Origin: Malacoraja senta | Taxonomy: Eukaryota | DNA: 64,000 nucleotides | Assembly: GCA_038087875.1 (NCBI GenBank) | Contig: CM075992.1 | Coordinates: 3,226,001 to 3,290,000, forward strand | Direction: 5' to 3' | In this document: positions 1 through 64,000 of the stretch, in pieces | How positions within the stretch are numbered: position 1 is the stretch's first letter | How the letters are laid out: every line of letters begins with the position of its first letter | The notes under the pieces: generated by a model | Seen by the model: only the letters and a program-made list of their open reading frames with translations | What the model was told of the DNA's origin: nothing | The model's database searches: none | Program-made: the position numbers and the translations under genes

Positions 1-590
1 TAATACGGAATGGATTATATTTGGAATAATAGTAGAAGATATCAATTTAAACAAAGACCAAAAAGTATTCTTTAATTATGGGTTAATAATTGGAAAGAAA
101 TTGATACATTTTGGGAAAAATACAGCTATACCAACTATTGAAATGTGGATTAGGAATATGACGGACATAGCACACCTTGAAGAAATGAGACTCCGCCTAA
201 TAGATAAATATGACCAATTCTTAAGGAGTTGGTCCCCTTTCATCGACTTTGGAATCATGTGATGCAGCAGTACCGTAAAGATTACTGATTTCAGGTCAGG
301 TCGTGGATAGATTTACATCTCCGAACAAAGATTTGAACATTTCTTTTTTAAGGGCCTTTTTCTACTATTTCTACTTTTTACTTTTTCTTTTCTTATATAC
401 ACACTTCACGTTTTTCTATTTTCTACTATCTATTTTTCCTCTTTTTCATCTCTCTATTTTTTGTATTTTTTTACTTCCTTTTCAAAAACTTAAAACTAGA
501 GGTTGTACATAGAATTTATTACGTTATGACATAGTTGGCACCTAAAATTAGGTACCACTGTATTGTTTTGTATTGTATTAACTTCTAATA
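1..590 (+). mobile_element. L1-clade LINE 3' end (ORF2 C-terminus plus T-rich 3' UTR)
   Basis: Frame from 11 reads WIIFGII...GKKLIHFGKNTAIPTIEMWIRNMTDIAHLEEMRLRLIDKYDQFLRSWSPFIDF to a stop near 260, resembling the C-terminus of fish-type L1 ORF2; a T-rich UTR follows. Confidence 0.7.
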
Positions 591-1507
591 ATTTTTTTTT
601 TTTTAAACACGAACAAAAACATATTAATAAAAATAAAAGGATTTGTTCTACAAAATTTGGATTCATTCAAAAGGCCGCACTTAATGGCCTAGAAGGCCGC
701 AGGTTCCCCACCCCTGTTGTAAACTGAAGGGAATACAGACCCGATTTGCGTATTGCCTTGTGAATTAACCCTTTCAGCCCAGGTATAATTCTAATAGATT
801 TGTATTGCACGCAGTCAAAGCACAATACATTCTTCCTGACATATATGACCTTGAATGTGTGACTGTCGTTTAGTAGATTGACCTATGGATAATGACCTCT
901 AAGGATAAGATGTTATACGGCATCTTACTACCATGGATTTTTTTTTTTCTGCAAGACCATCGTCTATTGCCAATATCTAATTCTCCTTGAGGTGGTGAGG
1001 GTGCCTGTTGAACTGCAACTCTCCCACCGCTGAAAGAGCTTCCAAAGAGCCTTTGGGGAGGGGACTTCCAGGATATCCACCCAGCAACAGTGAAGGAAGG
1101 GTGGTAAACATGTCCAAGTCAGAATGGTGTGTGACTTGAAGAGGAATTTACAGGTGATGACTGAAAAGCAAAAACCAAAGTGCAGATGCTGCAAATGGAA
1201 ATACTGGACACTCAGCTAATCAGGCAGTGTCTGGAAGAGAATGATGGCAGATTCCTTCTCTCCATGGATGCTGCCTCACCCGCTGAGTTTCTCCAGCATT
1301 TTTTTGTCTACTTATGGGGCATGATAGTGGCTGCTGGTGACATGCACAAGGCTTTATTCTGAAAGTGATGCTAACTACCTTTTCATGCAATAACTAGCAG
1401 AATTATCTACTTTACGCCAGGGTTGGTGTTCTGAACCAAATGGGCGACTTACCTTTGCAAATTTTGTGTGAAGCAGGTAGCTTTTCCAAATTCAAAGAAT
1501 GTGATGC

Positions 1508-1952
1508 CCCCCCTCCACATACACCTGGATCTCCTGCCATCAGGCAAGAGATATCGCAGCATCAAAGCCCGGACTACAAGACTGCTAAACTTCTTCCTGC
1601 CATATGCTGTGAGCTGCTAAACAGCCACTCTGTACTCACAGTCACCTGATTCTGCGTCTTGGCACGGACACTTTAATAACTGGCACTGGCCACTTCAATA
1701 ACTGGCACTGGCCACTCAAATCAGCTGCCCCGGACATGTTTATGATTGGTTTGACTGTATTTTAACGTTGTTTTTACCTACTTTTTAACTATTTATACTG
1801 TTCCATCGGGGACTGGATTGTTTTTGGTGTTATTATCTGTGAAATGTTTTAAATTTCATGTGCGATGCTCCGGTATTCCCTGGGAAACGTCTTTTCATTT
1901 TGCACTGTACAAATGTTGCTTGCAAGATGACAATAAAGGTTGATTGATTGAT
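1508..1952 (+). mobile_element. 5'-truncated Rex/Babar-type LINE 3' end with (TGAT)n tail
   Basis: Degenerate HPG..LLPSGKRYRSIKARTTRLLNF motif, AATAAA then (TGAT)n. TGATGC is duplicated at 1502-1507 and 1953-1958, and the paralogous empty site is at 5331-5349. Confidence 0.75.
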
Positions 1953-2452
1953 TGATGCAAGATTACTGGTCATCAGCTGAAATATGTGTCAGAAGATATG
2001 AAATCTTGAAAAAAAGTACCGCCAAATTCATTATCCAGAACCAGGGGTTATCCAAGTCCAGAACCAGGGGCCACGGGTTAAGAATAACGGGTTGTGGATG
2101 ACTGATTGTGGATGATCAGCCATGATCACATTGAATGGTGGTGCTGGCTTGAAGGGCTGTATGGCCTAGTCCTGCGTCTATTGTCTATTATCTGCTCCCT
2201 TTCAGTCACCACCAGTCACAGGTTTTCCTCCAAGACATGTCAAACTGAGTTGGAAAATGCAGCTCTTCCTTCATCTTAACTGGGTTCGAATCCTGAAAAT
2301 CCGTTCAGAAGGGTGACTGTGGGATTATCTTCACAATAGACTTCAATGGCACCTTCAATAGACTCAACGCCACCTTCTCACGGGTTGCTTGGGATGGTCG
2401 ATAAATGCTGGCTTTCGCCAGTTACAGCCTCATCCATAAATAAAAGTCATAA

Positions 2453-3050
2453 GTTCAAGTTCAAGTGAGGTTATTGTCCTGATAGGACAATGAAATTCTT
2501 GCTTTGCTTCAGCACAACAGAACATAGTAGGCATTGACTACAGAACAGATCAGTGTGTCCATATACCATTATATAAATATATACACACATGAATAAATAA
2601 ACTGATAAAGTGCAAATAACAGTTAATGGGCTATTAATGTTCAGAGTTTTGTCTGAGCCAAGTTTAATAGCCTGATGGCTGTGGGGAAGTAGCTATTCCT
2701 GAACCTGGTCGTTGCAATCTTCAGGCTCCTGTACCTTCTACCTGAAGGTAGCAGGGAGATGAGTGTGTGGCCAGGATGGTGTTGGTCCTTGATGATACTG
2801 TTAGCCTTTTTGAGGCAGCGACTGCGATAGATCCCCTCGATGGAAGGGAGGTCAGAGCCGATGATGGACTGGGCAGTGTTTACTACTTTTTGTAGTCTTT
2901 TCCTCTCCAGGGCGCTCAAGTTGCCGAACCAAGCCACGATGCAACCGGTCAGCATGCTCTCTACTGTGCACCTGTAGAAGTTAGGCAGAGTCCTCTTTGA
3001 CAAACCGACTCTCCGTAATCTTCTCAGGAAGTAGAGGCGCTGATGTGCAG
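2453..3050 (-). mobile_element. Rex/Babar-type LINE 3' fragment
   Basis: ORF 2641-3003 (FYRCTVESMLTGCIVAWFGN...HPGHTLISLLPSGRRYRSLK...RFRNSYFPTAIRLLN) is a typical Rex1/Babar C-terminus. Related copies at about 33847-34242(-), 40880-41370(+) and 56780-57335(+). Confidence 0.85.
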
Positions 3051-3310
3051 CTTAACAGCTGCGTTAAGCAACATGTTTGGGCAGCGACATTATCTCAAGG
3101 TGCAACAGTCAAAGGTGGATGGCTTAGGAAATCATTGTGCAAAATAGGTGGTCTACATGTCAATCGTCAATGTCATTCTTTGTATTTAACATGTTTAGAA
3201 ATATTTAGTTACTTGGATAAATATTAAACTGCTCTATATGCAAGTCTTCCTCTCTAAACATTTTCCGATTTCTTTTTCTTTGCCTAAATGATCAGCTTTT
3301 ATTGACATAG

Positions 3311-3552
3311 GGCTCGGAACAGACCTCAGCACGACCACACAGTCGGGTGACCTCCCTCCGAAGGAGAAGGACCGGGAGCGAGGAAGGACCAAGGACAGGA
3401 AGCACCACCACCACCACCACCACCACCACCACACGTCGTCCGACAAGGAGCGTTATTCCCAGGAGCGGCACGAGTACAGCAGACCTCGATCAAGGGAGAG
3501 GCGGTGGTCTCGGTCACCGAGTGCAGGGCGCGAGTGTGTCCCCCATCGACAG
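3311..3552 (+). CDS. CACNA1A: Cav2.1 alpha-1A subunit, penultimate exon (equivalent to human exon 46), with His10 tract
   Basis: AG at 3309-3310 and GT at 3553-3554. Translates [31 protein letters not shown](H)10[11 protein letters not shown]...[17 protein letters not shown], matching the recalled human exon 46. Confidence 0.95.
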
Positions 3553-3904
3553 GTGGGTCTGCAGGCTTCACACACCGTGGCTGCTCAAAGAACTCTAGAC
3601 AATTGTGTCGCTGCGGCCACAGTGGAACTGGCAAGTGGGATGACCCAGTAGAGATCATTCAACCTTTGTTGCAGAAAAATATATTACTGATATCCTTAAC
3701 TCCACGATGTACCACCTTATAGAAACACCACCTTTCCCTAAATTACAACCTCAATCCCCCCCCCCAATATTATCAGTTACCCTTGCATTAAATGACTGAC
3801 TTTTATCCTAGACCCGACAGGTTTTACCGATCCCTTAAAACTTTATTCAGAAAGATTCAAGCACAGTGCCACACAGTTTATGATTAACTGTGGCACGGTT
3901 AACT

Positions 3905-4200
3905 GTGGTCACGTTGGCGCAGCGGTAGAGTTGCTGCCTTACAGCGAATGCAGCGCTGGAGACCCGGGTTCGATCCCGACCACGGGTGCTGCCTGTACGG
4001 AGTTTGTACGTTCTCCCCGTGACCTGCGTGGGTTTTTCTCCGAGATCTTCCGTTTCCTCCCACACTCCAAAGACGTACAGGTTTGTAGGTGAATTGGCTT
4101 GGTATAAATGTAAACATTGTCCCTGGTGGGTTAATGTGTGGAGATCGCTGGACCCGGTGGGGCTGAAGGGCATGTTTCCGCGCTGTATCTCTAAACTAAA
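3905..4200 (+). mobile_element. tRNA-derived V-SINE (HE1-like), representative copy
   Basis: A box TGGCGCAGCGG, B box GGTTCGATCCC, V-domain GGTTTCCTCCCACACTCCAAAGAC-like, CR1-like tail ending CTAAACTAAA. Further copies or fragments near 8446, 16550, 27555, 31194, 35500, 39717, 41575, 49798, 50180, 50590, 51975, 58419, 60325, 61555, 61971, 62720 and 63790. Confidence 0.85.
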
Positions 4201-4934
4201 GCATACACACAAATTGTTTCATTAATGTGTAATTTTAATGAGATACCGAGGACTATTCATTATCCGATAGTGTAGTCGAAGAGCATTTAAACAGACTCTT
4301 GAGCAAGCAGCGAATGGAGGCATATGATCCATGTACAGGGAAGTACAGTTTAAATTGGCATCATGGTCAGTACAGACACGATGGGCCAAAGGGCCTGATC
4401 CTGTGCTTCACTGTTCTATATTTAGTCTGCATTGCCATCCTATTTAATTCCTGATGAATGCTAAATATCCATTACAGAAAAATAAATGATCAGGAGGCTT
4501 TCGCAAATTGGTTCCAATGTAAAAAGTGAATCAAATCTCACTCGCTGAATGAAGCTGGTAGCAGGCGATGGTTCTAATCAAAACAAATTTTGTGCAATTG
4601 AACAACCACCATTGTGTATCTGATGACTGACCGACAATAATTTTAAACTGAAGGGCAGCACGAGCTGACCATCGGGGGATGGTGGGGGCTGGAAGATTAA
4701 AAATGACTTGCCAAAACTGCAAAGCTTTAACAGTAGAATTATGCTGAGAGCCATCATTTTTGATCAGCCGCCGCTTGTGAGATGGCTATTTACAGCCAGA
4801 TTGGCAAGTACAGATCCTCCACCAGGCCCTGGTCCACTGATCTACAGAAGGAAGAAAGAAATAGACCAGCTTCCCACATCTGATCATCAAAGTGGAAAAT
4901 GGATAAGTGCATGTGGCTGTCTACATATGGAGCA

Positions 4935-5141
4935 TGTTTAAGAAAGAACTGCAGATGCTGGAAGAATCGAAGGTAGACAAAAAATGCTGGAGAAACTCAG
5001 CGGGCGAGGCAGCGTCTATGGAGAGAAGGAATTGGCGACGTTTCGGGTCTGAAGAAGGGTCTCGACCCGAAACGTCGCCAATTCCTTCTCTCCATGGATG
5101 CTGCCTCACCCACTGAGTTTCTCCAGCATGTTTTTGTCTAC
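4935..5141. mobile_element. Palindromic Penelope-like non-autonomous repeat with hammerhead-like core
   Basis: Arms ...GTAGACAAAAAATGCTGGAGAAACTCAG... and ...CTGAGTTTCTCCAGCATGTTTTTGTCTAC are inverted. Core CTGAAGA-A-GGGTCTCGACCC-GAAACGTC at 5049-5076. Confidence 0.7.
5045..5079 (+). ncRNA. Minimal type I hammerhead ribozyme-like motif (predicted cleavage after 5076)
   Basis: CUGAAGA 5049-5055, extra A, stem II GGGU/ACCC with CUCG loop, GAAA 5069-5072, loopless palindromic stem III ACGU, GUC triplet 5074-5076, 3-bp stem I GGU/GCC. Confidence 0.6.
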
Positions 5142-6328
5142 TTATGGGGCATGATAGGTGGCTGCTGGTGACATGCACAATGCTTTATTCTGAAAGTGAT
5201 GCTAACTACCTTTTCATGCAATAACCAGCAGAATTATCTACTTTAAGCCAAGGTTGGTGTTCTGAACCAAATGGGCGACTTACCTTTGCAAATTTGTGTG
5301 AAGCAGGTAGCTTTTCCAAATTCAAAGAATGTGATGCAAGATTACTGGTTATCTTTTATTGAAACACAAAAAAATATATATTGTGAAGCCTATTTTTCTC
5401 TGGTTGTTGCTTTCTAACGAGCTGAGAGGCCATACAGATTAAACATCTTGGTTATGAAATGCTTCCCAGCACAGCCCTTGTACCCTCGTGGGACATGATT
5501 TCATTAGCTACCTATTCCTTACTCTCCATACTGTAATGAGATCTGCCAGACAGACGAGAGTTCACCCAGGCATAACATTCATATGAAAAAGACACAAAGG
5601 TGCTGGAGTAACTCAGCGGGACAGGCCGCAGCTCTGGAGAGAAGGAATGGGTGACCTTTCGGGTTGAGACACTTCTTTTAACTTTTCTGGGAAGGTTAAG
5701 ATGCTATTGAGGATACAATAGCCATCGTTTCTTATCACTATTAGACACATAGTTTCCCATTGGTGTGAAAATAAGTTCTTGAACATTAACACTGTGATAG
5801 CTACACAGCATGCACCGATTCCTTTGAACTCTCAAACTCAATACAATAAATTTTCCAGAGTAGGGTACAGTATGCAGCCGTGATTGCAACTTGCATTCAA
5901 CCCAGGTCAATTTCACACTCTAGATTTCAGCGGCCTAGGCCAAAGCCCGTAAACATTAAACCCATCTTTTCATTCACCACGGGGCCTCTGGAGTCCCAAC
6001 CTTTTCGGTTTAGGCTTGAGACTTCCAGCAGTGCGAGCATTTCCAAGTTGGATTACGAGCATAGTCTCCAAGCTGTCTAATGTGTACGGCCTTACAATGC
6101 GCTTTTAAACCCATGATATCTAAAGCACAATGCCTGCTCTTTTTCAACCCCTTGACTTACAGACGTCATTTCTCTTTTTACTTTCCTTTTTGACTTTTGT
6201 TGGTTCTGTGGTCGTTGCTTCCTTTTCCCTTTGTGTTACCTCTTTGCTTTCTCCGATGTTTTTTTTCCTGTCTGTGTTTTTGCTCCTGGTTTTTTATTTT
6301 TTGATTTGCTTTGTTTCGATTTTCATCT

Positions 6329-6338
6329 AGGGCAGTAG
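6329..6338 (+). promoter_or_regulatory. CACNA1A: Tandem splice acceptors AG|GGCAG|TAG controlling long versus short Cav2.1 C-terminus
   Basis: Sequence is ctAG GGCAG TAG tt. The upstream exon ends in phase 0, so use of the second AG places TAG in frame. Confidence 0.9.
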
Positions 6339-7035
6339 TTCTGTGAGTGGGAGTCCAGTTCCTTCCACTTCTGGTACCAGCACACCGAGGAGGGGACGTA
6401 GGCAACTCCCCCAGACTCCTTCCACGCCTAGGCCTCATGTCACCTACTCCCCCGTGGTCCGCAAGGCCATGAACACATCGCAGCAGCAGCAGCAGCAACA
6501 ACAGCAGCAGCAACAGCAGCAGCAGCAGCAGCAACAGGGCAGGACACCGACCCCTGTGCCACGCCGGTACTCACCCCCTCCCCCGGAGCACCACAGGGGC
6601 GAGAGGCACGGCGACGGTGGCGGTGGCGGCGGCGGCAGCCGGTCCCCCGGCACGGAGAGAGGCGGCGCCCCTCGCAACGGCTCCCCCCGTCTACATCGCC
6701 AGAGCAGCGGCCAGTGGTCCACCCCCAGCTCCCACCTCTCCGAGCCTTACCTGGGTTGCCACGACGACGACTATTACCGGAGCGCCGACTACGACGTGGC
6801 GTCGAGGGAGGAGACTCTGACCTTCGAGGTGGCCATGGCGACGAGTTCCGGGAGGTCGCCGAGGACTTGTCGGGCGCCGCAGTCCTCCTCCTCCTCAGTG
6901 TCCCTCCCCAGACACGGGCGCCGGGTGCCCAACGGGTACTACCACAACCTGGGCCCGAACAAAACGCGAGGGCCCGGCGCAAGGAAAGGGATGCACGAAC
7001 CCTACAGTGAGACCGACGAGGACGACTGGTGCTAG
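6331..7035 (+). CDS. CACNA1A: Cav2.1 alpha-1A subunit, terminal exon (long isoform, equivalent to human exon 47)
   Basis: Long polypyrimidine tract and AG at 6329-6330. Translates GSSSVSGSPVPSTSGTSTPRRGRRQLPQTPSTPRPHVTYSPVVRK...(Q)19...RHGRRVPNGYY...RKGMHEPYSETDEDDWC*, with the RQLPQTP RIM-BP motif and the DDWC PDZ ligand. Confidence 0.97.
   Translation, partial: GSSSVSGSPVPSTSGTSTPRRGRRQLPQTPSTPRPHVTYSPVVRKAMNTSQQQQQQQQQQQQQQQQQQQGRTPTPVPRRYSPPPPEHHRGERHGDGGGGGGGSRSPGTERGGAPRNGSPRLHRQSSGQWSTPSSHLSEPYLGCHDDDYYRSADYDVASREETLTFEVAMATSSGRSPRTCRAPQSSSSSVSLPRHGRRVPNGYYHNLGPNKTRGPGARKGMHEPYSETDEDDWC
6481..6537 (+). repeat. Coding CAG/CAA repeat, 19 Gln
   Basis: (CAG)5(CAA)2(CAG)3CAA(CAG)6CAA CAG, counted directly. 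Confidence 0.97.
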
Positions 7036-7185
7036 CCCCCCCTCCTCCTCCTCCTTCTCCCTCATAACCTTCACCCCGGAAACCCCCCTCCATACTTCTT
7101 ACATTGCCAAGTGAGCCGGAGGAGCCAAGAGTCTCCGGGCCTCTTCTGAGGAGCTCTGTAGCCTTCCAAAAAAACCCCCCACACA

Positions 7186-7186
7186 A

Positions 7187-7212
<26 letters not shown>
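7186..7212 (+). repeat. (CA)n microsatellite in the CACNA1A 3' UTR; (CT)n at about 7618-7641
   Basis: Direct inspection. Confidence 0.95.
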
Positions 7213-7217
<5 letters not shown>

Positions 7218-9447
7218 AACACAAATCGAAGAAGGAATGAGGTTGGAGGGGCAATTAAACCAATCTTTACTGAGGTGTGCGTGTGAGGGGCGTCGAGGAA
7301 TCAAAATGGCGGCCCGGCCTAGTGCTTGGCTCAATTGAGCGGGAAACGAGACCCTGTTTTGAGGGGGAGGGAAAAGCGTTTGGGGTTTTATCGATGAGTT
7401 TTATCATCCATTACCTGCTAATATGTTATTTGGTATTGTTTGCCTCGGGTGCGATGGCTTGGGAGGGGGGGGAGGTGGTGGGTAACTGGGGAAGGGTGTT
7501 TAGGTTGCCTGGCGGTGTGTAGGCCGCAGGAGGAGCGGTTACTTAGCAACGGTGGTCACCATGCGGCCCGGCCTTCAGCCTCATCAGAACGGTCCACCAC
7601 AGCATGGATTCCTCTCCCTCTCTCTCTCTCTCTCTCTCTCTATAAAGAGCATGTTGTGACCGAGAGCACTTTGATTTAATGTGCATTTGTTGTGGGGGGG
7701 GGGGGGTTGGGGATGTGGAGGGGTTGTGGTGGTGTGTGGGGAGCATCTGAGGGAGGCAACTAACTCCCTACAAACTCGCCTGAGATCATTTCCATTTTAT
7801 TTGTAATTCTTCTTTTTCGATCCTGGTAGATTGAACAGGGGAGGGGTGGGGGGTGGGATGGGGTGGGGGTGCCTCACTGCGATGGGCGAGAGGTGCAGAG
7901 AACAGGGGAATCACTCTATGCCAGACATTCCAACGCTGGCAACATGACCACCTGCCCAGTGTAAAATGGAGTGTATGTTTTTTTATGTGTGTGAAGCTCT
8001 GAGTGCCTTTGTAGTTTAATCAATTTGTTAGTTTTCCCAAATGTGCTTCCTTTCCTTCCATCCTTCCTTTATGTCAGAATTGCATATATTCTGCTGGAGT
8101 CTCCTACCCATGTTAGCCAAGATTCCTGACCATTGCCAGTTTATGGGTGGCAGGGAATGGTGGCACTTCAAGGGATTGGGACTCGGGTTCCAATTGTTAG
8201 CTTAAGGCTTAATAATTGCAAATGAAACCAAACAAAAATCAAAGGGTGTGGAACAAAGGGAAGTGCGTGCTCTGAAGTTCAATGTGCTGCAGGGCCCAAG
8301 ATCCAGTCAGACCTCTCCATGAATACTCCCTGACCTCACTCTATTCCCCCACTGAAGGTGGCTTTGATGGTAGCCTCAGAAATTACAACTCTCAGTCTCT
8401 GGCATGTTCTAGGAGATCAGATGGACCCTGGAAGAGAAGTCACAAGGGCGGCACAGTGGTTGAGGGTTGCTGCCTTACAGCGCCAGAGATCCAGATTCTA
8501 TCCCGACTCTGGGTGCTGTGTTTGTATAGAGTTTGTACGTTTTCCCTGTGACTGTGTGGGTTTTCTCCGGGTGCTCCGGTTTCCTCCTACATTCCAAAGA
8601 CGTGCAGGTTTGTCGGTAAATTGGCGACTGTAAATTGTCCCTAGTGTGTGGTGTAGAACTAGTGTATAGGTGATTGTTGGTCGGTGTGGACTCGGTAGTC
8701 TGAGGGCCCTGTTTCTACGCTGTATCTCTAAACCAAGTCTTACAGCCCTAAGTTTAAGAACATTCAAAGAAAGGAGTGGAAAATGGCCATGTGAAGCGAG
8801 GAGAAAGAGGATGTTTTTATTTATTTATGGGAAAGGGATCATTTATTGACCATTCCTAACTGTCCCTGGAACCGCAGTGCTGTGCTGCCTTCTGGTACTG
8901 CCTTTCCCTTGGTTAAGGTGCTTCTACAGTGCTGCTGCGAAGAGTGTTCTAGGATTTTGACCCATTGACGATAAACATCCAGGTGTTTGTCTTGAAGAAA
9001 AACTCTAGTGGAGGAACTCTAGGTCAGGTGATGTATTCAAAGTTGCACATGTAGATGGCCTGTACTTCCAGGCTGGCTAATCTATCATGCAGGGTCAGAG
9101 ATTTTCTTGAGTAATGTTCTCATGTAATCACACGTGGCATTATTTGGCCGTGTAAAAATATTCTATTGAATTGTGGTGCAATACACATTTAGCAGACAAA
9201 AGACATCTAGACAAAAGATCGCCGTCAGAAATGGCTACTCCATTGTAGAATCAGCAACTGTACAGCAGGCATGAGCTGCGGAGTATGTATCCCATCAAGA
9301 AATGGCCCAGCTGCCTTGGATTTTAGCTCCTACCCACCTCCCAAAGGCTTCCAAGAGATCAGAGTTGATGACCCAAACAAGCCTTCAGGATCCCATGGAA
9401 GAGACTTCAGGCAAACAAATAATGGGAATTAGACCGAACAATTTTCT

Positions 9448-9612
9448 GTTTAGTTTATTGTCAGGTGTACTGAGGTACAGGGAAAAGCTTTTTGTTGCGT
9501 GCTAACCAGTCAGTGGAAAGACTATACATGATTATAATTGATCCATCCACAGTGTACAGACACATAATAAAGGGAATAATGTTTAGTGCAAGATAAAGTC
9601 TGATTAAAGATA
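9448..9612 (-). mobile_element. LINE 3' UTR fragment (TGACAATAAACTAAA tail), dispersed family
   Basis: The same sequence recurs near 28680, 32945, 34310(+), 36400 and 50040. Confidence 0.65.
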
Positions 9613-12600
9613 GCACCCTTACTGAAAATTATGGCCACGGGAATATCCACTGCCGAATGTTGTTTGTAGATGCATGGACCACAGGCTTTGTCAAGTACGA
9701 CCGTCAGATGAGCAACTGCATAAAGTGCCAGCCTTAATATATCCAGTAGCACTATATATGGGTAGAACAGGAACTTACACGAGCCAACACAAATCTGGAG
9801 GTACTGGGATACAAACGGCCTTGTTTTTCTGTGCACTCCATGCTAGCCTGTTGTCCAAACCCAGCGTAGGGGGGGAAGGCATCAGTGCTGAGCTACAGAT
9901 ACATCTCGGGAAAACTAACATCCCGAGTTCTGCAAAGGCACCAGGATCTTAAAAAATGAATATGTCAGATTTTGTGTGAAAATGTTCGCCTGTGTATTGA
10001 GTTCACTGTGAATAAGCTGATGGCCCTACTGTGATTTGAGTTTATAAATTAGTACAATTCCAAAAGAAAATAGAGATTATAAATTTCTGGGAAATATATA
10101 AATATATATGTATATACATATATTTATGTATGAAGAATACTTATTAATATAAAGCATCTGATAAGGCACTGTAGATCCAAACAGTAATGTCTCCGTTACC
10201 CAAAATGTGAATGAGGGCAGTAGATGAAAAAGAGAATTACAAAATATATATTTTGAATCTTAATGGAGGTGATCTCGTAAAGTTTTCAATGCATTCTTTG
10301 CTCCAGGTTTGATTGTAAAACTTTTCATTTCAATGTCATTCGGATACACTCAGCTGCTGGCTCCTGTATGGATGTCCTTTCATATGTATAGTTTTATCTT
10401 TTACATGCCTCTATACACTTAAATAGAAGATTGGATGTTCATGTTAATGTGTGGGGTTCAATGTGCGAGGGAGGCAGGTAGAGGGATCATATCTTTCCCC
10501 AATTTTTCCAATGATACCTCCCAATATCTGGCTCAATGGGCCATGCTCTCTTTATTCTAACTCCAAAGGTTGTGGGTTCAAGTTCCACTCCAGGACCGGA
10601 GCACAAAAATATAGGCTGGTACACTTAAGTACAACACTGAGAGAGTGCTGAGATGGAGGTGTGGCCTTTTGGATGAGATAACAAACCAATTTCTCAGGTG
10701 TAAAAGATCTCATGAAATTACGTCAGAGAAAAATGGGGAGTTCTCCCTGCTGTCCTGACCAAGTCTTTTCTGTTTGTCGACATTTCTAAAATGCGGTGTA
10801 GTCATTGTCATTCTGTGATTAGTAAGAGTTTGTTGTGTGCAAATTTATTGCTGTGTTTCCTACATTACAAGGGTGACAATGCCTCAAAAAGTGCTTCGTT
10901 GGCTGTGAAGCATTGTTGGACATCCCGGCATGAAAATGAAAGGTGCTATAGAAATGCAAGTCTTTATTTCTTTATTTCCGACTCGACTATCCAACTTAGG
11001 CAAGGCTGAGTGCTAAGGGTAAGCATCAAACGCCATCAGCCCGGAGAGAAAATCAGGTCTTAACGCTTTCCCAAACTATTGAACATGACTGAAAAGAAAT
11101 AGAATGAAAGGGAATGTACTTTAGCCCAAACTCTGATGTGTTGAAGGAAGAGAACTCTGGGACAAGTTCCGAAACCACTAGAAATCAATAGTTATTTTTA
11201 CTTTTTATTCCCCGCCAAGAAAAATATAGCCACCACATCAACAAAAATTCCGCTTTAGAATATGATTGTGTGGCACGGCAATTTAGAATATTTCATTCCC
11301 AATATCGCTTGAGGGCGATATAAATAAATGGGAAAAAAAGAGAAAAAAAGCTCCATCAAAATTATTGTTGCAGAAAATTATTGAATTTCGATTGTGAAAT
11401 AATGACGGCTTCCACCTATTGAATAACATGCAGATTAAAGGCCCAGCAATCTGTGGCGCAGACCCCTGCAACTATCCATCTCTTTCCTCAGTTCCATTTG
11501 TTTCTGTTTTGTGCTAAACATAAGATTAATTGAATGAGCAATTGAACTGTGTGCAAATTAAACCCATTCTGACCCATATCAAGTCCAGGAAATTAGTCCT
11601 AAACACGTAACAGCTGGCATCTTCATCTCCAAGAAAATACAAACTAAATATCTAAACCACACAGCAAAAGCCGCGGTAAAAAAAATCGTAGCGTTGCACA
11701 CAGCTAGCTCTAAATTATTCTGTTTCAAAATGGTTGTGATCTTGTGGAAACATAGTCGTCATCCTAATATAAGATATGTCTTTGGAGAGTATATCACTGT
11801 GTCAGAAATGGGTGAAAACTGCCTTGTCTCCTAATTTCAAACTACATTCTATCGTGTCATTGCTCCAGTATTTCCTGAATGTTACTGCATAGAATGTAAA
11901 CTGGCTTGCAATAATGTCCTTCTTGGGTTGAACCATGGCCATATGTCCTTCTATTATACTGAACCATCTGTTGAGCAGAGTCTATGCAGGCAGTTGATAG
12001 TTAAAGCTCAAATATTAAATATTTCCAGTTGAGGGATTGTATTTGAGAAACGCTAAAATATTTATTATCTTTTGGTACAAAAAGATCACACCAATTATGG
12101 CTTATTAATAGTCCGGTTCAGTCCCTTATCTGTATTCAAGATGACCCATGCACTGTGACCTCTGGTCCTAGACTCTCCCACTTGTGGAAACATCCTCTCC
12201 ACATCCACTCTATCTCAGCCACTAGTGGAACAATGAGACACTTAAAGGATGGGAGATAGGGAGGAGGAATTTAGGGAAGAAATTCCAGACCTCAGCTGCT
12301 GAAGGCATGTTGATCGTGATGGAGCAATTCAATTTGGAAATGAACGAGGTCAGTATTAGAGAAGAGTAGAGATCTCGGAAGTTATATTATGAATGGATTT
12401 GCAATGTTGGGTGCAGTGGCAACACAAAACTGAGGCATATGGTTTGATGTTTTCATTCTTGGGCATTCCATCAACAATATAATACAAACTCACTCCTTCA
12501 GAGAAGCCAAGGGGGTAACTGAGTCAAAGATCACAGCTCTCACGGCTTCACCCAACACTTCACTGCCAGGGAAACCTAATTATCACTCCCTAATTTGTGA

Positions 12601-15600
12601 TAAAATAATATCCATGAAGGGAGAGGAGAGGCATGACATACAATGATATTCCTTTCAGAGTCGTTTGCAGAACTCTCATAGTCATAGAGCAAGGAAACAG
12701 GCCCTTCGGTCCAACTAGCCCATGCCAACCAAGATGCCTGATCTACACTAATCCCAGCTGCCCGCATTTGGCCCAAATCCCACTAAACCAGATGAGAAAC
12801 CGTATCAGATACAATTAATACTTTGCAGTCCAGATTCAATTCTGTTGACCTATTGATAGGGGGTCTAAGGCATTCAGTTGAGGAGGAATTTCATTGCAAA
12901 TATTTTACACAAACAGACTTGTGTGTATAAGTTTCAAACAAAACAGTAAATATTGTATCCTTAAACAAGTTTGTTAGAAACATCGAGTCCCTGTGCACTG
13001 AGGTAAAAACATAAGAAAATGGAGCAGGGGAAGGTCTTTGGCCTCTCGAGTCTGTTTGCCATTCATTAAGTTAGCTAATCTTCTCCTTTATCCACTTTCT
13101 GGTCATTTTCATATCGCCTGAGCCTTCAGTGCCCAAAAATCTATTGATAGATGAATATTGGCGAATGTCAGACTTTATAGTTCTAAAACCCTGCAAATGA
13201 AGAAATAACTAAAGATCACTTCAAAAGGTTTTGCATTCATCTTGGTCGAAGCAAGGAACTGCAGCATATCTTGTGCTGCCTGACCCGCTGAGTTCCTCCA
13301 GCACTTTTTGTCATCTGCAGTTATCCATTATTTATTTTGACATATATTCGAAGGCACCAGCTTTCAAAACTTATCTTAATAATGTGTATTCAATGCTGAC
13401 ATTTTTAAACATCTCTTTTGACCTCTGACAATTTTCATAATCTTTTCTGTAAACTGTAGGTAAGTGCATTGCATTCTTAGCTCTTGAGTGAGAACCTTGT
13501 AGGACCAAGTCCCTTATGTAGAATGAACTGTATTCTTAGACCCATAGAAATTTGTAGCTAGAAAGGTCATATTCAGTTCATCCAGTCCAACATTACCTGA
13601 GAAATGTATCCACGCCATCCATGAAAGCATTCCAGCTTAATCCTATTTAGTTTTTGATTAGGTTGGGGCTTAACCACGTAATTTTAAAGTGTGCTGAGGC
13701 CTCTGCCTCCACTTCCCTTTCAAGTGGTGAGTTCCAGGGTCCTTTCAGCCTCTGTGTGGTTTTCCCAAACTTTTCTCTATTTTTTTTCACCAACTCCTTT
13801 ATAACATTGTGTAGGAAGGAACTGCAGATGCTGGTTTAAACCCAAGATAGACAAAAACAGCTGGAGTAACTCAGCGGGTCAGGCAGCACCTCTGGAGAAA
13901 ATGAATAGGTGACGTTTTGCTTTGAGACGTCTTCAGACTGAGTCGGGGAAAAGGGCACGACAGATATGGAGGGTGATATAGAGAGATGTCGAACAAATGA
14001 ATGAAAGATATGCAAAAAACCTTCCTGCGTAAATGCTCATAAAATACACAGTGCACATGGATCTGTGTTTAAATAAAAACAATGAACAGTCTGTAACATA
14101 AAATAAATAGAATGGAGACGAGGAAACACTTTTTCATACAGAGAGTGGTGAATCTGTGGAATTCTCTGCCTCAGAGGGCGGTGGAAGCAGGTTCTCTGGA
14201 TGCTTTCAAGAGAGAGCTAGACAGGGCTCTTAAAAATAGCGGAGTCAGGGGATATGGGGAGAAGGCAGGAACGGGGTACTGATTGGGGATGATCAGCCAT
14301 GATCACATTGAATGGCGGTGCTGGCTCGAAGGGCTGAATGGCCTACTCCTGCACCTATTTTCTATAAATCATATGGAAATGGCATCATGGAAACAGATTT
14401 GTGTGGAAATCTGGAATTTTACATCAATCTCGTTCAGGATCAGGAAAGAGGAATAACAAGGTATTTCAAACACCACTGTTTATTCCTCAACATATAAAAT
14501 TCAATCACTAACCTCAGCAGTGGCAAACAACTGCCATAATCAACAAAATGCCGTCACCTGAATCCAACATTATAGCAAAACTGAAATAAGCTCAAAATGC
14601 AAGTCAGTTTTCTGAGGATGCAAAGATGCAAGGAACATGAGGCAGTTGGCATTCCGTATTATTTTAACCATACTTTATTTCAATTACTATTTGGATTCAG
14701 AATTGACTAAAACTTGCCTTCTGGAAATAAAAACATTGTGTGTAAACCAAGACATAGGCACAAAATGCCGGAGTAACTCAGCGGGACAGGAAACATCTCT
14801 GGAGAGAAGGAATGGGCGACGTTTCGGGTCGAGATCCTTTTTCAGACTGATAGTCAGTGGAGAGGGAGACTAGAGATATGGAAGGGTAAAAAGGGCAGGT
14901 AAAGTGTGAAAAGGACAGATCAAGGCAGATGCTGAAGAAGGAAAAGTAGAATGGTTCATTGTCGGCCATGGGGAAGGTGACAATGAGGCATACAAACAGT
15001 AAAATTAATCAGGAGGAAGGTGAAACTATGATGGGGGAGGGACTGAGAGTGGGGGAAAGCAAGGGTTACTTGAAGTTACAGAAATTAATACACATTCCGC
15101 TGGCATAAACCAAAGCTAAGTTAATACATGTGTCTTTTTCATGTTTGGCATGATCAACAAATCCCGTCAAAAGGATTAAATGCATCACTTGAGTTTGACA
15201 GAGGAAAGGAGAATTTAAGCAATTTATACTGTGGGATTCAGGATCATTTTCAATGGGTTGACTGTTCCCTCTGCTCAACAAATGTACTATTATATTGATG
15301 AATGAGAACATGTACAAGTGGGGAAAGGGGCATTCTTTGCAATGCAATGACTGAGTAATTTTTTAAATATGGTCTGACTTCTTTCAGGTGGTTAGTTCCA
15401 GACCTGCAAACTCCCACTGGGTGGAAAATAAATTATCAGCTCTTCCGTAATCCTTTATCAATTACCTGAAATGTATCTAATTTATTTCCCTGCCTTTAAC
15501 AGTCATTTATGAGATTGGGTGTCAAAGTTCACACTATCATTTATTGCCCATTCTTAATTATGTGTCTCATGCATACGCAGGCACATATATGATGTCCCAG

Positions 15601-18569
15601 CTTGAGTGACAGCCACATCCCATAAATGAATAATATTAATTGATTACCAAAAGGTCTTTCAAATAAAATTGTGATCGAACCAAATGGAAAATATCTGGTT
15701 ATATTTTCCAAATCTAACCAAATTTCATTCCTGGACTTTCCAATGAAAGTTGTTCTGGTGACGGTAGAACAGCATTATGTTGCATCAGCTGGAGATTATT
15801 GCAAGCCCAGTATACATGCATTGTGGAATGGTTAAATCCATGTGTTGCGATGTTTAATAAGATACTATTTTTGGTGGCTACACAGCCACAGTGTGTCTAG
15901 GTTTGCAGAACTCTGCAGAAACCTTCCCCGCACGCAACCACTGTTGTATCTCGTCAGCTGCAAAGGATTTTCATTCTCGTTTATCAGTTCTGTGTTTTCT
16001 GTAAGTCGGTCACCAGCTTTTTGCAGGCTCTTCCCCAACTACCAACGGCAACCTTGGAGTCGACTGGTACCAACCCATTGTGGCATCAACTGCATCTCAA
16101 CTGGTGAAAGTCAACTGGCCTCATACTGGAGAGGGGAGTCAAGGAAGTTCCTGCTGATGTAAGAGGTGTGAATGAACTGAGGAGTTCCTTTTGACACACA
16201 CTCATAGACGTCAAATATTACTGTTAGTGATGATGACTAATCATTTGTCGTCATGGAAAATTGTTTTAACAGAAGTTATTTATTGTTTTAAATGGTTCAG
16301 GACAAAATATTATCTAAGTCCAATCTTCCTTGTGTATGTCCAATGATAATTCAATAATTGGTTGAATGCTGTGCAGATTCAGTTGCTGATCAAGTAGTCC
16401 CAATAATTCAGAAATCCTAGTTCAATAGACCACAGCAGGCGGGAATTTTAAATTAAGCTAAATAAATAAATCTGGAATTAAAAACTAGCGACCATGAAAT
16501 CCATCTGGTTCATTAATGCACTGTATGGAAGGAAATCTACAATCCTTACCGTGGCGCAGTGGTAGTTTTGCAGCCTTACAGCACCAGAGACCCAGGTTCG
16601 ATCCTGACTACAGGTGCTGTCAAAACGGAGTTTGTACTTTCTCCCTGTGAATGCGTGGGTTTTCTCCTGGTGCACCGGTTTCCTCCCGCATTCGAAAGGC
16701 GGACAGGTTTGTAGGTTAATTGGCTTCAGTAAAATTGTTTTAAAAAAATCGTCTCTAGTGTGTAGGATAGTGCTAATGTAGAGGGTGATCATTGGTCAGG
16801 GTGGACCCAGTGGGCCAAAGGACGTGTTTCCGCGCTGTATCTCTTTAAAAAAAAAACTTACCACCAGTCTGTCTATAGTGGTTGCTCTAGGCTGCCCTCT
16901 GAAAAGACTCAGCAAGCTCTACAAAGGCAAGGTTAAATAAAATTGGGTATTTATCGTGATGCCAACATCTTACAAATGGATATTTTAAATTTTGTTAAAA
17001 GTCTGATCCCAACTTTGATCTGGAGTAGTGATTACACAGTATTAGGCAACCTCACTCAGTTCATGCTGATGGCCGGTGTAGAAAGCAGTGATGCCGTTCA
17101 AGTTCTTTTCCAAGAGTGGGTTGCTGCAGGTTCTAGCGCCACTGCTGTGCACAGTAAACACAGATAATGCAGAAAGCACTCGGCGGGTCAGGCAGCATCC
17201 GTGAAGCAGGAAACAAGAATTACTATTTCGGCTCAGTCACCTCTCAGTGGGACTGGGAAGTTTTGAAGTGCGGAGAAAAGAGAATGAGGGCAATTGGGGT
17301 GAGGCAGGCAGGAGAGGTTGGAGATGAGGGCTGCAGGTGAATAGAACAAATGATGGGTGTGGAGGAGGGAAGGAAGGAATCTTTATCTGACATTATTGAA
17401 CATTGTTGAGTATGGAAGTAAAGTGGTGCACTTCAATGTTACATCAGACACCTTATTGAAAGATGAGAAACTATGGTCTCTTAAGCCTGTGAGTAGGAGT
17501 GTTCCTGTCTCTGTACTAATATCTTTCACCTCACAAAACCATGACAATTGATCAAACATATGTCTGTGAGAAGGCTGTTCCCTGTTCAAAAGGGATGTTA
17601 AAGCCACAATTCTCTATTGGGAAAAAAAATCTCATATTTGTGAGTTGATACCATTGTTTTCATTCTGCAATTGCAGGATTTCTATTTTACTTACAAAGTA
17701 GTATTGATGCTAGTGTGTCAGTCAATGAATTGAAGCATGGTATATTGTACATGGTATATAGTTTGTTGTAGTCTTTATCAGCCTAGGTTTGAGATTCCAT
17801 GGGCGAGGATGTGGATTCCAAAGATTAGAGGGATTTATTAACGTTAAAATAATTCAATTGTAAAATTCACCAAAAAGCAAAAATAAATAACAGCATACTA
17901 TTTCTTATATTTCATATATATTTTTAGGCAGAGATTGACAGATTCTTGATTAGTACAGGTGTCAAGGGTTACATAGAAACATATAAAATAGGTGCAGGAG
18001 GAGGCCATTTGTCCCTTAGAGCCAGCACCGCCATTCATTGTGATCATGGCTGATCGTCCACAATCAATAACCCGTGCCTGCCTTCTCCCCATAATCCCTT
18101 GATTCCGCTACCCCTAGAGCTCTATCTAACTCTCTTTTAAATTCATCCAGTTGAATTGGCCTCCACTGCCTTCTGTGGCAGAGAATTCCACAAATTCACA
18201 ACTCTCTGGGTGAAAAAGTTTTTTCTCGTTTCCGTTTTATGGTTATGGGAGAAGGCAGGAGAATGGGGTTGAGAGGGGAAAGATAGATCAGCCGTGATTG
18301 AAAGGTGGAGTAGACTTGATGGGCCGAATGGCCTCATTCTGTTCTTAGAACTTGTGAATGATGACAATGCATTTAAGTCAGGGCCGATGAAAAGTCCTGC
18401 AAACTCTCCTCCTTGCATTGATGCACCAGCTACAATTCATGTTGTTCACAGTCTACACAAGGCAGATCTAACACAGAAAGGATCAGTGTCAATAACACAA
18501 CTGTAGGGATACCTTATACTCATCAGCGAGCTGTCTATTTGTCAGATATCACCATTGGTCTTCTGCAGT

Positions 18570-19130
18570 GGTACAGGGCCCTAGTGAGACCACTCCTGGA
18601 GTATTGTGTGCAGTTTTGGTCCCCTAATTTGAGGCAGGACATTCTTACTATTGAGGGAGTGCAGCGTAGGTTTACAAGGTTAATTCCCGTGATGGCGGGA
18701 CTGTCATATGCTGAGAGAATGGAGCGGCTGGGCTGGTATACTCTGGGGTTTATAGGATGAGAGGGGATCTCATTGAAACATGTAAGATTATAAGGGTTTG
18801 GACACCCTAGAGGCAGGAAACATGTTCCGATGTTGGGGGAGTCCAGAACCAGGGGCCACAGTTTAAGAATAAGGGGTAAGCCGAGGAACACTTTTTCTCA
18901 CAGAGAGTTGTGAGCCTGTGGAATTCTCTGCCTCAGAGGGCGGTGGAGGCCGGTTCCCTGGATACATTCAAGAGAGAGCGAGATAGGGCTCTTAAAGATA
19001 GCGGAGTCAGGGGATATGGGGAAGAAGGCAGGAATGGGATACTGATTGCGGATGATCAGCCATCATCACATTGAATGGCGGTGCTGGCTCGAAGGGACAA
19101 ATGGCCTACTCCTGCACCTATTGTCTATTG
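18570..19130 (+). mobile_element. CR1-clade LINE 3' fragment
   Basis: YRALVRPLLEYCVQFWSP...IEGVQRRFTRLIP...LSYAERMERLG.YTL is the CR1 ORF2 C-terminus; the tail is CCTATTGTCTATTG. Other copies near 14112, 17925, 19418(-), 19950, 36770, 37160, 39935, 41735, 43440(-), 53915, 54800(-), 55633 and 63108(-). Confidence 0.9.
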
Positions 19131-21083
19131 TTTCCTTTCTCAGTCACACATCTCTATTGAAACATTCTTATTACCCCGTAAAAACAATAATCTTACAACT
19201 CTGATAACCATTTTTTTACTAGACTTTATCCTTAATCTTACTGTTACACTGATAGAATTAAGAAGTAAGTTTACGTTCTAAAGAAAAAAACACATATCTG
19301 TAAAACCTTTTGTTTTCCTTTCAGAATATTCCAATGTGATTCACGGCCAGTGAAGTGCTTTTGAAAAGTTGTCATTGTTCTCACACAGGTTTGGTCATTC
19401 TCTCTCTAGAGGCCAAGACAATAGCCAATAGGTGCAGGAGTAGGCCATTCGGCCCTTCGAGCCAGCACCGCCATTCAATGTGATCATGGCTGATCATCCC
19501 CAATCAGTACCCCGTTCCTGCCTTCTCCCCATATCATCTGACTCCTTTAACTTTAAGAGCCCTATCTAGCTCTCTCTTGAAAGTATCCAGAGAACCAGCC
19601 TCCATCGCCGTCTGAGGCAGAGAATTCCACAGACTCACAACTCTCTGTGTGAAGGAGTGTTTCCTCGTCTCCGTTCTAAATGGCTTACCCCTTATTCTTA
19701 AACTGTGGCCCCTGGTTCTGGACTCCCCCAACATCGGGAACATGGTTCCTGCCTCTAGCGTGTCCCATCCCTTAATAATCTTATATGTTTCAATAATCCC
19801 TCTCATCCTTCTAAACTCCAGAGTGTACAAGCCCAGCTGCTCCATTCAGCAGGGAATGCCTATGTTCATCAATCTCTCTTAGAAACTTTGAGGAAAATTT
19901 CACCATATTAACACACAAACTCACTTCATTTAAAAATTAAGTTTAATTATTGAAACTTACCAAATAGTGAAAGGCCTGGATAGAGTAGATGTGGAGAGGA
20001 TGTTTCCACTAGTGGGAGAGTCTAAGACCAAAGGTCATAGCCTCAGAATAAAAGGACGTACCTTTAGAAAGGAGAGCAGAAGACATTTCTTTAGTCAGAA
20101 GGTGGTGAATCTGTGGAATCCATCACCACAGGCGGCTGTGGAGGCCAAGTCAATGGATATTTTTAAGGTAGAGATTGCTAGATTCTGGATTTGTACGGGT
20201 ATCAGAGGTAAGGGGAGAAGGCAGGAGAATGTGGTTGAGAGAGAGAGATAGATCAGCCTTGATTGAATGGTGGAATGACCTAATTCTGCTCCTATCACAT
20301 GGTTTGGCAGATAATATGTGTTACTCATAACTGAGTGGGTCCCGTCCTGATATCCAACTTGACTCTACAGTGTCAAGCAAGTGTCACAGGTTAGAGTTCA
20401 GATGTAGAATTAAACAGAGGCCTTGTCTCGTGTAAGTGAGGTGAAAGATCCCAGAGCACCATTTTGAAGAACAACAGGGCAGTGTGTCCTGAACAATATT
20501 TACCTGGCACTCAAACATTATTTATCTGCCCATTATCACATTGCAATTAGTTATAGCTTTTTGTGCACAAATTTACCATGTTTTCTGCAGAAGTGCATCA
20601 TTGGCTGTAAACACTGGGGCATTTTGAAAAGTGCTCGAGAATGGAGACCTCTTGCTACACTGGGTGACAGAACATATGATATAGAACTGTGCCAGAAATA
20701 ATGTGTAGGAAAGAACTGCAGATGCTGGTTTACACCAAAGATAGACCCAAAACTCTGGAGCAACTCAGCAGGTCAGGCAGCATCTCTGGAGAAAAGTAGT
20801 AGATGACATTTTGGGTGAGATCCTTGTTCAGACTAAAACGTCACCCATTCCTTTTCTCCAGAGATGCTGCCTGACCCGCTGAGTTACTCCAGCTTCTATG
20901 GCAGAAAGGAACAACATTTGTTTTTCCAGTCTCTTCAGAGAAATGACGAGGCAGCAGTCAGTGATCTGTTTGTACTCATCTGTGCTTGCATGCATGTGTG
21001 AAAAAGGGGGAGAGACTGGATCTAGAGTAGACTGTGCAAGTATCGCATGCATCTAGTCTATTCACATTTGCCTTTAAAGATTG

Positions 21084-21280
21084 TTTAAAGAAGGAACTGC
21101 AGATGCTCGAAAATCGAAGGTAGACAAAAATGCTGGAGAAACTCAGCGGGTGAGGCAGCATCTATGGAGCGAAGGAAATAGGCGACGTTTCTGAAGAAGG
21201 GTCTCGACCCGAAACATCGCCTATTTCCTTCGCTCCATAGATGCTGCCTCACCCGCTGAGTTTCTCCAGCACTTTTTGTC
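21084..21280. mobile_element. Palindromic Penelope-like repeat with 15-bp TSD
   Basis: Inverted arms. TGCCTTTAAAGATTG occurs at 21069-21083 and 21281-21295. Degenerate hammerhead core at 21191-21218. Confidence 0.75.
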
Positions 21281-24200
21281 TGCCTTTAAAGATTGATCAC
21301 TTCACCAGGATCCTAGGCTGCTCTGTTGCTTATGGAAAATAACGGAATAATCTTTCATACATCCATGGGATGTTAGCATTAGTGGCTCGCCCATTTAAGG
21401 CTGTGTCCTAACTGCTCCTGAACTGGCTTCTGTGCTGGGCCATTCAGAGAGTAGACAAAATGTGTAGGAAGGAACTGCAGGTGCTGGTTTACACCGAAGA
21501 TAGACACAAAATGCCGGAGTAACTCAGAGGGTCAGGCAGTATCTCTGGAGAAAAGGAGTAGGTGACATTTCAGGTCGAGACCCTTCTTCAGACATTTCAG
21601 AGGGTAGTTAGAAGTCTCACTTATAGATTAGATTAAGAGAGTAGACCTTTCCAAAGATGGGATTCGTGGTCACCACTGTTGGTACTAGTTTTTTTAAAAA
21701 ATATTCCAAGTTATTTACCAGCTTCCAGGTAATTCATCCAAATTCATTATTCTGGGCCTCAAATCTATAGTGTCTGTCTATATCATATCGATATCTATAT
21801 CATAGGAATATTTCCTGTAGGGGAGTTGGTGGGAGGTGACTGGAGAATAATTGTGAGGAAAGGTGTCGCCAGAAGCAGCAAGAGTACTTCCGTCACTAGA
21901 GGGAAGAGGACAAGTAGGAATAATATGATTCTCATTCAATCATTGGACATAACACTACACATAGGAAGCATATGCCTTGGATAACATTCTGGCCTGAACC
22001 TCTCATGCAAGAACAGATTAAATCAACCTCTGGTTTCTAAGGTCAACAATATTGAATATATCAGAAGGCAAAATTCTCCTATTTTTCCTTCCCCTCCTCA
22101 AAGTTCTGCCTACCTTTCTGATTATTCCGATCTTCCGTTTATCTAGCCCATCCCCTGCAGTGCAGGCAGGTTTCCCAGGAAATGGTATCTGGGCACTCGT
22201 AGAGAGATGGTGTTCCCTTCTCTGGGTCACAGGGATGTCTGCATTGGTACAATGTGTAGGCACAAGATGTTGGCGGAATTGAGTTCTGGCATTCGTTCAG
22301 ATTCACGCATTTCTCCGAAAAGCAAGAGCCTGGAGCAAGAAGTCAAAGCATCAAAGGGATTGCATTCCGATATAAAAGGGAAGAAAACCCGACCATTTCC
22401 ATTGCCCTTTTCTGAATGTGATGACGTCCTCTTCCCAGATACAGGTCTGGGCCCTTTTACCGCTTCCGCCAAGGATAAAAGCATCAATCCATAATTACCT
22501 TCTGCCTTCTGTAGACCACACCTGCATAGAGCTAGCTGAACAGTGGACTGAGCAGGAGAAGCAAAACTATGTCAATTCTGTGCCCCAGATCCCACACTAA
22601 CCCCACGCAATCCCACCTTGGGTCAGCTGGATGTTTGTTGAAGCTTTGCCTGGTTATTCCGTCGTGAGTGACCCTCTGCCGATTTTTTTGTTGTCAAATC
22701 ACCTGAAATATATTGGCGCTGTGCGAAGTTTGCCTTTTTTAAACTTGTCGACTATTAATAATCTGATCCATTCGGCGAGACTGTAGCAAGATTTGGCAGC
22801 CAGACTGGTCATTGGGCCTAATGCCTACTTGTCTGGCTGACGTAATTCGACCGGAAAAGGGAACCAACATTCCCGCAGAGGTCTGGGAACAGGAGAGATG
22901 TCCTTTGTAGTTTCTCCGGAACTCAAGTGAGATGAACACAACCATTGCTACAAGACCACCCTCATTCCACCCTCTCCCACCAACCAAAACCATTTGACTT
23001 GCTCCAACATTTTCAGTTGCCATTCGGGGTAAATAGTCACTGACATCTTGTACATGCAAAAGCAAAGCATGAATTAATTCCAGGAGGTAATGGAATGCTA
23101 TCCCTGTGGCCTTCAAAGAAATAAAGGTTTATAATATGTGCCAAGATACTATGGAAGGGATGATTATCGTGTTACATTTTTAAAGCAAGATCAACAAACT
23201 GAATTACACATGTGATAGATCCCACACAAGCATAGCTCAACCTTAGAAACCAGCGACAGCTAATTTAATCTGACTACAAGCTTCTGTCAGTGTTTTATAT
23301 TTGTTGTCTAAAAGAGCAAGGGATTGATATTGCCGCCTGAACCCAGCAAGTTGCATCTCCTGGTCCAGGGGAAACATGACTGCGACCAACGGCACTGGAA
23401 ATCTGGAATAAGAGGGAATAAGAGTGCTGGAAATGCCCAGAGGACCAGGCAGCATACGCAGCAGGGAATAGCAGAGTTAGCATCTCAGCTCAATGAACTC
23501 AGGTGAGCCTGTGCACCAATGTGGCCTGACCTGCTGAGTATTTCCAGCATTGCTCGCAGCACTGCAGGGCTTCTTTTGCGAGTGCAGTACAATTTCCCGG
23601 TTCAGTCGACTGAACTTCCTCGACTTTTATTGTAAATTTGATAATCTGGTCAGATCTCACTTCAGCATCGTCCTCTTTGGCTTTCCCCCGGATGGTGTCA
23701 GTGCAAAGCAACCAAAGGCCCAAACATTCACCATTAAATCCCGTCACTGTGGCCAATTTTCTGATATCCTCTAGCAGACGAGGAGCAATTTTTTGATAGC
23801 CAAATGAAATCGCTGTTTTCTAACAATCACAAAAAATAATGATCTTGATTTTAAAGTGGACAGCCTGGATTCCTACTGAGGTATGAACCCCAGGTGAACC
23901 ATTCCCGCAGGGAATCCAAGGTGGCGATATCACAGACCTGCTCCAATGGAGATTAGTCTAATGAACAAACAGCTCTCGCACTTGGGAGACCCAGGTTCTC
24001 AGTGCTTGCATCGGAGATTGTTGTAGCTTCTGCTGGAGATCTACAGTCGTTCCAATCGCTTGTTAAGTGCATGTTTCTTTCTTAACAGAACAGTATTACT
24101 TCTGTGACTAACAACCCACACACACAACAACAACAACAACAAATAACCTGGGCACACATCCAGTGGACTATGCAATTCTGTAAACTCCTATATTCCCTTC

Positions 24201-26100
24201 CCCTGGTATTTATCCAACAGTATTTGCTTGTTTCTAGGCGGATGTTGCAAAGGTCCGTGACTCTGTAAATGTAAGAGGCGACTTTGCAACAGTGGTATCT
24301 GTATTCTGCATGGTGTATAATCGCATGGCTTCTGGCACTGTCCTCTATCCTGTTCCCTCTCCCAGATCTTTATGTTGCTAACAATCTGCAGCCATGCACA
24401 TCCTCGGATCATTACAGCTTTCTCTCAGCAGGAGTGCTGGTCAGTGGTATGTGGATATAGAGGAGAGGCTGTGCTATCTGGCATTAGTATATTAAGCACA
24501 TATCTAAAATGATACTTGATCTGGTGAAACCAAATTGAATAATGTTGCAAAGCGACCTCTTTAGCAAGTGACATTGCATGAATTTCACTGCCGGGGTTCT
24601 GTTAGAATTATGTCTTTCAAGATGACATCTCTCACCATATCTTCTTGTGGCAATGGTCTGAAACTGATTCAGACTCTGCCCAGTCTTACTTGATCCCAGT
24701 TTGAGCTTCAGTCCACGTGTCTGCACTTTCAGTAAGGCCGTCTATTTTCCATCTCCAAAGCATCGCCCATTGCTGCCTCGGCCCATCTTCAGCCAAACTT
24801 GGCCATTTCAACCCCAAGCGGTCAACCTCCCCAAAGCCTCCTACTATAGATCTACCAAACCTGTGCTGTCCGTGCCCCAACTCACACCAAGTCCGCTCAC
24901 CCGTCACCCATGAGCTTGCTGACCCACATCAGCCCTTTTTATTAAGCAGTGCTTCAATTGTACCTGATTTTCAATCTCTCCATGGTCTCATCCATCCCTA
25001 TGCCTGTAGCCCTGCAAAGCCCACACACACCAAAACCTGTGCACCACCTATTTCAGCCTCTTGGTCATCCCCAAATTAAATTTGGTCCACCATTGCTGGT
25101 GCTATCCGAGCCGCCAAAGCCCTGACCTCTTCTCACCTGTCCTAATATGTTCTTGTGTTCTGCATCGAATTTTTGTCTGATAACATCCTCTGAAGTTGGA
25201 ACATATTTGCTGCATTGAAAAGGCTATATGAATGGAATTTGTTATTGCAGCTTCTGTTATCCCTAAGCATTTAAAGTAACTAAAAACAGTTTTTTTAAGA
25301 AGTGCACCCTCTTTGCCAATTCTTAAGACTTAAATGTTACCACAACAAAGGATTGTCTATACACAGCTCGAGTCAAGTTATCGCCAGAGTTGTGGTGTAA
25401 ATATATTTTTGATTGGCCACAATATCAGCCTTGCAGTTCAAGTTTATGTCACAGGGCAGGATCAATCTGATTCTTCAGATCTCAGCTGGCAGAGTTAAAA
25501 TCAGCATGGACTCCTCACAAATGGAGAGGTGGACTTTCCTCCATGTTTCTCCCCCTCCATCGGGAATGCTGTGCTGAACTTCCTGTCAAAGCTGGGCCAA
25601 CTACTCGAGATTCTTATGTCAGGCCAAGAGCAAACCCAAGCAGAGAGCCAACATGTTCAGGAATGGCAGGGAGGAAATGCCTCTGGATCATTGCAACTCC
25701 AGAGGAGTGAGGCAACACAGAAACATAGACAATAAGTGCAGGAGTAGGCCATTCGGCCCTTCGAGCCAGCACCTCTATTCAATATGATCATGGCTGATCA
25801 TCCACAATCAGTACCCTGTCCCTGCCTTCACCCCATATCCCTTGATTCCAGGTGGAGCAAGAGTGGGAGCTGGTAATGCCAGCAACTTAAATCTGAGCCT
25901 TTTTTTTCTTATTCAACATTAATTATCAGCGCATTCTTATTTTTAAAAATAATTTTAGGAAATAGTTATTTAAATTAAGTTCTTGAAATAGATTATACAA
26001 TTTTGTCCTTACAGATGTTGAATTAAATGTAGATTGGAAGTATTTTGTGTAGTGACAGTCTTGTGTGGCACTGTTCATAGAGAATGCGAGGGCTCTAGAC

Positions 26101-26333
26101 CAAGGGTTCCCAACCTGGGGTAAATTTTTACCACCAGGAGGTAAATTTCACCTACCCAGGGGGCTAATTTGTTGATTCTGGATTTGTACATATTTGTTCT
26201 CATTGACTGACTGTGTTTGGTTCTGGTAATGATCTGTTCATCATTAGTTGTTCATAAATAAGTGAAATAACATTGTTATGTGCTATTAAAGTTGCCTGGG
26301 GTAAACGGGACGAACAAGGTTGGGAAAAACCTG
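26101..26333. mobile_element. hAT (Charlie-like) MITE
   Basis: Termini CAAGGGTTCCCAACCT ... AGGTTGGGAAAAACCTG. Flanks CTCTAGAC and CTCTGGGA form a degenerate 8-bp TSD resembling the NTCTAGAN preference. Confidence 0.65.
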
Positions 26334-26769
26334 CTCTGGGGAGTGTTGTAGAACAGAAGGATCCAGGGGTACAGGTACCACACCTAGGTCCCTGAAAGTG
26401 GTGTCGCAGGTAGATAGGGCGGTGAAGAATTAATTTGGCACATCGGCATTCATCAGTCAGGGAACTGAGTACAGAAGTTGTTATGTTATAGGTAGACACA
26501 AAATGCTGGAGTAACTCAGCGGGTGAGGCAGCGTCTCTGGAGAGAAGGAATGGGCGACGTTTCGGGTTGAGATGTTATGTTACTGATGTTATGTAAAAGA
26601 CACTGGTGAGGCTGCACTTGTTCAATCTTGCTGTTGGAAAGATACCTTGAAGCTGGAAATGGTGCAGGGAAGATGTGCGGGGATGTTGCCAGGACTTGAG
26701 GGCCTGAGCTATAGGGAGAGGTTGGGTAGGCTGGTACTTTATTCCTTGGAGCACAGGAGGCTGAAAAAT

Positions 26770-26985
26770 GATATGTAGAGGTGTATACATTCATGAGGTG
26801 CATAGATATGTAGAGGTGTATACATTCATGAGGTGCATAGATATGTAGAGGTGCATAGATATGTAGAGGTGTATAGATATGTAGAGGTGTATACATTCAT
26901 GAGGTGTATAAATATGTAGAGGTGTATAGATATGTAGAGGTGTATAGATATGTAGAGGTGTATACAATCATGAGGTGTATAGATA
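26770..26985 (+). repeat. Minisatellite (about 18-bp unit GATATGTAGAGGTGTATA) inside an old CR1 fragment spanning about 26340-27310
   Basis: Roughly a dozen imperfect tandem units, read directly. Confidence 0.9.
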
Positions 26986-29900
26986 GAATGAATGCACAGC
27001 CTTTATCCTGGGAAGGAGAATACAAAAAACTAGAGGGCATAGGATCTAGGTGAGAGGGGAAAAAGTTAATAGGTACCTGAGGGGTAATCTTTCCACACAT
27101 AGGATGGTAGGTATATGGATCGAGCTGTCAGAGGAAGTAGTTGAGGCAGATACAATAACACAATATAAAAGACATTTGGATAGGTACATAAACAGGAAGG
27201 GTGTATAGGCATGTGGCCCAACACAGGCAAATGGAACTAGCTTAGATGGAGTATCTTGGTGAGCATGGACAAGTTGGATCAAGGGGCCTGTTTCCATGCA
27301 GTATAACTCCATTATGATTAGATCACAGAGGTCATGATGCAGAGACATGAACTCAAATGCCCAACGCAGGAGCTGGAAAATAATGAATTAGTCCTAATAG
27401 TGACCATGAATCCATCACATTGTCTTTACAAAATACATGTGTTATACTAATATCCTTCAGGGAAGCTGATCTGGCCAATGTGATTCCAAATCCTCACGTT
27501 ATAGTTTGCTCTTATCTTCTCTCACTGAGCCAGTGAGAAACTTGGATATCACAGGCGGTCACGGTGGTGCAGCGGTAGAGTTGCTGCCTTACAGAGACCC
27601 GGGTTCAATCCCGACTACGGGTGCTGTCTGTACGGAGCTTGTCCGTTCTCCCCGTGACCTGCGTGGGTTTTCTCCGGGTTCTTCGGTTTCCTCCCACACT
27701 CCAAAGGCGTCCAGGTGTGTAGGTGAATTGGATTGGTGTACGCGTAAAATTGTCCCTGGTGTTTGTAGGATAGTGTTAATGTGCAGGGATCGCTGGTCGG
27801 TGCGGACTGGGTGGGCTGCAGGGCCTATTTCTGCGCTGTATCTCTAAACTAAACTAAACTAAATTTGAATAGGAAAAGCATTTCACCATCAACCACCTTC
27901 CCCTCCTTCCAGAGACCAATCTCAACAAACGTTGCCAGTCAAGTATAATAATAATGGTTATGGAAGATATTCCTTCCCACTTGGTTATTTATCCTTCAGT
28001 CATTGGAAATAATTGCTCCTTATTGACTCTGTCTACCCTCGCAGTTTGTTTTTTTTCAAATCCCCTCTCAGCTTCCTCCCCGACTCCTTAAAGAGAACAA
28101 ACCCCAGTCTCTCCACAATTGTCAAAGGGAAAAACAAACAATTCCAAGTTAAATCAGTTAAGCGTAAGACATAGGCGCAGAATTAGGCCATTCGGCCCAT
28201 TGAGTCTAATCCGCCATTCAATCATGGCTGATCTAATTTTCCCTCTCAACCTCATTCTCCTGCCTTCTCTCCGTAATCTTTGACGCCCTCTGGGTGAACA
28301 TGTTGCCCTTCAGGGTCCTATTAAATCTTTTCCCCTCTCACCTTAAACCTATGTCATCTGGTTCTTGAGTACCCTGCATCGGGTAAAAAAAATACTGTGT
28401 CTTCACCCTATCTATTCCCCTCACGGTTTTATTTACCTAAAGTTGCCATAAAATTCTTAGGTACCCTCTTCCATGCTATTATTCTGTTGTGGTTATTGCT
28501 CTCCCTTCATCCAGCTTCCCATCCAAACTGACTGGGGATGATCCATACTGATTGTGGATGATCAGCCATGATCACATTGAATGGCGTTGCTGGCTCGAAG
28601 GGCCGAACTGCCTACTCCTGCACCTATTGTCTATTGTCATGGGCTGATTGAGAAGCTTTCAATCCGTTTTGGGTACCCAGTTCAGTTTAGTTTATTGCCA
28701 CGTGTACCGAGGTAGAGGGAAAAGCTTTTGTTGCGTGCTAACCAGCCAGCGGAAAGACAATACATGATTACAATCGTGCCATTTACAGTGTGTAGATATT
28801 TAGAAGTGTAGAGCGATTGTAATATGTGGTTGTAGATCTGCTTCTGTGGCTAGAACGTTTGTAGCCGCCTGGATTGGACGCCATCTTGGAAGGCAGCCTG
28901 ACCAACCCAGAGTGATGGGAGACATGCTGGAATTAGTCAAGAAATGCTGAATCCCAGTGAGGAGAATACTTTAACATCAAAAACAGAACATTACACAAAG
29001 AATTAATGCAACCTTTAAAATAATTTTTGCGGCTCTCTTGATTCCAATTGTGTTCTTGATTCTTGTTTCTCTTCTGGGCTGGAAATCTAAAAGTCCGCTT
29101 TAGAAAATGGCAAGACTGCACATTTGTATTATCTTTACACCCAAATAGGGATCACCCTTTATATGAAGAGTTAAAAAAAACTTCAGCTGGTACCGAAACA
29201 GCTATACTGTAAAATAGTATATCCTTCAAAACAATATTCTGCATAACTCTACTGTATAATTGATTGTAAATAATTCCATAACAACCCATAACAGCCACAA
29301 TGGGAGGTTCTCATATTTCAGGACTGATCTGATCTGTTAAACAAGTTCTTGAGGCTGAAATGAGGGAAAGTCTGCTTTCTGTAAAAACTTGAAGTCGTCC
29401 ATCTTGGATGTCCTTGCCCTTACTCACATTGCCTTGTTCACCCTTCACCTCCATCGTTACTGACCTACAGAGGCTCCACATTAAGTAGCAGTGTACAAAT
29501 TCCCACCCATGATTTCAAATCCATCCAAGCCTGATTCCACAATCTCCAACAACCTTCCGAGATCTCTGGACAACTCTGCTTTGTGTCTCTTGTTCATTCG
29601 TAGTTAATGGCTCCCATTGGCATCTCAGCTGCTGAAGACACATCTTCGCCATTCCATTCTTAAATCTCTCTACCTCTCTCTTCTTCATTAAGATCCTTCT
29701 TAAACCTACCTCCTCGAACAAGCTTTTTGTCCCCATCTTAATTCTAGTTCAGAATCAAATATTTTATTTACTAACACGCTCCTGTGGAGTGTCTTGGATC
29801 AATTAGTGTTAAATGCCAACAAATGTAGAATTTCTTATTATATCCCATCATTTGTAAGAGCAGAAAATATGTGATTTTTAGGCCTCTACAGATATATCCC

Positions 29901-32008
29901 AAATGGAACTCTGGTTAATTCCTACGTAACAAAATAATTTGTTGGAGATAGCTTAATTGTGAAATATATGATCTGACCATTTAACCTTCACATTTATCAT
30001 ATCTATCATAGCTTAATTTTTTTGAAATACGAAAGGTTAAGCTGGAATATCTTTCCATATTTACCCCTCCCACTCAAAAAATAAGTTCAAAACATTCATT
30101 GTGGCCTTGTTCACACACCACTGACCAGAAATTTGGCGGGTTTAGCACAGAAAAAGTAGGCCTCAAATGTTTGAACTAAACCAAATATTTAATTTCATAT
30201 TTTTTTACAATTCCTTTTCGTTCGGAAGAATATAATAAACTAGGTTTTGAGATTATTTAAAAAGAAAATTAAAAAAAATTAAAAAAGTATGCATGAGATT
30301 TTTAAGATGCACTTTAAGCTTCTTCTGATTAGTTTTTCTTCACGTTACTTGAAGTGTGCCTCTAATGGCTTCGGGGCGGAGCTCACTTCAATCTGGGGTC
30401 CCCTGGTGCTCCAGTCCACTTTCCCACTCAATCCACCTGTCGGTCATATGCGGAAACATGCAGATATAACATACCTTAGGGGCGGTGGGTACACAAGACT
30501 ACTAAAAGTTTTTAAAAAACTGCATGTGCGATGTGCATGCCACTATATGGGTAAATGTCACCTTCAGGATTATAGATGTTTTTAGGGCAGTGTGTTCTTT
30601 CCTCTTTTTAACAAATTTGGTAAATTAATGGAAGTTTGTTTGAGATATTTATATACATGCTGTTACTGAGATGGTCAAATCCATCTCTAGCTGCACCTGA
30701 GTAACAAAGTCTAACAGACGATGACAGGATAAAGCTGCCTGGTAATGTAAAACTTTGGCTTTGGACTAACAGTGCTGTTTCTACCAGTGCATTTTGTAAT
30801 CCCAAACAGAACCTTCCGTACCAAACCTGAATAAATCAGAGAGTATGCACATGTGAACTGTCTGCAATGGGTGTACTTATTTAAATCATCTTCCCTTTAC
30901 TCCATTTTTTGTTTTGACTGTCTGTTTCCTACACTCCTACACGTGGTATTGTGACATCAGTCTAAGTGCTTCAATCCCACACTGAGATCCTCCATATTAA
31001 TTCATGGTGCTGTCGATTGCACCAAATTTATTTGAGGATGCAATAGACAGCAAAAGTAACGTAGAAACAAGGAACTGCAGATGCTGGATTACATTTTTTT
31101 TTTTAAAGGCACAAAGCGCTGGGGTAACTCAGTGGGAGAAGATGGATAGGTGACGTTTCGGGTCGGGACCCTTCTTCAGAATCAGACTGAAGATGGTGGC
31201 GCAGCGGTAGAGTTGCTGCCTTACAGCACCAGAGACCCAGGTTCGACCCTGACTACGGGTGCTGTCTGTGTGTGCTCTCCCTGTGACCTGCGTGGGTTTT
31301 CCCCGGGTGCTCCGGTTTCCTCCCACATTCCAAAGACGTGCAGGCTTGTAGCTTAATTGGCTTCTGTAAATTGCCCCTGGTGTGTAGGTTTGAACCAGTG
31401 TAGGGGTGATCGCTGGTCAGCATGGAGTCGGTGGGCCGAAGGGCCCGTTTATGCATTGTATCTCTAAAGTAAAGAGTCCCGAGCCGAAATGTCACCTATC
31501 CATGGTACACAAAAATGCTGGAGAAACTCAGCGGACACCAAATGTCACCTATCCATGTTCTCCAGATATGCTATCTGACCCACTAGGTTACTCCAGCACT
31601 TTGTGACCTATAGTTTGCAATAGACAGCAACCACCTTACTCCTCCAGGCCATAAGATGGTGCTCAGGCACCATTTCTGGAGTATTTCCAACCATCAGACA
31701 GTGCGGTAGATAGCATTACTGCAATTCCCCATGCCACCATGCTGAGTGTAGTATTAGTCCTCCAAGGCACCAGGTTGCATCCCTTTGGTCCTCCCAATCC
31801 ACTAGGTGGCGCTTTGGTACTATTGTACATAGAAAATAGGTGCAGGAGTAGGCCATTCGGCCCTTCGAGCCATTCAATATGATCATGACTGATCATCCAA
31901 AATCAGTACCACGTTCCTGCTTCCTCCCCATATCCCTTGATTCCGTTAGCCCTAAGAGCTGTATCTAGCTATTGCAATAAGTCACGGTGTGGCAAAATAT
32001 AGCAGTCA

Positions 32009-32180
32009 CCATCTATATCTCTCGTTACCCTTTCCCCTGACTCTCAGTCTGAAGAAGGGTCTTGACCCGAAACGTCACCTATTCCTTTTCTCCAGAGATG
32101 CTGTCTGACCCGCTGAGTAACTCCAGCTTTTTGTGTCTATCTTCGGTTTAAATTAATATCTGCGGTTCCCCCCCTACACA
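32009..32180 (+). mobile_element. Penelope-like pseudo-LTR fragment, single arm with hammerhead core
   Basis: CCATCTATATCTCTCG...CAGT-CTGAAGAAGGGTCTTGACCCGAAACGTC-ACCTATTCC...CCTACAC, with the core at 32049-32076. Confidence 0.65.
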
Positions 32181-33197
32181 TGGTGTAGTTCCTTCCTATT
32201 TTAAACTATAGACAATAGGTGCAGGAGTAGGCCATTCGGCCCTTCGAGCCAGCACCGCCATTTAATGTGATCATGGCTGATCATCCCCAATCAGTACCCA
32301 GAGTCCACACTCTGCAGCTGACTCAGAGCCAGACCCATACCCTTATCTTCCTGGTTGGTGGTGAAGACTCTTTCTTGATGGTGCTGTAGTGAATCAATGC
32401 ATCCACGAGGAAATAATTTGCATCCTCGAGCCACAGGGAATCACGAGAGGCATCTTTTCTACAATGAAATGTTTCCAAGAAACAACATTTTTATGTAAGG
32501 AACCATCATCTGTAAAAATAAATAATTATATTCAGAAAATAACCTGATGTGGTTGTGGGTATTAATAAAACTCACTATTCCCTTGGTGCCTTCCCATAAG
32601 CTCTTGTGGGACCCAGAGTACACTGTGTGTGTGCAGTGTTGATGCAGGCAAGAGGCAGAACATTGGTTTGCTGCCTGGGTACCTTGGCACAATGCCACAA
32701 TGAGGCTTCCTGATCTGCTTTAGTTCGATTATATATATTCTGTTCAGTTTGTCCTAAATACACCATCTATATCTCTCGTTCCCCTTTCCCTCAGTCTGAA
32801 GAAGGGTCTCGAGCCGAAACGTCACCTATTATTTTTCTCCTGTGACGCTACCTGACCCGATGAGTTACTCCAGCTTTTTGTGTCGGAAGCTTGATTTAGT
32901 TCTGTTCAGTTTAATTCAGCTCCGTTTAATGTAGCTGTTATGATTATTGTCATGTGTACCGTGCTTGCTCGAAGGGCCGAATGGCCTACTCCTGCACCTA
33001 TTGTCTATTGTCTACCGAGGTACGGTGAAAAGCTTTTGTTTACGTGCTATCGGGTCAATGAAAAGCTTTATATGATTGCAATCAAGCCGCCCGTGTACAG
33101 ATACAGGATAAAGACTACAACACATCATGCAAGATAAAGTCAGCTTAATGATAGTTCAAAGGCCTCCAATGAGGTAGATGGGAGGCTATAACAGAAA

Positions 33198-33439
33198 TCT
33201 ACTGTAAAGAAATCCGCTATAAAGATATTATCTAAACGCGCCTGCGAGTTGGGGGCTATGCATCAGTGGATAGGGCGTTTATGGGGTAAAAGGAGCAAAT
33301 TAATCATATTAATGTATCAAGGGGGTAGTTAGCGTGTGCGCGGGGGGGTAGTTAGTGTATGTGACGCCACATGCCGCCCCCCCCTCCCCCGCAACCACAC
33401 ATTGGGGGAACAGACCCAACGGGTCTGCACTTGGTCTAG
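33198..33439 (+). mobile_element. Candidate non-autonomous Helitron (242 bp)
   Basis: A|TCTACT... at the 5' end, hairpin CAGACCC-AAC-GGGTCTG at 33411-33427 eight nt before CTAG|T, no TSD. Confidence 0.55.
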
Positions 33440-34597
33440 TAAAGGTATAAATATCAGTCTGAAGAAGGGTCTCGACCTGAAACGTCGCCCATTCCTTCTC
33501 TCCAGAGCTACTCCCTCACCTGCTGAGTTACTCCAGCATTTTGTGTCTATCTTCTACTATTATGATGTCTGTAAAAAGGAGGGTTTACTGTATTCTCTCA
33601 CTTGGGGAGATCTTGCCAAACAATTTGCATGCACGCAATAAAGAGAGTGCTAAATTGGAAACAACATCACCCTTTTCTCTCAGCTTTATCCCCTTGCGAC
33701 TGAGGCTCATTAACAGGGCAGGGAGACAGATACCTATCAGTAGAGCTTCTCTCGCCTCCCCATTGAACTGCTCTGGGCGGATTGCCTTTGTAATGGTGGG
33801 TGTCTGATTACACTTGTCCCGGCCCCACTGATGTATTGGGTACCTTCAAGTCAAGAGAGTTTTATTGTCATGTGTCCCAGATAGGACAATGAAATTCTTG
33901 CTTGCTGCAGCACAACAGAATATTGTAGGCATAAATACAGATCAGTTCAGTGTGTCCATATACCATAGAATATAGATATATACACACACACATAAATAAA
34001 CAGATAAAGTGCAATAGGCTGTTATAGTTCAGAATTTGTTTGAAGTTTTTAATAGTCTGATGGCTGTGGGGAAGTAACTATTCCTGAACCTGGATATTGC
34101 AGATTTCAGGCTCCTGTACCTTCTGCCTGATGGTAGCGGAGAGATGAGTGTGTGGCCAGGATGGTGTGGGTCCTTGATGATGCTGCCAGCCTTTTTGAGG
34201 CAGCGACTGCGGTAGATCCCCTCGATGGTAGGGAGGTCAGAGATAGACCCATCTGTCTCCTGCCTTTATACCTCTGGATGTATTCCCAGCTGTAATCAGG
34301 CAACTGAACAGTTCTTTTATCAGATAAACTGCGATCCTCCCATCTACCTCTTTGGAGACCTTTGAACCTTAATCGGACATTATCGAACTTTATCTTGCAC
34401 TAAATATTGTGCCCTTTATCCTGTATCTGTACACTGTGGACGACTTGATTGCAATCATGTATAGCTTTTCTGAAGAAGGGTTTGGGCATGAAACGTTGCC
34501 TATTTCCTTCTCTCCATAGATGCTGCTGCACCCGCTGAGTTTCTCCAGCATTTTGTCTACCTTCGATTTTCCAGCATCTGCAGTTCCTTCTTGAACA

Positions 34598-35235
34598 TAT
34601 AATAATAATAATAATGAATTTTATTTATAGGCGCCTTATACCGAGGTCTCAAGGACACCTTACAGAGATTTATGGTTAACATATAATCAGAATAATCAGA
34701 ATTAAAAAAATAAGTTATAAAAGGCCAATACACAAATCAGGGACAGAATTCCTTCCAAAAACACAAAAAAGAAAATCAGAAACACAATTTGAGAAGATAG
34801 TTTTTCTTTGACTGGAGCTTTTCACTGTACCTCAGTACACGTGACAATAATAAATAATAATAATAATAATTCATTTTATTTACTGGCGCCTTTCTAAAAC
34901 CCAAGGACACCTTACAAGGCATAGAATCACACAAAAAAATACAAAACACATAATTGGAAAAAATCAAATGTAAAAACACCACAAGTACACAAATCAAGGA
35001 CAGAATTCAATTACAAAAGCACAAAAAGAAATAAGAAACACAATTTGAGGAGAGAGCAGCGGCGACCAATTCGCGCCAGCGTCCACTCTCCCCTCCGACC
35101 GCCATCTTGCACACAGACTAACAGGCACAGCACACAAAAATCATCCCCCCACAATGACCACCACTGTGGGGGAAGGCACAATGTCCAGTCCCCAACCCAG
35201 TTCTCCCCAGAGTCAGGCCCATCGAGGCCGCCACA
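34598..35235 (-). mobile_element. Two adjacent related elements with L2-like 3' tails ending in (ATT)n
   Basis: Minus strand TGTAAGGTGTCCTTG...AGGCGCC..TAAATAAAAT..ATTATTATT at about 34598-34795 and 34850-35235. Confidence 0.55.
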
Positions 35236-36582
35236 GTTGAAACTAATATAGAATAAATGTATTTATCTTATGTAATAGTTCATCCAACATCACTTTCTAT
35301 CAACCTCTGTGTGTAGAAGTATCTCCTAACTTCACCCCTGAAATGTTTGGATCCATTTTTTGGTCCATCATTCTGAAAATAAAGTTTCCCTTCGTCCACC
35401 CGATCACAATATCCAGAAAACATAATGATCTAAATGCCGGGCAACAGAACCCTATTTATTCAACAACAACAAAAATCATATTTTAACCCTTGAAAGTCCA
35501 GGTACAGTAGCGCTGTGGTAGAGTTGCTGCCTCACAGCGCCAGAGACCCGGGTTCGATCCTGACTATGGGTGCTGTCTGTACGGAGTTTGCACGTTCTCC
35601 CCGTGACCGCGTGGGTTTTCACCGGGTGCTCCAGTTTCCTCCCGCATCCCAAAGACGTACAGGTTTGTAGGTTAATTGGCTTTGGTAAATTGTAAAATTG
35701 TCCCTAGTGTGTGTGGGGTACTGTATTGGGTGACCGCTGGCCAGCCTGGACTCAGTGGGACTGTTTCCCACTCTATATCTAATGCCTAAAGTATCATTCT
35801 GGTAAATCTATGTTGCTCTCCCTTCAAGGCCATTACATCCTTCCTGAAGAATCTGAAGAAGGGTCTCGACCAGAAACGTCACCCGTTCCTTCTCTCCAGA
35901 GATGCTGCCTGTCCTGCTGAGTTACTCCAGCATTTTGTGTCTACAGTACCTTCGGTGTAAACCAGCATCTGCAGTTCCTTCCTACACAACCTGCCTAAGA
36001 TGTGTAGGCCAAGCACCCCCAGGTGTGGTCTAACCAGACCTCTTGATAAACACTCATCACGTACATTCTTTAGATATAATGTCCGACATTCCATTAGCCT
36101 TTATAATGCTCTCCAGTTTAGAAAGAGGAAGTAGCTATCAGGAGGTGAATTCCCCACGGTATAGCAGGGCTGCAGTGAAGGTTGGATGGGCTTTGTTTTA
36201 ACAACTGAAGCAACATTTCCTCTTTACAATAAGTGAACTCTCCTGGATCAGGCAAGCCACATTTCATACCCACTCTCAAAACTTCCCGATAGGCTGAGTA
36301 ATGGGATTAATTAAGGACATATTTGAGATTCCGCCTAGTTTTTGTTGGCAAATTTTGAAAAAAAATGTCCAAATTCACATAATTGGGGCGTCACTGACAT
36401 TTTAGTTTATTGTCACATTTACCGAGGTACAGTGAAAAGCTTTTGTTGCGTGCTATCCAGTCAGCGGAAAGACAATACATGATTACAATCGAGCCGTCTA
36501 CAGGGTACAGATACATGATGAGGGAATAACGTTTAGTGCAAGGTAAAGACCAATTAAAGATAGTCCGAGGGTCTCCAATGAG

Positions 36583-36760
36583 TAGGGTTGCCAACTGTCC
36601 CGTATTAGCTGGGAACTCCCGTATATTGGGCTAAATTAGTTTGTCCCATACGGAACCACCCTTGCCTGCATTTGACTGCGACTAGTCGGGTCGAGGGGAC
36701 TATCGGGTCAGAGCGCCGCCTCCGGCCCCGCCTCACCCAGCCTCGACACAGCACCACTGT
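36583..36760 (+). mobile_element. Truncated hAT-type DNA transposon left end
   Basis: Begins TAGGGTTGCCAACTGTCCCGTAT with repeated TCCCGTAT subterminal motifs; no right end seen. Confidence 0.5.
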
Positions 36761-37513
36761 ACTCCATGGGAAAAACCTTTTCACCCAGAGAGTTGTGAAT
36801 TTGTGGAATTCTCTGCCACAGAGGGCAGTGGAGGCCAATTCACTGGATGGATTTAAAAGAGAGTTAGATAGAGCTCTAGGGGGCTAGCGGAATCAGGAGC
36901 TATGGGGAGAAGGCAGGCACGGGTTACTGATTGTGGAAGATCACAATGAATGGCGGTGCTGGCTCGAAGGGCCAAATGGCCTCTGACCTCCTGCACCTAT
37001 TTTCTATGTTTCTATCTCGGACAAAAACTCATGCAGGTCACGGGGAAAGGTACAAACACCGTACAGACAGCACCCGTAGTCAGGATCGAACCCGAGTCTC
37101 TGCGCAACTGTGCTGCCCACATGTGACTACATCTCCACATTTAATCCCTAATCCCCTTGCAGGGAGTGCAGCGTAGGTTTACAAGGTTAATTCCCGGGAT
37201 GGCGGGACTGTCATATGCTGAGAGAATGGAGCAGCTGGGCTTGTACACTCTGGAGTTTAGAAGGATGAGAGGGTATCTCATTGAAACATGTAAGATTGTT
37301 AAGGGCTTGGACACGCTAGAGGCAGGAAACATGTTCCCGATGTTGGGGGAGTCCAGAACCGGGGGCCACACACAGTTTAAGAATAAGGAGTAAGCCATTT
37401 AGAACGGAGACGAGGAAACACTTTTTCTCACAGAGAGTGGTGAGTCTGTGGAATTCTCTGCCTCAGAGGGCGGTGGAGGCAGGTTCTCTGGATGCTTTCA
37501 AGAGAGAGCTAGA

Positions 37514-37713
37514 NNNNNNNNNNNNNNNNNNNNNNNNNNNNNNNNNNNNNNNNNNNNNNNNNNNNNNNNNNNNNNNNNNNNNNNNNNNNNNNNNNNNNNN
37601 NNNNNNNNNNNNNNNNNNNNNNNNNNNNNNNNNNNNNNNNNNNNNNNNNNNNNNNNNNNNNNNNNNNNNNNNNNNNNNNNNNNNNNNNNNNNNNNNNNNN
37701 NNNNNNNNNNNNN
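37514..37713. other. Assembly gap (200 N)
   Basis: Run of exactly 200 N; the left contig ends inside a young CR1 copy. Confidence 1.
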
Positions 37714-37893
37714 GCAATCTTTCTTTCATGTTTTGTGATGTGCAAACACCGTCTCTCTTTGTTTGTGGCAACTGGTATTTATTATCATGCCTTTTCATGA
37801 GGCCATAAGTAATAGGAGGGGAATCAGGCTATTCGGCCCATCAAGTCCACTGCCATTCAATCTATCTCTTCCTCATTCTCCTGCCTTCTCCTA

Positions 37894-38103
37894 GGGACGA
37901 CAGATGGCGCAATGGGCTAAGTGTTCGGCTGGCAACCGGAAGGTAGCCGGTTCGAATCCCGCTTGGAGTGCATACTGTCGTTGTGTCCTTGGGGCAAGAC
38001 ACTTCACCCACCTTTGCCTGCGTGTGAATGTGTGTGAATGTGTGTGAGTGACTGGTGGTGGTCGGAGGGGCCGTAGGCGCAGATTAGCAGCCACGCTTCC
38101 GTC
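37894..38103 (+). mobile_element. tRNA-derived SINE distinct from HE1 (AFC/CORE-like), 3'-truncated
   Basis: A box TGGCGCAATGG 37905-37915, B box GGTTCGAATCC 37949-37959, then GTGTCCTTGGGGCAAGACACTTCACCC and (TGTGTGAATG)n. Confidence 0.7.
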
Positions 38104-38190
38104 CATCCCCTCCCCCTTCCCAGTTCTCCCACCAGTCTTACTGTCTCCGCCTACATTCTTTCCTTGTCCCGCCCCCTCCCCTGACATTAA

Positions 38191-38416
38191 GGCCCTGTCC
38201 CACTTACGTGTCCTTGGCACGCAGATTATGCAACCTCGTGGTCGCGTTGAGGTGCACGGGCATCGTGTGGCCGCGCGGGGCCGGTCCCACTGAGAAGCAC
38301 GGGAGGGGTATGTAGTTGTGCGCAGTATCGCACGGCGCTCCGGGATTTTGTACCGAACAAAATCTTCGCGCGCCAACGGCCTGTCGCGTAACTGACGGCC
38401 AAAGTGGGACAGGCCC
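38191..38416. mobile_element. Harbinger-like MITE
   Basis: TAA-GGCCCTGTCCCACT ... AGTGGGACAGGCCC with a CpG-rich interior. Right TSD unclear, and the element may extend further. Confidence 0.6.
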
Positions 38417-39416
38417 AAGACCCTGGCGCGACGCAACGTCTCACCTCCAACAGCAGCAGAAGCAGGGAAACGATCGCCGAACTCGGCCTGGGGCTCACGG
38501 CCGTTGCGGTCCGGATCCGACCCCACTTCTACTCCCAGAGCGGGGCCAAGAAAATTGAAGATAGACACAAAATGCAGGAGTAACTCAGCGGGACCGGCAG
38601 CATCTCTGGAGAGAAGCAATGGGTGACGTTTCGGGTCGAGACCCTTCTTTCAGACTGAAGAATGGTCTCGACACGAAACATCACCCATTCCTTCTCTCCA
38701 GAAGATTGTATTGTATTGTTGTATTGTATATTGTATTGTATATCTTTATTGTCATTTCCTGAGTATTCGCATACCCAGAGGAAACAAAAAAACGTTCCTC
38801 AACCAGTGTCCATTTCAGTGTGCAGTAAAAAATAAATAGAAGTAAAAATACATATATCATGAACAAATTAACACTCTACTCTACTAAACATCAACAGGCG
38901 TTCAACAGCGGCACGACAGTGGCTCTGCTGCAGTGTGTCCAGGTTGGTGGTTGGTGCACGATACTTTGGCAGGGGACAAAGTCCGTTTATCAGTCTTATA
39001 ACCTGCGGGAAGAAGCTGAGGAGCATCCTGCTGGTTTTGCACCTAATGCTCCGGTACCTCTTCCCAGATGCTGCCGGTCCCGCTGAGTTACTCCAGCATT
39101 TTGTGTTGACCTTAAACTAAATCTGACTTGGATTCCTCTTCACTAGGGCCAGTCCCTTCACGGAGGTGATTAACGTGGGTAGCAGACTGTTGACCACGAG
39201 GAACGTCACAGCTGAGCCCAACTCTGCCACCATCTACACGTTGGCAATTATTGCCAGGAGTCTGTGGACAATCATTTTATTCTTCACACCAGCTGTGAGA
39301 TGGGGAGCGGGGAAGGGGGCCGAGGGGTTCTTGTCAAATTTGGTACGGATTGGATTGAATGAATTTCTTGTGACCAGTGCCAGCAGGTAACTATTCCTTT
39401 ATCATCCATCTTGCAG

Positions 39417-39551
39417 CTCGGAGGACCAATCTGGGCTGAACAGATCCACGACCAGGATTTCACCAGGAAAGTCCTGGAATCGGTGGAACAAACCCCACAG
39501 CGGTTCAAGACTTCAGACCGGATACTGGGCATGCTGAGCATGGTGACCGAG
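39417..39551 (+). CDS. TRMT1: tRNA (guanine26-N2)-dimethyltransferase, internal exon (first visible)
   Basis: AG/GT bounded, 135 nt: LGGPIWAEQIHDQDFTRKVLESVEQTPQRFKTSDRILGMLSMVTE. Confidence 0.95.
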
Positions 39552-41452
39552 GTGAGGCTTTCCCCACAGAATGATACGGTGTGGAGAACACCACCATTTG
39601 GCCCATCATCTCTCTGTGCGGGTGCATAGGCAAATGCACGGACCATGTAGACAGCCAAGAGGTGTAAATATTCAGGACAAACTCCCAATGCAATTTCATC
39701 AGCATTGGAATTAAAGAGCGGCCTGGTGGCGCAGCAGTAGAGCTGCCGCCTCACAGCGCCAGAGACCCAGCTTAGATTCTGACTTCAGATGCTCCCTGTG
39801 TGGAGTTTGCACGTTCTTCCTGTGACCGCGTGGGTTTCCCCCGGGTGCTCCGATTTCCTCCCACATTCCAAAGACATGCGGGGTTGGAGGTAAATTGGCT
39901 TCTGTAAATCACCCCTAGTGTGAACGGGTGATTGATGATATGATGGCATATGAGGAAAGATTGGAAAGACTAGGCTTGTATTCACTGGAGTTTAGAAGGA
40001 CGAGGGGGGATCTTATTGAAACGTATAAAATTATGAAAGGACTGGACAAGCTAGATGCAGGAAAAATGTTCCCAATGTTGGGCGAGTCCAGAACCAGGGG
40101 CCGCAGTCTGAGAATAAAGGGGGAGGTCATTTAAGACTGAGGTCAGAAAAAACGTTTTCACCCAGAGAGTTGTGAATTTGTGGAATTCCCTGCCACAGAG
40201 GGCAGTGGAGGCCAAGTCACTGGATGGATTTAAGAGATAGTTAGATAGTTGTAGGGGCTAGTGGAGTCAAGGGATATGGGGGAGAAGGCAGGCACGGGTT
40301 ATTGATAGGGGACGATCAGCCATGATCACAATGAATGGCGGTGCTGGCTCGAAGGGCCGAATGGCCTCCTCCTGCACCTATTTTGTATGTTTCTCTATGT
40401 TTCTATGATCTGGTGTGGACCTGGGGGGCCGAAGGGCCTGCTTTGACATTGTGTCAAAGTCAATTTTATTCGTCACATACACCCGAAGGTGCAGTGAAAT
40501 GAATTTCACTAAAACTAAACTAAACTGAGATGGTCAACTTATATAATACAAAGTAACTGGTGGTTTATACCAAGGTAGACAACAAATGCTGGAGTAACTC
40601 TGTGGGACAGGCAGCATCTCTGGAGAAAATAGATATGTTATGATTTGGGTCCGGAGTCTTCTTCAGACTGATTAGGCACTTTAAAAAGGTAGACAAAAAT
40701 GCTGGAGAAACTCAGCGGATGAGGCAACATCATAGATGCTGCCTCACCTGCTGAGTTTCTCCAGCATTTTTGTCTACCTTTGATTTTCCCAGCATCTGCA
40801 GTTCCTTCTTAAACTCTTAGTCACTTTAAAAAACATTATTGTCGAGGCAGATTTTTGAGGGGGTACTCTTTATAAGAATGAAGATTTTTAAATGCTATTG
40901 TGCCCAGGAGCGAAATAGACTACAAAAAGTAGTAAACACTGCCCAGTCCATCATCGGCTTTGACCTCCCTACCATCGAGGGGATCTATCGCAGTCGCTGC
41001 CTCAAAAAGGCTGGCAGCATCATCAAGGACCCACACCATCCTGGCCACACACTCATCTCCCCGCTACCTTCAGGTAGAAGGTACAGGAGCCTGAAGACTG
41101 CAACGTCCAGGTTCAGGAATAGCTACTTCCCCACAGCCATCAGGCTATTAAACCTGGCTCGGACAAAACTCTGAACATTAATAGCCCATTATCAGTTTAT
41201 TTGCACTTTATCAGTTTATTTATTCATGTATGTATATATTTATACAATGGTATATGGACACACTGATCTGTTCTGTATTCATGCCTTCTATATTCTGTTG
41301 TGCTGAAGCAAAGCAAGAATTTCATTGTCCTATCTGGGACACATGACAATAAACTCTCTTGAATCTTGAATGTATGGACATTGAAGGAGCTTACACTGCA
41401 AATCGCCATTTAACCATTGTAGCATTGACTCGTATTATTTTCCTTTTGCCAG

Positions 41453-41538
41453 GAGTTACCGGATTGCCCTCTCTACCACACGATGGATCACCTCAGCAGT
41501 ATCATCCACTGCAGCACCCCGTCGCTCCTGCAGATGAG
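41453..41538 (+). CDS. TRMT1: TRMT1 internal exon
   Basis: AG/GT bounded, 86 nt, phase-consistent: [29 protein letters not shown]. Confidence 0.95.
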
Positions 41539-42418
41539 GTAAGATCATAGGGTTTGGCTCTTCTGTGTCCATCGGAGAAAACCCACGCAGGTCATGGGGA
41601 GAACGTACAAACTTCGTGCAGAAATGCACCCGTGGTCGGGATGGAACCCTGGGTCTCTGGCGCTGTGAGGCGGCAAACTCTACCGCTGCGCCACCCTGCT
41701 GTGTGAGCTGCGTGGAGTTGCATACTGAGGCACCGTGTTATAGGAAAGATATAACTGGGCACCGTGTTATAGGAAAGATATTGTCAAGCTTGAAAGGGTT
41801 CAGAAAAGATTTACGAGGATGTTGCCAGGACTAGAGGGTGTGAGCTGCGGTGAGAGGCTGGGTCTCTATTCCATGGAGCGCAGGAGGATGAGGGGTGATC
41901 TTATAGAGGTGTACAAAATCATGTGAGGAATAGATCGGGTAGATGCACAGAGTCTTTTACCCAGAGTAGGGGAATCGAGGACCAGAGGACACAGGTTCAA
42001 GGTGAAGGGGAAACAAATAATAGTTCAGTTCAGTTTTATTTGTCATATGTAGGTTAACACAGGGTACAATGGAACGGTACAATGAAATGTGTTTGACAGG
42101 ACAACGGGTCACCTCAGCAATGATATTACAAGGATAAAGGAATCCGAGGGGTAACTTTTTGTATGGAACAAGCTGCCAGAGGAGGTAGTTGAGGCTGGGA
42201 CTATCTCATCGTTTAAGAAACAGTTGGACAGGTACATGGATAGGACAGGTTTGGAGGGATATGGAATAAGCGCAGGCAAGTGGGGCTAGTGTAACTGGGA
42301 CATTGTGGGCCGGTGTGGGCGAGTTGGGCCGAAGGGCCTGTTTCCATACTGTGTCACTCTATGACTGAGTGATGAAATGATTTTAGTTTCTTTATTTCTC
42401 TGCCCCCAACTCCGTCAG

Positions 42419-42527
42419 GTCGTCGTTGCTTCACGCTGGCTATCGCGTGTCACTCTCCCACGCATGTAAAAACGCGGTCAAAACCGACGCACCGCATTCG
42501 GTGATGTGGGATATCATGAGGAGCTGG
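42419..42527 (+). CDS. TRMT1: TRMT1 internal exon
   Basis: AG/GT bounded, 109 nt: [36 protein letters not shown]. Confidence 0.96.
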
Positions 42528-42649
42528 GTAAGAGGCAAACGTGTGTGGTTGGTCTTTGCTGGGAGCGTCGGTCGGTTTGGGTGTGAAATGCAATGGCAAA
42601 GCTCCCACTCTGGATGTGCCAGAGCCTGACTGAGGGCTGGTGCTTGGCT

Positions 42650-43255
42650 TGAGTAAGTAAGTTTATTGGCCAAGTATTCACATACAAGGAATTTGCCTTG
42701 GTGCTCCGCCCACAAGTAACAACATGACATACAGTGATAGTTACGAATGACTCAGAAAACACTAAACATTAATAATAATAAAACATTAATGATAAAACAC
42801 CATTGATCAAGCATGTGAACCAACAAAATACCAGATCAAAGGGAGGCTACAGATTTTTGGTTGTTGAGTAGAGCAACTACTCGTGGATAAAAACTGTTTT
42901 TGTGTCTGGCTGTGGCAGCTTTGACAGTCCGGAGTCGCCTTCCAGAGGGAAGTGATTCAAAGAGTTTGTGGCCAGGGTGAGAAGGGTCAGAGATGATCTT
43001 GCCCGCTCGCTCCCTGGCCCTTGCAGTGTACAGTTCATCAATGTAGGGAAGGTTGCAGCCAATAACCTTCTCTGCTATCGGACGATTCGCTGCAGCCTCC
43101 AGGTGTCGTGCTTGGTGGCTGAGCGAAACCAGACCATGATGGCGAAGGTGAGGACAGACTCTACGATGGCCGTGTAGAATTGGGCCATCATTGCCTGTGG
43201 CAGATTGTGCTTCCTCAGCAGCCGCAGGAAGTACATCCTCTGTTGTGCCTTTTTG
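42650..43255 (-). mobile_element. Rex/Babar-type LINE 3' fragment, second subfamily
   Basis: Degenerate KAQQRMYFLRLLRKHNLPQAMMAQFYTAIVES...SHPGHKLFESLPSGRRLRTVKA; related copy at about 60725-61137(-). Confidence 0.8.
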
Positions 43256-43348
43256 AGCGCGTGTGTTTTTTTGTTTTATTTTATTTTTTTAATTTTATTT
43301 ATTAGAAGTAGCTTTAGCTGGTTAACGCTGACTCTGTCTCTGGCGCAG

Positions 43349-43425
43349 GCAAAGATCCACCCAGTGAAGCGAGAGAAACTGTCCGAGAGTAGCCCTGCCT
43401 TCCGCATCCTCAGCAAGGAGCCGGT
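43349..43425 (+). CDS. TRMT1: TRMT1 internal exon
   Basis: AG/GTAAG bounded, 77 nt: AKIHPVKREKLSESSPAFRILSKEPV. Confidence 0.95.
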
Positions 43426-44324
43426 GTAAGTTGCCTTTCATTACAGAACATGGTACAACACAGGAACGGCCCCATCCCCTTCATGTCTGTGCCGAACATG
43501 ATGCAAGGATAAACTATTCTCATCTGCCTGCATAGAACAAACAACAGTGCCGCACAAGAACGGGCCCTTCAGCCAGCAATGTTTGTGTCGAAATTATGCC
43601 TAGTTAAACTGATCTCATCTGCCTGTACATGATCCATATCCCTCTATTCCCTGCACTTCCATGTACCTATCTGGAAGCCTCGACACACTCCTATTGTATC
43701 TGCCTCCACCACCATCCCAGCAGGTTTCCGCTACTCTGTGTAAATGAAAAAAACCTGCCCCGCACATCTCCATTAACCTTTCCCCATTTCCACCCTGGGG
43801 GGAAAAAAAGGTTCTGGCTGTCTACCCTATCTAGGTCTATTATAATGTTGTACACTTCTATCAAGTCATCCCTATCAAGAAAACAATCCAAGTCTATCCA
43901 GCCTCTCCCTGTAGCTGAAACCCTCTAATCCAGGCAGCATTCTGGACCCTCTGCACCCTATTCAAAGCCTCCCAATCCTTCCTGCAATGGGGTGACCAGA
44001 ACTGCATGCATTACTCCAAATGCGGGCTGACCAAAGTCCAATAGGGCTGCATCATGACTAATCCGCTCCATTCTTGGATTTCACCGATGTATGTGGTGTG
44101 GGGGAATTCACTGGTCGTGGGTTCATGAATGGGGAGTGCCATTTTAATGTAAGTCAGTTCTTCAATGGAACCTCTTAAACCTATGTGTAGGAAAGAACTG
44201 CAGATGCTGGTTTACACCGAAGGTAGACACAAAATGCTGGAGTAACTCAGCGGGACAGGCAGCATCTCTGGAGAGAAGGAATAGGTGATTCGGGTGGAGA
44301 CCCTTCTTCAGACCCGTTTAGTCA

Positions 44325-44460
44325 TCTTCTTGCGTGTGGCGTGCACAGCCTAAAGTTGTAGGACAACTTGTTCTATTTGATCTTATTTGATTGTGCACGC
44401 CAGGTTGATTGCATTCGTCGAAACAGGGCGGACCACGTGAAGGTTGCAATCTCCCAGCCC
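44325..44460 (-). mobile_element. Short non-LTR retroelement 3' end or SINE (Vingi-like terminus, tentative)
   Basis: Minus strand ends GTGCACGCCACACGCAAGAAGA; imperfect 13-bp flanking repeat ACCCGTTTAGTCA / ACCAGTTTAGTAA. Confidence 0.4.
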
Positions 44461-44733
44461 ACCAGTTTAGTAAAGATGAGGGAGTGTGGGCCTGGAAAAC
44501 AGAAGTAATTGAAGAGCAAAGGGCATGTGGGGGGGGGGGGTGGGGGGGATAGGGTCTGACGAAGGGTCTCGACCTGAAACGTCGCCCATTCCTTCTCTCT
44601 TGAGATGCTGCCTGTCCCGCTGAGTTACTCCAGCACTATGTGTCTATCTTGGGTGTAAACCAGCATCCGCAGTTCCTTCCTACACACCAGTCGGTGTCCA
44701 AGCAGGATTTGACATTCACCGTCTATGTGTCAG

Positions 44734-44853
44734 TCTCCAGGCTTGCTTCGACATCCGGGAGGACGCCAATCCTAAATCCAGGAAGCAAGGGCTGAAGCGG
44801 TTCCAGGAAAACCCGGAAGCCAATTGGGGGCCCAAGGCGCGGGCCAAGGCCAG
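44734..44853 (+). CDS. TRMT1: TRMT1 internal exon
   Basis: AG/GT bounded, 120 nt: [39 protein letters not shown]. Confidence 0.95.
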
Positions 44854-45057
44854 GTGAGAACTTGCTGGAGTGCTGGGGGCGTGACTGGTTGGTCAAGTGG
44901 AGCAGCTCCTGGAGGTTGAGTTGGGCCAAGGTAATGGGAGGGGGGAAGCCACCTTCAGTGGCAGGCTCAGGTGGGGATGTTAAATCTGCTCTGAGTGACT
45001 CTTCGATTCCATCTTCACAACCCAGCAAGAAACTAGCCTAATCCGTAGGCACCTCTT

Positions 45058-45446
45058 TCCAGGGTTACGTCCGCGCCCGGGTGGTGTTAGAGAGGGACGA
45101 CGCGCTGTCCGCGGGCAGCCTGGGGGATTTCCGGGACCGCTGGGCGCCTCGGGGGGTTGAATGCATCTTTTACAAGGAGTGTAAGATAGTTTGTTTAAGA
45201 AGGAACTGCAGATGCTGGAAAATCGAAGGTAGACAAAATTGCTGGAGAAACTCAGCAGGTGAGGCAGCATCTATGGAGCGAAGGAGATAGGCAACGCTTC
45301 GGGCTGAAACCCTTCAGTGTAAGATAGTTGTATAATAGTTTATCATTTGTCGTGTATTAGGGTGGTGGGATCTGTTTTGTTTCTTACTGCACTGTATATA
45401 TCATTTGAATAAATATTTTTGATTAAAAAGAAAAAGAAAAAAAAAA
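45058..45446 (+). mobile_element. Tx1-clade LINE 3' end with poly(A) and a nested Penelope-like insertion
   Basis: FQGYVRARVVLERDDALSAGSLGDFRDRWAPRG, AATAAA and an A-rich tail, flanked by an AGGCACCTCTT repeat. Nested insert 45192-45315 has a 14-bp TSD. Confidence 0.7.
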
Positions 45447-46100
45447 TCCTGAAGGCACCTCTTACGGGATGTCACCCTCAATGGAATGTGAATGCAGGAG
45501 TAAGTTAGAAACATAGAAAATAGGTGCAGGAGTAGGCCATTCGGCCCTTCGAGCCAGCACCGCCATTCAATAAGATCATGGCTGATCATCCCCAATCAGT
45601 ACCCTGTTGCTGCTTTCTCTCCATATCCCTTGATTCCATCAGCCCTAAGAGCTAAATCTAGTTCTCTGATGTTTGTGGATGGCATGGAAATTGGTGGTGG
45701 TGTGTAAGGCAATGTAGCCTGGAAAATAAGGCATTGCAGATACTGGCAGCTCGTTCCATACACCTACCACGTTTTGCATGTAAGAGTTATGCCTCCGGTT
45801 TCCAATTAAATCTTTCCCCCCTCCCTCTCACCTTAAACCTATATTCTCTGGTCCTGGATTCACCTACTCCAGGCAAGAGACTCTGTGCACCTACCCAATC
45901 TATTCCTGTCGTGATTTTTGAATGTGGGAGTAATCCCACGCTGTCGCAGAGAGAACGTGCAAACTCCACGGTCATGATGGAACCCGGGTCTCTGGCGCAG
46001 TGAGGCAGCGCCTCGACCCGCTGCGCCACCGCGCCGCCCCGCCTCTTGCTCGAAGGTTGGACTGGTGCGTTCAGCAGCCATTGTGTTTTGTGTCTCGTAG

Positions 46101-46215
46101 CGGAGGAATCCATCCTTGTCTGGAAGAGAAAAGGAAGCGGCTGCAGAACAAACGGAAGCAGCGCAATGAAGATGCGGAGCATGGAAAGCAAATCGTCTGC
46201 AAAAAGCCCAGAGAG
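46101..46215 (+). CDS. TRMT1: TRMT1 penultimate exon (basic region and first zinc-finger Cys)
   Basis: AG/GTAAG bounded, 115 nt: GGIHPCLEEKRKRLQNKRKQRNEDAEHGKQIVCKKPRE. Confidence 0.92.
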
Positions 46216-46988
46216 GTAAGAAGACGTATCTGTGGTGAGGCTCCTGTAGAACAGGACTGGTCCCTTCCAGTGCTCAGAGCTCCAATACATGGGGGCTTAC
46301 AGCAGGCATCCATGATGTGGAAGAAGGAACGGCAGATGCTGGTTAAAACCAAAGATAGACACAAAGTGCTGGAGTAACTCAGCAGGACAGGCAGCATCTC
46401 TGGGGAGAGGGAATGGGTGACGTTTCTTCAGACTCTGAAGAGGGGTCTCGACCCGAAACGTCACCCATTCCTTCTCTCCAATGACACTGCTTGTCCCGCT
46501 GAGTTACTCCAGCATTCTGTGTCTGCCTTAGGTGAGGTCAGGTCAGATGCATGAACCATTAATCCCGACACTCAAACTTCCCTGCATTGATCTGGTAGCC
46601 ATACTCGGGCTTTAGTTTTTGTCTAGAGAGACAGCACGGAAACAGCCCCTTCAGCCCACCAAGTCCATGCCGACCATTGGTCACCCGTTCACACTAGATC
46701 TAATGTTGTCCCACTTTCTCATCCATTCCCTTCACAATAGGGGCAATTCTACAGTGGGAAGGAGATGAGGAGACGTGTCTTTAGTCAGAGGGTGGTGAAT
46801 CTGTGGAATTCTTTGCCACAGAAGGCTATGGAGGCCAAGTCAGTGGATATTATTATGGCAGAGATAGATTTTTGATTAGTACGGGTGTCTGGTGTTAGGG
46901 AGAGAAAGCAGGAGAATGGGGTTAAGACGGAGAGATAGATCAGCCATGATTGAATGGCGGAGTAGACTTGATGGGCCGAATGGCCTAA

Positions 46989-47513
46989 AGCCCCTGTCCC
47001 ACTTTCACGACCTAATTGGCGACCTCTGCCGAGTTTGCCCTTGACTCATACTCGCAGCATGGTCGCCACGAGGTCGTAGGTAGGTCTTCGTAACTCTTCC
47101 TCATGCTCGTGAGTGGTCTCCGCGTACTCGTGACCTCAAGTAGGTCGCGGCGTTTTTTCCAGCCTGATAAAAAATGTCCACGAGTAAAAAAAAGTCGGCA
47201 TGGAAAAAACGGATACTTTTTACTCTAAAGTAGTTCGTAGTAGGCCGTGATGGTAGTCGTAGATAATCGTAGATAGTCGGTAACTGGCCCGAGAAAAAAA
47301 TGCAAACATGGCATCATTTTATCATATGGTCATTTTCCACTCGTAGCTAGTCGTAGCTGGTCTTAGGTGTGGAAGACTGAGGTCGTAGGAGGTCGTAGAC
47401 ATAGTCATAGGATGTCTTTTACTTTGGCGAGTCAACACGACCGTGACATTTTTTTCAACTCGTCTAGGGTCTTCTATACCCGTGGATTAGGTCGTCCAAG
47501 TGGGACAGGCCCT
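46989..47513. mobile_element. Harbinger-like MITE inserted in a CR1 tail
   Basis: TAA-AGCCCCTGTCCCACT ... AGTGGGACAGGCCCT-TTA, interrupting the consensus ggccTAAttctgctcct. Confidence 0.8.
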
Positions 47514-47584
47514 TTATTCTGCTCCTGCGTCTTCTGGACAAGAGTGGGAGGCAATGGGTTTAACTATTCTCCTTCCTCACACAG

Positions 47585-47599
47585 GGTAACTGCACATAG
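47585..47599 (+). CDS. TRMT1: TRMT1 terminal exon coding part (GNCT*)
   Basis: Polypyrimidine tract plus CAG at 47582-47584. GGT AAC TGC ACA TAG GGA GAG TAC TGC aligns to recalled human GTCQRGDQC. AATAAA lies downstream. Confidence 0.75.
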   Translation, partial: GNCT

Positions 47600-47821
47600 G
47601 GAGAGTACTGCAGCTTGTACGATTACAGGAGGGCGAGGCGGTGGGGAAGAGGCCTCACGAGAGCTCTCCAGAACATGCATCCTCAGACCACCAGCTGTAA
47701 ATTGAGTCCACACCCTCGCTGTAAGTGTGCAGAATCTGTAAATGGAATGTAAAGTTCGCAACTCGACCCGGCCGGCCTGCAGTGTTTCAATTTTATTTTT
47801 AATTAAAAACTGCATTTTTTC

Positions 47822-47831
47822 AATAAATAAA
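47822..47831 (+). terminator. Overlapping poly(A) signals (AATAAATAAA), probable TRMT1 3' end
   Basis: About 220 nt after the stop, followed by a GT-rich stretch. Confidence 0.7.
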
Positions 47832-47896
47832 CCCGTAGCTGGTGTGTGATACGAGATAACGGAGACACAAGGGACTGTAGTTGCTTTGGCATGAGG

Positions 47897-47902
47897 TTTA
47901 TT
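47897..47902 (-). terminator. Candidate MAN2B1 poly(A) signal (AATAAA on minus)
   Basis: TTTATT on +, about 1.2 kb past the MAN2B1 stop; another at 47792-47797. Confidence 0.45.
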
Positions 47903-49117
47903 TTTTTTCCTTTTTTGTGCTTTCCATATAAAAAAAAAATCATGGCACAATTTGAGATTTCATGGCAGATGCTCCTAAACTTTTATGAATTGCCCCTCTA
48001 CAATCATCCAGCACTTGTATCTCTCCCAGCATATTTCACCCCCCCCCTCCCTCCTTAAATACTAATCATTTGCCTCACAATGCTCTGCCCATGTTCCCTT
48101 CTCTCCAGATGCACCATTGCATAATTTACCCTGGGTATCCTCAAGAGGCACAGGAACCCTAGCTGACGGATCAGTGCTTTTACAACACTAGAATCGTGGT
48201 CCACCTACTGGTATTTCGACTCTCTGTCCTTCATTTAATATCCAAGATAAATCACGCTTTCACAAAATATATTTTTATCAATAGGTGCCAAATGTACGTT
48301 TGTGAATCAGTAGTCGTTGAGGCAGGAATTTATAAACACACTTGTAAAGTTTTCCACAGGCTTGATCTAAATTGTATAGATTCTCTTCCTTTTGTGTTTT
48401 TGTTTGGGTGGGGAGGGAGAGGAGAAAAGAGAGGGCACTTATCAGATCAGTTCAGCCACAAGGTCTTGGTTGTACCAAGGACTCCAGCAAAGGATGTGTT
48501 TGAGGGATAGAAGGGAGGTCATGTTAAATTGTGATTAGGCAGAGGCTTTGAACGGATGCTCGTCTCCAAAGCTCATTTTGGAAAAGATACATTTGCACAC
48601 TTACACAATCTTTCTTGGCCAGGCCAGGCCAGGCCAAAATGACCCTCGAAGTGTCTGTAACACAAATCACAATCGCTGTAACAGTTTTAGTGATCAGTAA
48701 GTCTATGGAGATTGTGGGGGGGTGGGGGGGGGGGGGGAGGGGGGGATGCAAGATGTTGCAGATGCTGCAGATGCTGGAGTCTTGAGCTACAGAAAAGGTG
48801 GATGAAGGGGGAGGGGGAAATAGTGAATGGAACCAAAATATGACCTGACTGGATCTTGTTACTTCTCCCCCAAGCATTGTAATCAAAGGAGATGTGAGAG
48901 TGTGTGTGTGTGCGAATTACATTCTGAAGTCGGTCGGCCATTGCCTTGGAAGCAACTGACAGAAGCTAAATTCACAGATTTAAACCCTTGTTAATAGAAA
49001 GAAGCAAAAGAAGGCTGGAATTTTATAAACCCTCCGTGGATGAGTTCATGTGGCCTGTTGATTGTTTTGGCTCATTCTAGCACTTCTCTCAGTCCTGGCC
49101 AGCACAGCTCGGAGTGG

Positions 49118-49209
49118 TTAGCCGTGACGAACACTGATACGAAACGTGCGGATTTCCATGGGACGTAGAGTCACGGAGTACACGGAGAACGGTCTGGGGC
49201 CTTCTGTCT
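49118..49209 (-). CDS. MAN2B1: Lysosomal alpha-mannosidase, terminal exon
   Basis: ttttccAG acceptor; TEGPRPFSVYSVTLRPMEIRTFRISVRHG* (compare recalled human ITLEPMEIRTF). Confidence 0.93.
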
Positions 49210-49323
49210 CTGGAAAACAGCGGCACAACACAACTATTACATACACGGTACAGAACAAGTCTGTCTGTTTTGGGGGCTGCTGGTCACATTCATTTCCAGT
49301 CATCGTTCCACTGAACTCACTCA

Positions 49324-49651
49324 AAGCCCTGTCCCACGGTACGAGTTCATTCCATGATTCCTCCCGAGTTTGCCCTGATTCGAACTCGGAGATTTACGGT
49401 AATGGCCACTCGTCGGTACTCGGGGCTCTCGTGGACATTTCTCAACGTGTTGAAAAATCTTCAAGAGCCTTCCTATGCTTCCCTGCCGTTAGCGAGTCTT
49501 CCCGAGTACCTGCCGTTCCCGTTACGAGCCGCTAAGAGATGTCCCCGAGCTCCGACGTACCCGCTACGTTCATTCTCCGTGCTTACCACGAGTTTGATTT
49601 TTTAATCTCGGGAGAGCTCTTGGAATGAACTCGTACCGTGGGACAGGGCTA
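49324..49651. mobile_element. Harbinger-like MITE
   Basis: Perfect 30-bp TIR AGCCCTGTCCCACGGTACGAGTTCATTCCA at 49325-49354 and 49621-49650; flanks TCA/TTA. Confidence 0.8.
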
Positions 49652-50985
49652 TTATTCAACTTCACCTCCCTTCCTGTGGTTATCCAAACTCTCCATTTTA
49701 TCAAATCACTCCTGTGCTCCCATCCATAGGTCCCAACAGGTAGCAGGTCCCATAGAAGAACAGGTAGCAGGTCCCAGGTAAGAACAGGTAGCAGCATTTT
49801 GTACTTTCTCCCCGTGACCTGCGTGGGTTTTCTCCGAGATCTTTGGTTTCCTCCCACACTCCAAAGACATACAGGTTAATTGGCTTGGTAAAATGTAAAA
49901 ATTGTCCTTAGTTGGTATAGGATTGTGTTAATGTGCGGGGATCGCTGGTCGGCCGAAAGGGCCTGTTTCCGCGCTGTATCTCCAAACTAAACTAAAAAAG
50001 TTCCATTGAAGAACAGATATTTTGTTCTTTGGTTGGTTGTTGGTTATTGGTTTATTGTTGTCACAAGTATTGAGGTACAGTGAAAAGCTTTTGTTTGCGT
50101 GCTATCTGATTAAATCAGAAAAAACTATCCATGAAACAGTCAAGCCTAACACAAGTGCTGCAGAGGCAGTTGAGGCAGATTTAGTTTGGTTTAGAGATAC
50201 AGTGCGGAAACAGGCCCTGCTGCCTATCGAGTCCATGCCGACCAGCGATCCCCGCACACTAACACTATCCTACACACACTAGGGACAAGTTACACTAATA
50301 CCAAGCCAATTAACCTACAAACCTGGACGTCTTTAGAGTGGTACTGTCGCAACATTTAACATTCGGACAGGTTTGGAGGATGTGGGCCAAATGCAGGCAG
50401 GTGGGCCTAGTATAGGTGGGACATATTGGTCGGTGTGGGCAAGTTGGGCCTGTTTCTACGCTGTATGACTCTAAATATACGAAGAAGGAAGAGAAAAATA
50501 CCAGAGTACTGAATTCTCAGTAGTTTCTCAGAATTGTAGTGTAACAGTTCCAGAGAAAATGTCCAACCTCCACAGAGATAGGTTGGAAGATCAGGCCCAC
50601 CGAGTCCGTGCCGACTGATCACTCGTTCACTAGTTCTATCCCACGTACTGGGGACAATTTACAGAAGCTCCGAAGTACAATTTTTACCAACACCAATTAA
50701 CCTACAATCCTGTGCGTCTTTGGAGTGTGGGAGGCAACCGGAGAAAACTGACGCGATCACAGGGAGAAGGTACAAACTCCGCACAGGCAGCACCCGTAGT
50801 CAGGATGGAACCCGGGTCTCTGCGCTGTGAGGCAGCAACTCTACCGCTGCGCCGCCCGTCTCTCCTCTGCACCATTGAAAATGAGGGTTATAGGACGGAA
50901 CTGCAAATGCTGGTATAAATCAAAGATAGACGCAAAATGCTGGAGTAACTCAGCAGGACAGGCAGCATCTCTGGAGAGAAGGAAT

Positions 50986-51020
50986 GGTGACGTTTCGGGT
51001 CGAGACCCTTCTTCAGACCC
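50986..51020 (-). ncRNA. Minimal hammerhead ribozyme-like motif, sense to the MAN2B1 pre-mRNA
   Basis: Minus strand GGGU-CUGAAGA-A-GGGUCUCGACCC-GAAAC-GUC-ACC; stem I GGU/ACC. Confidence 0.6.
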
Positions 51021-51180
51021 AAGACCGTGAAAAGGAGGGGGGGCACAGATCTTTTCCCAGTTCTGATGAGGGGCTGTTGGCCCAGACTATTCACCGTCTC
51101 CCACTCTAGAACTGCAGGGGCAGCAAATGCAGGCAATAACTTAGGAATGGTCTATTGAGGCTTGGAATTGGCGGACTAAC

Positions 51181-51282
51181 CTTCTACAGAATTCCAGGTG
51201 AGTCGGGACATGTCCTTTCTCCGCTGGTTGAAACCCAGAGACATTTCTTCAACCGACTTGATCTCAAACGCAGAGAAAACCG
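51181..51282 (-). CDS. MAN2B1: MAN2B1 penultimate exon (apparently 1 nt short at its 5' end)
   Basis: ttcAG/GTTAGT bounded, 102 nt: VFSAFEIKSVEEMSLGFNQRRKDMSRLTWNSVE. Confidence 0.85.
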
Positions 51283-52978
51283 CTGAATGAAAAAGAGAGA
51301 TATAGAATTAGACGCCAGCTCTATCGTTAGCTGTTTTCTGCTTACCCCCCCCTCTCCCCTTGAATTTGGATGTAAATCTTCTCCAAGCAGTCTATGTAGA
51401 CCATGCTTTGAATGGCAGCGGGTATGAAACATAACATACATAGTGTGGAGGAAGGAACTGCAGGTGCTGGTTTAGACTGACGATAAGACACAAAGTGCTG
51501 GAAGGGGTGAGGGAAGATCAGAACTTGCACAGACAAACTCTGTCCTGCAATAATGAATGTACTTCGACAAACTTGCTGTGCGGGATATGAGCAAGGATTC
51601 ACTCCCTACCACTGGTACTTTATAATTGGTCCAAGGTCAGGTTTCAGAGCAACAGGGGTATTAAATTGGCGTTGGAAGGAACTGCAGATGCTGGTTTACC
51701 CCGAAGGTAGACACAAAATGCTGGAGTAACTCAGCGGGACAGGCAGCATCTCTGGAGAGAAGGAATACGTGATGTTTTGGGTTGGAACCCTTCTTCAGCC
51801 TGAAAGTGGGGGTGGGTGGGGTGGGGAATAAAGTGGGGGTGGGTGGGGTGGGGGAATAAAGTGGAGGTGAGTAATGGTCAGAACATTTTTGGGCTGGCAA
51901 CAGATGTCCACAGAAAGGGTGGATAGGGTGCCTAACAGTTGGCAAGGGAAGGTATGATAACAAGAAGGGGGAGGAAACCCACGTGATCACAGGAGAACAT
52001 GCAAACTCCACACGGACAGCACCCGTAGTCAGGATCGAACCCTGGTCTCTGGCGCTGTAAGGCAGCAACTCTACCGCTGCGCCACCGTGCCGCCCAAAGT
52101 CTCGCTTGTTCTGAGATACAGGGAAATATGGTTATCAGAGGACAGGGCTGTAGCCACAGAAGGCTGTGGAGGCCAAGTGAATGGGTATTTTTAAGGCAGC
52201 GATAGATAGATTCTTGATTAGTACGGGTTACGGGGAGAAGGCAGGTGAATGGGGTTAGGAGGGGGAGATAGATCAGCCATGATTGAATGGCAGAGTAGAC
52301 TTGATGGGCCGAATGGCCTAAATCTGCTGCCACCACAGGAAACTCAGAGAAAGCACGAGTACAGTCAAACCGCACAGGATCGTAACAGGTTCTAGAGGCA
52401 TGGAGGATGTGGGAAAAGCAAAAGAAAAACAGAATGTGAAGACACAAGAGACTGCAGATGCTGGAATCTCCAGCAAAGAATAAAGTGCTGGAGGAACATC
52501 AGCAGGCCAGGCTGGGGAGAGAAATGGATAAATGATGTTTCGGGGTCAAGAGCCTTCTTCCGACTGAAGAAGTCTGAAGAGAGGGTAGACAAAAATGCTG
52601 GAGAAACTCAGCGGGTGAGGCAGCATCTACGGAGCGAAGGAAATAGGCAACGTTTCGGGCCGAAACCTTTCTTCAGACTGATGTGAGGGTGGGGGGGGGG
52701 GGGGCGGGAAGTCTGAAGAGAGGTTGTACATGGGGTTCTACTTCTGCGCCAATGTGCCACACCTCATTCACAGCTGTAACTGCACTTTGGGTCAGCCCAT
52801 ATTCACTACAAAGTTTATACTCCATTGTATCGCCCTTTTAGGCTCACCCTACTTTAACTCCCAGCTCTTTGGACTGGTGGGATAAAAATTAACATGTTCA
52901 CATACAACAGAGATCTTCTCCACCTCCCCCTCTCACTGCCAGTCCATGGCTGTCCGCAAATACAGACGAGGAACCTAC

Positions 52979-53128
52979 AGACAGGTTGACAGTCTGGGGC
53001 TTGGAGTAGACTTGGCTCTCTCCCACTTCAAACTGATGCTCCAGCCGTAAGACCACCGTCTCGTTGTCCCACTGAGCCAGCGAGAGGAGGTGGATGTTGT
53101 GAGGTAGCTCCTCCTTCAGGGCTGTGAA
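52979..53128 (-). CDS. MAN2B1: MAN2B1 internal exon
   Basis: AG/GTAGGT bounded, 150 nt: FTALKEELPHNIHLLSLAQWDNETVVLRLEHQFEVGESQVYSKPQTVNLS. Confidence 0.93.
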
Positions 53129-53306
53129 CTGCAAGAGCCAGAGAAACAAGGTCCTTGTGAAGTGAAAATGAAAAACAACAGTCCATCGTGTACAAAATCA
53201 TAGATCGGGTACCTGTAAACTCCGCAAAGACAGCACCCGAGGTTAGCTCTGCCAGCTGCGCCACTGTGCTGCCCCTTCGGTGAATGGTATCTCCTGGATA
53301 TACTTA

Positions 53307-53659
53307 AGGGGCCTGTCCCACTTTCCCGAGTTATTCACAAATTCTCCTGACTTATTCACGAATTCTCCCGAGTTTACAAACTCGCAGAATGTTCGTAACG
53401 AGTCCGTAGGAGTCCGTGGATATATCGTCGCGGCTCGTTACGCCAGCCGTAGGTACTCGGGGCTATTTTTTTACTCGTGGACATTTTTCATCGGGATGAA
53501 AAAAACGTCCCGACTTACCTGATGCCCCGAGTACCTACGGCTGGCATAACGAGCCGCTACGGTATGTCCACGGACTCCTCCGGACTTGTTACGAACATTC
53601 TGCGAGTTTGAAAACACGGGAGAATTCGTGAATAACTCGTGAAAGTGGGACAGGCCCCT
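53307..53659. mobile_element. Harbinger-like MITE
   Basis: TTA-AGGGGCCTGTCCCACTTTC...GAAAGTGGGACAGGCCCCT-TTA; about 40-bp TIR and a perfect 3-bp TSD. Confidence 0.85.
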
Positions 53660-55284
53660 TTAATCAGGGCAGCGCTGTTGCCACAGAAGGCTGTGGAGGC
53701 CAAGTCAATGGGTATTTTTAAGGCAGCAATAGATTCTTGATTAGTATGGGTGTTGGGGGTTACGGGGAGAAGGCAGGTGAATGGGGTTAGGAGGGTGAGA
53801 TAGATCAGCCATGATTGAATGGCAGAGTAGACTTGATGGGCCGAATGGCCTAAATCTGCTGCTATCACATGAACTTGCTGCCCCCCGTGGTCCAAACTTC
53901 CATCCCCACTGTAATACTGAGGCTCTATAAGGCCGCATATGGAGTACTTTGGACACATTTGGGCCCCATATCTGAGGAAGGATGTGCCGGCTCTGGAGAG
54001 GGTCCAGAGGAGGTTTACAAGAATGATTCCAGGAATGAGTGGGCTAGCATATGATGAGCGTTTGACGGCACTGGGCCTGTACTCGCTGGAGTTTAGAAGG
54101 TTGAGGGGGGGACCTCATTGAAACTTACAGAATAATGAAAGGCTTGGATAGAGTGGATGTGGAGAGGATGTTTCCACTGGTGGGAGAGTCTAGGACCAGA
54201 GGCCACAGCCTCAGAATTAAAGGGCTCTCTTTTAGAAAGGAGGTGAGGAGGAACTTCTTTAGTCAGAAGGTAGTTAATCTGTGGAACTCATTGCCACAGA
54301 GGGCTGTGGAGGCCAAGTGGTCCATTTTTAAGAGATTCTTGATTTGGAATGGGTGTCAAGGGTTATGGGGAGAAGGCAGGAAAATGGGATTAGGAGGCAG
54401 AGAACTTCTAAACTCCGGGGTAGACACAAGATGCTGGAGTAACACAGCGGGAGAGGCAGCATCTCTAGAGAGAAGGAATGGGTGATGTTTCGGGTCGAGA
54501 CCTCTCTTCTGAACTCCAGCGAGGAGAGGCCCAGTGCTGTCAAACGCTCATCATATGCTAACCAACTCATTCCTAGATGCTGCCTCTCCAGCGTTTTTGT
54601 CTAAACTCATTCCTGGAATCATTTTTGTAAACCTCCTCTGGACCCTCTCCTGAGCCAGCACGTCCTTCCTCAGATACGGAGCCATGATAGAATGGCAGAG
54701 TGGACTCAATGGCCAAATCTGCTCCTATCACTTATGGACTTGCTGCTCTACCCAGTTGCCCCCCCCCCCCCTGTGGTCCAAGCTTGCACCCCCACAGTGA
54801 AACATAGAACAATAGAAAATAGGTGCAGGAGTAGGCCATTCAGCCCTTCGAGCCTGCACCGCCATTCAATATGATCATGGCTGATCATCCAACTCAGTAT
54901 CCTGTACCTGCCTTCTCTCCATACCCCCTGATCCCTTTAGCCACAAGGGCCACATCTAACTCCCTCTTAAATATAGCCAATGAACTGGCCTCAACTACCT
55001 TCTGTGGCAGAGAATTCCACAGATTCACCACTCTGTGTGAAAAAAAAAATTCTCATCTCGGTCCTAAAAGACTTCCCCCTTATCCTTAAACTGTGACCCC
55101 TTGTTCTGGACTTCCCCAACATCGGGAACAATCTTCCTGCATCTAGCCTGTCCAACCACTTAAGAATGTTGTACGTTTCTGTAAGATCCCCCCTCAATCT
55201 TCTTAAATTCTAGTGAGTACAAGCCGAGTCTATCCAGTCTTTCTTCCTATGAAAGTCCTGCCATCCCACAGTGAGCCGGGTTAC

Positions 55285-55520
55285 CTCAGTGATGCGGGGC
55301 TGGGAGTGGTAGTAGGGTGCCTCGGGCCCCACGCCCATGACAGCGAGCGTCGCCATGATCTCGGCCTCGGCCTGCATCCGGTGGAGTTCCGCCGAGTCGT
55401 CGGCTGTGTCGAGGGAAGACGGTGCTTCCCCCGCACGACCAGACCCTTGCCGTCGTAGCCGGGCTCCGACAGCGGCTCGTCCAGCCCTCGGTGGTCATCG
55501 TGGAGTAGCCTCCGGTGGAC
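55285..55520 (-). CDS. MAN2B1: MAN2B1 internal exon with an apparent -1 frameshift near 55413-55418
   Basis: AG/GTAAC bounded, 236 nt: VHRRLLHDDHRGLDEPLSEPGYDGKGLVVRGKHRL, then in a shifted frame LDTADDSAELHRMQAEAEIMATLAVMGVGPEAPYYHSQPRITE. Confidence 0.9.
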
Positions 55521-56360
55521 CTGTGGGGACGGAGGGAGGGTACACATCTACAGCACAGCCGGCAGTCCAGACCCATCTCACCACCCCCCGCCTCCTCCAA
55601 ACCCTGCAACTTACACCACCTTCACCTGCCCACTATTGAGGGAGTGCAGCGTAGGTTTACAAGGTTAATTCCCGGGATGGCGGGACTGTCATATGCTGAG
55701 AGAATGGAGCAGCTGTGCTTGTACACTCTGGAGTTTAGAAGGATGAGAGGATATCTCATTGAAACGTATAAGATTGTTAAGGGCTTGGACACGCTGGAGG
55801 CAGGAAACATGTTCCCGATGTTGGGGGGAGTCCAGAACCAGGGGCCACAGTTTAAGAATAAGGAGCAAGCCATTTAGAACGGAGACGAGGAAACACTTTT
55901 TCTCACAGAGAGTGGTGAGTCTGTGGAATTCTCTGGCTCAGAGGGCGGTGGAGGCAGGTTCTCTGGATGCTTTCAAGAGAGAGCTAGATAGGGCTCTTAA
56001 AAATAGTGGAGTCAGAGGATATGGGGAGAAGGCAGGAACGGGGTACTGATTGGGGATGATCAGCCATGATCACATTGAATGGCGGTGCTGGCTCGAAGGG
56101 CCGAATGGCCTACTCCTGCACATATTGTCTATTGTTTATTGTCTTCCACACACTCAACCCTCTCTTTATAACCGATGTGCTCGTCCGTTAACAAGCTCAC
56201 CGGGAAGGCTGGCTCCGTCCTGGGGGAGGAGTTGGAGTTGGATTCACGGGAGGTTGGTCTTGGAGGGGAGGAAGCTCCTCAAACTGCGGAGCATCCTGGA
56301 CAACACAGCTCACCCCCTCCATGACGCACTGGTCAACCTGAGGAGCACCTTCAGCAACAG

Positions 56361-56530
56361 GTAGACAAAAGTGCTGGTCGAAACTCAGCGGGTGCAGCAG
56401 CATCTATGCAGCGAAGGAAATAGGCAACGTTTCCTATCTCCTTCGCTCCATAGATGCTGCTGCACCCGCTGAGTTTCTCCAGCACTTTTGTCTACCTTCG
56501 ATTTTCCAGCATCTGCAGTTCCTTCTTAAC
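56361..56530. mobile_element. Palindromic Penelope-like repeat nested in a Rex/Babar fragment, 15-bp TSD
   Basis: CACCTTCAGCAACAG at 56346-56360 and 56531-56545. Confidence 0.8.
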
Positions 56531-57485
56531 CACCTTCAGCAACAGACTGGTTCCACCAAGATGCAGCACAGAACGCCACAGGAGATCCTTCTTCCCTGTG
56601 GCCGTCAAACTGGACAACTCCTCCCCCTTCTGACCTGGGGTAGACTGACCCTCTCAACTACCTCCTCTGGCAGCTCGTTCCATAATCCCACCACCCACAG
56701 ATACAGCATGGAACAGGACAGAAGCATCTCAGAATAAGAGGCATTCATGCCACATAAATTGAATCAGTTAGTTCATTACGGATTACGGAGAAGATTACGG
56801 AGAGTCGGTTTGTCAAGGAGGACTCTCTCGAACTTCTACAGGTGCACAGTAGAGAGCATGCTGACCGGTTGCATCGTGGCTTGGTTCGGCAACTTGAGCG
56901 CCCTGGAGAGGAAAAGACTGCAAAGAGTAGTAAACACTGCCCAGTCCATCATCGGCTCTGACCTCCCTTCCATCGAGGGGATCTATCGCAGTCGCTGCCT
57001 CAAAAAGGCTGGCAGCATCATCAAGGACCCACCCCATCCTGGCCACACACTCATCTCCCTACTACCTTCAGGTAGAAGGTACAGGAGCCTGAAGACTGCA
57101 ACGACCAGGTTCAGGAACAGCTACTTCCCCACAGCCATCAGGCTATTAAACCTGGCTCGGACATAACACTGAACCTTACTAGCCAATACTGTTATTTGCA
57201 CTTTATCAGTATATTGACCATTGTGTATATATTTATAGAATGCCTTGTAGTCAATGCCTACTATGTTCTGTTGTGCTGAAGCAAAGCAAGAATTTCATTG
57301 TCCTATCAGGGACACATGACAATAAACTCACTTGACTCATTATCACCCCCTTCAAAATCTACATTCATTGCTTCCATCAGCCACACTGCGACTGCAGGGT
57401 GCATCAACTATAAGATAACATAGTGCGTTGGAAAGAACTGCAGATGCTGGTTTAAATCGATGGTAGACACAAAATGCTGGAGTAA

Positions 57486-57775
57486 AGCCCCTGTCCCACT
57501 TTCCCGAGTTACTCACGAATTCTCCCGAGTTTTCCCCTTGATTCAAACTCGGAGAATGTCCGTAGTGAGTCCGTAGATATTTCGTAGCGGCTCGTAATGC
57601 CAGCCGTAGGTACTCGGGGCATCGGGTAAGTCGGGATGTTTTTTCAGCATGATGAAATATATCCACGAATAAAAAAAAATAGCCCCGAAGTACCTACGGT
57701 TGGCATCTCCGAGTTTGAATCAAGGGGAAAACTCAGGAGAATTCGTGAGTAACTCGGGAAAGTGGGAGAGGCCCT
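57486..57775. mobile_element. Harbinger-like MITE nested in a Penelope-like repeat
   Basis: Host tgctggagTAActcagcggg is split with TAA duplicated (57483-57485, 57776-57778); about 70-bp TIR. Confidence 0.88.
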
Positions 57776-58060
57776 TAACTCAGCGGGACAGGCAGCATCT
57801 CTGGAGAGAAGGAATGGGCGATGTTTCAGACGTCAACCATTCCTTCTCTCCAGAGATGGTGCCTGTCCCACTGGGTTACTCCAGCATTTTGTGTCTACCA
57901 TAAGATATCATAGGTTTAGGATAGCAGATACAAAATGCTGGAATAACTCAGCCGGGACAGGCAGAATCTCTGGAGAGAAGGAATGGGTGATCCTTCGGGT
58001 GGAGATCCTTCTTCAGTCCCCGCCTCGCCCTGCCCGGGATGTGAACTAGAGGTTGTTTAC

Positions 58061-58141
58061 CATGAGCTCCAAGGAACCGTCCGTGATGCTGCTCCCTCCC
58101 TGCGACCGGTCGGTCAGCACCGTCAGCTGATTCCTTTCATC
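58061..58141 (-). CDS. MAN2B1: MAN2B1 internal exon
   Basis: AG/GT bounded, 81 nt: [27 protein letters not shown]. Confidence 0.96.
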
Positions 58142-58933
58142 CTGAAACAGAAACAGTGCCGTATGGCTAAACCCCAGTGTCCCAATGGCTAAATCCCATC
58201 TCCCTCCCTCCCCACCCTTCAGACGGTGCTCAGTGTCATTCATGGAGCTGTACAGCACAAAAACAGGCCCTTTGGCCCAACACGTCCATGCTAGCCTTCT
58301 GGCACCCATTTACATTCACGGCCACATTCGCAACCTTCCCCCTCCGTTTAGATTCTACCGTTTGTTTACATGCTTGGGGCAAATTACAATCGCCAGTTAA
58401 TCTACGTGGTGGCACTGAGTTTAGTTTAGAGATACAGCGCGGAAGCACACTCTTCAGCGCACCCAGTTCGCTCCAACCAGCGAGCCCCACACACTAACAC
58501 TTACCTACACACACTAGGGACAATTTTATACCACGCCAATTAACCTACGAACTTGTATGACTTTAGAGTGTGGGAGGAAACCGGAGCACCCGGAGAAAAC
58601 CCACGCAGTCACGGGGAGAACGTACAAACCCCGTACAGGCAGCACCCGTGGTCGGGATTGAACCCAGGTCTCTGGCGCTGTGAGGCAGCAACTCTACCAC
58701 TGATTGCGTCCACATCCCAGGAATAACTTTGGTGAACGCTAGAGGTTGCGGGGTAAGGAGTCGGCACCTTTCCCACAGCGGCGCCACCCACCCACCTCCT
58801 CCTCCTCCTCCTCCTCCTTCTTGTGGGGCAATGGATGGTTCCCCAGTCAATGAAGGGGTTTGGACCACACTTGGTGCAAGACCTGTGCCCCGGGAGGAGA
58901 ATATGACGCCGTTTTAACCGAGTCCAGATTTAC

Positions 58934-59021
58934 CTTCATGTAGATACGGCTATTAACGGGGTAGTAGTTCCCAGCCACGGGCTCCGTTTGGTTCAATTGC
59001 CACGTCGGTCGATAATTTCTC
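58934..59021 (-). CDS. MAN2B1: MAN2B1 internal exon
   Basis: AG/GT bounded, 88 nt: [29 protein letters not shown]. Confidence 0.96.
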
Positions 59022-59328
59022 CTTGGAGGCAAAAGAACAATCATAGACAGACACAACATGTTGGAGTAACTCAGCGGGACAGGCAGCATCTCTGGAGAGT
59101 AGGAAGGGGTGACGTTTCGGGTCGACCATCTTTGGACTTTATCTTGTACTAAACGTTATTCATGTTATCATGTATCTTCGTATACGGCTTCCTGACCCGC
59201 TGAGTTGCTCCAGCACTTTGTGTCTATCTTTGGTGTAAACCAGCATCGACCCAGTGCCAAGATGCTGTCTGAAGAAGGGTCCCGACCAGAAACGTTGCTT
59301 ACCCATTCTCTCCACACATGCTGCCTAA

Positions 59329-59893
59329 TGCCCCTGTCCCACTTATGAAACCTGAACGGAAACCTCTGGAGACTTTGCGCCCCACCCAAGGTTTCCGTGC
59401 GGTTCCCGGAGGTTTTTGTCAGTCTCCCTAATGGTCGAAAGTGGTTTCCGCTTCTTCTTTGTTCCGGCGATTGTTTCAAAAAATTCAAAACCGGCCGCGA
59501 CTAAAAATAGGTTGCCGTTTAAAAAATCGGTAATTTTTTAGTCGAAGCCGGTTGTGATGCTAGTTGAAGGTGGTTGCCGGAGGTTGCAGGTGGTTGCCGG
59601 AGGTTGCAGGTAGTGGAAGGTCTTACCACTACCTGCAACCTCCGGCAACCACCTTCAACTAGCATCGCAACCGGCTTCGACTAAAAAATTACCGATTTTT
59701 AAAACGGCAACCTATTTTTAGTCGCGGCCGGTTTTGAATTTTTTGAAATAATCGCCCGAACATAGAAGAAGCGGAAACCACTTTCGACCATTAGGGAAAC
59801 TGACAAAAACCTCCGGGAACCGCACGGAAACCTTGGGTGGGGCGCTAAGTCTCCAGAGGTTTCCGTTCAGGTTTCCTAAGTGGGACAGGGGCA
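59329..59893. mobile_element. 565-bp foldback (near-perfect palindrome) Harbinger-like MITE
   Basis: TAA-TGCCCCTGTCCCACT ... AGTGGGACAGGGGCA-TTA; arms are complementary up to a centre near 59620. Confidence 0.9.
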
Positions 59894-60116
59894 TTACCCA
59901 CCAGGTTCTTCCAGCGCTTTGTGTCTTGCCCGAGATAATAGGTAGACAAAAATGCTGGAGAAACTCAGCTGGTGAGGCAGCACCTATAGAGCGAAGGAAA
60001 TAGGTGACCTTTCAGGTCGAGACCTTTCTTCAGACGAAATAATACGAAATAAATCAGACGAAATGGCCGAGATAATACTTGTGTTTACAAAGAGGATTCT
60101 CCGGCAAGGTTCTTAC

Positions 60117-60218
60117 CTTCGTTTTAAGATTTCTCTCCCGTTGGAATCGGTGTAGAAGATTCCCGCTGTGTTTAAGGGTGTGTCAAAGCGACTGATGATT
60201 TCTTTGCCGATTAAATCA
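60117..60218 (-). CDS. MAN2B1: MAN2B1 internal exon
   Basis: AG/GTAAG bounded, 102 nt: [33 protein letters not shown]. Confidence 0.96.
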
Positions 60219-61297
60219 CTAAAGGTTCGGAGAAAGATGTGGTTTAATGTCCTGCTTTTCCAACTGATTCCACCAGAGGGAGCAAGAAGAGATGCATCTT
60301 TGATTATTGGTCTATTATTGGTTTTAGTTTTAGTTTAGTTTAGAGATACAGTGCGGAAACTGGCCCAAATCCACGCCGGCCACTGATCCCTGCACGCTAA
60401 CACTATCCCACACACACACTGGCGACATTTTACAGTTACACCAGGCCAATTAACCTACAAACCTGCACGTCTTTGGAGTGCAGGAGGAAACCGAAGATTT
60501 CGGAGAAAACCCCTTTGCGGGTCACTGGGAGAACGTACAAACTCCGAGATGGACAAGATGGGAACAGCTCCATCCAAAACCGCACGGAACTGCCGCGGAA
60601 CAACTAGTAACAGGTGTCCCTTTTTTTTAATTTATTTCAAAATATACTTTATTCGAGAAATAAATATATCCAATACATGATCCTTACAAAACTCCATCCG
60701 ACATTCTCTAAGGCTATACATACATGAATGAATGAATGAATGAATAAGTTTATTGGCCAAGTATTCACATACAAGGAATTTGCCTTGGTGCTCCGCCCGC
60801 AAGTGACAACATGACGTACAGTGACAGTTAGGAATGGCTCATAAAACATTAAACATTAATAATAAAACATTATCGATTAAATGTGAATTAAATAAAATAC
60901 CAGAGCAAAATGAGGCTACGGATGTTTGGTTATTGAGTAGAGCTACTACTCGTGGATAAAAACTGTTTTGATGTCTGGCTGTGGCGGCTTTGACAGTCCG
61001 GAGTCGCCTTCCAGAGGGAAGTGAGTCAAAGAGTTTGTGGCCAGGGTGAGAGGGGTCAGAGATGATCTTGCCCGCTCGCTTCCTGGCCCTTGCAGTGTAC
61101 AGTTCGTCAATGGAGGGAAGGTTGCAGCCAATAACATTCAATACTGCTTACACAAATGATACAACTTTATCCCCCACCCTTGCCACTCACGTGAACCACT
61201 GGCGTGGAATCCCTTCCCTTATTTTTGAGGGGCGTCTCCACCACACCCTGCCCCCCCCTCCCCCCCATGTCCAGCAGCGGAAGGACCCTATACTTAC

Positions 61298-61416
61298 TTC
61301 ACAGGAATCGGCCCCACAGTCCATTCCAGTTCCACAAACTTCTGCTTCTTGTACAGCCGCACTACCTGGGAGCACCAGGGCGTGAAGTTCTGATACACTT
61401 CCTGAAACAACTCTGT
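61298..61416 (-). CDS. MAN2B1: MAN2B1 internal exon
   Basis: AG/GTAAGT bounded, 119 nt: [39 protein letters not shown]. Confidence 0.96.
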
Positions 61417-62313
61417 CTGTGAAATGGATGGGTGAAAAGGAATGCATTAAATCTCCAGCAAACGGCTTAAAATGATCATTGAGGAACACATTCAATCTCA
61501 CACACATTCCCACCCCCCCCTGCCATCCCATTTCCGCACCAGACTGGATCTTTGTTTGGTTGAGAGATACAGCGCGGAAACTGGCCCTTCCGCCCACCGA
61601 GTCGGCGCCGACCACCGATCCCCGCACACTAGCACTATCCTGCACACACACACACTAGGGACAATTTACAATCATACCAAGCCAATTAACCTACAAACCT
61701 GCACGTCTTTGGAGTGTGGGAGGAAACCGGAGATCCCAGGGAAAACCCAGGCGGGTCACGGGGAGAGCGTACAGACTCCGTACAGACGGCACCCGTAGTC
61801 AGGATCGAACCCGGATCACTGGCAGCTCTACCACCACACCACCGTGCCGCCCCGAAACATCTATGGCAAAGTCCCCGTCTTTGGCAAACCTGCCCGGCAG
61901 ATTCGCATTGGGCCACGTGTTCCCAGGCCCATTATCTGTCATTAATCCTTAAAAACATTATAAGACATTCGGCGGCACGGTGGCCCAGCGGTAGAGTTGC
62001 TGCCTCCCTGAGTTTGTACGTTCTCCCCGTGACCTGCGTGGGTTTTCTCCGGGTGCTCCGGCTTCCTCCCAGACCCCAAAGACGTACAGGTTTGTAGGAT
62101 AATTGGCTTTGGTGTAAGTGTAAAATGTCCCCAGTGTGTTAATGTGCGGGGATCGCTGGGAGGTGCGGACTGGGTGGGCCGAAGGGCCTGTTTCTGTGCT
62201 GTATCTCTAAACAAAACTCTGTGGATTGCCCCGATCTTGGTGTAAACTTTGCAGGGAACAATCTTGCAGCCAGCGAGCTGCTTTCCCCAAGCACAACAAT
62301 GCTCGGACCTCAC

Positions 62314-62431
62314 CTCGATTTTGTAGACGTTGGCCTCTTTAGATAACGCGACGGGTATATCGTTACTCGGTCGGAAGATGTAGGCACCGGAGGCCTGGCT
62401 ACTGAGCCGGTCACCTGCGCTGGCACTGTAC
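62314..62431 (-). CDS. MAN2B1: MAN2B1 internal exon (most 5' visible; the gene continues beyond the window)
   Basis: AG/GTGAG bounded, 118 nt: YSASAGDRLSSQASGAYIFRPSNDIPVALSKEANVYKIE. Confidence 0.96.
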
Positions 62432-64000
62432 CTGTGCAAACACAATCAACAAGGAGGGTTCACCTGTAACTCCCGTCAGAACCATTGATCAAAAGATGCA
62501 GCGGGGAAACAGGCCCATCAGCCCACGCCGACCATCGATTACCCGTACACTAGTCCCGTGTTACGGGTATTTTCGAAGCAAAAAAAACAGAATCAAGCGA
62601 TATGGGGAGAAAGCAGGAACGGGGTACTAATTTTGGATGATCATCCATGATCATATTGGATACTGGCTCGAAGGGCCGAATGGCCTACTCCTGCACCGAT
62701 TTTCAATGCTTCTATGTTTAGTATTTTCTCCGGGTGCTCTGGTTTCTTCCCACACTCAAAGACGTACAGGTTTGGAGGTTAATTGAAGAAATATTGTAAA
62801 ATTGTCCCTAGTGTGTGGGCGGATAGTGGATAGTGATAGCGAACAGGGTGATTGCCGGAGACCCGGTTCGATCCCGACTACGGGTGCTGTCTGTACGGAG
62901 TTTGTACTTTCTCCCCGTGACCCGCGTGGGTTTTCTCCGAGATCTTCCGTTTCGTCCCACACTCCAAAGACGTGCAGGTTTGTAGGTTAATTGGCTTGGT
63001 AAATGTAAAAAAATGTCCCTAGTGGGTGTAGGATGGCGTTAATGTGCGGGGATCGCTGGTCGGCGCGGACGAAGGGACTGTTTCCGTGCTGCATCTCTAA
63101 AGTCTAAACATAGAAACATAGAATCATAGAAATTAGGTGCAGGAGTAGGCCATTCGGCCCTTCGAGCCTGCACCGCCATTCAATATGATCATGGCTGATC
63201 ATCCAACTCAGTATCCTGTACCTGCCTTCTCTCCATACCCCCTGATCCCTTTAGCCACAAGGGCCACATCTAACTCCCTCTTAAATATAGCCAATGAACT
63301 GGCCTCAACTACCTTCTGTGGCAGAGAATTCCACAGATTCACCACTCTCTGTGTGAAAAATGATTTTCTCATCTCGGTCCTAAAAGACTTCCTCCTTATC
63401 CTTAAACTGTGACCCCTTGTTCTGGACTTCCCCAACATCGGGAACAATCTTCCTGCATCTAGCCTGTCCAACCCCTTAAGAATTTTGTATGTTTCTATAA
63501 GAGTCTGGGACTCTGAAGATTTATCCCCTCACCCGCTATTTTCGGCAGTAGGTTCCAGACTCCCACCCCCCTCAGTGGGAAGTAGTTTTCCTCAACCTCC
63601 TCTCCAATTCGTCCTTTTTCCAATTATCAGGAGCGCGATCTGATTATCCCAGGATTCCAATGGGATGGGGAACCAATGGGTTTCTGTTCATCTTCTTTGG
63701 ACCTTGCGTGGGGATCTCAGGAGTGGTTCAATCAAAACATCCCCGACCCACACCTTAAACTTCTCGTGAAACATTGACGTTTTGTTTCTTTTGGCCCTTC
63801 GTCCCACCGGGTCCGCGCCGACCAGCGATCCCCGCACATTAACGCCTCCCTACACCCACTAGGGACAATTTTTACATTTACCAAGCCAATTAACCTACAA
63901 ACCTGCACGTCTTTGGAATGTGGGAGGAAACCGAAGATCTCGGAGAAAACCCATGTGGGTCACGGGGACAACGTACAAACTCCGTACAGACAGCACCCGT

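What the first reader, a model, noticed from the sequence alone, without database searches (positions are those of the whole stretch)
5045..5079. One of the most abundant short repeats in the window carries a minimal hammerhead ribozyme core
Seen: CTGAAGA-A-GGGTCTCGACCC-GAAAC-GTC recurs on + near 5049, 32049, 32796, 33459, 35854, 44556 (CTGACGA) and 46435, on - near 14818, 31152, 38625 and 50989, and in several decayed copies. It has the CUGANGA and GAAA boxes, a stem II, a GUC cleavage triplet and a loopless palindromic stem III (ACGU). Established: Penelope-like elements carry minimal type I hammerheads in their pseudo-LTRs, with palindromic stem III proposed to work as dimers. Inference: this is a high-copy, non-coding, ribozyme-bearing Penelope-derived family. 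It scatters potential self-cleaving motifs through introns of CACNA1A (5049), TRMT1 (44556, 46435) and MAN2B1 (50989), each in the sense orientation. Stem I is only 3-4 bp, so monomers may be inactive.
Basis: partly seen in the sequence, partly recalled or inferred. Interest (0 to 1): 0.8.

Follow-up and report, generated by a model that had tools for sequence, protein, structure and literature searches.

The report
Penelope retroelement ends carrying minimal hammerheads
This short repeat is the end piece of a very abundant Penelope-like jumping gene in a skate-like fish and carries an already described miniature hammerhead ribozyme motif, but the scattered copies are likely inert relics that are not predicted to cut their host genes' RNA.

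Summary
The motif is real: a minimal type I hammerhead, with 18,728 exact and 68,348 intact-core matches in this 1.94-Gb genome (controls 0). It is the pseudo-LTR end of a Neptune-type Penelope-like element, not an independent non-coding family. It lies 99-129 nt after the GIY-YIG end in 18 of 20 copies, and one full pLTR-ORF-pLTR unit was found. Distant relatives keep the core with covarying stems (11 of 34).

The functional story fails. Orientation in three genes is unbiased (79 sense, 81 antisense). Native stem I is 2 bp. The 5049 copy is a fold-back insertion predicted to bury its core. Cores decay like the neighbouring tail. Copy 5' ends do not pile at the cleavage site.

They pile instead 1-5 nt upstream of CUGA, at an initiator-like TCAGT, likely run-off cDNA from the RNA 5' end. 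This is the one fresh point. The kind has been known since 2014, and the scan noted it before in other genomes.

The parts
4926..4936 (+). left target-site duplication (10 of 11 bases identical to the right copy)
   Evidence: read from the flanks printed
4937..5048 (-). inverted arm of the insertion: starts in stem II of the hammerhead (no CUGA box) and runs to the long tail end
   Evidence: profile positions +15 to +136 relative to C3; pairs with the direct arm
5049..5076 (+). minimal type I hammerhead core: CUGAAGA 5049-5055, extra A 5056, stem II 5057-5060/5065-5068, GAAA 5069-5072, ACGU 5072-5075, predicted cut after 5076
5077..5142 (+). rest of the pseudo-LTR downstream of the hammerhead, ending at the short 3' end (about +93)
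5143..5153 (+). right target-site duplication
   Evidence: read from the flanks printed
5581..5683 (-). decayed copy, antisense in the same CACNA1A intron
14752..14867 (-). copy with part of the 3' UTR; G8 mutated
21081..21295 (.). fold-back pair; direct arm has a broken stem III
31066..31192 (-). copy with intact core
32020..32172 (+). copy with intact core and upstream UTR remnant
32768..32888 (+). copy with intact core boxes, one stem II mismatch
33451..33561 (+). solo copy starting at TCAGT, intact core
34469..34605 (+). solo copy of the GUU-triplet subfamily
35850..35993 (+). solo copy, G10.1-C11.1 pair broken
38550..38702 (.). fold-back pair just upstream of the first TRMT1 exon found in the window; the better arm is antisense
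44176..44313 (-). solo copy antisense in a TRMT1 intron, 3-base deletion in the core
44554..44689 (+). solo copy sense in a TRMT1 intron, intact core
45187..45315 (-). copy antisense in a TRMT1 intron, starts inside the core
46310..46542 (.). fold-back pair in TRMT1 after the last coding exon matched; inverted arm lacks stem II
50888..51019 (-). solo copy sense in the last MAN2B1 intron, exact core
52580..52725 (-). GUU-subfamily copy sense in a MAN2B1 intron
59267..59328 (+). copy antisense in a MAN2B1 intron, core boxes intact

Best explanation
The repeat is the hammerhead-bearing pseudo-LTR end of an abundant Neptune-type Penelope-like retrotransposon, and the scattered 100-140 bp copies are target-duplication-flanked insertion stubs that were likely reverse-transcribed from uncleaved element RNA and are likely catalytically inert. 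Shown: the order RT, zinc-finger linker, GIY-YIG, about 110 nt of pyrimidine-rich UTR, hammerhead, then 65 or 105 nt more; two alternative 3' ends about 40 nt apart; fold-back pairs; target duplications. Inferred: the element's endonuclease nicks DNA and its RT starts at one of two internal sites downstream of the hammerhead, as shown in vitro for the anole element. When RT uses the pLTR at the 5' end of the transcript it would run off the RNA just upstream of CUGA, giving solo stubs; priming from both DNA strands would give the fold-backs. The ribozyme is selected in the active lineage and would cut only as a dimer or with help from the element's protein; inserted copies decay neutrally.
For: Hammerhead 99-129 nt after the GIY-YIG end in 18 of 20 loci, two of them near-duplicates. 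8,322 genomic places join the GIY-YIG end to the motif at 100-130 nt, control 0. 16 of 20 loci picked by an N-terminal ORF stretch have the motif about 2.0-2.3 kb downstream, some being duplicates. L074 is pLTR-ORF-pLTR with two motifs 3.8 kb apart. Pfam GIY-YIG above cut-off; homologs carry RVT_1; the CX4CX2C linker is visible in L044. 3' ends are bimodal near +95 and +134; 63 of 88 complete fold-back pairs have one long and one short arm (p 6e-5); 26 of 130 solo copies have a duplication of 7 nt or more against 5% in shuffled pairs. 5' ends: 15.8 per nt at -5..-1 against 1.3 per nt at the cut site and about 0.1 per nt in the UTR. 11 of 34 distant relatives have the same core with covarying stems I and II; reverse-strand control 0, shuffles 0.05. 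Literature: PMC4209133, PMC11167929, PMC8557442, PMC3846280.
Against: No intact full-length ORF was found among the 20 long copies examined (longest element frame 560 aa), so present activity is not shown. Neptune placement rests on the linker motif, not on a tree with named references. 23 of 34 relatives showed no motif under my strict descriptor. No transcription start or cleavage was measured. The test for a cap-derived extra G gave only a mild excess, 0.47 against 0.34-0.42 expected. In one count catalytic non-CpG columns were less mutated than tail columns (5.1% against 8.8%), though the tail figure includes subfamily-diagnostic columns.
Confidence: 0.85

Rival explanations
1. The 5' cliff marks the edge of a protein-protected or structured RNA fragment (RNA trimmed back to the hammerhead, or RT falling off before the C-rich tract), not a transcription start.
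For: The cliff coincides with the 5' edge of the hammerhead and with the end of a C-rich tract; its edge is spread over about five bases; the cap-G signal is weak. In Drosophila Penelope the start lies 46 bp plus a 75-bp intron upstream of the ribozyme (PMC2377424, PMC4209133).
Against: TCAGT is kept by all subfamilies that differ further upstream and fits an initiator consensus (recalled; an Inr-like TCACT is reported in a rotifer pLTR, PMC3846280). Stalling on the ribozyme fold would leave ends 3' of stem II, where density is low. 15 of 26 solo copies starting at G(-2) have G next, p 0.003 before correcting for four tests.
Confidence: 0.35
2. The solo stubs are a self-propagating non-autonomous family (SINE-like or retrozyme-like) with its own master copies, mobilised by the Penelope protein.
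For: Solo copies outnumber long ones, 147 solo to 58 extended of 319, and are complete insertions with target duplications. PLE-derived retrozymes are described in vertebrates (bioRxiv 10.64898/2026.07.22.740005).
Against: Both main sequence types (GUC and GUU) occur in long and in solo copies; solo copies share no upstream sequence; the window copies are dispersed, not tandem arrays; their ends do not match cleavage products.
Confidence: 0.15
3. Sense-oriented intronic copies self-cleave in host pre-mRNA and affect CACNA1A, TRMT1 or MAN2B1.
For: Some intact cores are sense in introns; MAN2B1 alone has 14 sense to 5 antisense fragments; two chance flanks extend stem I to 3-4 bp (44556, 51016).
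Against: 79 sense to 81 antisense overall, intact 15 to 19, no difference between intact and broken copies. Predicted stem II and stem I pairing is 0.04 or less in all seven window copies folded. G12 is mutated in 22% of copies through CpG decay. Single minimal hammerheads showed no cleavage in vitro (PMC4209133).
Confidence: 0.04

Closest known systems
Minimal type I hammerheads (min-HHR) in pLTRs of metazoan Penelope-like elements (Cervera and de la Pena 2014, PMC4209133; parts 1-2 of 4 read, two of three supplements searched)
   Same: CUGANGA and GAAA boxes, extra base between 9 and 10.1, G10.1-C11.1, loopless palindromic stem III, place in the pLTR, mostly single dispersed motifs from truncated elements.
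   Different: Stem I is 2 bp, like the Drosophila virilis variant, against 4-5 bp described for schistosome motifs; at least 68,348 intact cores against about 9,000 (Xenopus) and 4,000 (coelacanth) in that paper; a large subfamily has a GUU triplet.
Neptune clade of endonuclease-bearing PLEs (Craig et al. 2021, PMC8557442; passages read)
   Same: RT then C-terminal GIY-YIG, zinc-finger-like linker, 5' truncation, inverted 5' copy, optional 30-40 bp tail.
   Different: No intact ORF seen; Neptune against Nematis not resolved by a tree.
Anole Poseidon element PAc (Frangieh et al. 2024, PMC11167929; parts 1-2 of 4 read)
   Same: Two RT start sites bracketing a tail, both DNA strands extended, uncleaved RNA as template, no reads at the cut site.
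   Different: Other clade; there the ORF starts in stem II, here the first ORF starts after the tail; copy 5' ends at the ribozyme edge are not described in the parts read.
Non-LTR retrozymes (bioRxiv 10.64898/2026.07.22.740005; parts 1 and 3 of 5 and passages read)
   Same: Type I hammerhead, derived from PLE pLTRs, found in a cartilaginous fish.
   Different: Retrozymes are tandem arrays with cleavage-defined units; these copies are dispersed stubs or head-to-head fold-backs that span the cut site.

Membership tests
min-HHR of metazoan PLEs | CUGANGA and GAAA boxes with UH cleavage site | tested here: met
min-HHR of metazoan PLEs | extra nucleotide before 10.1, G10.1-C11.1 pair, palindromic 15.2-16.2 | tested here: met
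   A5056, G5057-C5068, ACGU; column counts
min-HHR of metazoan PLEs | stem I of a few base pairs | tested here: inconclusive
   2 contiguous bp in native context; 3-6 bp in relatives
min-HHR of metazoan PLEs | located in the pLTR of a PLE | tested here: met
min-HHR of metazoan PLEs | core constant while stems covary across lineages | tested here: met
   11 of 34 relatives; within this family only one-sided changes
min-HHR of metazoan PLEs | self-cleavage as dimer or with protein | not testable with these tools
   needs an in vitro assay; folding does not favour the active form
EN+ Penelope-like element | RT followed by GIY-YIG endonuclease | tested here: met
EN+ Penelope-like element | pLTRs in direct or inverted arrangement, optional 30-40 bp tail | tested here: met
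   L074, L023
Neptune clade | zinc-finger-like CX2-5CxxC linker between RT and EN | tested here: met
   L044; shared with Nematis per PMC8557442
Neptune clade | RT phylogeny with named Neptune references | not tested
   no named reference set at hand
Non-LTR retrozyme | tandem head-to-tail units each with a hammerhead | tested here: not met
   window copies are dispersed or head-to-head; not surveyed genome-wide
Rfam hammerhead families | covariance model match | tested here: not met
   none in the window at E up to 5 or in L033 and L074 at E up to 1

The most novel reading that the evidence does not exclude
The stubs are a genome-scale record of the Penelope RNA's 5' end: transcription starts at an initiator just before the hammerhead, and RT starting in that first pLTR runs off after 100-140 nt, so the element litters the genome with hundreds of thousands of run-off cDNAs. 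The ribozyme, with only a 2-bp stem I and a competing fold, would act as a protein-gated switch at the start of the RNA and stay uncut in the templates that insert.
Probability: 0.45. Interest if true: 0.5.

Novelty: new member of a known kind. Interest (0 to 1): 0.28.

Why it matters
As a ribozyme it is an ordinary member of a class described in 2014. Its value is scale: with at least 68,000 intact cores it allows tests that smaller families do not. These show no strand selection in introns, no copies derived from cleavage products, and a sharp 5' boundary at the ribozyme edge. If that boundary is the transcription start, it ties the in vitro internal-initiation mechanism to the solo and fold-back copies seen in many Penelope-rich genomes, and bears on the open question of what PLE hammerheads do.

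Tried and rejected
Rfam found no hammerhead; its miRNA hits, all below gathering score, include the fold-back copies at 5021-5093, 21141-21261 and 46401-46480.

Splicing of the pyrimidine tract as an intron ending at CAG before the hammerhead: 6 genomic matches with a short gap, none a precise CAG/GT to CAG join, against 8,322 unspliced. Rejected for that donor region only.

Cap-derived G: mild excess, inconclusive.

Sequencing runs: no RNA holder listed; four runs laid were contigs only and cannot show RNA ends or strand.

The first GIY-YIG search mostly returned a different, telomere-associated family.

The counts were undercounts from a regex option and were replaced.

PDB search with the RT frame found nothing.

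Lunse et al. 2017 (PMC5785218) is not held; I saw only its title and a review's summary (PMC6765202, passages), so this motif may be listed there. One supplement of PMC4209133 could not be searched, and bioRxiv supplements are closed. Searches for a prior description in skates or sharks showed none by title or abstract.

Full report
Observation. The motif lies at 5049-5076 as described. The two boxes with a short spacer occur 16 times in the window against 1.11 by chance. The genome (1.94 Gb) has 18,728 exact copies of the 28-mer and 68,348 matches to an intact-core pattern; both reversed controls gave 0. Forty evenly spaced 10-kb stretches gave 161 profile hits, which extrapolates to about 780,000 fragments (a rough figure). 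The closest named homologs of TRMT1 and MAN2B1 exons are from rays and a skate, so the host is a batoid fish.

What it belongs to. Longer copies extend upstream through a pyrimidine-rich stretch into the end of a GIY-YIG frame. A search with that frame gave 107,298 first-look candidates, 150 scored. In the best 20 loci, 18 have the motif 99-129 nt later; one has it deleted and one is interrupted. Genome-wide, 8,322 places link the two exactly. I fetched 20 of 40 loci matching an N-terminal ORF stretch; 16 have the motif about 2.0-2.3 kb downstream, behind RT and GIY-YIG, with some loci duplicates of each other. L074 is a full unit: pLTR with hammerhead, tail running on into the body, first ORF, RT, GIY-YIG, second hammerhead 3.8 kb on. 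All 20 are broken by stops or frameshifts. The linker CX4CX2C before GIY-YIG is the mark of Neptune and Nematis (PMC8557442); no tree was made.

Is it a hammerhead? It meets the sequence traits listed by Cervera and de la Pena (PMC4209133). Of 80 related metagenome loci, 37 were taken as reaching the protein end and 34 had enough downstream DNA; 11 of these carry the same core 98-301 nt after the ORF with different, complementary stems I (3-6 bp) and II; controls gave 0 and 0.05. So the fold is selected across the lineage. In this family native stem I is 2 bp (TCAGT upstream), and 44 of the first 100 listed cores have a GUU triplet (counted by eye).

Are the scattered copies active? Probably not. 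The 5049 copy is a 206-bp fold-back with an 11-bp target duplication; it folds into a -119 kcal/mol hairpin that buries the core. In all seven window copies folded, predicted stem II pairing is 0.04 or less; in three natural copies from elsewhere it is 0.13 or less, because the purine-rich core pairs with the pyrimidine run after the cut site (predictions only). Among 182 spanning copies, 54 keep the core and 38 also stem II; G12 is mutated in 22% through CpG decay, and CpG columns decay alike in core (26%) and tail (30%). Non-CpG catalytic columns differ at 5.1% against 8.8% in the tail, but the tail figure includes subfamily differences, and invariant tail columns show mostly 3-9%. I mapped CACNA1A over 158 kb, the 3' half of TRMT1 (its 5' half lies beyond an assembly gap and was not found) and part of MAN2B1. 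Orientation is 79 sense to 81 antisense; intact 15 to 19; MAN2B1 alone leans sense (14 to 5) and CACNA1A slightly antisense (60 to 70).

How the copies arise. In 884 kb there are 563 fragments. 3' ends cluster near +95 and +134 from C3, matching the optional tail of PLEs and the two RT start sites shown for the anole element (PMC11167929). There are 106 head-to-head pairs; of the 88 with both arms complete, 63 have one long and one short arm, as described for rotifer elements (PMC3846280). 26 of 130 solo copies have a duplication of 7 nt or more against 5% in controls. Among 304 non-inverted copies, 5' ends fall at 15.8 per nt at -5..-1, 1.3 per nt at the cut site and about 0.1 per nt in the far UTR. 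Anchoring on the inner core alone, 147 of 319 copies are solo, 114 inverted, 58 extended; in solo copies the match to the native upstream bases fades from about 0.7 at -2 to about 0.1 at -5 (102 of 223 and 0.02 in the smaller set). So templates were uncleaved and ended just before CUGA. I infer run-off at a transcription start on the initiator-like TCAGT (consensus recalled), about 55% likely; a protected-fragment edge is the main rival. A spliced form was not found, and the cap-G test was inconclusive.

Comparison. It works like, and by the features tested is a member of, the minimal PLE hammerheads; catalysis is untested. It is not a retrozyme array. Four earlier scan notes on other genomes reached the same filing; none exist for this genome. 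The 5' cliff was not described in the passages I read, but I did not read those papers whole and could not open Lunse et al. 2017.

Verdict. Real, correctly named, known kind; the intron story is not supported. Interest 0.28.

Noticed in passing
L033-L042 (G000 C5550, C1804, end of C14, start of C17): A second, young PLE family with many intact 759-aa RT plus GIY-YIG frames in tandem arrays among (CCCTAA)n repeats, several at chromosome ends. It has a first ORF with a weak GDSL esterase match and a different type I hammerhead with a full 5-bp stem III that folds as a monomer in prediction. A telomere-associated, endonuclease-bearing PLE in a vertebrate deserves its own look.
   Followed up: partly
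window 37514-37713: Assembly gap; TRMT1 residues 1-422 are not found in the window or the 10 kb on either side.
   Followed up: partly
window 6331-7032 and 3292-3648: CACNA1A last exon with a run of about 19 glutamines, and the poly-histidine exon.
   Followed up: no
window 59516-59708: Long near-perfect inverted repeat unrelated to this family, hit by miRNA models below gathering score.
   Followed up: no
window 46310-46434 and 21081-21295: Arms in which stem II or part of the core is cleanly skipped at the fold-back junction, as if RT jumped the hairpin.
   Followed up: no
G000 C16:3191894-3192569: Two adjacent similar CACNA1A exons, likely the mutually exclusive 37a/37b pair (name recalled).
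   Followed up: no

Follow-up and report, generated by a model that had tools for sequence, protein, structure and literature searches.

Human TRMT1, which encodes the tRNA G26 dimethyltransferase, is a gene for neurodevelopmental disease, and its product is targeted by the coronavirus main protease. Cleavage of human TRMT1 at Q530 abolishes its activity (D'Oliviera et al., PMC11706605; Zhang et al., PMC11139479; Lu and Zhou, PMC10399916) and lowers tRNA affinity approximately 6-fold (PMC11706605). The human C-terminal fragment holding the CCCH zinc finger binds tRNA alone (PMC11139479). In the available portions of these papers and of bioRxiv 10.1101/817247, in which patient frameshift alleles are cited, the Q530 cut and the frameshift alleles are interpreted as loss of the "zinc finger domain". 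In the accessible part of a report on a cohort of 43 patients, every variant falls inside the methyltransferase domain (PMC12120178). Perez et al. state, in the text at hand, that both domains are required; they left C620/C621 unmutated because they expected inactivation (bioRxiv 10.1101/2022.04.26.489575). According to the same partial text, treatment with a covalent ligand for human C620/C621 reduced m2,2G, an effect that was rescued by overexpression of TRMT1; approximately 60 cysteines were hit. The reactivity of C620/C621 falls upon fumarate accumulation as well as with the covalent ligand. The covalent-ligand result is the best evidence against a dispensable finger.

The position of the finger relative to the cut site is important for the reading of these results. 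The protein P0259, which carries the published cut-site peptide, has 129 residues after the Gln. This fits a total of 659 residues with the finger at 606-624, and the reported C620/C621 fits the numbering derived from P0259. The human finger motif given in the earlier note on this DNA matches the same protein, whose post-cut length fits human numbering. Of the 129 residues lost by the Q530 cut, 75 precede the finger; skates keep 80 residues past the same point. Since the cut also takes the nearly invariant WGP motif, the human evidence does not isolate the finger. The role of the finger in m2,2G26 formation, which the note had called established, is therefore supported less strongly than stated: in the portions of the sources available, the evidence consists of much larger truncations, and one group left the finger cysteines unmutated because the outcome was assumed. 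A literature search, judged by titles and the beginnings of abstracts, found no study of a TRMT1 mutant altered in the finger only. Nothing on the finger was found in the accessible parts of PMC8287941, PMC10608323, PMC13228390, PMC10275265, and bioRxiv 10.1101/2024.05.20.594868. The search, which left out most subscription papers, also found no paper on loss of the TRMT1 finger in skates, turtles, or alligators.

The window, which is the whole stretch of 64,000 nt analyzed here, contains the last seven exons of TRMT1 on the + strand (Table 1). These exons (the last one coding at 47585-47599) all have AG/GT boundaries and encode 218 residues without an internal stop, ending in VCKKPREGNCT and the stop codon. 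The six exons upstream of the last one had been described as intact and phase-consistent, and they indeed have AG/GT ends, open frames, and agreeing phases. The donor after 46215 is GTAAGA. Exons for residues 1-422 were not found in the window by two tblastn searches, the sensitive one of which, for residues 1-430, gave only the known exon start. A gap of 200 N at 37514-37713, 1.7 kb ahead of the first visible TRMT1 exon, probably hides the 5' two-thirds of the gene (residues 1-422).

Table 1. TRMT1 features in the 64,000-nt window (residues in the numbering of the skate orthologues)
Feature	Positions	Strand	Remarks
TRMT1 coding exon	39417..39551	+	first in window; residues 424-468; tblastn 100% to skate proteins; AG/GT, phase 0
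TRMT1 coding exon	41453..41538	+	tblastn, AG/GT ends; ends in phase 2
TRMT1 coding exon	42419..42527	+	end of Pfam TRM domain; ends in phase 0
TRMT1 coding exon	43349..43425	+	tblastn, AG/GT ends; ends in phase 2
TRMT1 exon with the eukaryote-wide RFQxNP..WGP segment	44734..44853	+	intact; 100% to skate proteins; its start is the equivalent of the human Q530 cut site
TRMT1 penultimate exon	46101..46215	+	basic KRK stretch, first finger Cys, Phe-to-Pro (F635P)
Splice acceptor CAG of last TRMT1 exon	47582..47584	+	phase 0; upstream pyrimidine fraction 0.79
Last TRMT1 exon, coding part GNCT with second finger Cys	47585..47596	+	codons read
Premature TAG	47597..47599	+	Tyr codon in Rhinoraja and other batoids; protein end is residue 641
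Untranslated remnant of finger second half	47600..47625	+	third Cys codon kept; former His codon is GAT at 47621-47623; net 1-base deletion at about 47624-47626
Remnant of old C-terminal tail and old stop TAA (47698-47700)	47626..47700	+	out of frame, in 3' UTR; tblastn
AATAAA, candidate polyadenylation signal	47822..47827	+	motif scan; ATTAAA also at 47802

Exons resembling other genes are also present in the window. Two frames on the + strand (3292-3651 and 6331-7035) have a poly-His run and a poly-Gln run and end in ETDEDDWC and a stop; Pfam was uninformative for them. We take these frames to resemble the last exons of CACNA1A, and CACNA1A upstream on the same strand would presumably fit the human TRMT1 neighborhood. 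On the - strand, exons resembling lysosomal alpha-mannosidase MAN2B1 are found at 52898-53197 and 61942-62445. The former has a weak match to the Pfam glycosyl hydrolase 38 C-terminal domain (E 0.0011, below the cut-off), and the latter has none.

The codons from 47585 read GGT AAC TGC ACA TAG GGA GAG TAC TGC AGC TTG TAC GAT. Both the TAG after the second finger Cys and the GAT (Asp) in place of His, which the earlier note had reported, are confirmed by direct reading. The translated product has two Cys before the stop, leaving C-x7-C-x5-C-x3-H incomplete, and hence falls outside the CCCH definition. In comparison with the intact Rhinoraja protein, there is a net deletion of 1 base downstream of the third Cys codon and before the old tail. 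Scoring at the protein level confines this deletion to 47612-47626. The solution with the fewest nucleotide changes puts it at 47624-47626, immediately behind GAT, so that GAT is probably the former His codon. The old tail is identical to that of Rhinoraja in 21 of 24 residues, in another frame. Differences from Rhinoraja are seen in 8 of the 33 codons behind the stop versus 11 of the 218 in the coding part. Thus, all three lesions that had been listed before (stop, H to D, and F to P) are present in the DNA. However, H to D lies behind the stop and does not change the protein, and the 1-base deletion is a fourth lesion that had been missed. The His-to-Asp change and the deletion are later decay of the new 3' UTR and are untranslated. 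The order of events for His-to-Asp follows from its position after the stop and from the public sequencing run X18, whose contig still has CAT there. This contig has C at 47617 and 47621 (CAT, His) and no gap in the finger region, so that X18 shares the deletion and not the His change. Nonsense-mediated decay normally spares stops in the last exon. The TRMT1 stop is in the last exon, and the mRNA should therefore escape this decay.

The stop is found in other skates. An exon search of proteins gave 15 candidates, 13 of which were TRMT1; the cluster of the best match comprises 47 proteins; 40 of these were read and 15 are listed. All but one of the 15 listed members are proteins of 641 aa that end in CKKPREGKCT. 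They are Amblyraja radiata XP_032906639.1 (P0015/P0016 are among those sharing this end), Leucoraja erinacea XP_055520153.1, a RefSeq model with a low-quality flag, and 12 Logan proteins, which are close to Leucoraja and do not represent independent species. The Logan proteins are encoded on contigs of 2.1-2.9 kb, lengths that would correspond to spliced mRNA. The remaining member, Rhinoraja longicauda XP_078285416.1, has an intact finger. Rhinoraja is a softnose skate (Arhynchobatidae) that keeps the whole C-x7-C-x5-C-x3-H finger with F at residue 635, and the finger is also intact in 6 other named batoids. Amblyraja belongs to the Rajidae, where Leucoraja is presumably placed alongside it. 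No intact-finger protein from a hardnose skate was present among the protein-search matches listed. Proteins of other skates, obtained independently, end at this very codon, which excludes chance. The earlier proposal of a lineage-specific loss rather than a sequencing error is supported by the same stop and the same Phe-to-Pro change in Amblyraja, Leucoraja, and the 12 Logan proteins. Judged from these proteins, the loss is common to several hardnose skates and not private to this genome. The truncated skate TRMT1 is already in RefSeq, without comment in the names shown.

The 218 residues of the window differ from Leucoraja at 6 positions, from Amblyraja at 7, and from Rhinoraja at 11. P635 of the window is common to Amblyraja and Leucoraja. 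N639 is ancestral in the window and is K in both, which suggests that the window branches outside the Amblyraja-Leucoraja pair. Because P635 is shared but N639 is ancestral, the stop is probably older than the split between these two skates.

Public sequencing runs provide further evidence on the last exon. One contig of the DNA-type run X2 covers 47497-47900 without a gap and with 1 differing letter, whose place is not listed; it very probably confirms the TAG. For runs X18, X20, and X21, the RNA status is a guess of the tool, and differences near the ends of aligned pieces are not listed, so that the TAG is not directly readable in them. Contig 16 of X20 (2250 bases) passes from 46213 straight to 47583. 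Given the shared AG, this contig from a relative joins the exons at the predicted 46215-47585 junction, a check that the earlier note had proposed. In the last exon, X20 carries an additional base whose position is not listed. At 46166, X18 and X20 both differ from the window, with Asn621 replaced by Thr and Ser, respectively, unlike in all listed skate proteins. X18 and X20 probably represent further skate lineages.

The window shows the gene's own copy for residues 424-641 only, and the view that the gene is a working one is supported via its orthologues. The window exons are 97% identical to the skate orthologues over these residues. The SAM-binding and DPYG motifs are intact in the Amblyraja, Leucoraja, and Logan proteins and lie outside the part covered by the window. 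The skate orthologues P0001 and P0015 score 465-466 bits with Pfam TRM (PF02005), for which the cut-off is 27. With Pfam zf-CCCH, the Rhinoraja protein (P0014) scores 24.4 bits (cut-off 20.5), and P0001 and P0015 have no match at E up to 1. The predicted structure of the truncated protein P0001 has a mean pLDDT of 85.8, with 96-98 for residues 561-580, which immediately follow the equivalent of the cut site, and 72-82 for residues 581-600. The top 5 structure matches of this model are Trm1 of Pyrococcus and Aquifex. The catalytic core does not appear to have sped up in skates. In core-domain trees at the protein level, in which the window itself was not a row, the stem of the two named hardnose skates measures 0.009 changes per column and their tips 0.008 and 0.002, versus 0.025 for Rhinoraja.

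These features are not those of a unitary pseudogene. The six upstream exons are open, in phase, and bounded by AG/GT, and the orthologues are full length; the 5' exons of this copy are missing from the window. An accelerated core, as expected of a pseudogene, is not seen, as the core branches of skates are no longer than that of Rhinoraja at the protein level. Spliced transcripts appear to exist in relatives, as judged from the X20 contig (RNA status guessed) and the 12 Logan proteins on contigs of mRNA size. Indirectly, therefore, the gene can be regarded as working. The skate gene is a TRMT1 orthologue and, by definition, neither a CCCH-finger protein nor a pseudogene.

Loss of the finger is not restricted to skates. 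A comparison of TRMT1 proteins across skates, rays, and sharks, similar to the alignment proposed in the earlier note, showed both the shared skate loss and other losses. Among the 21 named chondrichthyan species fetched, the finger is intact in 14 and is not in 2 skates and 5 carpet sharks. All five carpet sharks (Rhincodon, Stegostoma, two Chiloscyllium, and Hemiscyllium; P0009, P0031, P0042, P0212-P0220) have lost it by short in-frame deletions. The motif is absent from the fetched proteins of all 22 species of cryptodire turtles, with His-to-Pro changes and losses of Cys (among P0089-P0107 and P0221-P0257). The branch support for the cryptodires is 92/78. The finger is intact in Emydura and Pelusios; the suborder labels of turtles, cryptodire and side-necked, are those we assume to apply. 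Both species of Alligator have Cys-to-Ser and His-to-Arg changes (P0096, P0201-P0210). A tree in which the skate and carpet-shark losses are held monophyletic is rejected (p-AU 0.0002; the group was named after the first tree had been seen). Chimaera, crocodile, and gharial proteins were absent from the protein matches listed.

A further 84 vertebrate proteins from birds, squamates, teleosts, and mammals all retain the finger (84 of 84); they come from the best 120 of 436 matches to a query that included the finger region, a sample thus biased to intact fingers. This conservation implies purifying selection on the finger in most lineages. Ten vertebrate rows without CCCH were not counted as losses and look like isoform or gene-model artefacts. 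They are Xenopus laevis P0088 and Astyanax P0099-P0101 and P0111, two species for which other models are intact, as well as Hyla P0102, Leptobrachium P0105, Spea P0108, Gastrophryne P0112, and Sphenodon P0114. Manta and devil rays (Mobula P0002 and P0030) have a tandem repeat of approximately 14 residues expanded behind an intact finger, with a copy number that differs by species.

Of the best 150 distant Trm1 representatives at 50% identity, 70 have the RFQxNP..WGP tail by pattern match. The CCCH finger follows the tail in 12 of these 70, and the other 58 have no finger. On this count, the finger is optional across eukaryotic Trm1. In an alignment of 127 sequences, invariance reaches at least 90% at P586, W590, G591, and P592 (skate numbering) and at none of the finger residues.

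The most likely explanation, which we hold with good though incomplete confidence on the basis of these comparisons, is that the 641-residue skate TRMT1 still makes m2,2G26 without the finger, using the WGP segment and the basic helix in addition to the catalytic domain. The Tyr codon at the center of the finger changed to TAG and became fixed in an ancestor of the sampled hardnose skates that lived after their separation from Rhinoraja. It was accompanied by the Phe-to-Pro change in the first half of the finger, and both changes are shown for three lineages. The product has 641 residues with the whole methyltransferase domain, the RFQxNP..WGP segment, the basic KRK helix, and two of the four zinc ligands. 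The rest of the finger has become 3' UTR and is decaying, as seen in the 1-base deletion and the change in the His codon. Without the finger, the tRNA would be held by the catalytic domain together with the WGP segment and the basic helix, as presumably must be the case in many finger-less eukaryotic Trm1 enzymes. The finger would serve as an accessory module for binding or regulation, and selection on it would be weak enough to have allowed at least four losses in vertebrates; the losses are observed, and weak selection is their proposed cause. That the finger is dispensable for catalysis is likewise likely.

Among other explanations, the best surviving is that the finger matters and that skate TRMT1 is a tolerated hypomorph, in which m2,2G26 is reduced or restricted to some tRNAs or another factor supplies the binding. 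The 84 intact vertebrate proteins, in the biased sample noted above, favor this explanation. So do the statement in human papers that both domains are required and the lowering of m2,2G by the C620/C621 ligand (bioRxiv 10.1101/2022.04.26.489575), as well as the reduced tRNA affinity and abolished activity upon cleavage (PMC11706605), within the parts of these sources available. However, the human cuts also remove the ordered, nearly invariant WGP segment, the trees show no acceleration of the core in any of the four lineages, and 58 of the 70 distant Trm1 proteins with the tail do without a finger. A hypomorph is therefore unlikely, although it deserves some weight.

A bolder reading is that the finger stands outside the tRNA-methylating machinery and is a detachable, cysteine-reactive regulatory switch. 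The RFQxNP..WGP segment and the basic helix would then be the part of the C-terminus that is truly needed, and four lineages would have shed the finger independently, possibly because with it tRNA methylation responded to low-oxygen metabolites or oxidants. We consider this quite unlikely. In the related proposal of adaptive loss, the reactive finger cysteines would make the enzyme sensitive to electrophiles and oxidation, and their removal would have helped lineages exposed to low oxygen, namely bottom-dwelling skates and carpet sharks as well as diving turtles and alligators. Epaulette sharks, painted turtles, sliders, and alligators are tolerant to hypoxia or anoxia, and the four separate losses involve four different lesions. 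The decreased reactivity of human C620/C621 with fumarate and with the ligand, as described in the available text of bioRxiv 10.1101/2022.04.26.489575, points in the same direction. On the other hand, the finger persists in Carassius, Nannospalax, and aquatic side-necked turtles, and four events cannot separate ecology from drift in slow-breeding ectotherms. Furthermore, the whale shark is pelagic. Adaptive loss is accordingly given a small probability.

Bypass of the stop by the transcripts, through read-through, use of the TAG as an in-frame acceptor, or another terminal exon, would allow the finger to be made. The TAG at 47597-47599 does contain an in-frame AG, the frame behind it is open to 47752, and X18 still has the His codon. 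Use of the TAG as an acceptor would skip the stop and add 50 codons up to the TAA at 47750-47752; no contig showed this. The pyrimidine tract of such an acceptor is weak (0.42 versus 0.79), and its use would drop the second Cys. Read-through in this genome meets Asp for His and Pro for Phe. The X20 and X18 contigs take the upstream acceptor, all 12 listed Logan proteins end at the stop, and a second finger exon was not found in the window by tblastn with the intact Rhinoraja query. Bypass is thus highly improbable. Finally, an assembly error, a private allele, or a partial duplicate pseudogene with an intact TRMT1 elsewhere can be dismissed almost entirely: the 5' exons are absent from the window near the 200-N gap and the Leucoraja model is flagged low quality, but the same stop occurs in two RefSeq species and 12 transcript-derived proteins, the X2 contig matches with one difference, the matches listed include no intact-finger protein of a hardnose skate, and the six upstream exons show both conservation and agreeing phases.

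The four vertebrate lineages are natural finger deletion mutants in which everything before the finger is kept. They suggest that what is essential is probably the conserved WGP segment together with the basic helix. This bears on the reading of late truncating or finger-missense TRMT1 variants in patients. Domain loss at a protein end is a common event; here it comes as a surprise for specialists.

Skate TRMT1 shares features with several known systems and differs from each of them. Archaeal and bacterial Trm1 (PDB 2ytz, 2dul, and 3axs) have the same catalytic fold (E about 4e-29), and the match is confined to the catalytic domain. They are proteins of 378-392 aa with no match to the eukaryotic tail or the C-terminal CCCH finger. 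The human 1-530 fragment produced by the coronavirus main protease and the products of patient frameshifts lack the finger, as does the skate protein. They are inactive according to the portions of the sources available, and they also lack the 75 or more pre-finger residues that skates keep. In comparison with Rhinoraja and human TRMT1 and Pfam PF02005, the window is orthologous, with 207 of 218 residues identical to Rhinoraja, and the TRM domain, the WGP segment, and the basic stretch are present. The skate protein differs from Rhinoraja and human TRMT1 in that its last residue, 641, lies within the CCCH finger, leaving the third Cys, the His, and the tail untranslated. TRMT1 of Amblyraja and Leucoraja has the same stop position and the same F635P as the window, and differs from it in having K at position 639 in place of N. 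TRMT1 of carpet sharks, cryptodires, and Alligator resembles that of skates in having a destroyed CCCH finger behind a preserved WGP segment and basic stretch. The type of lesion differs, being a stop in skates only and deletions or substitutions in carpet sharks, cryptodires, and Alligator.
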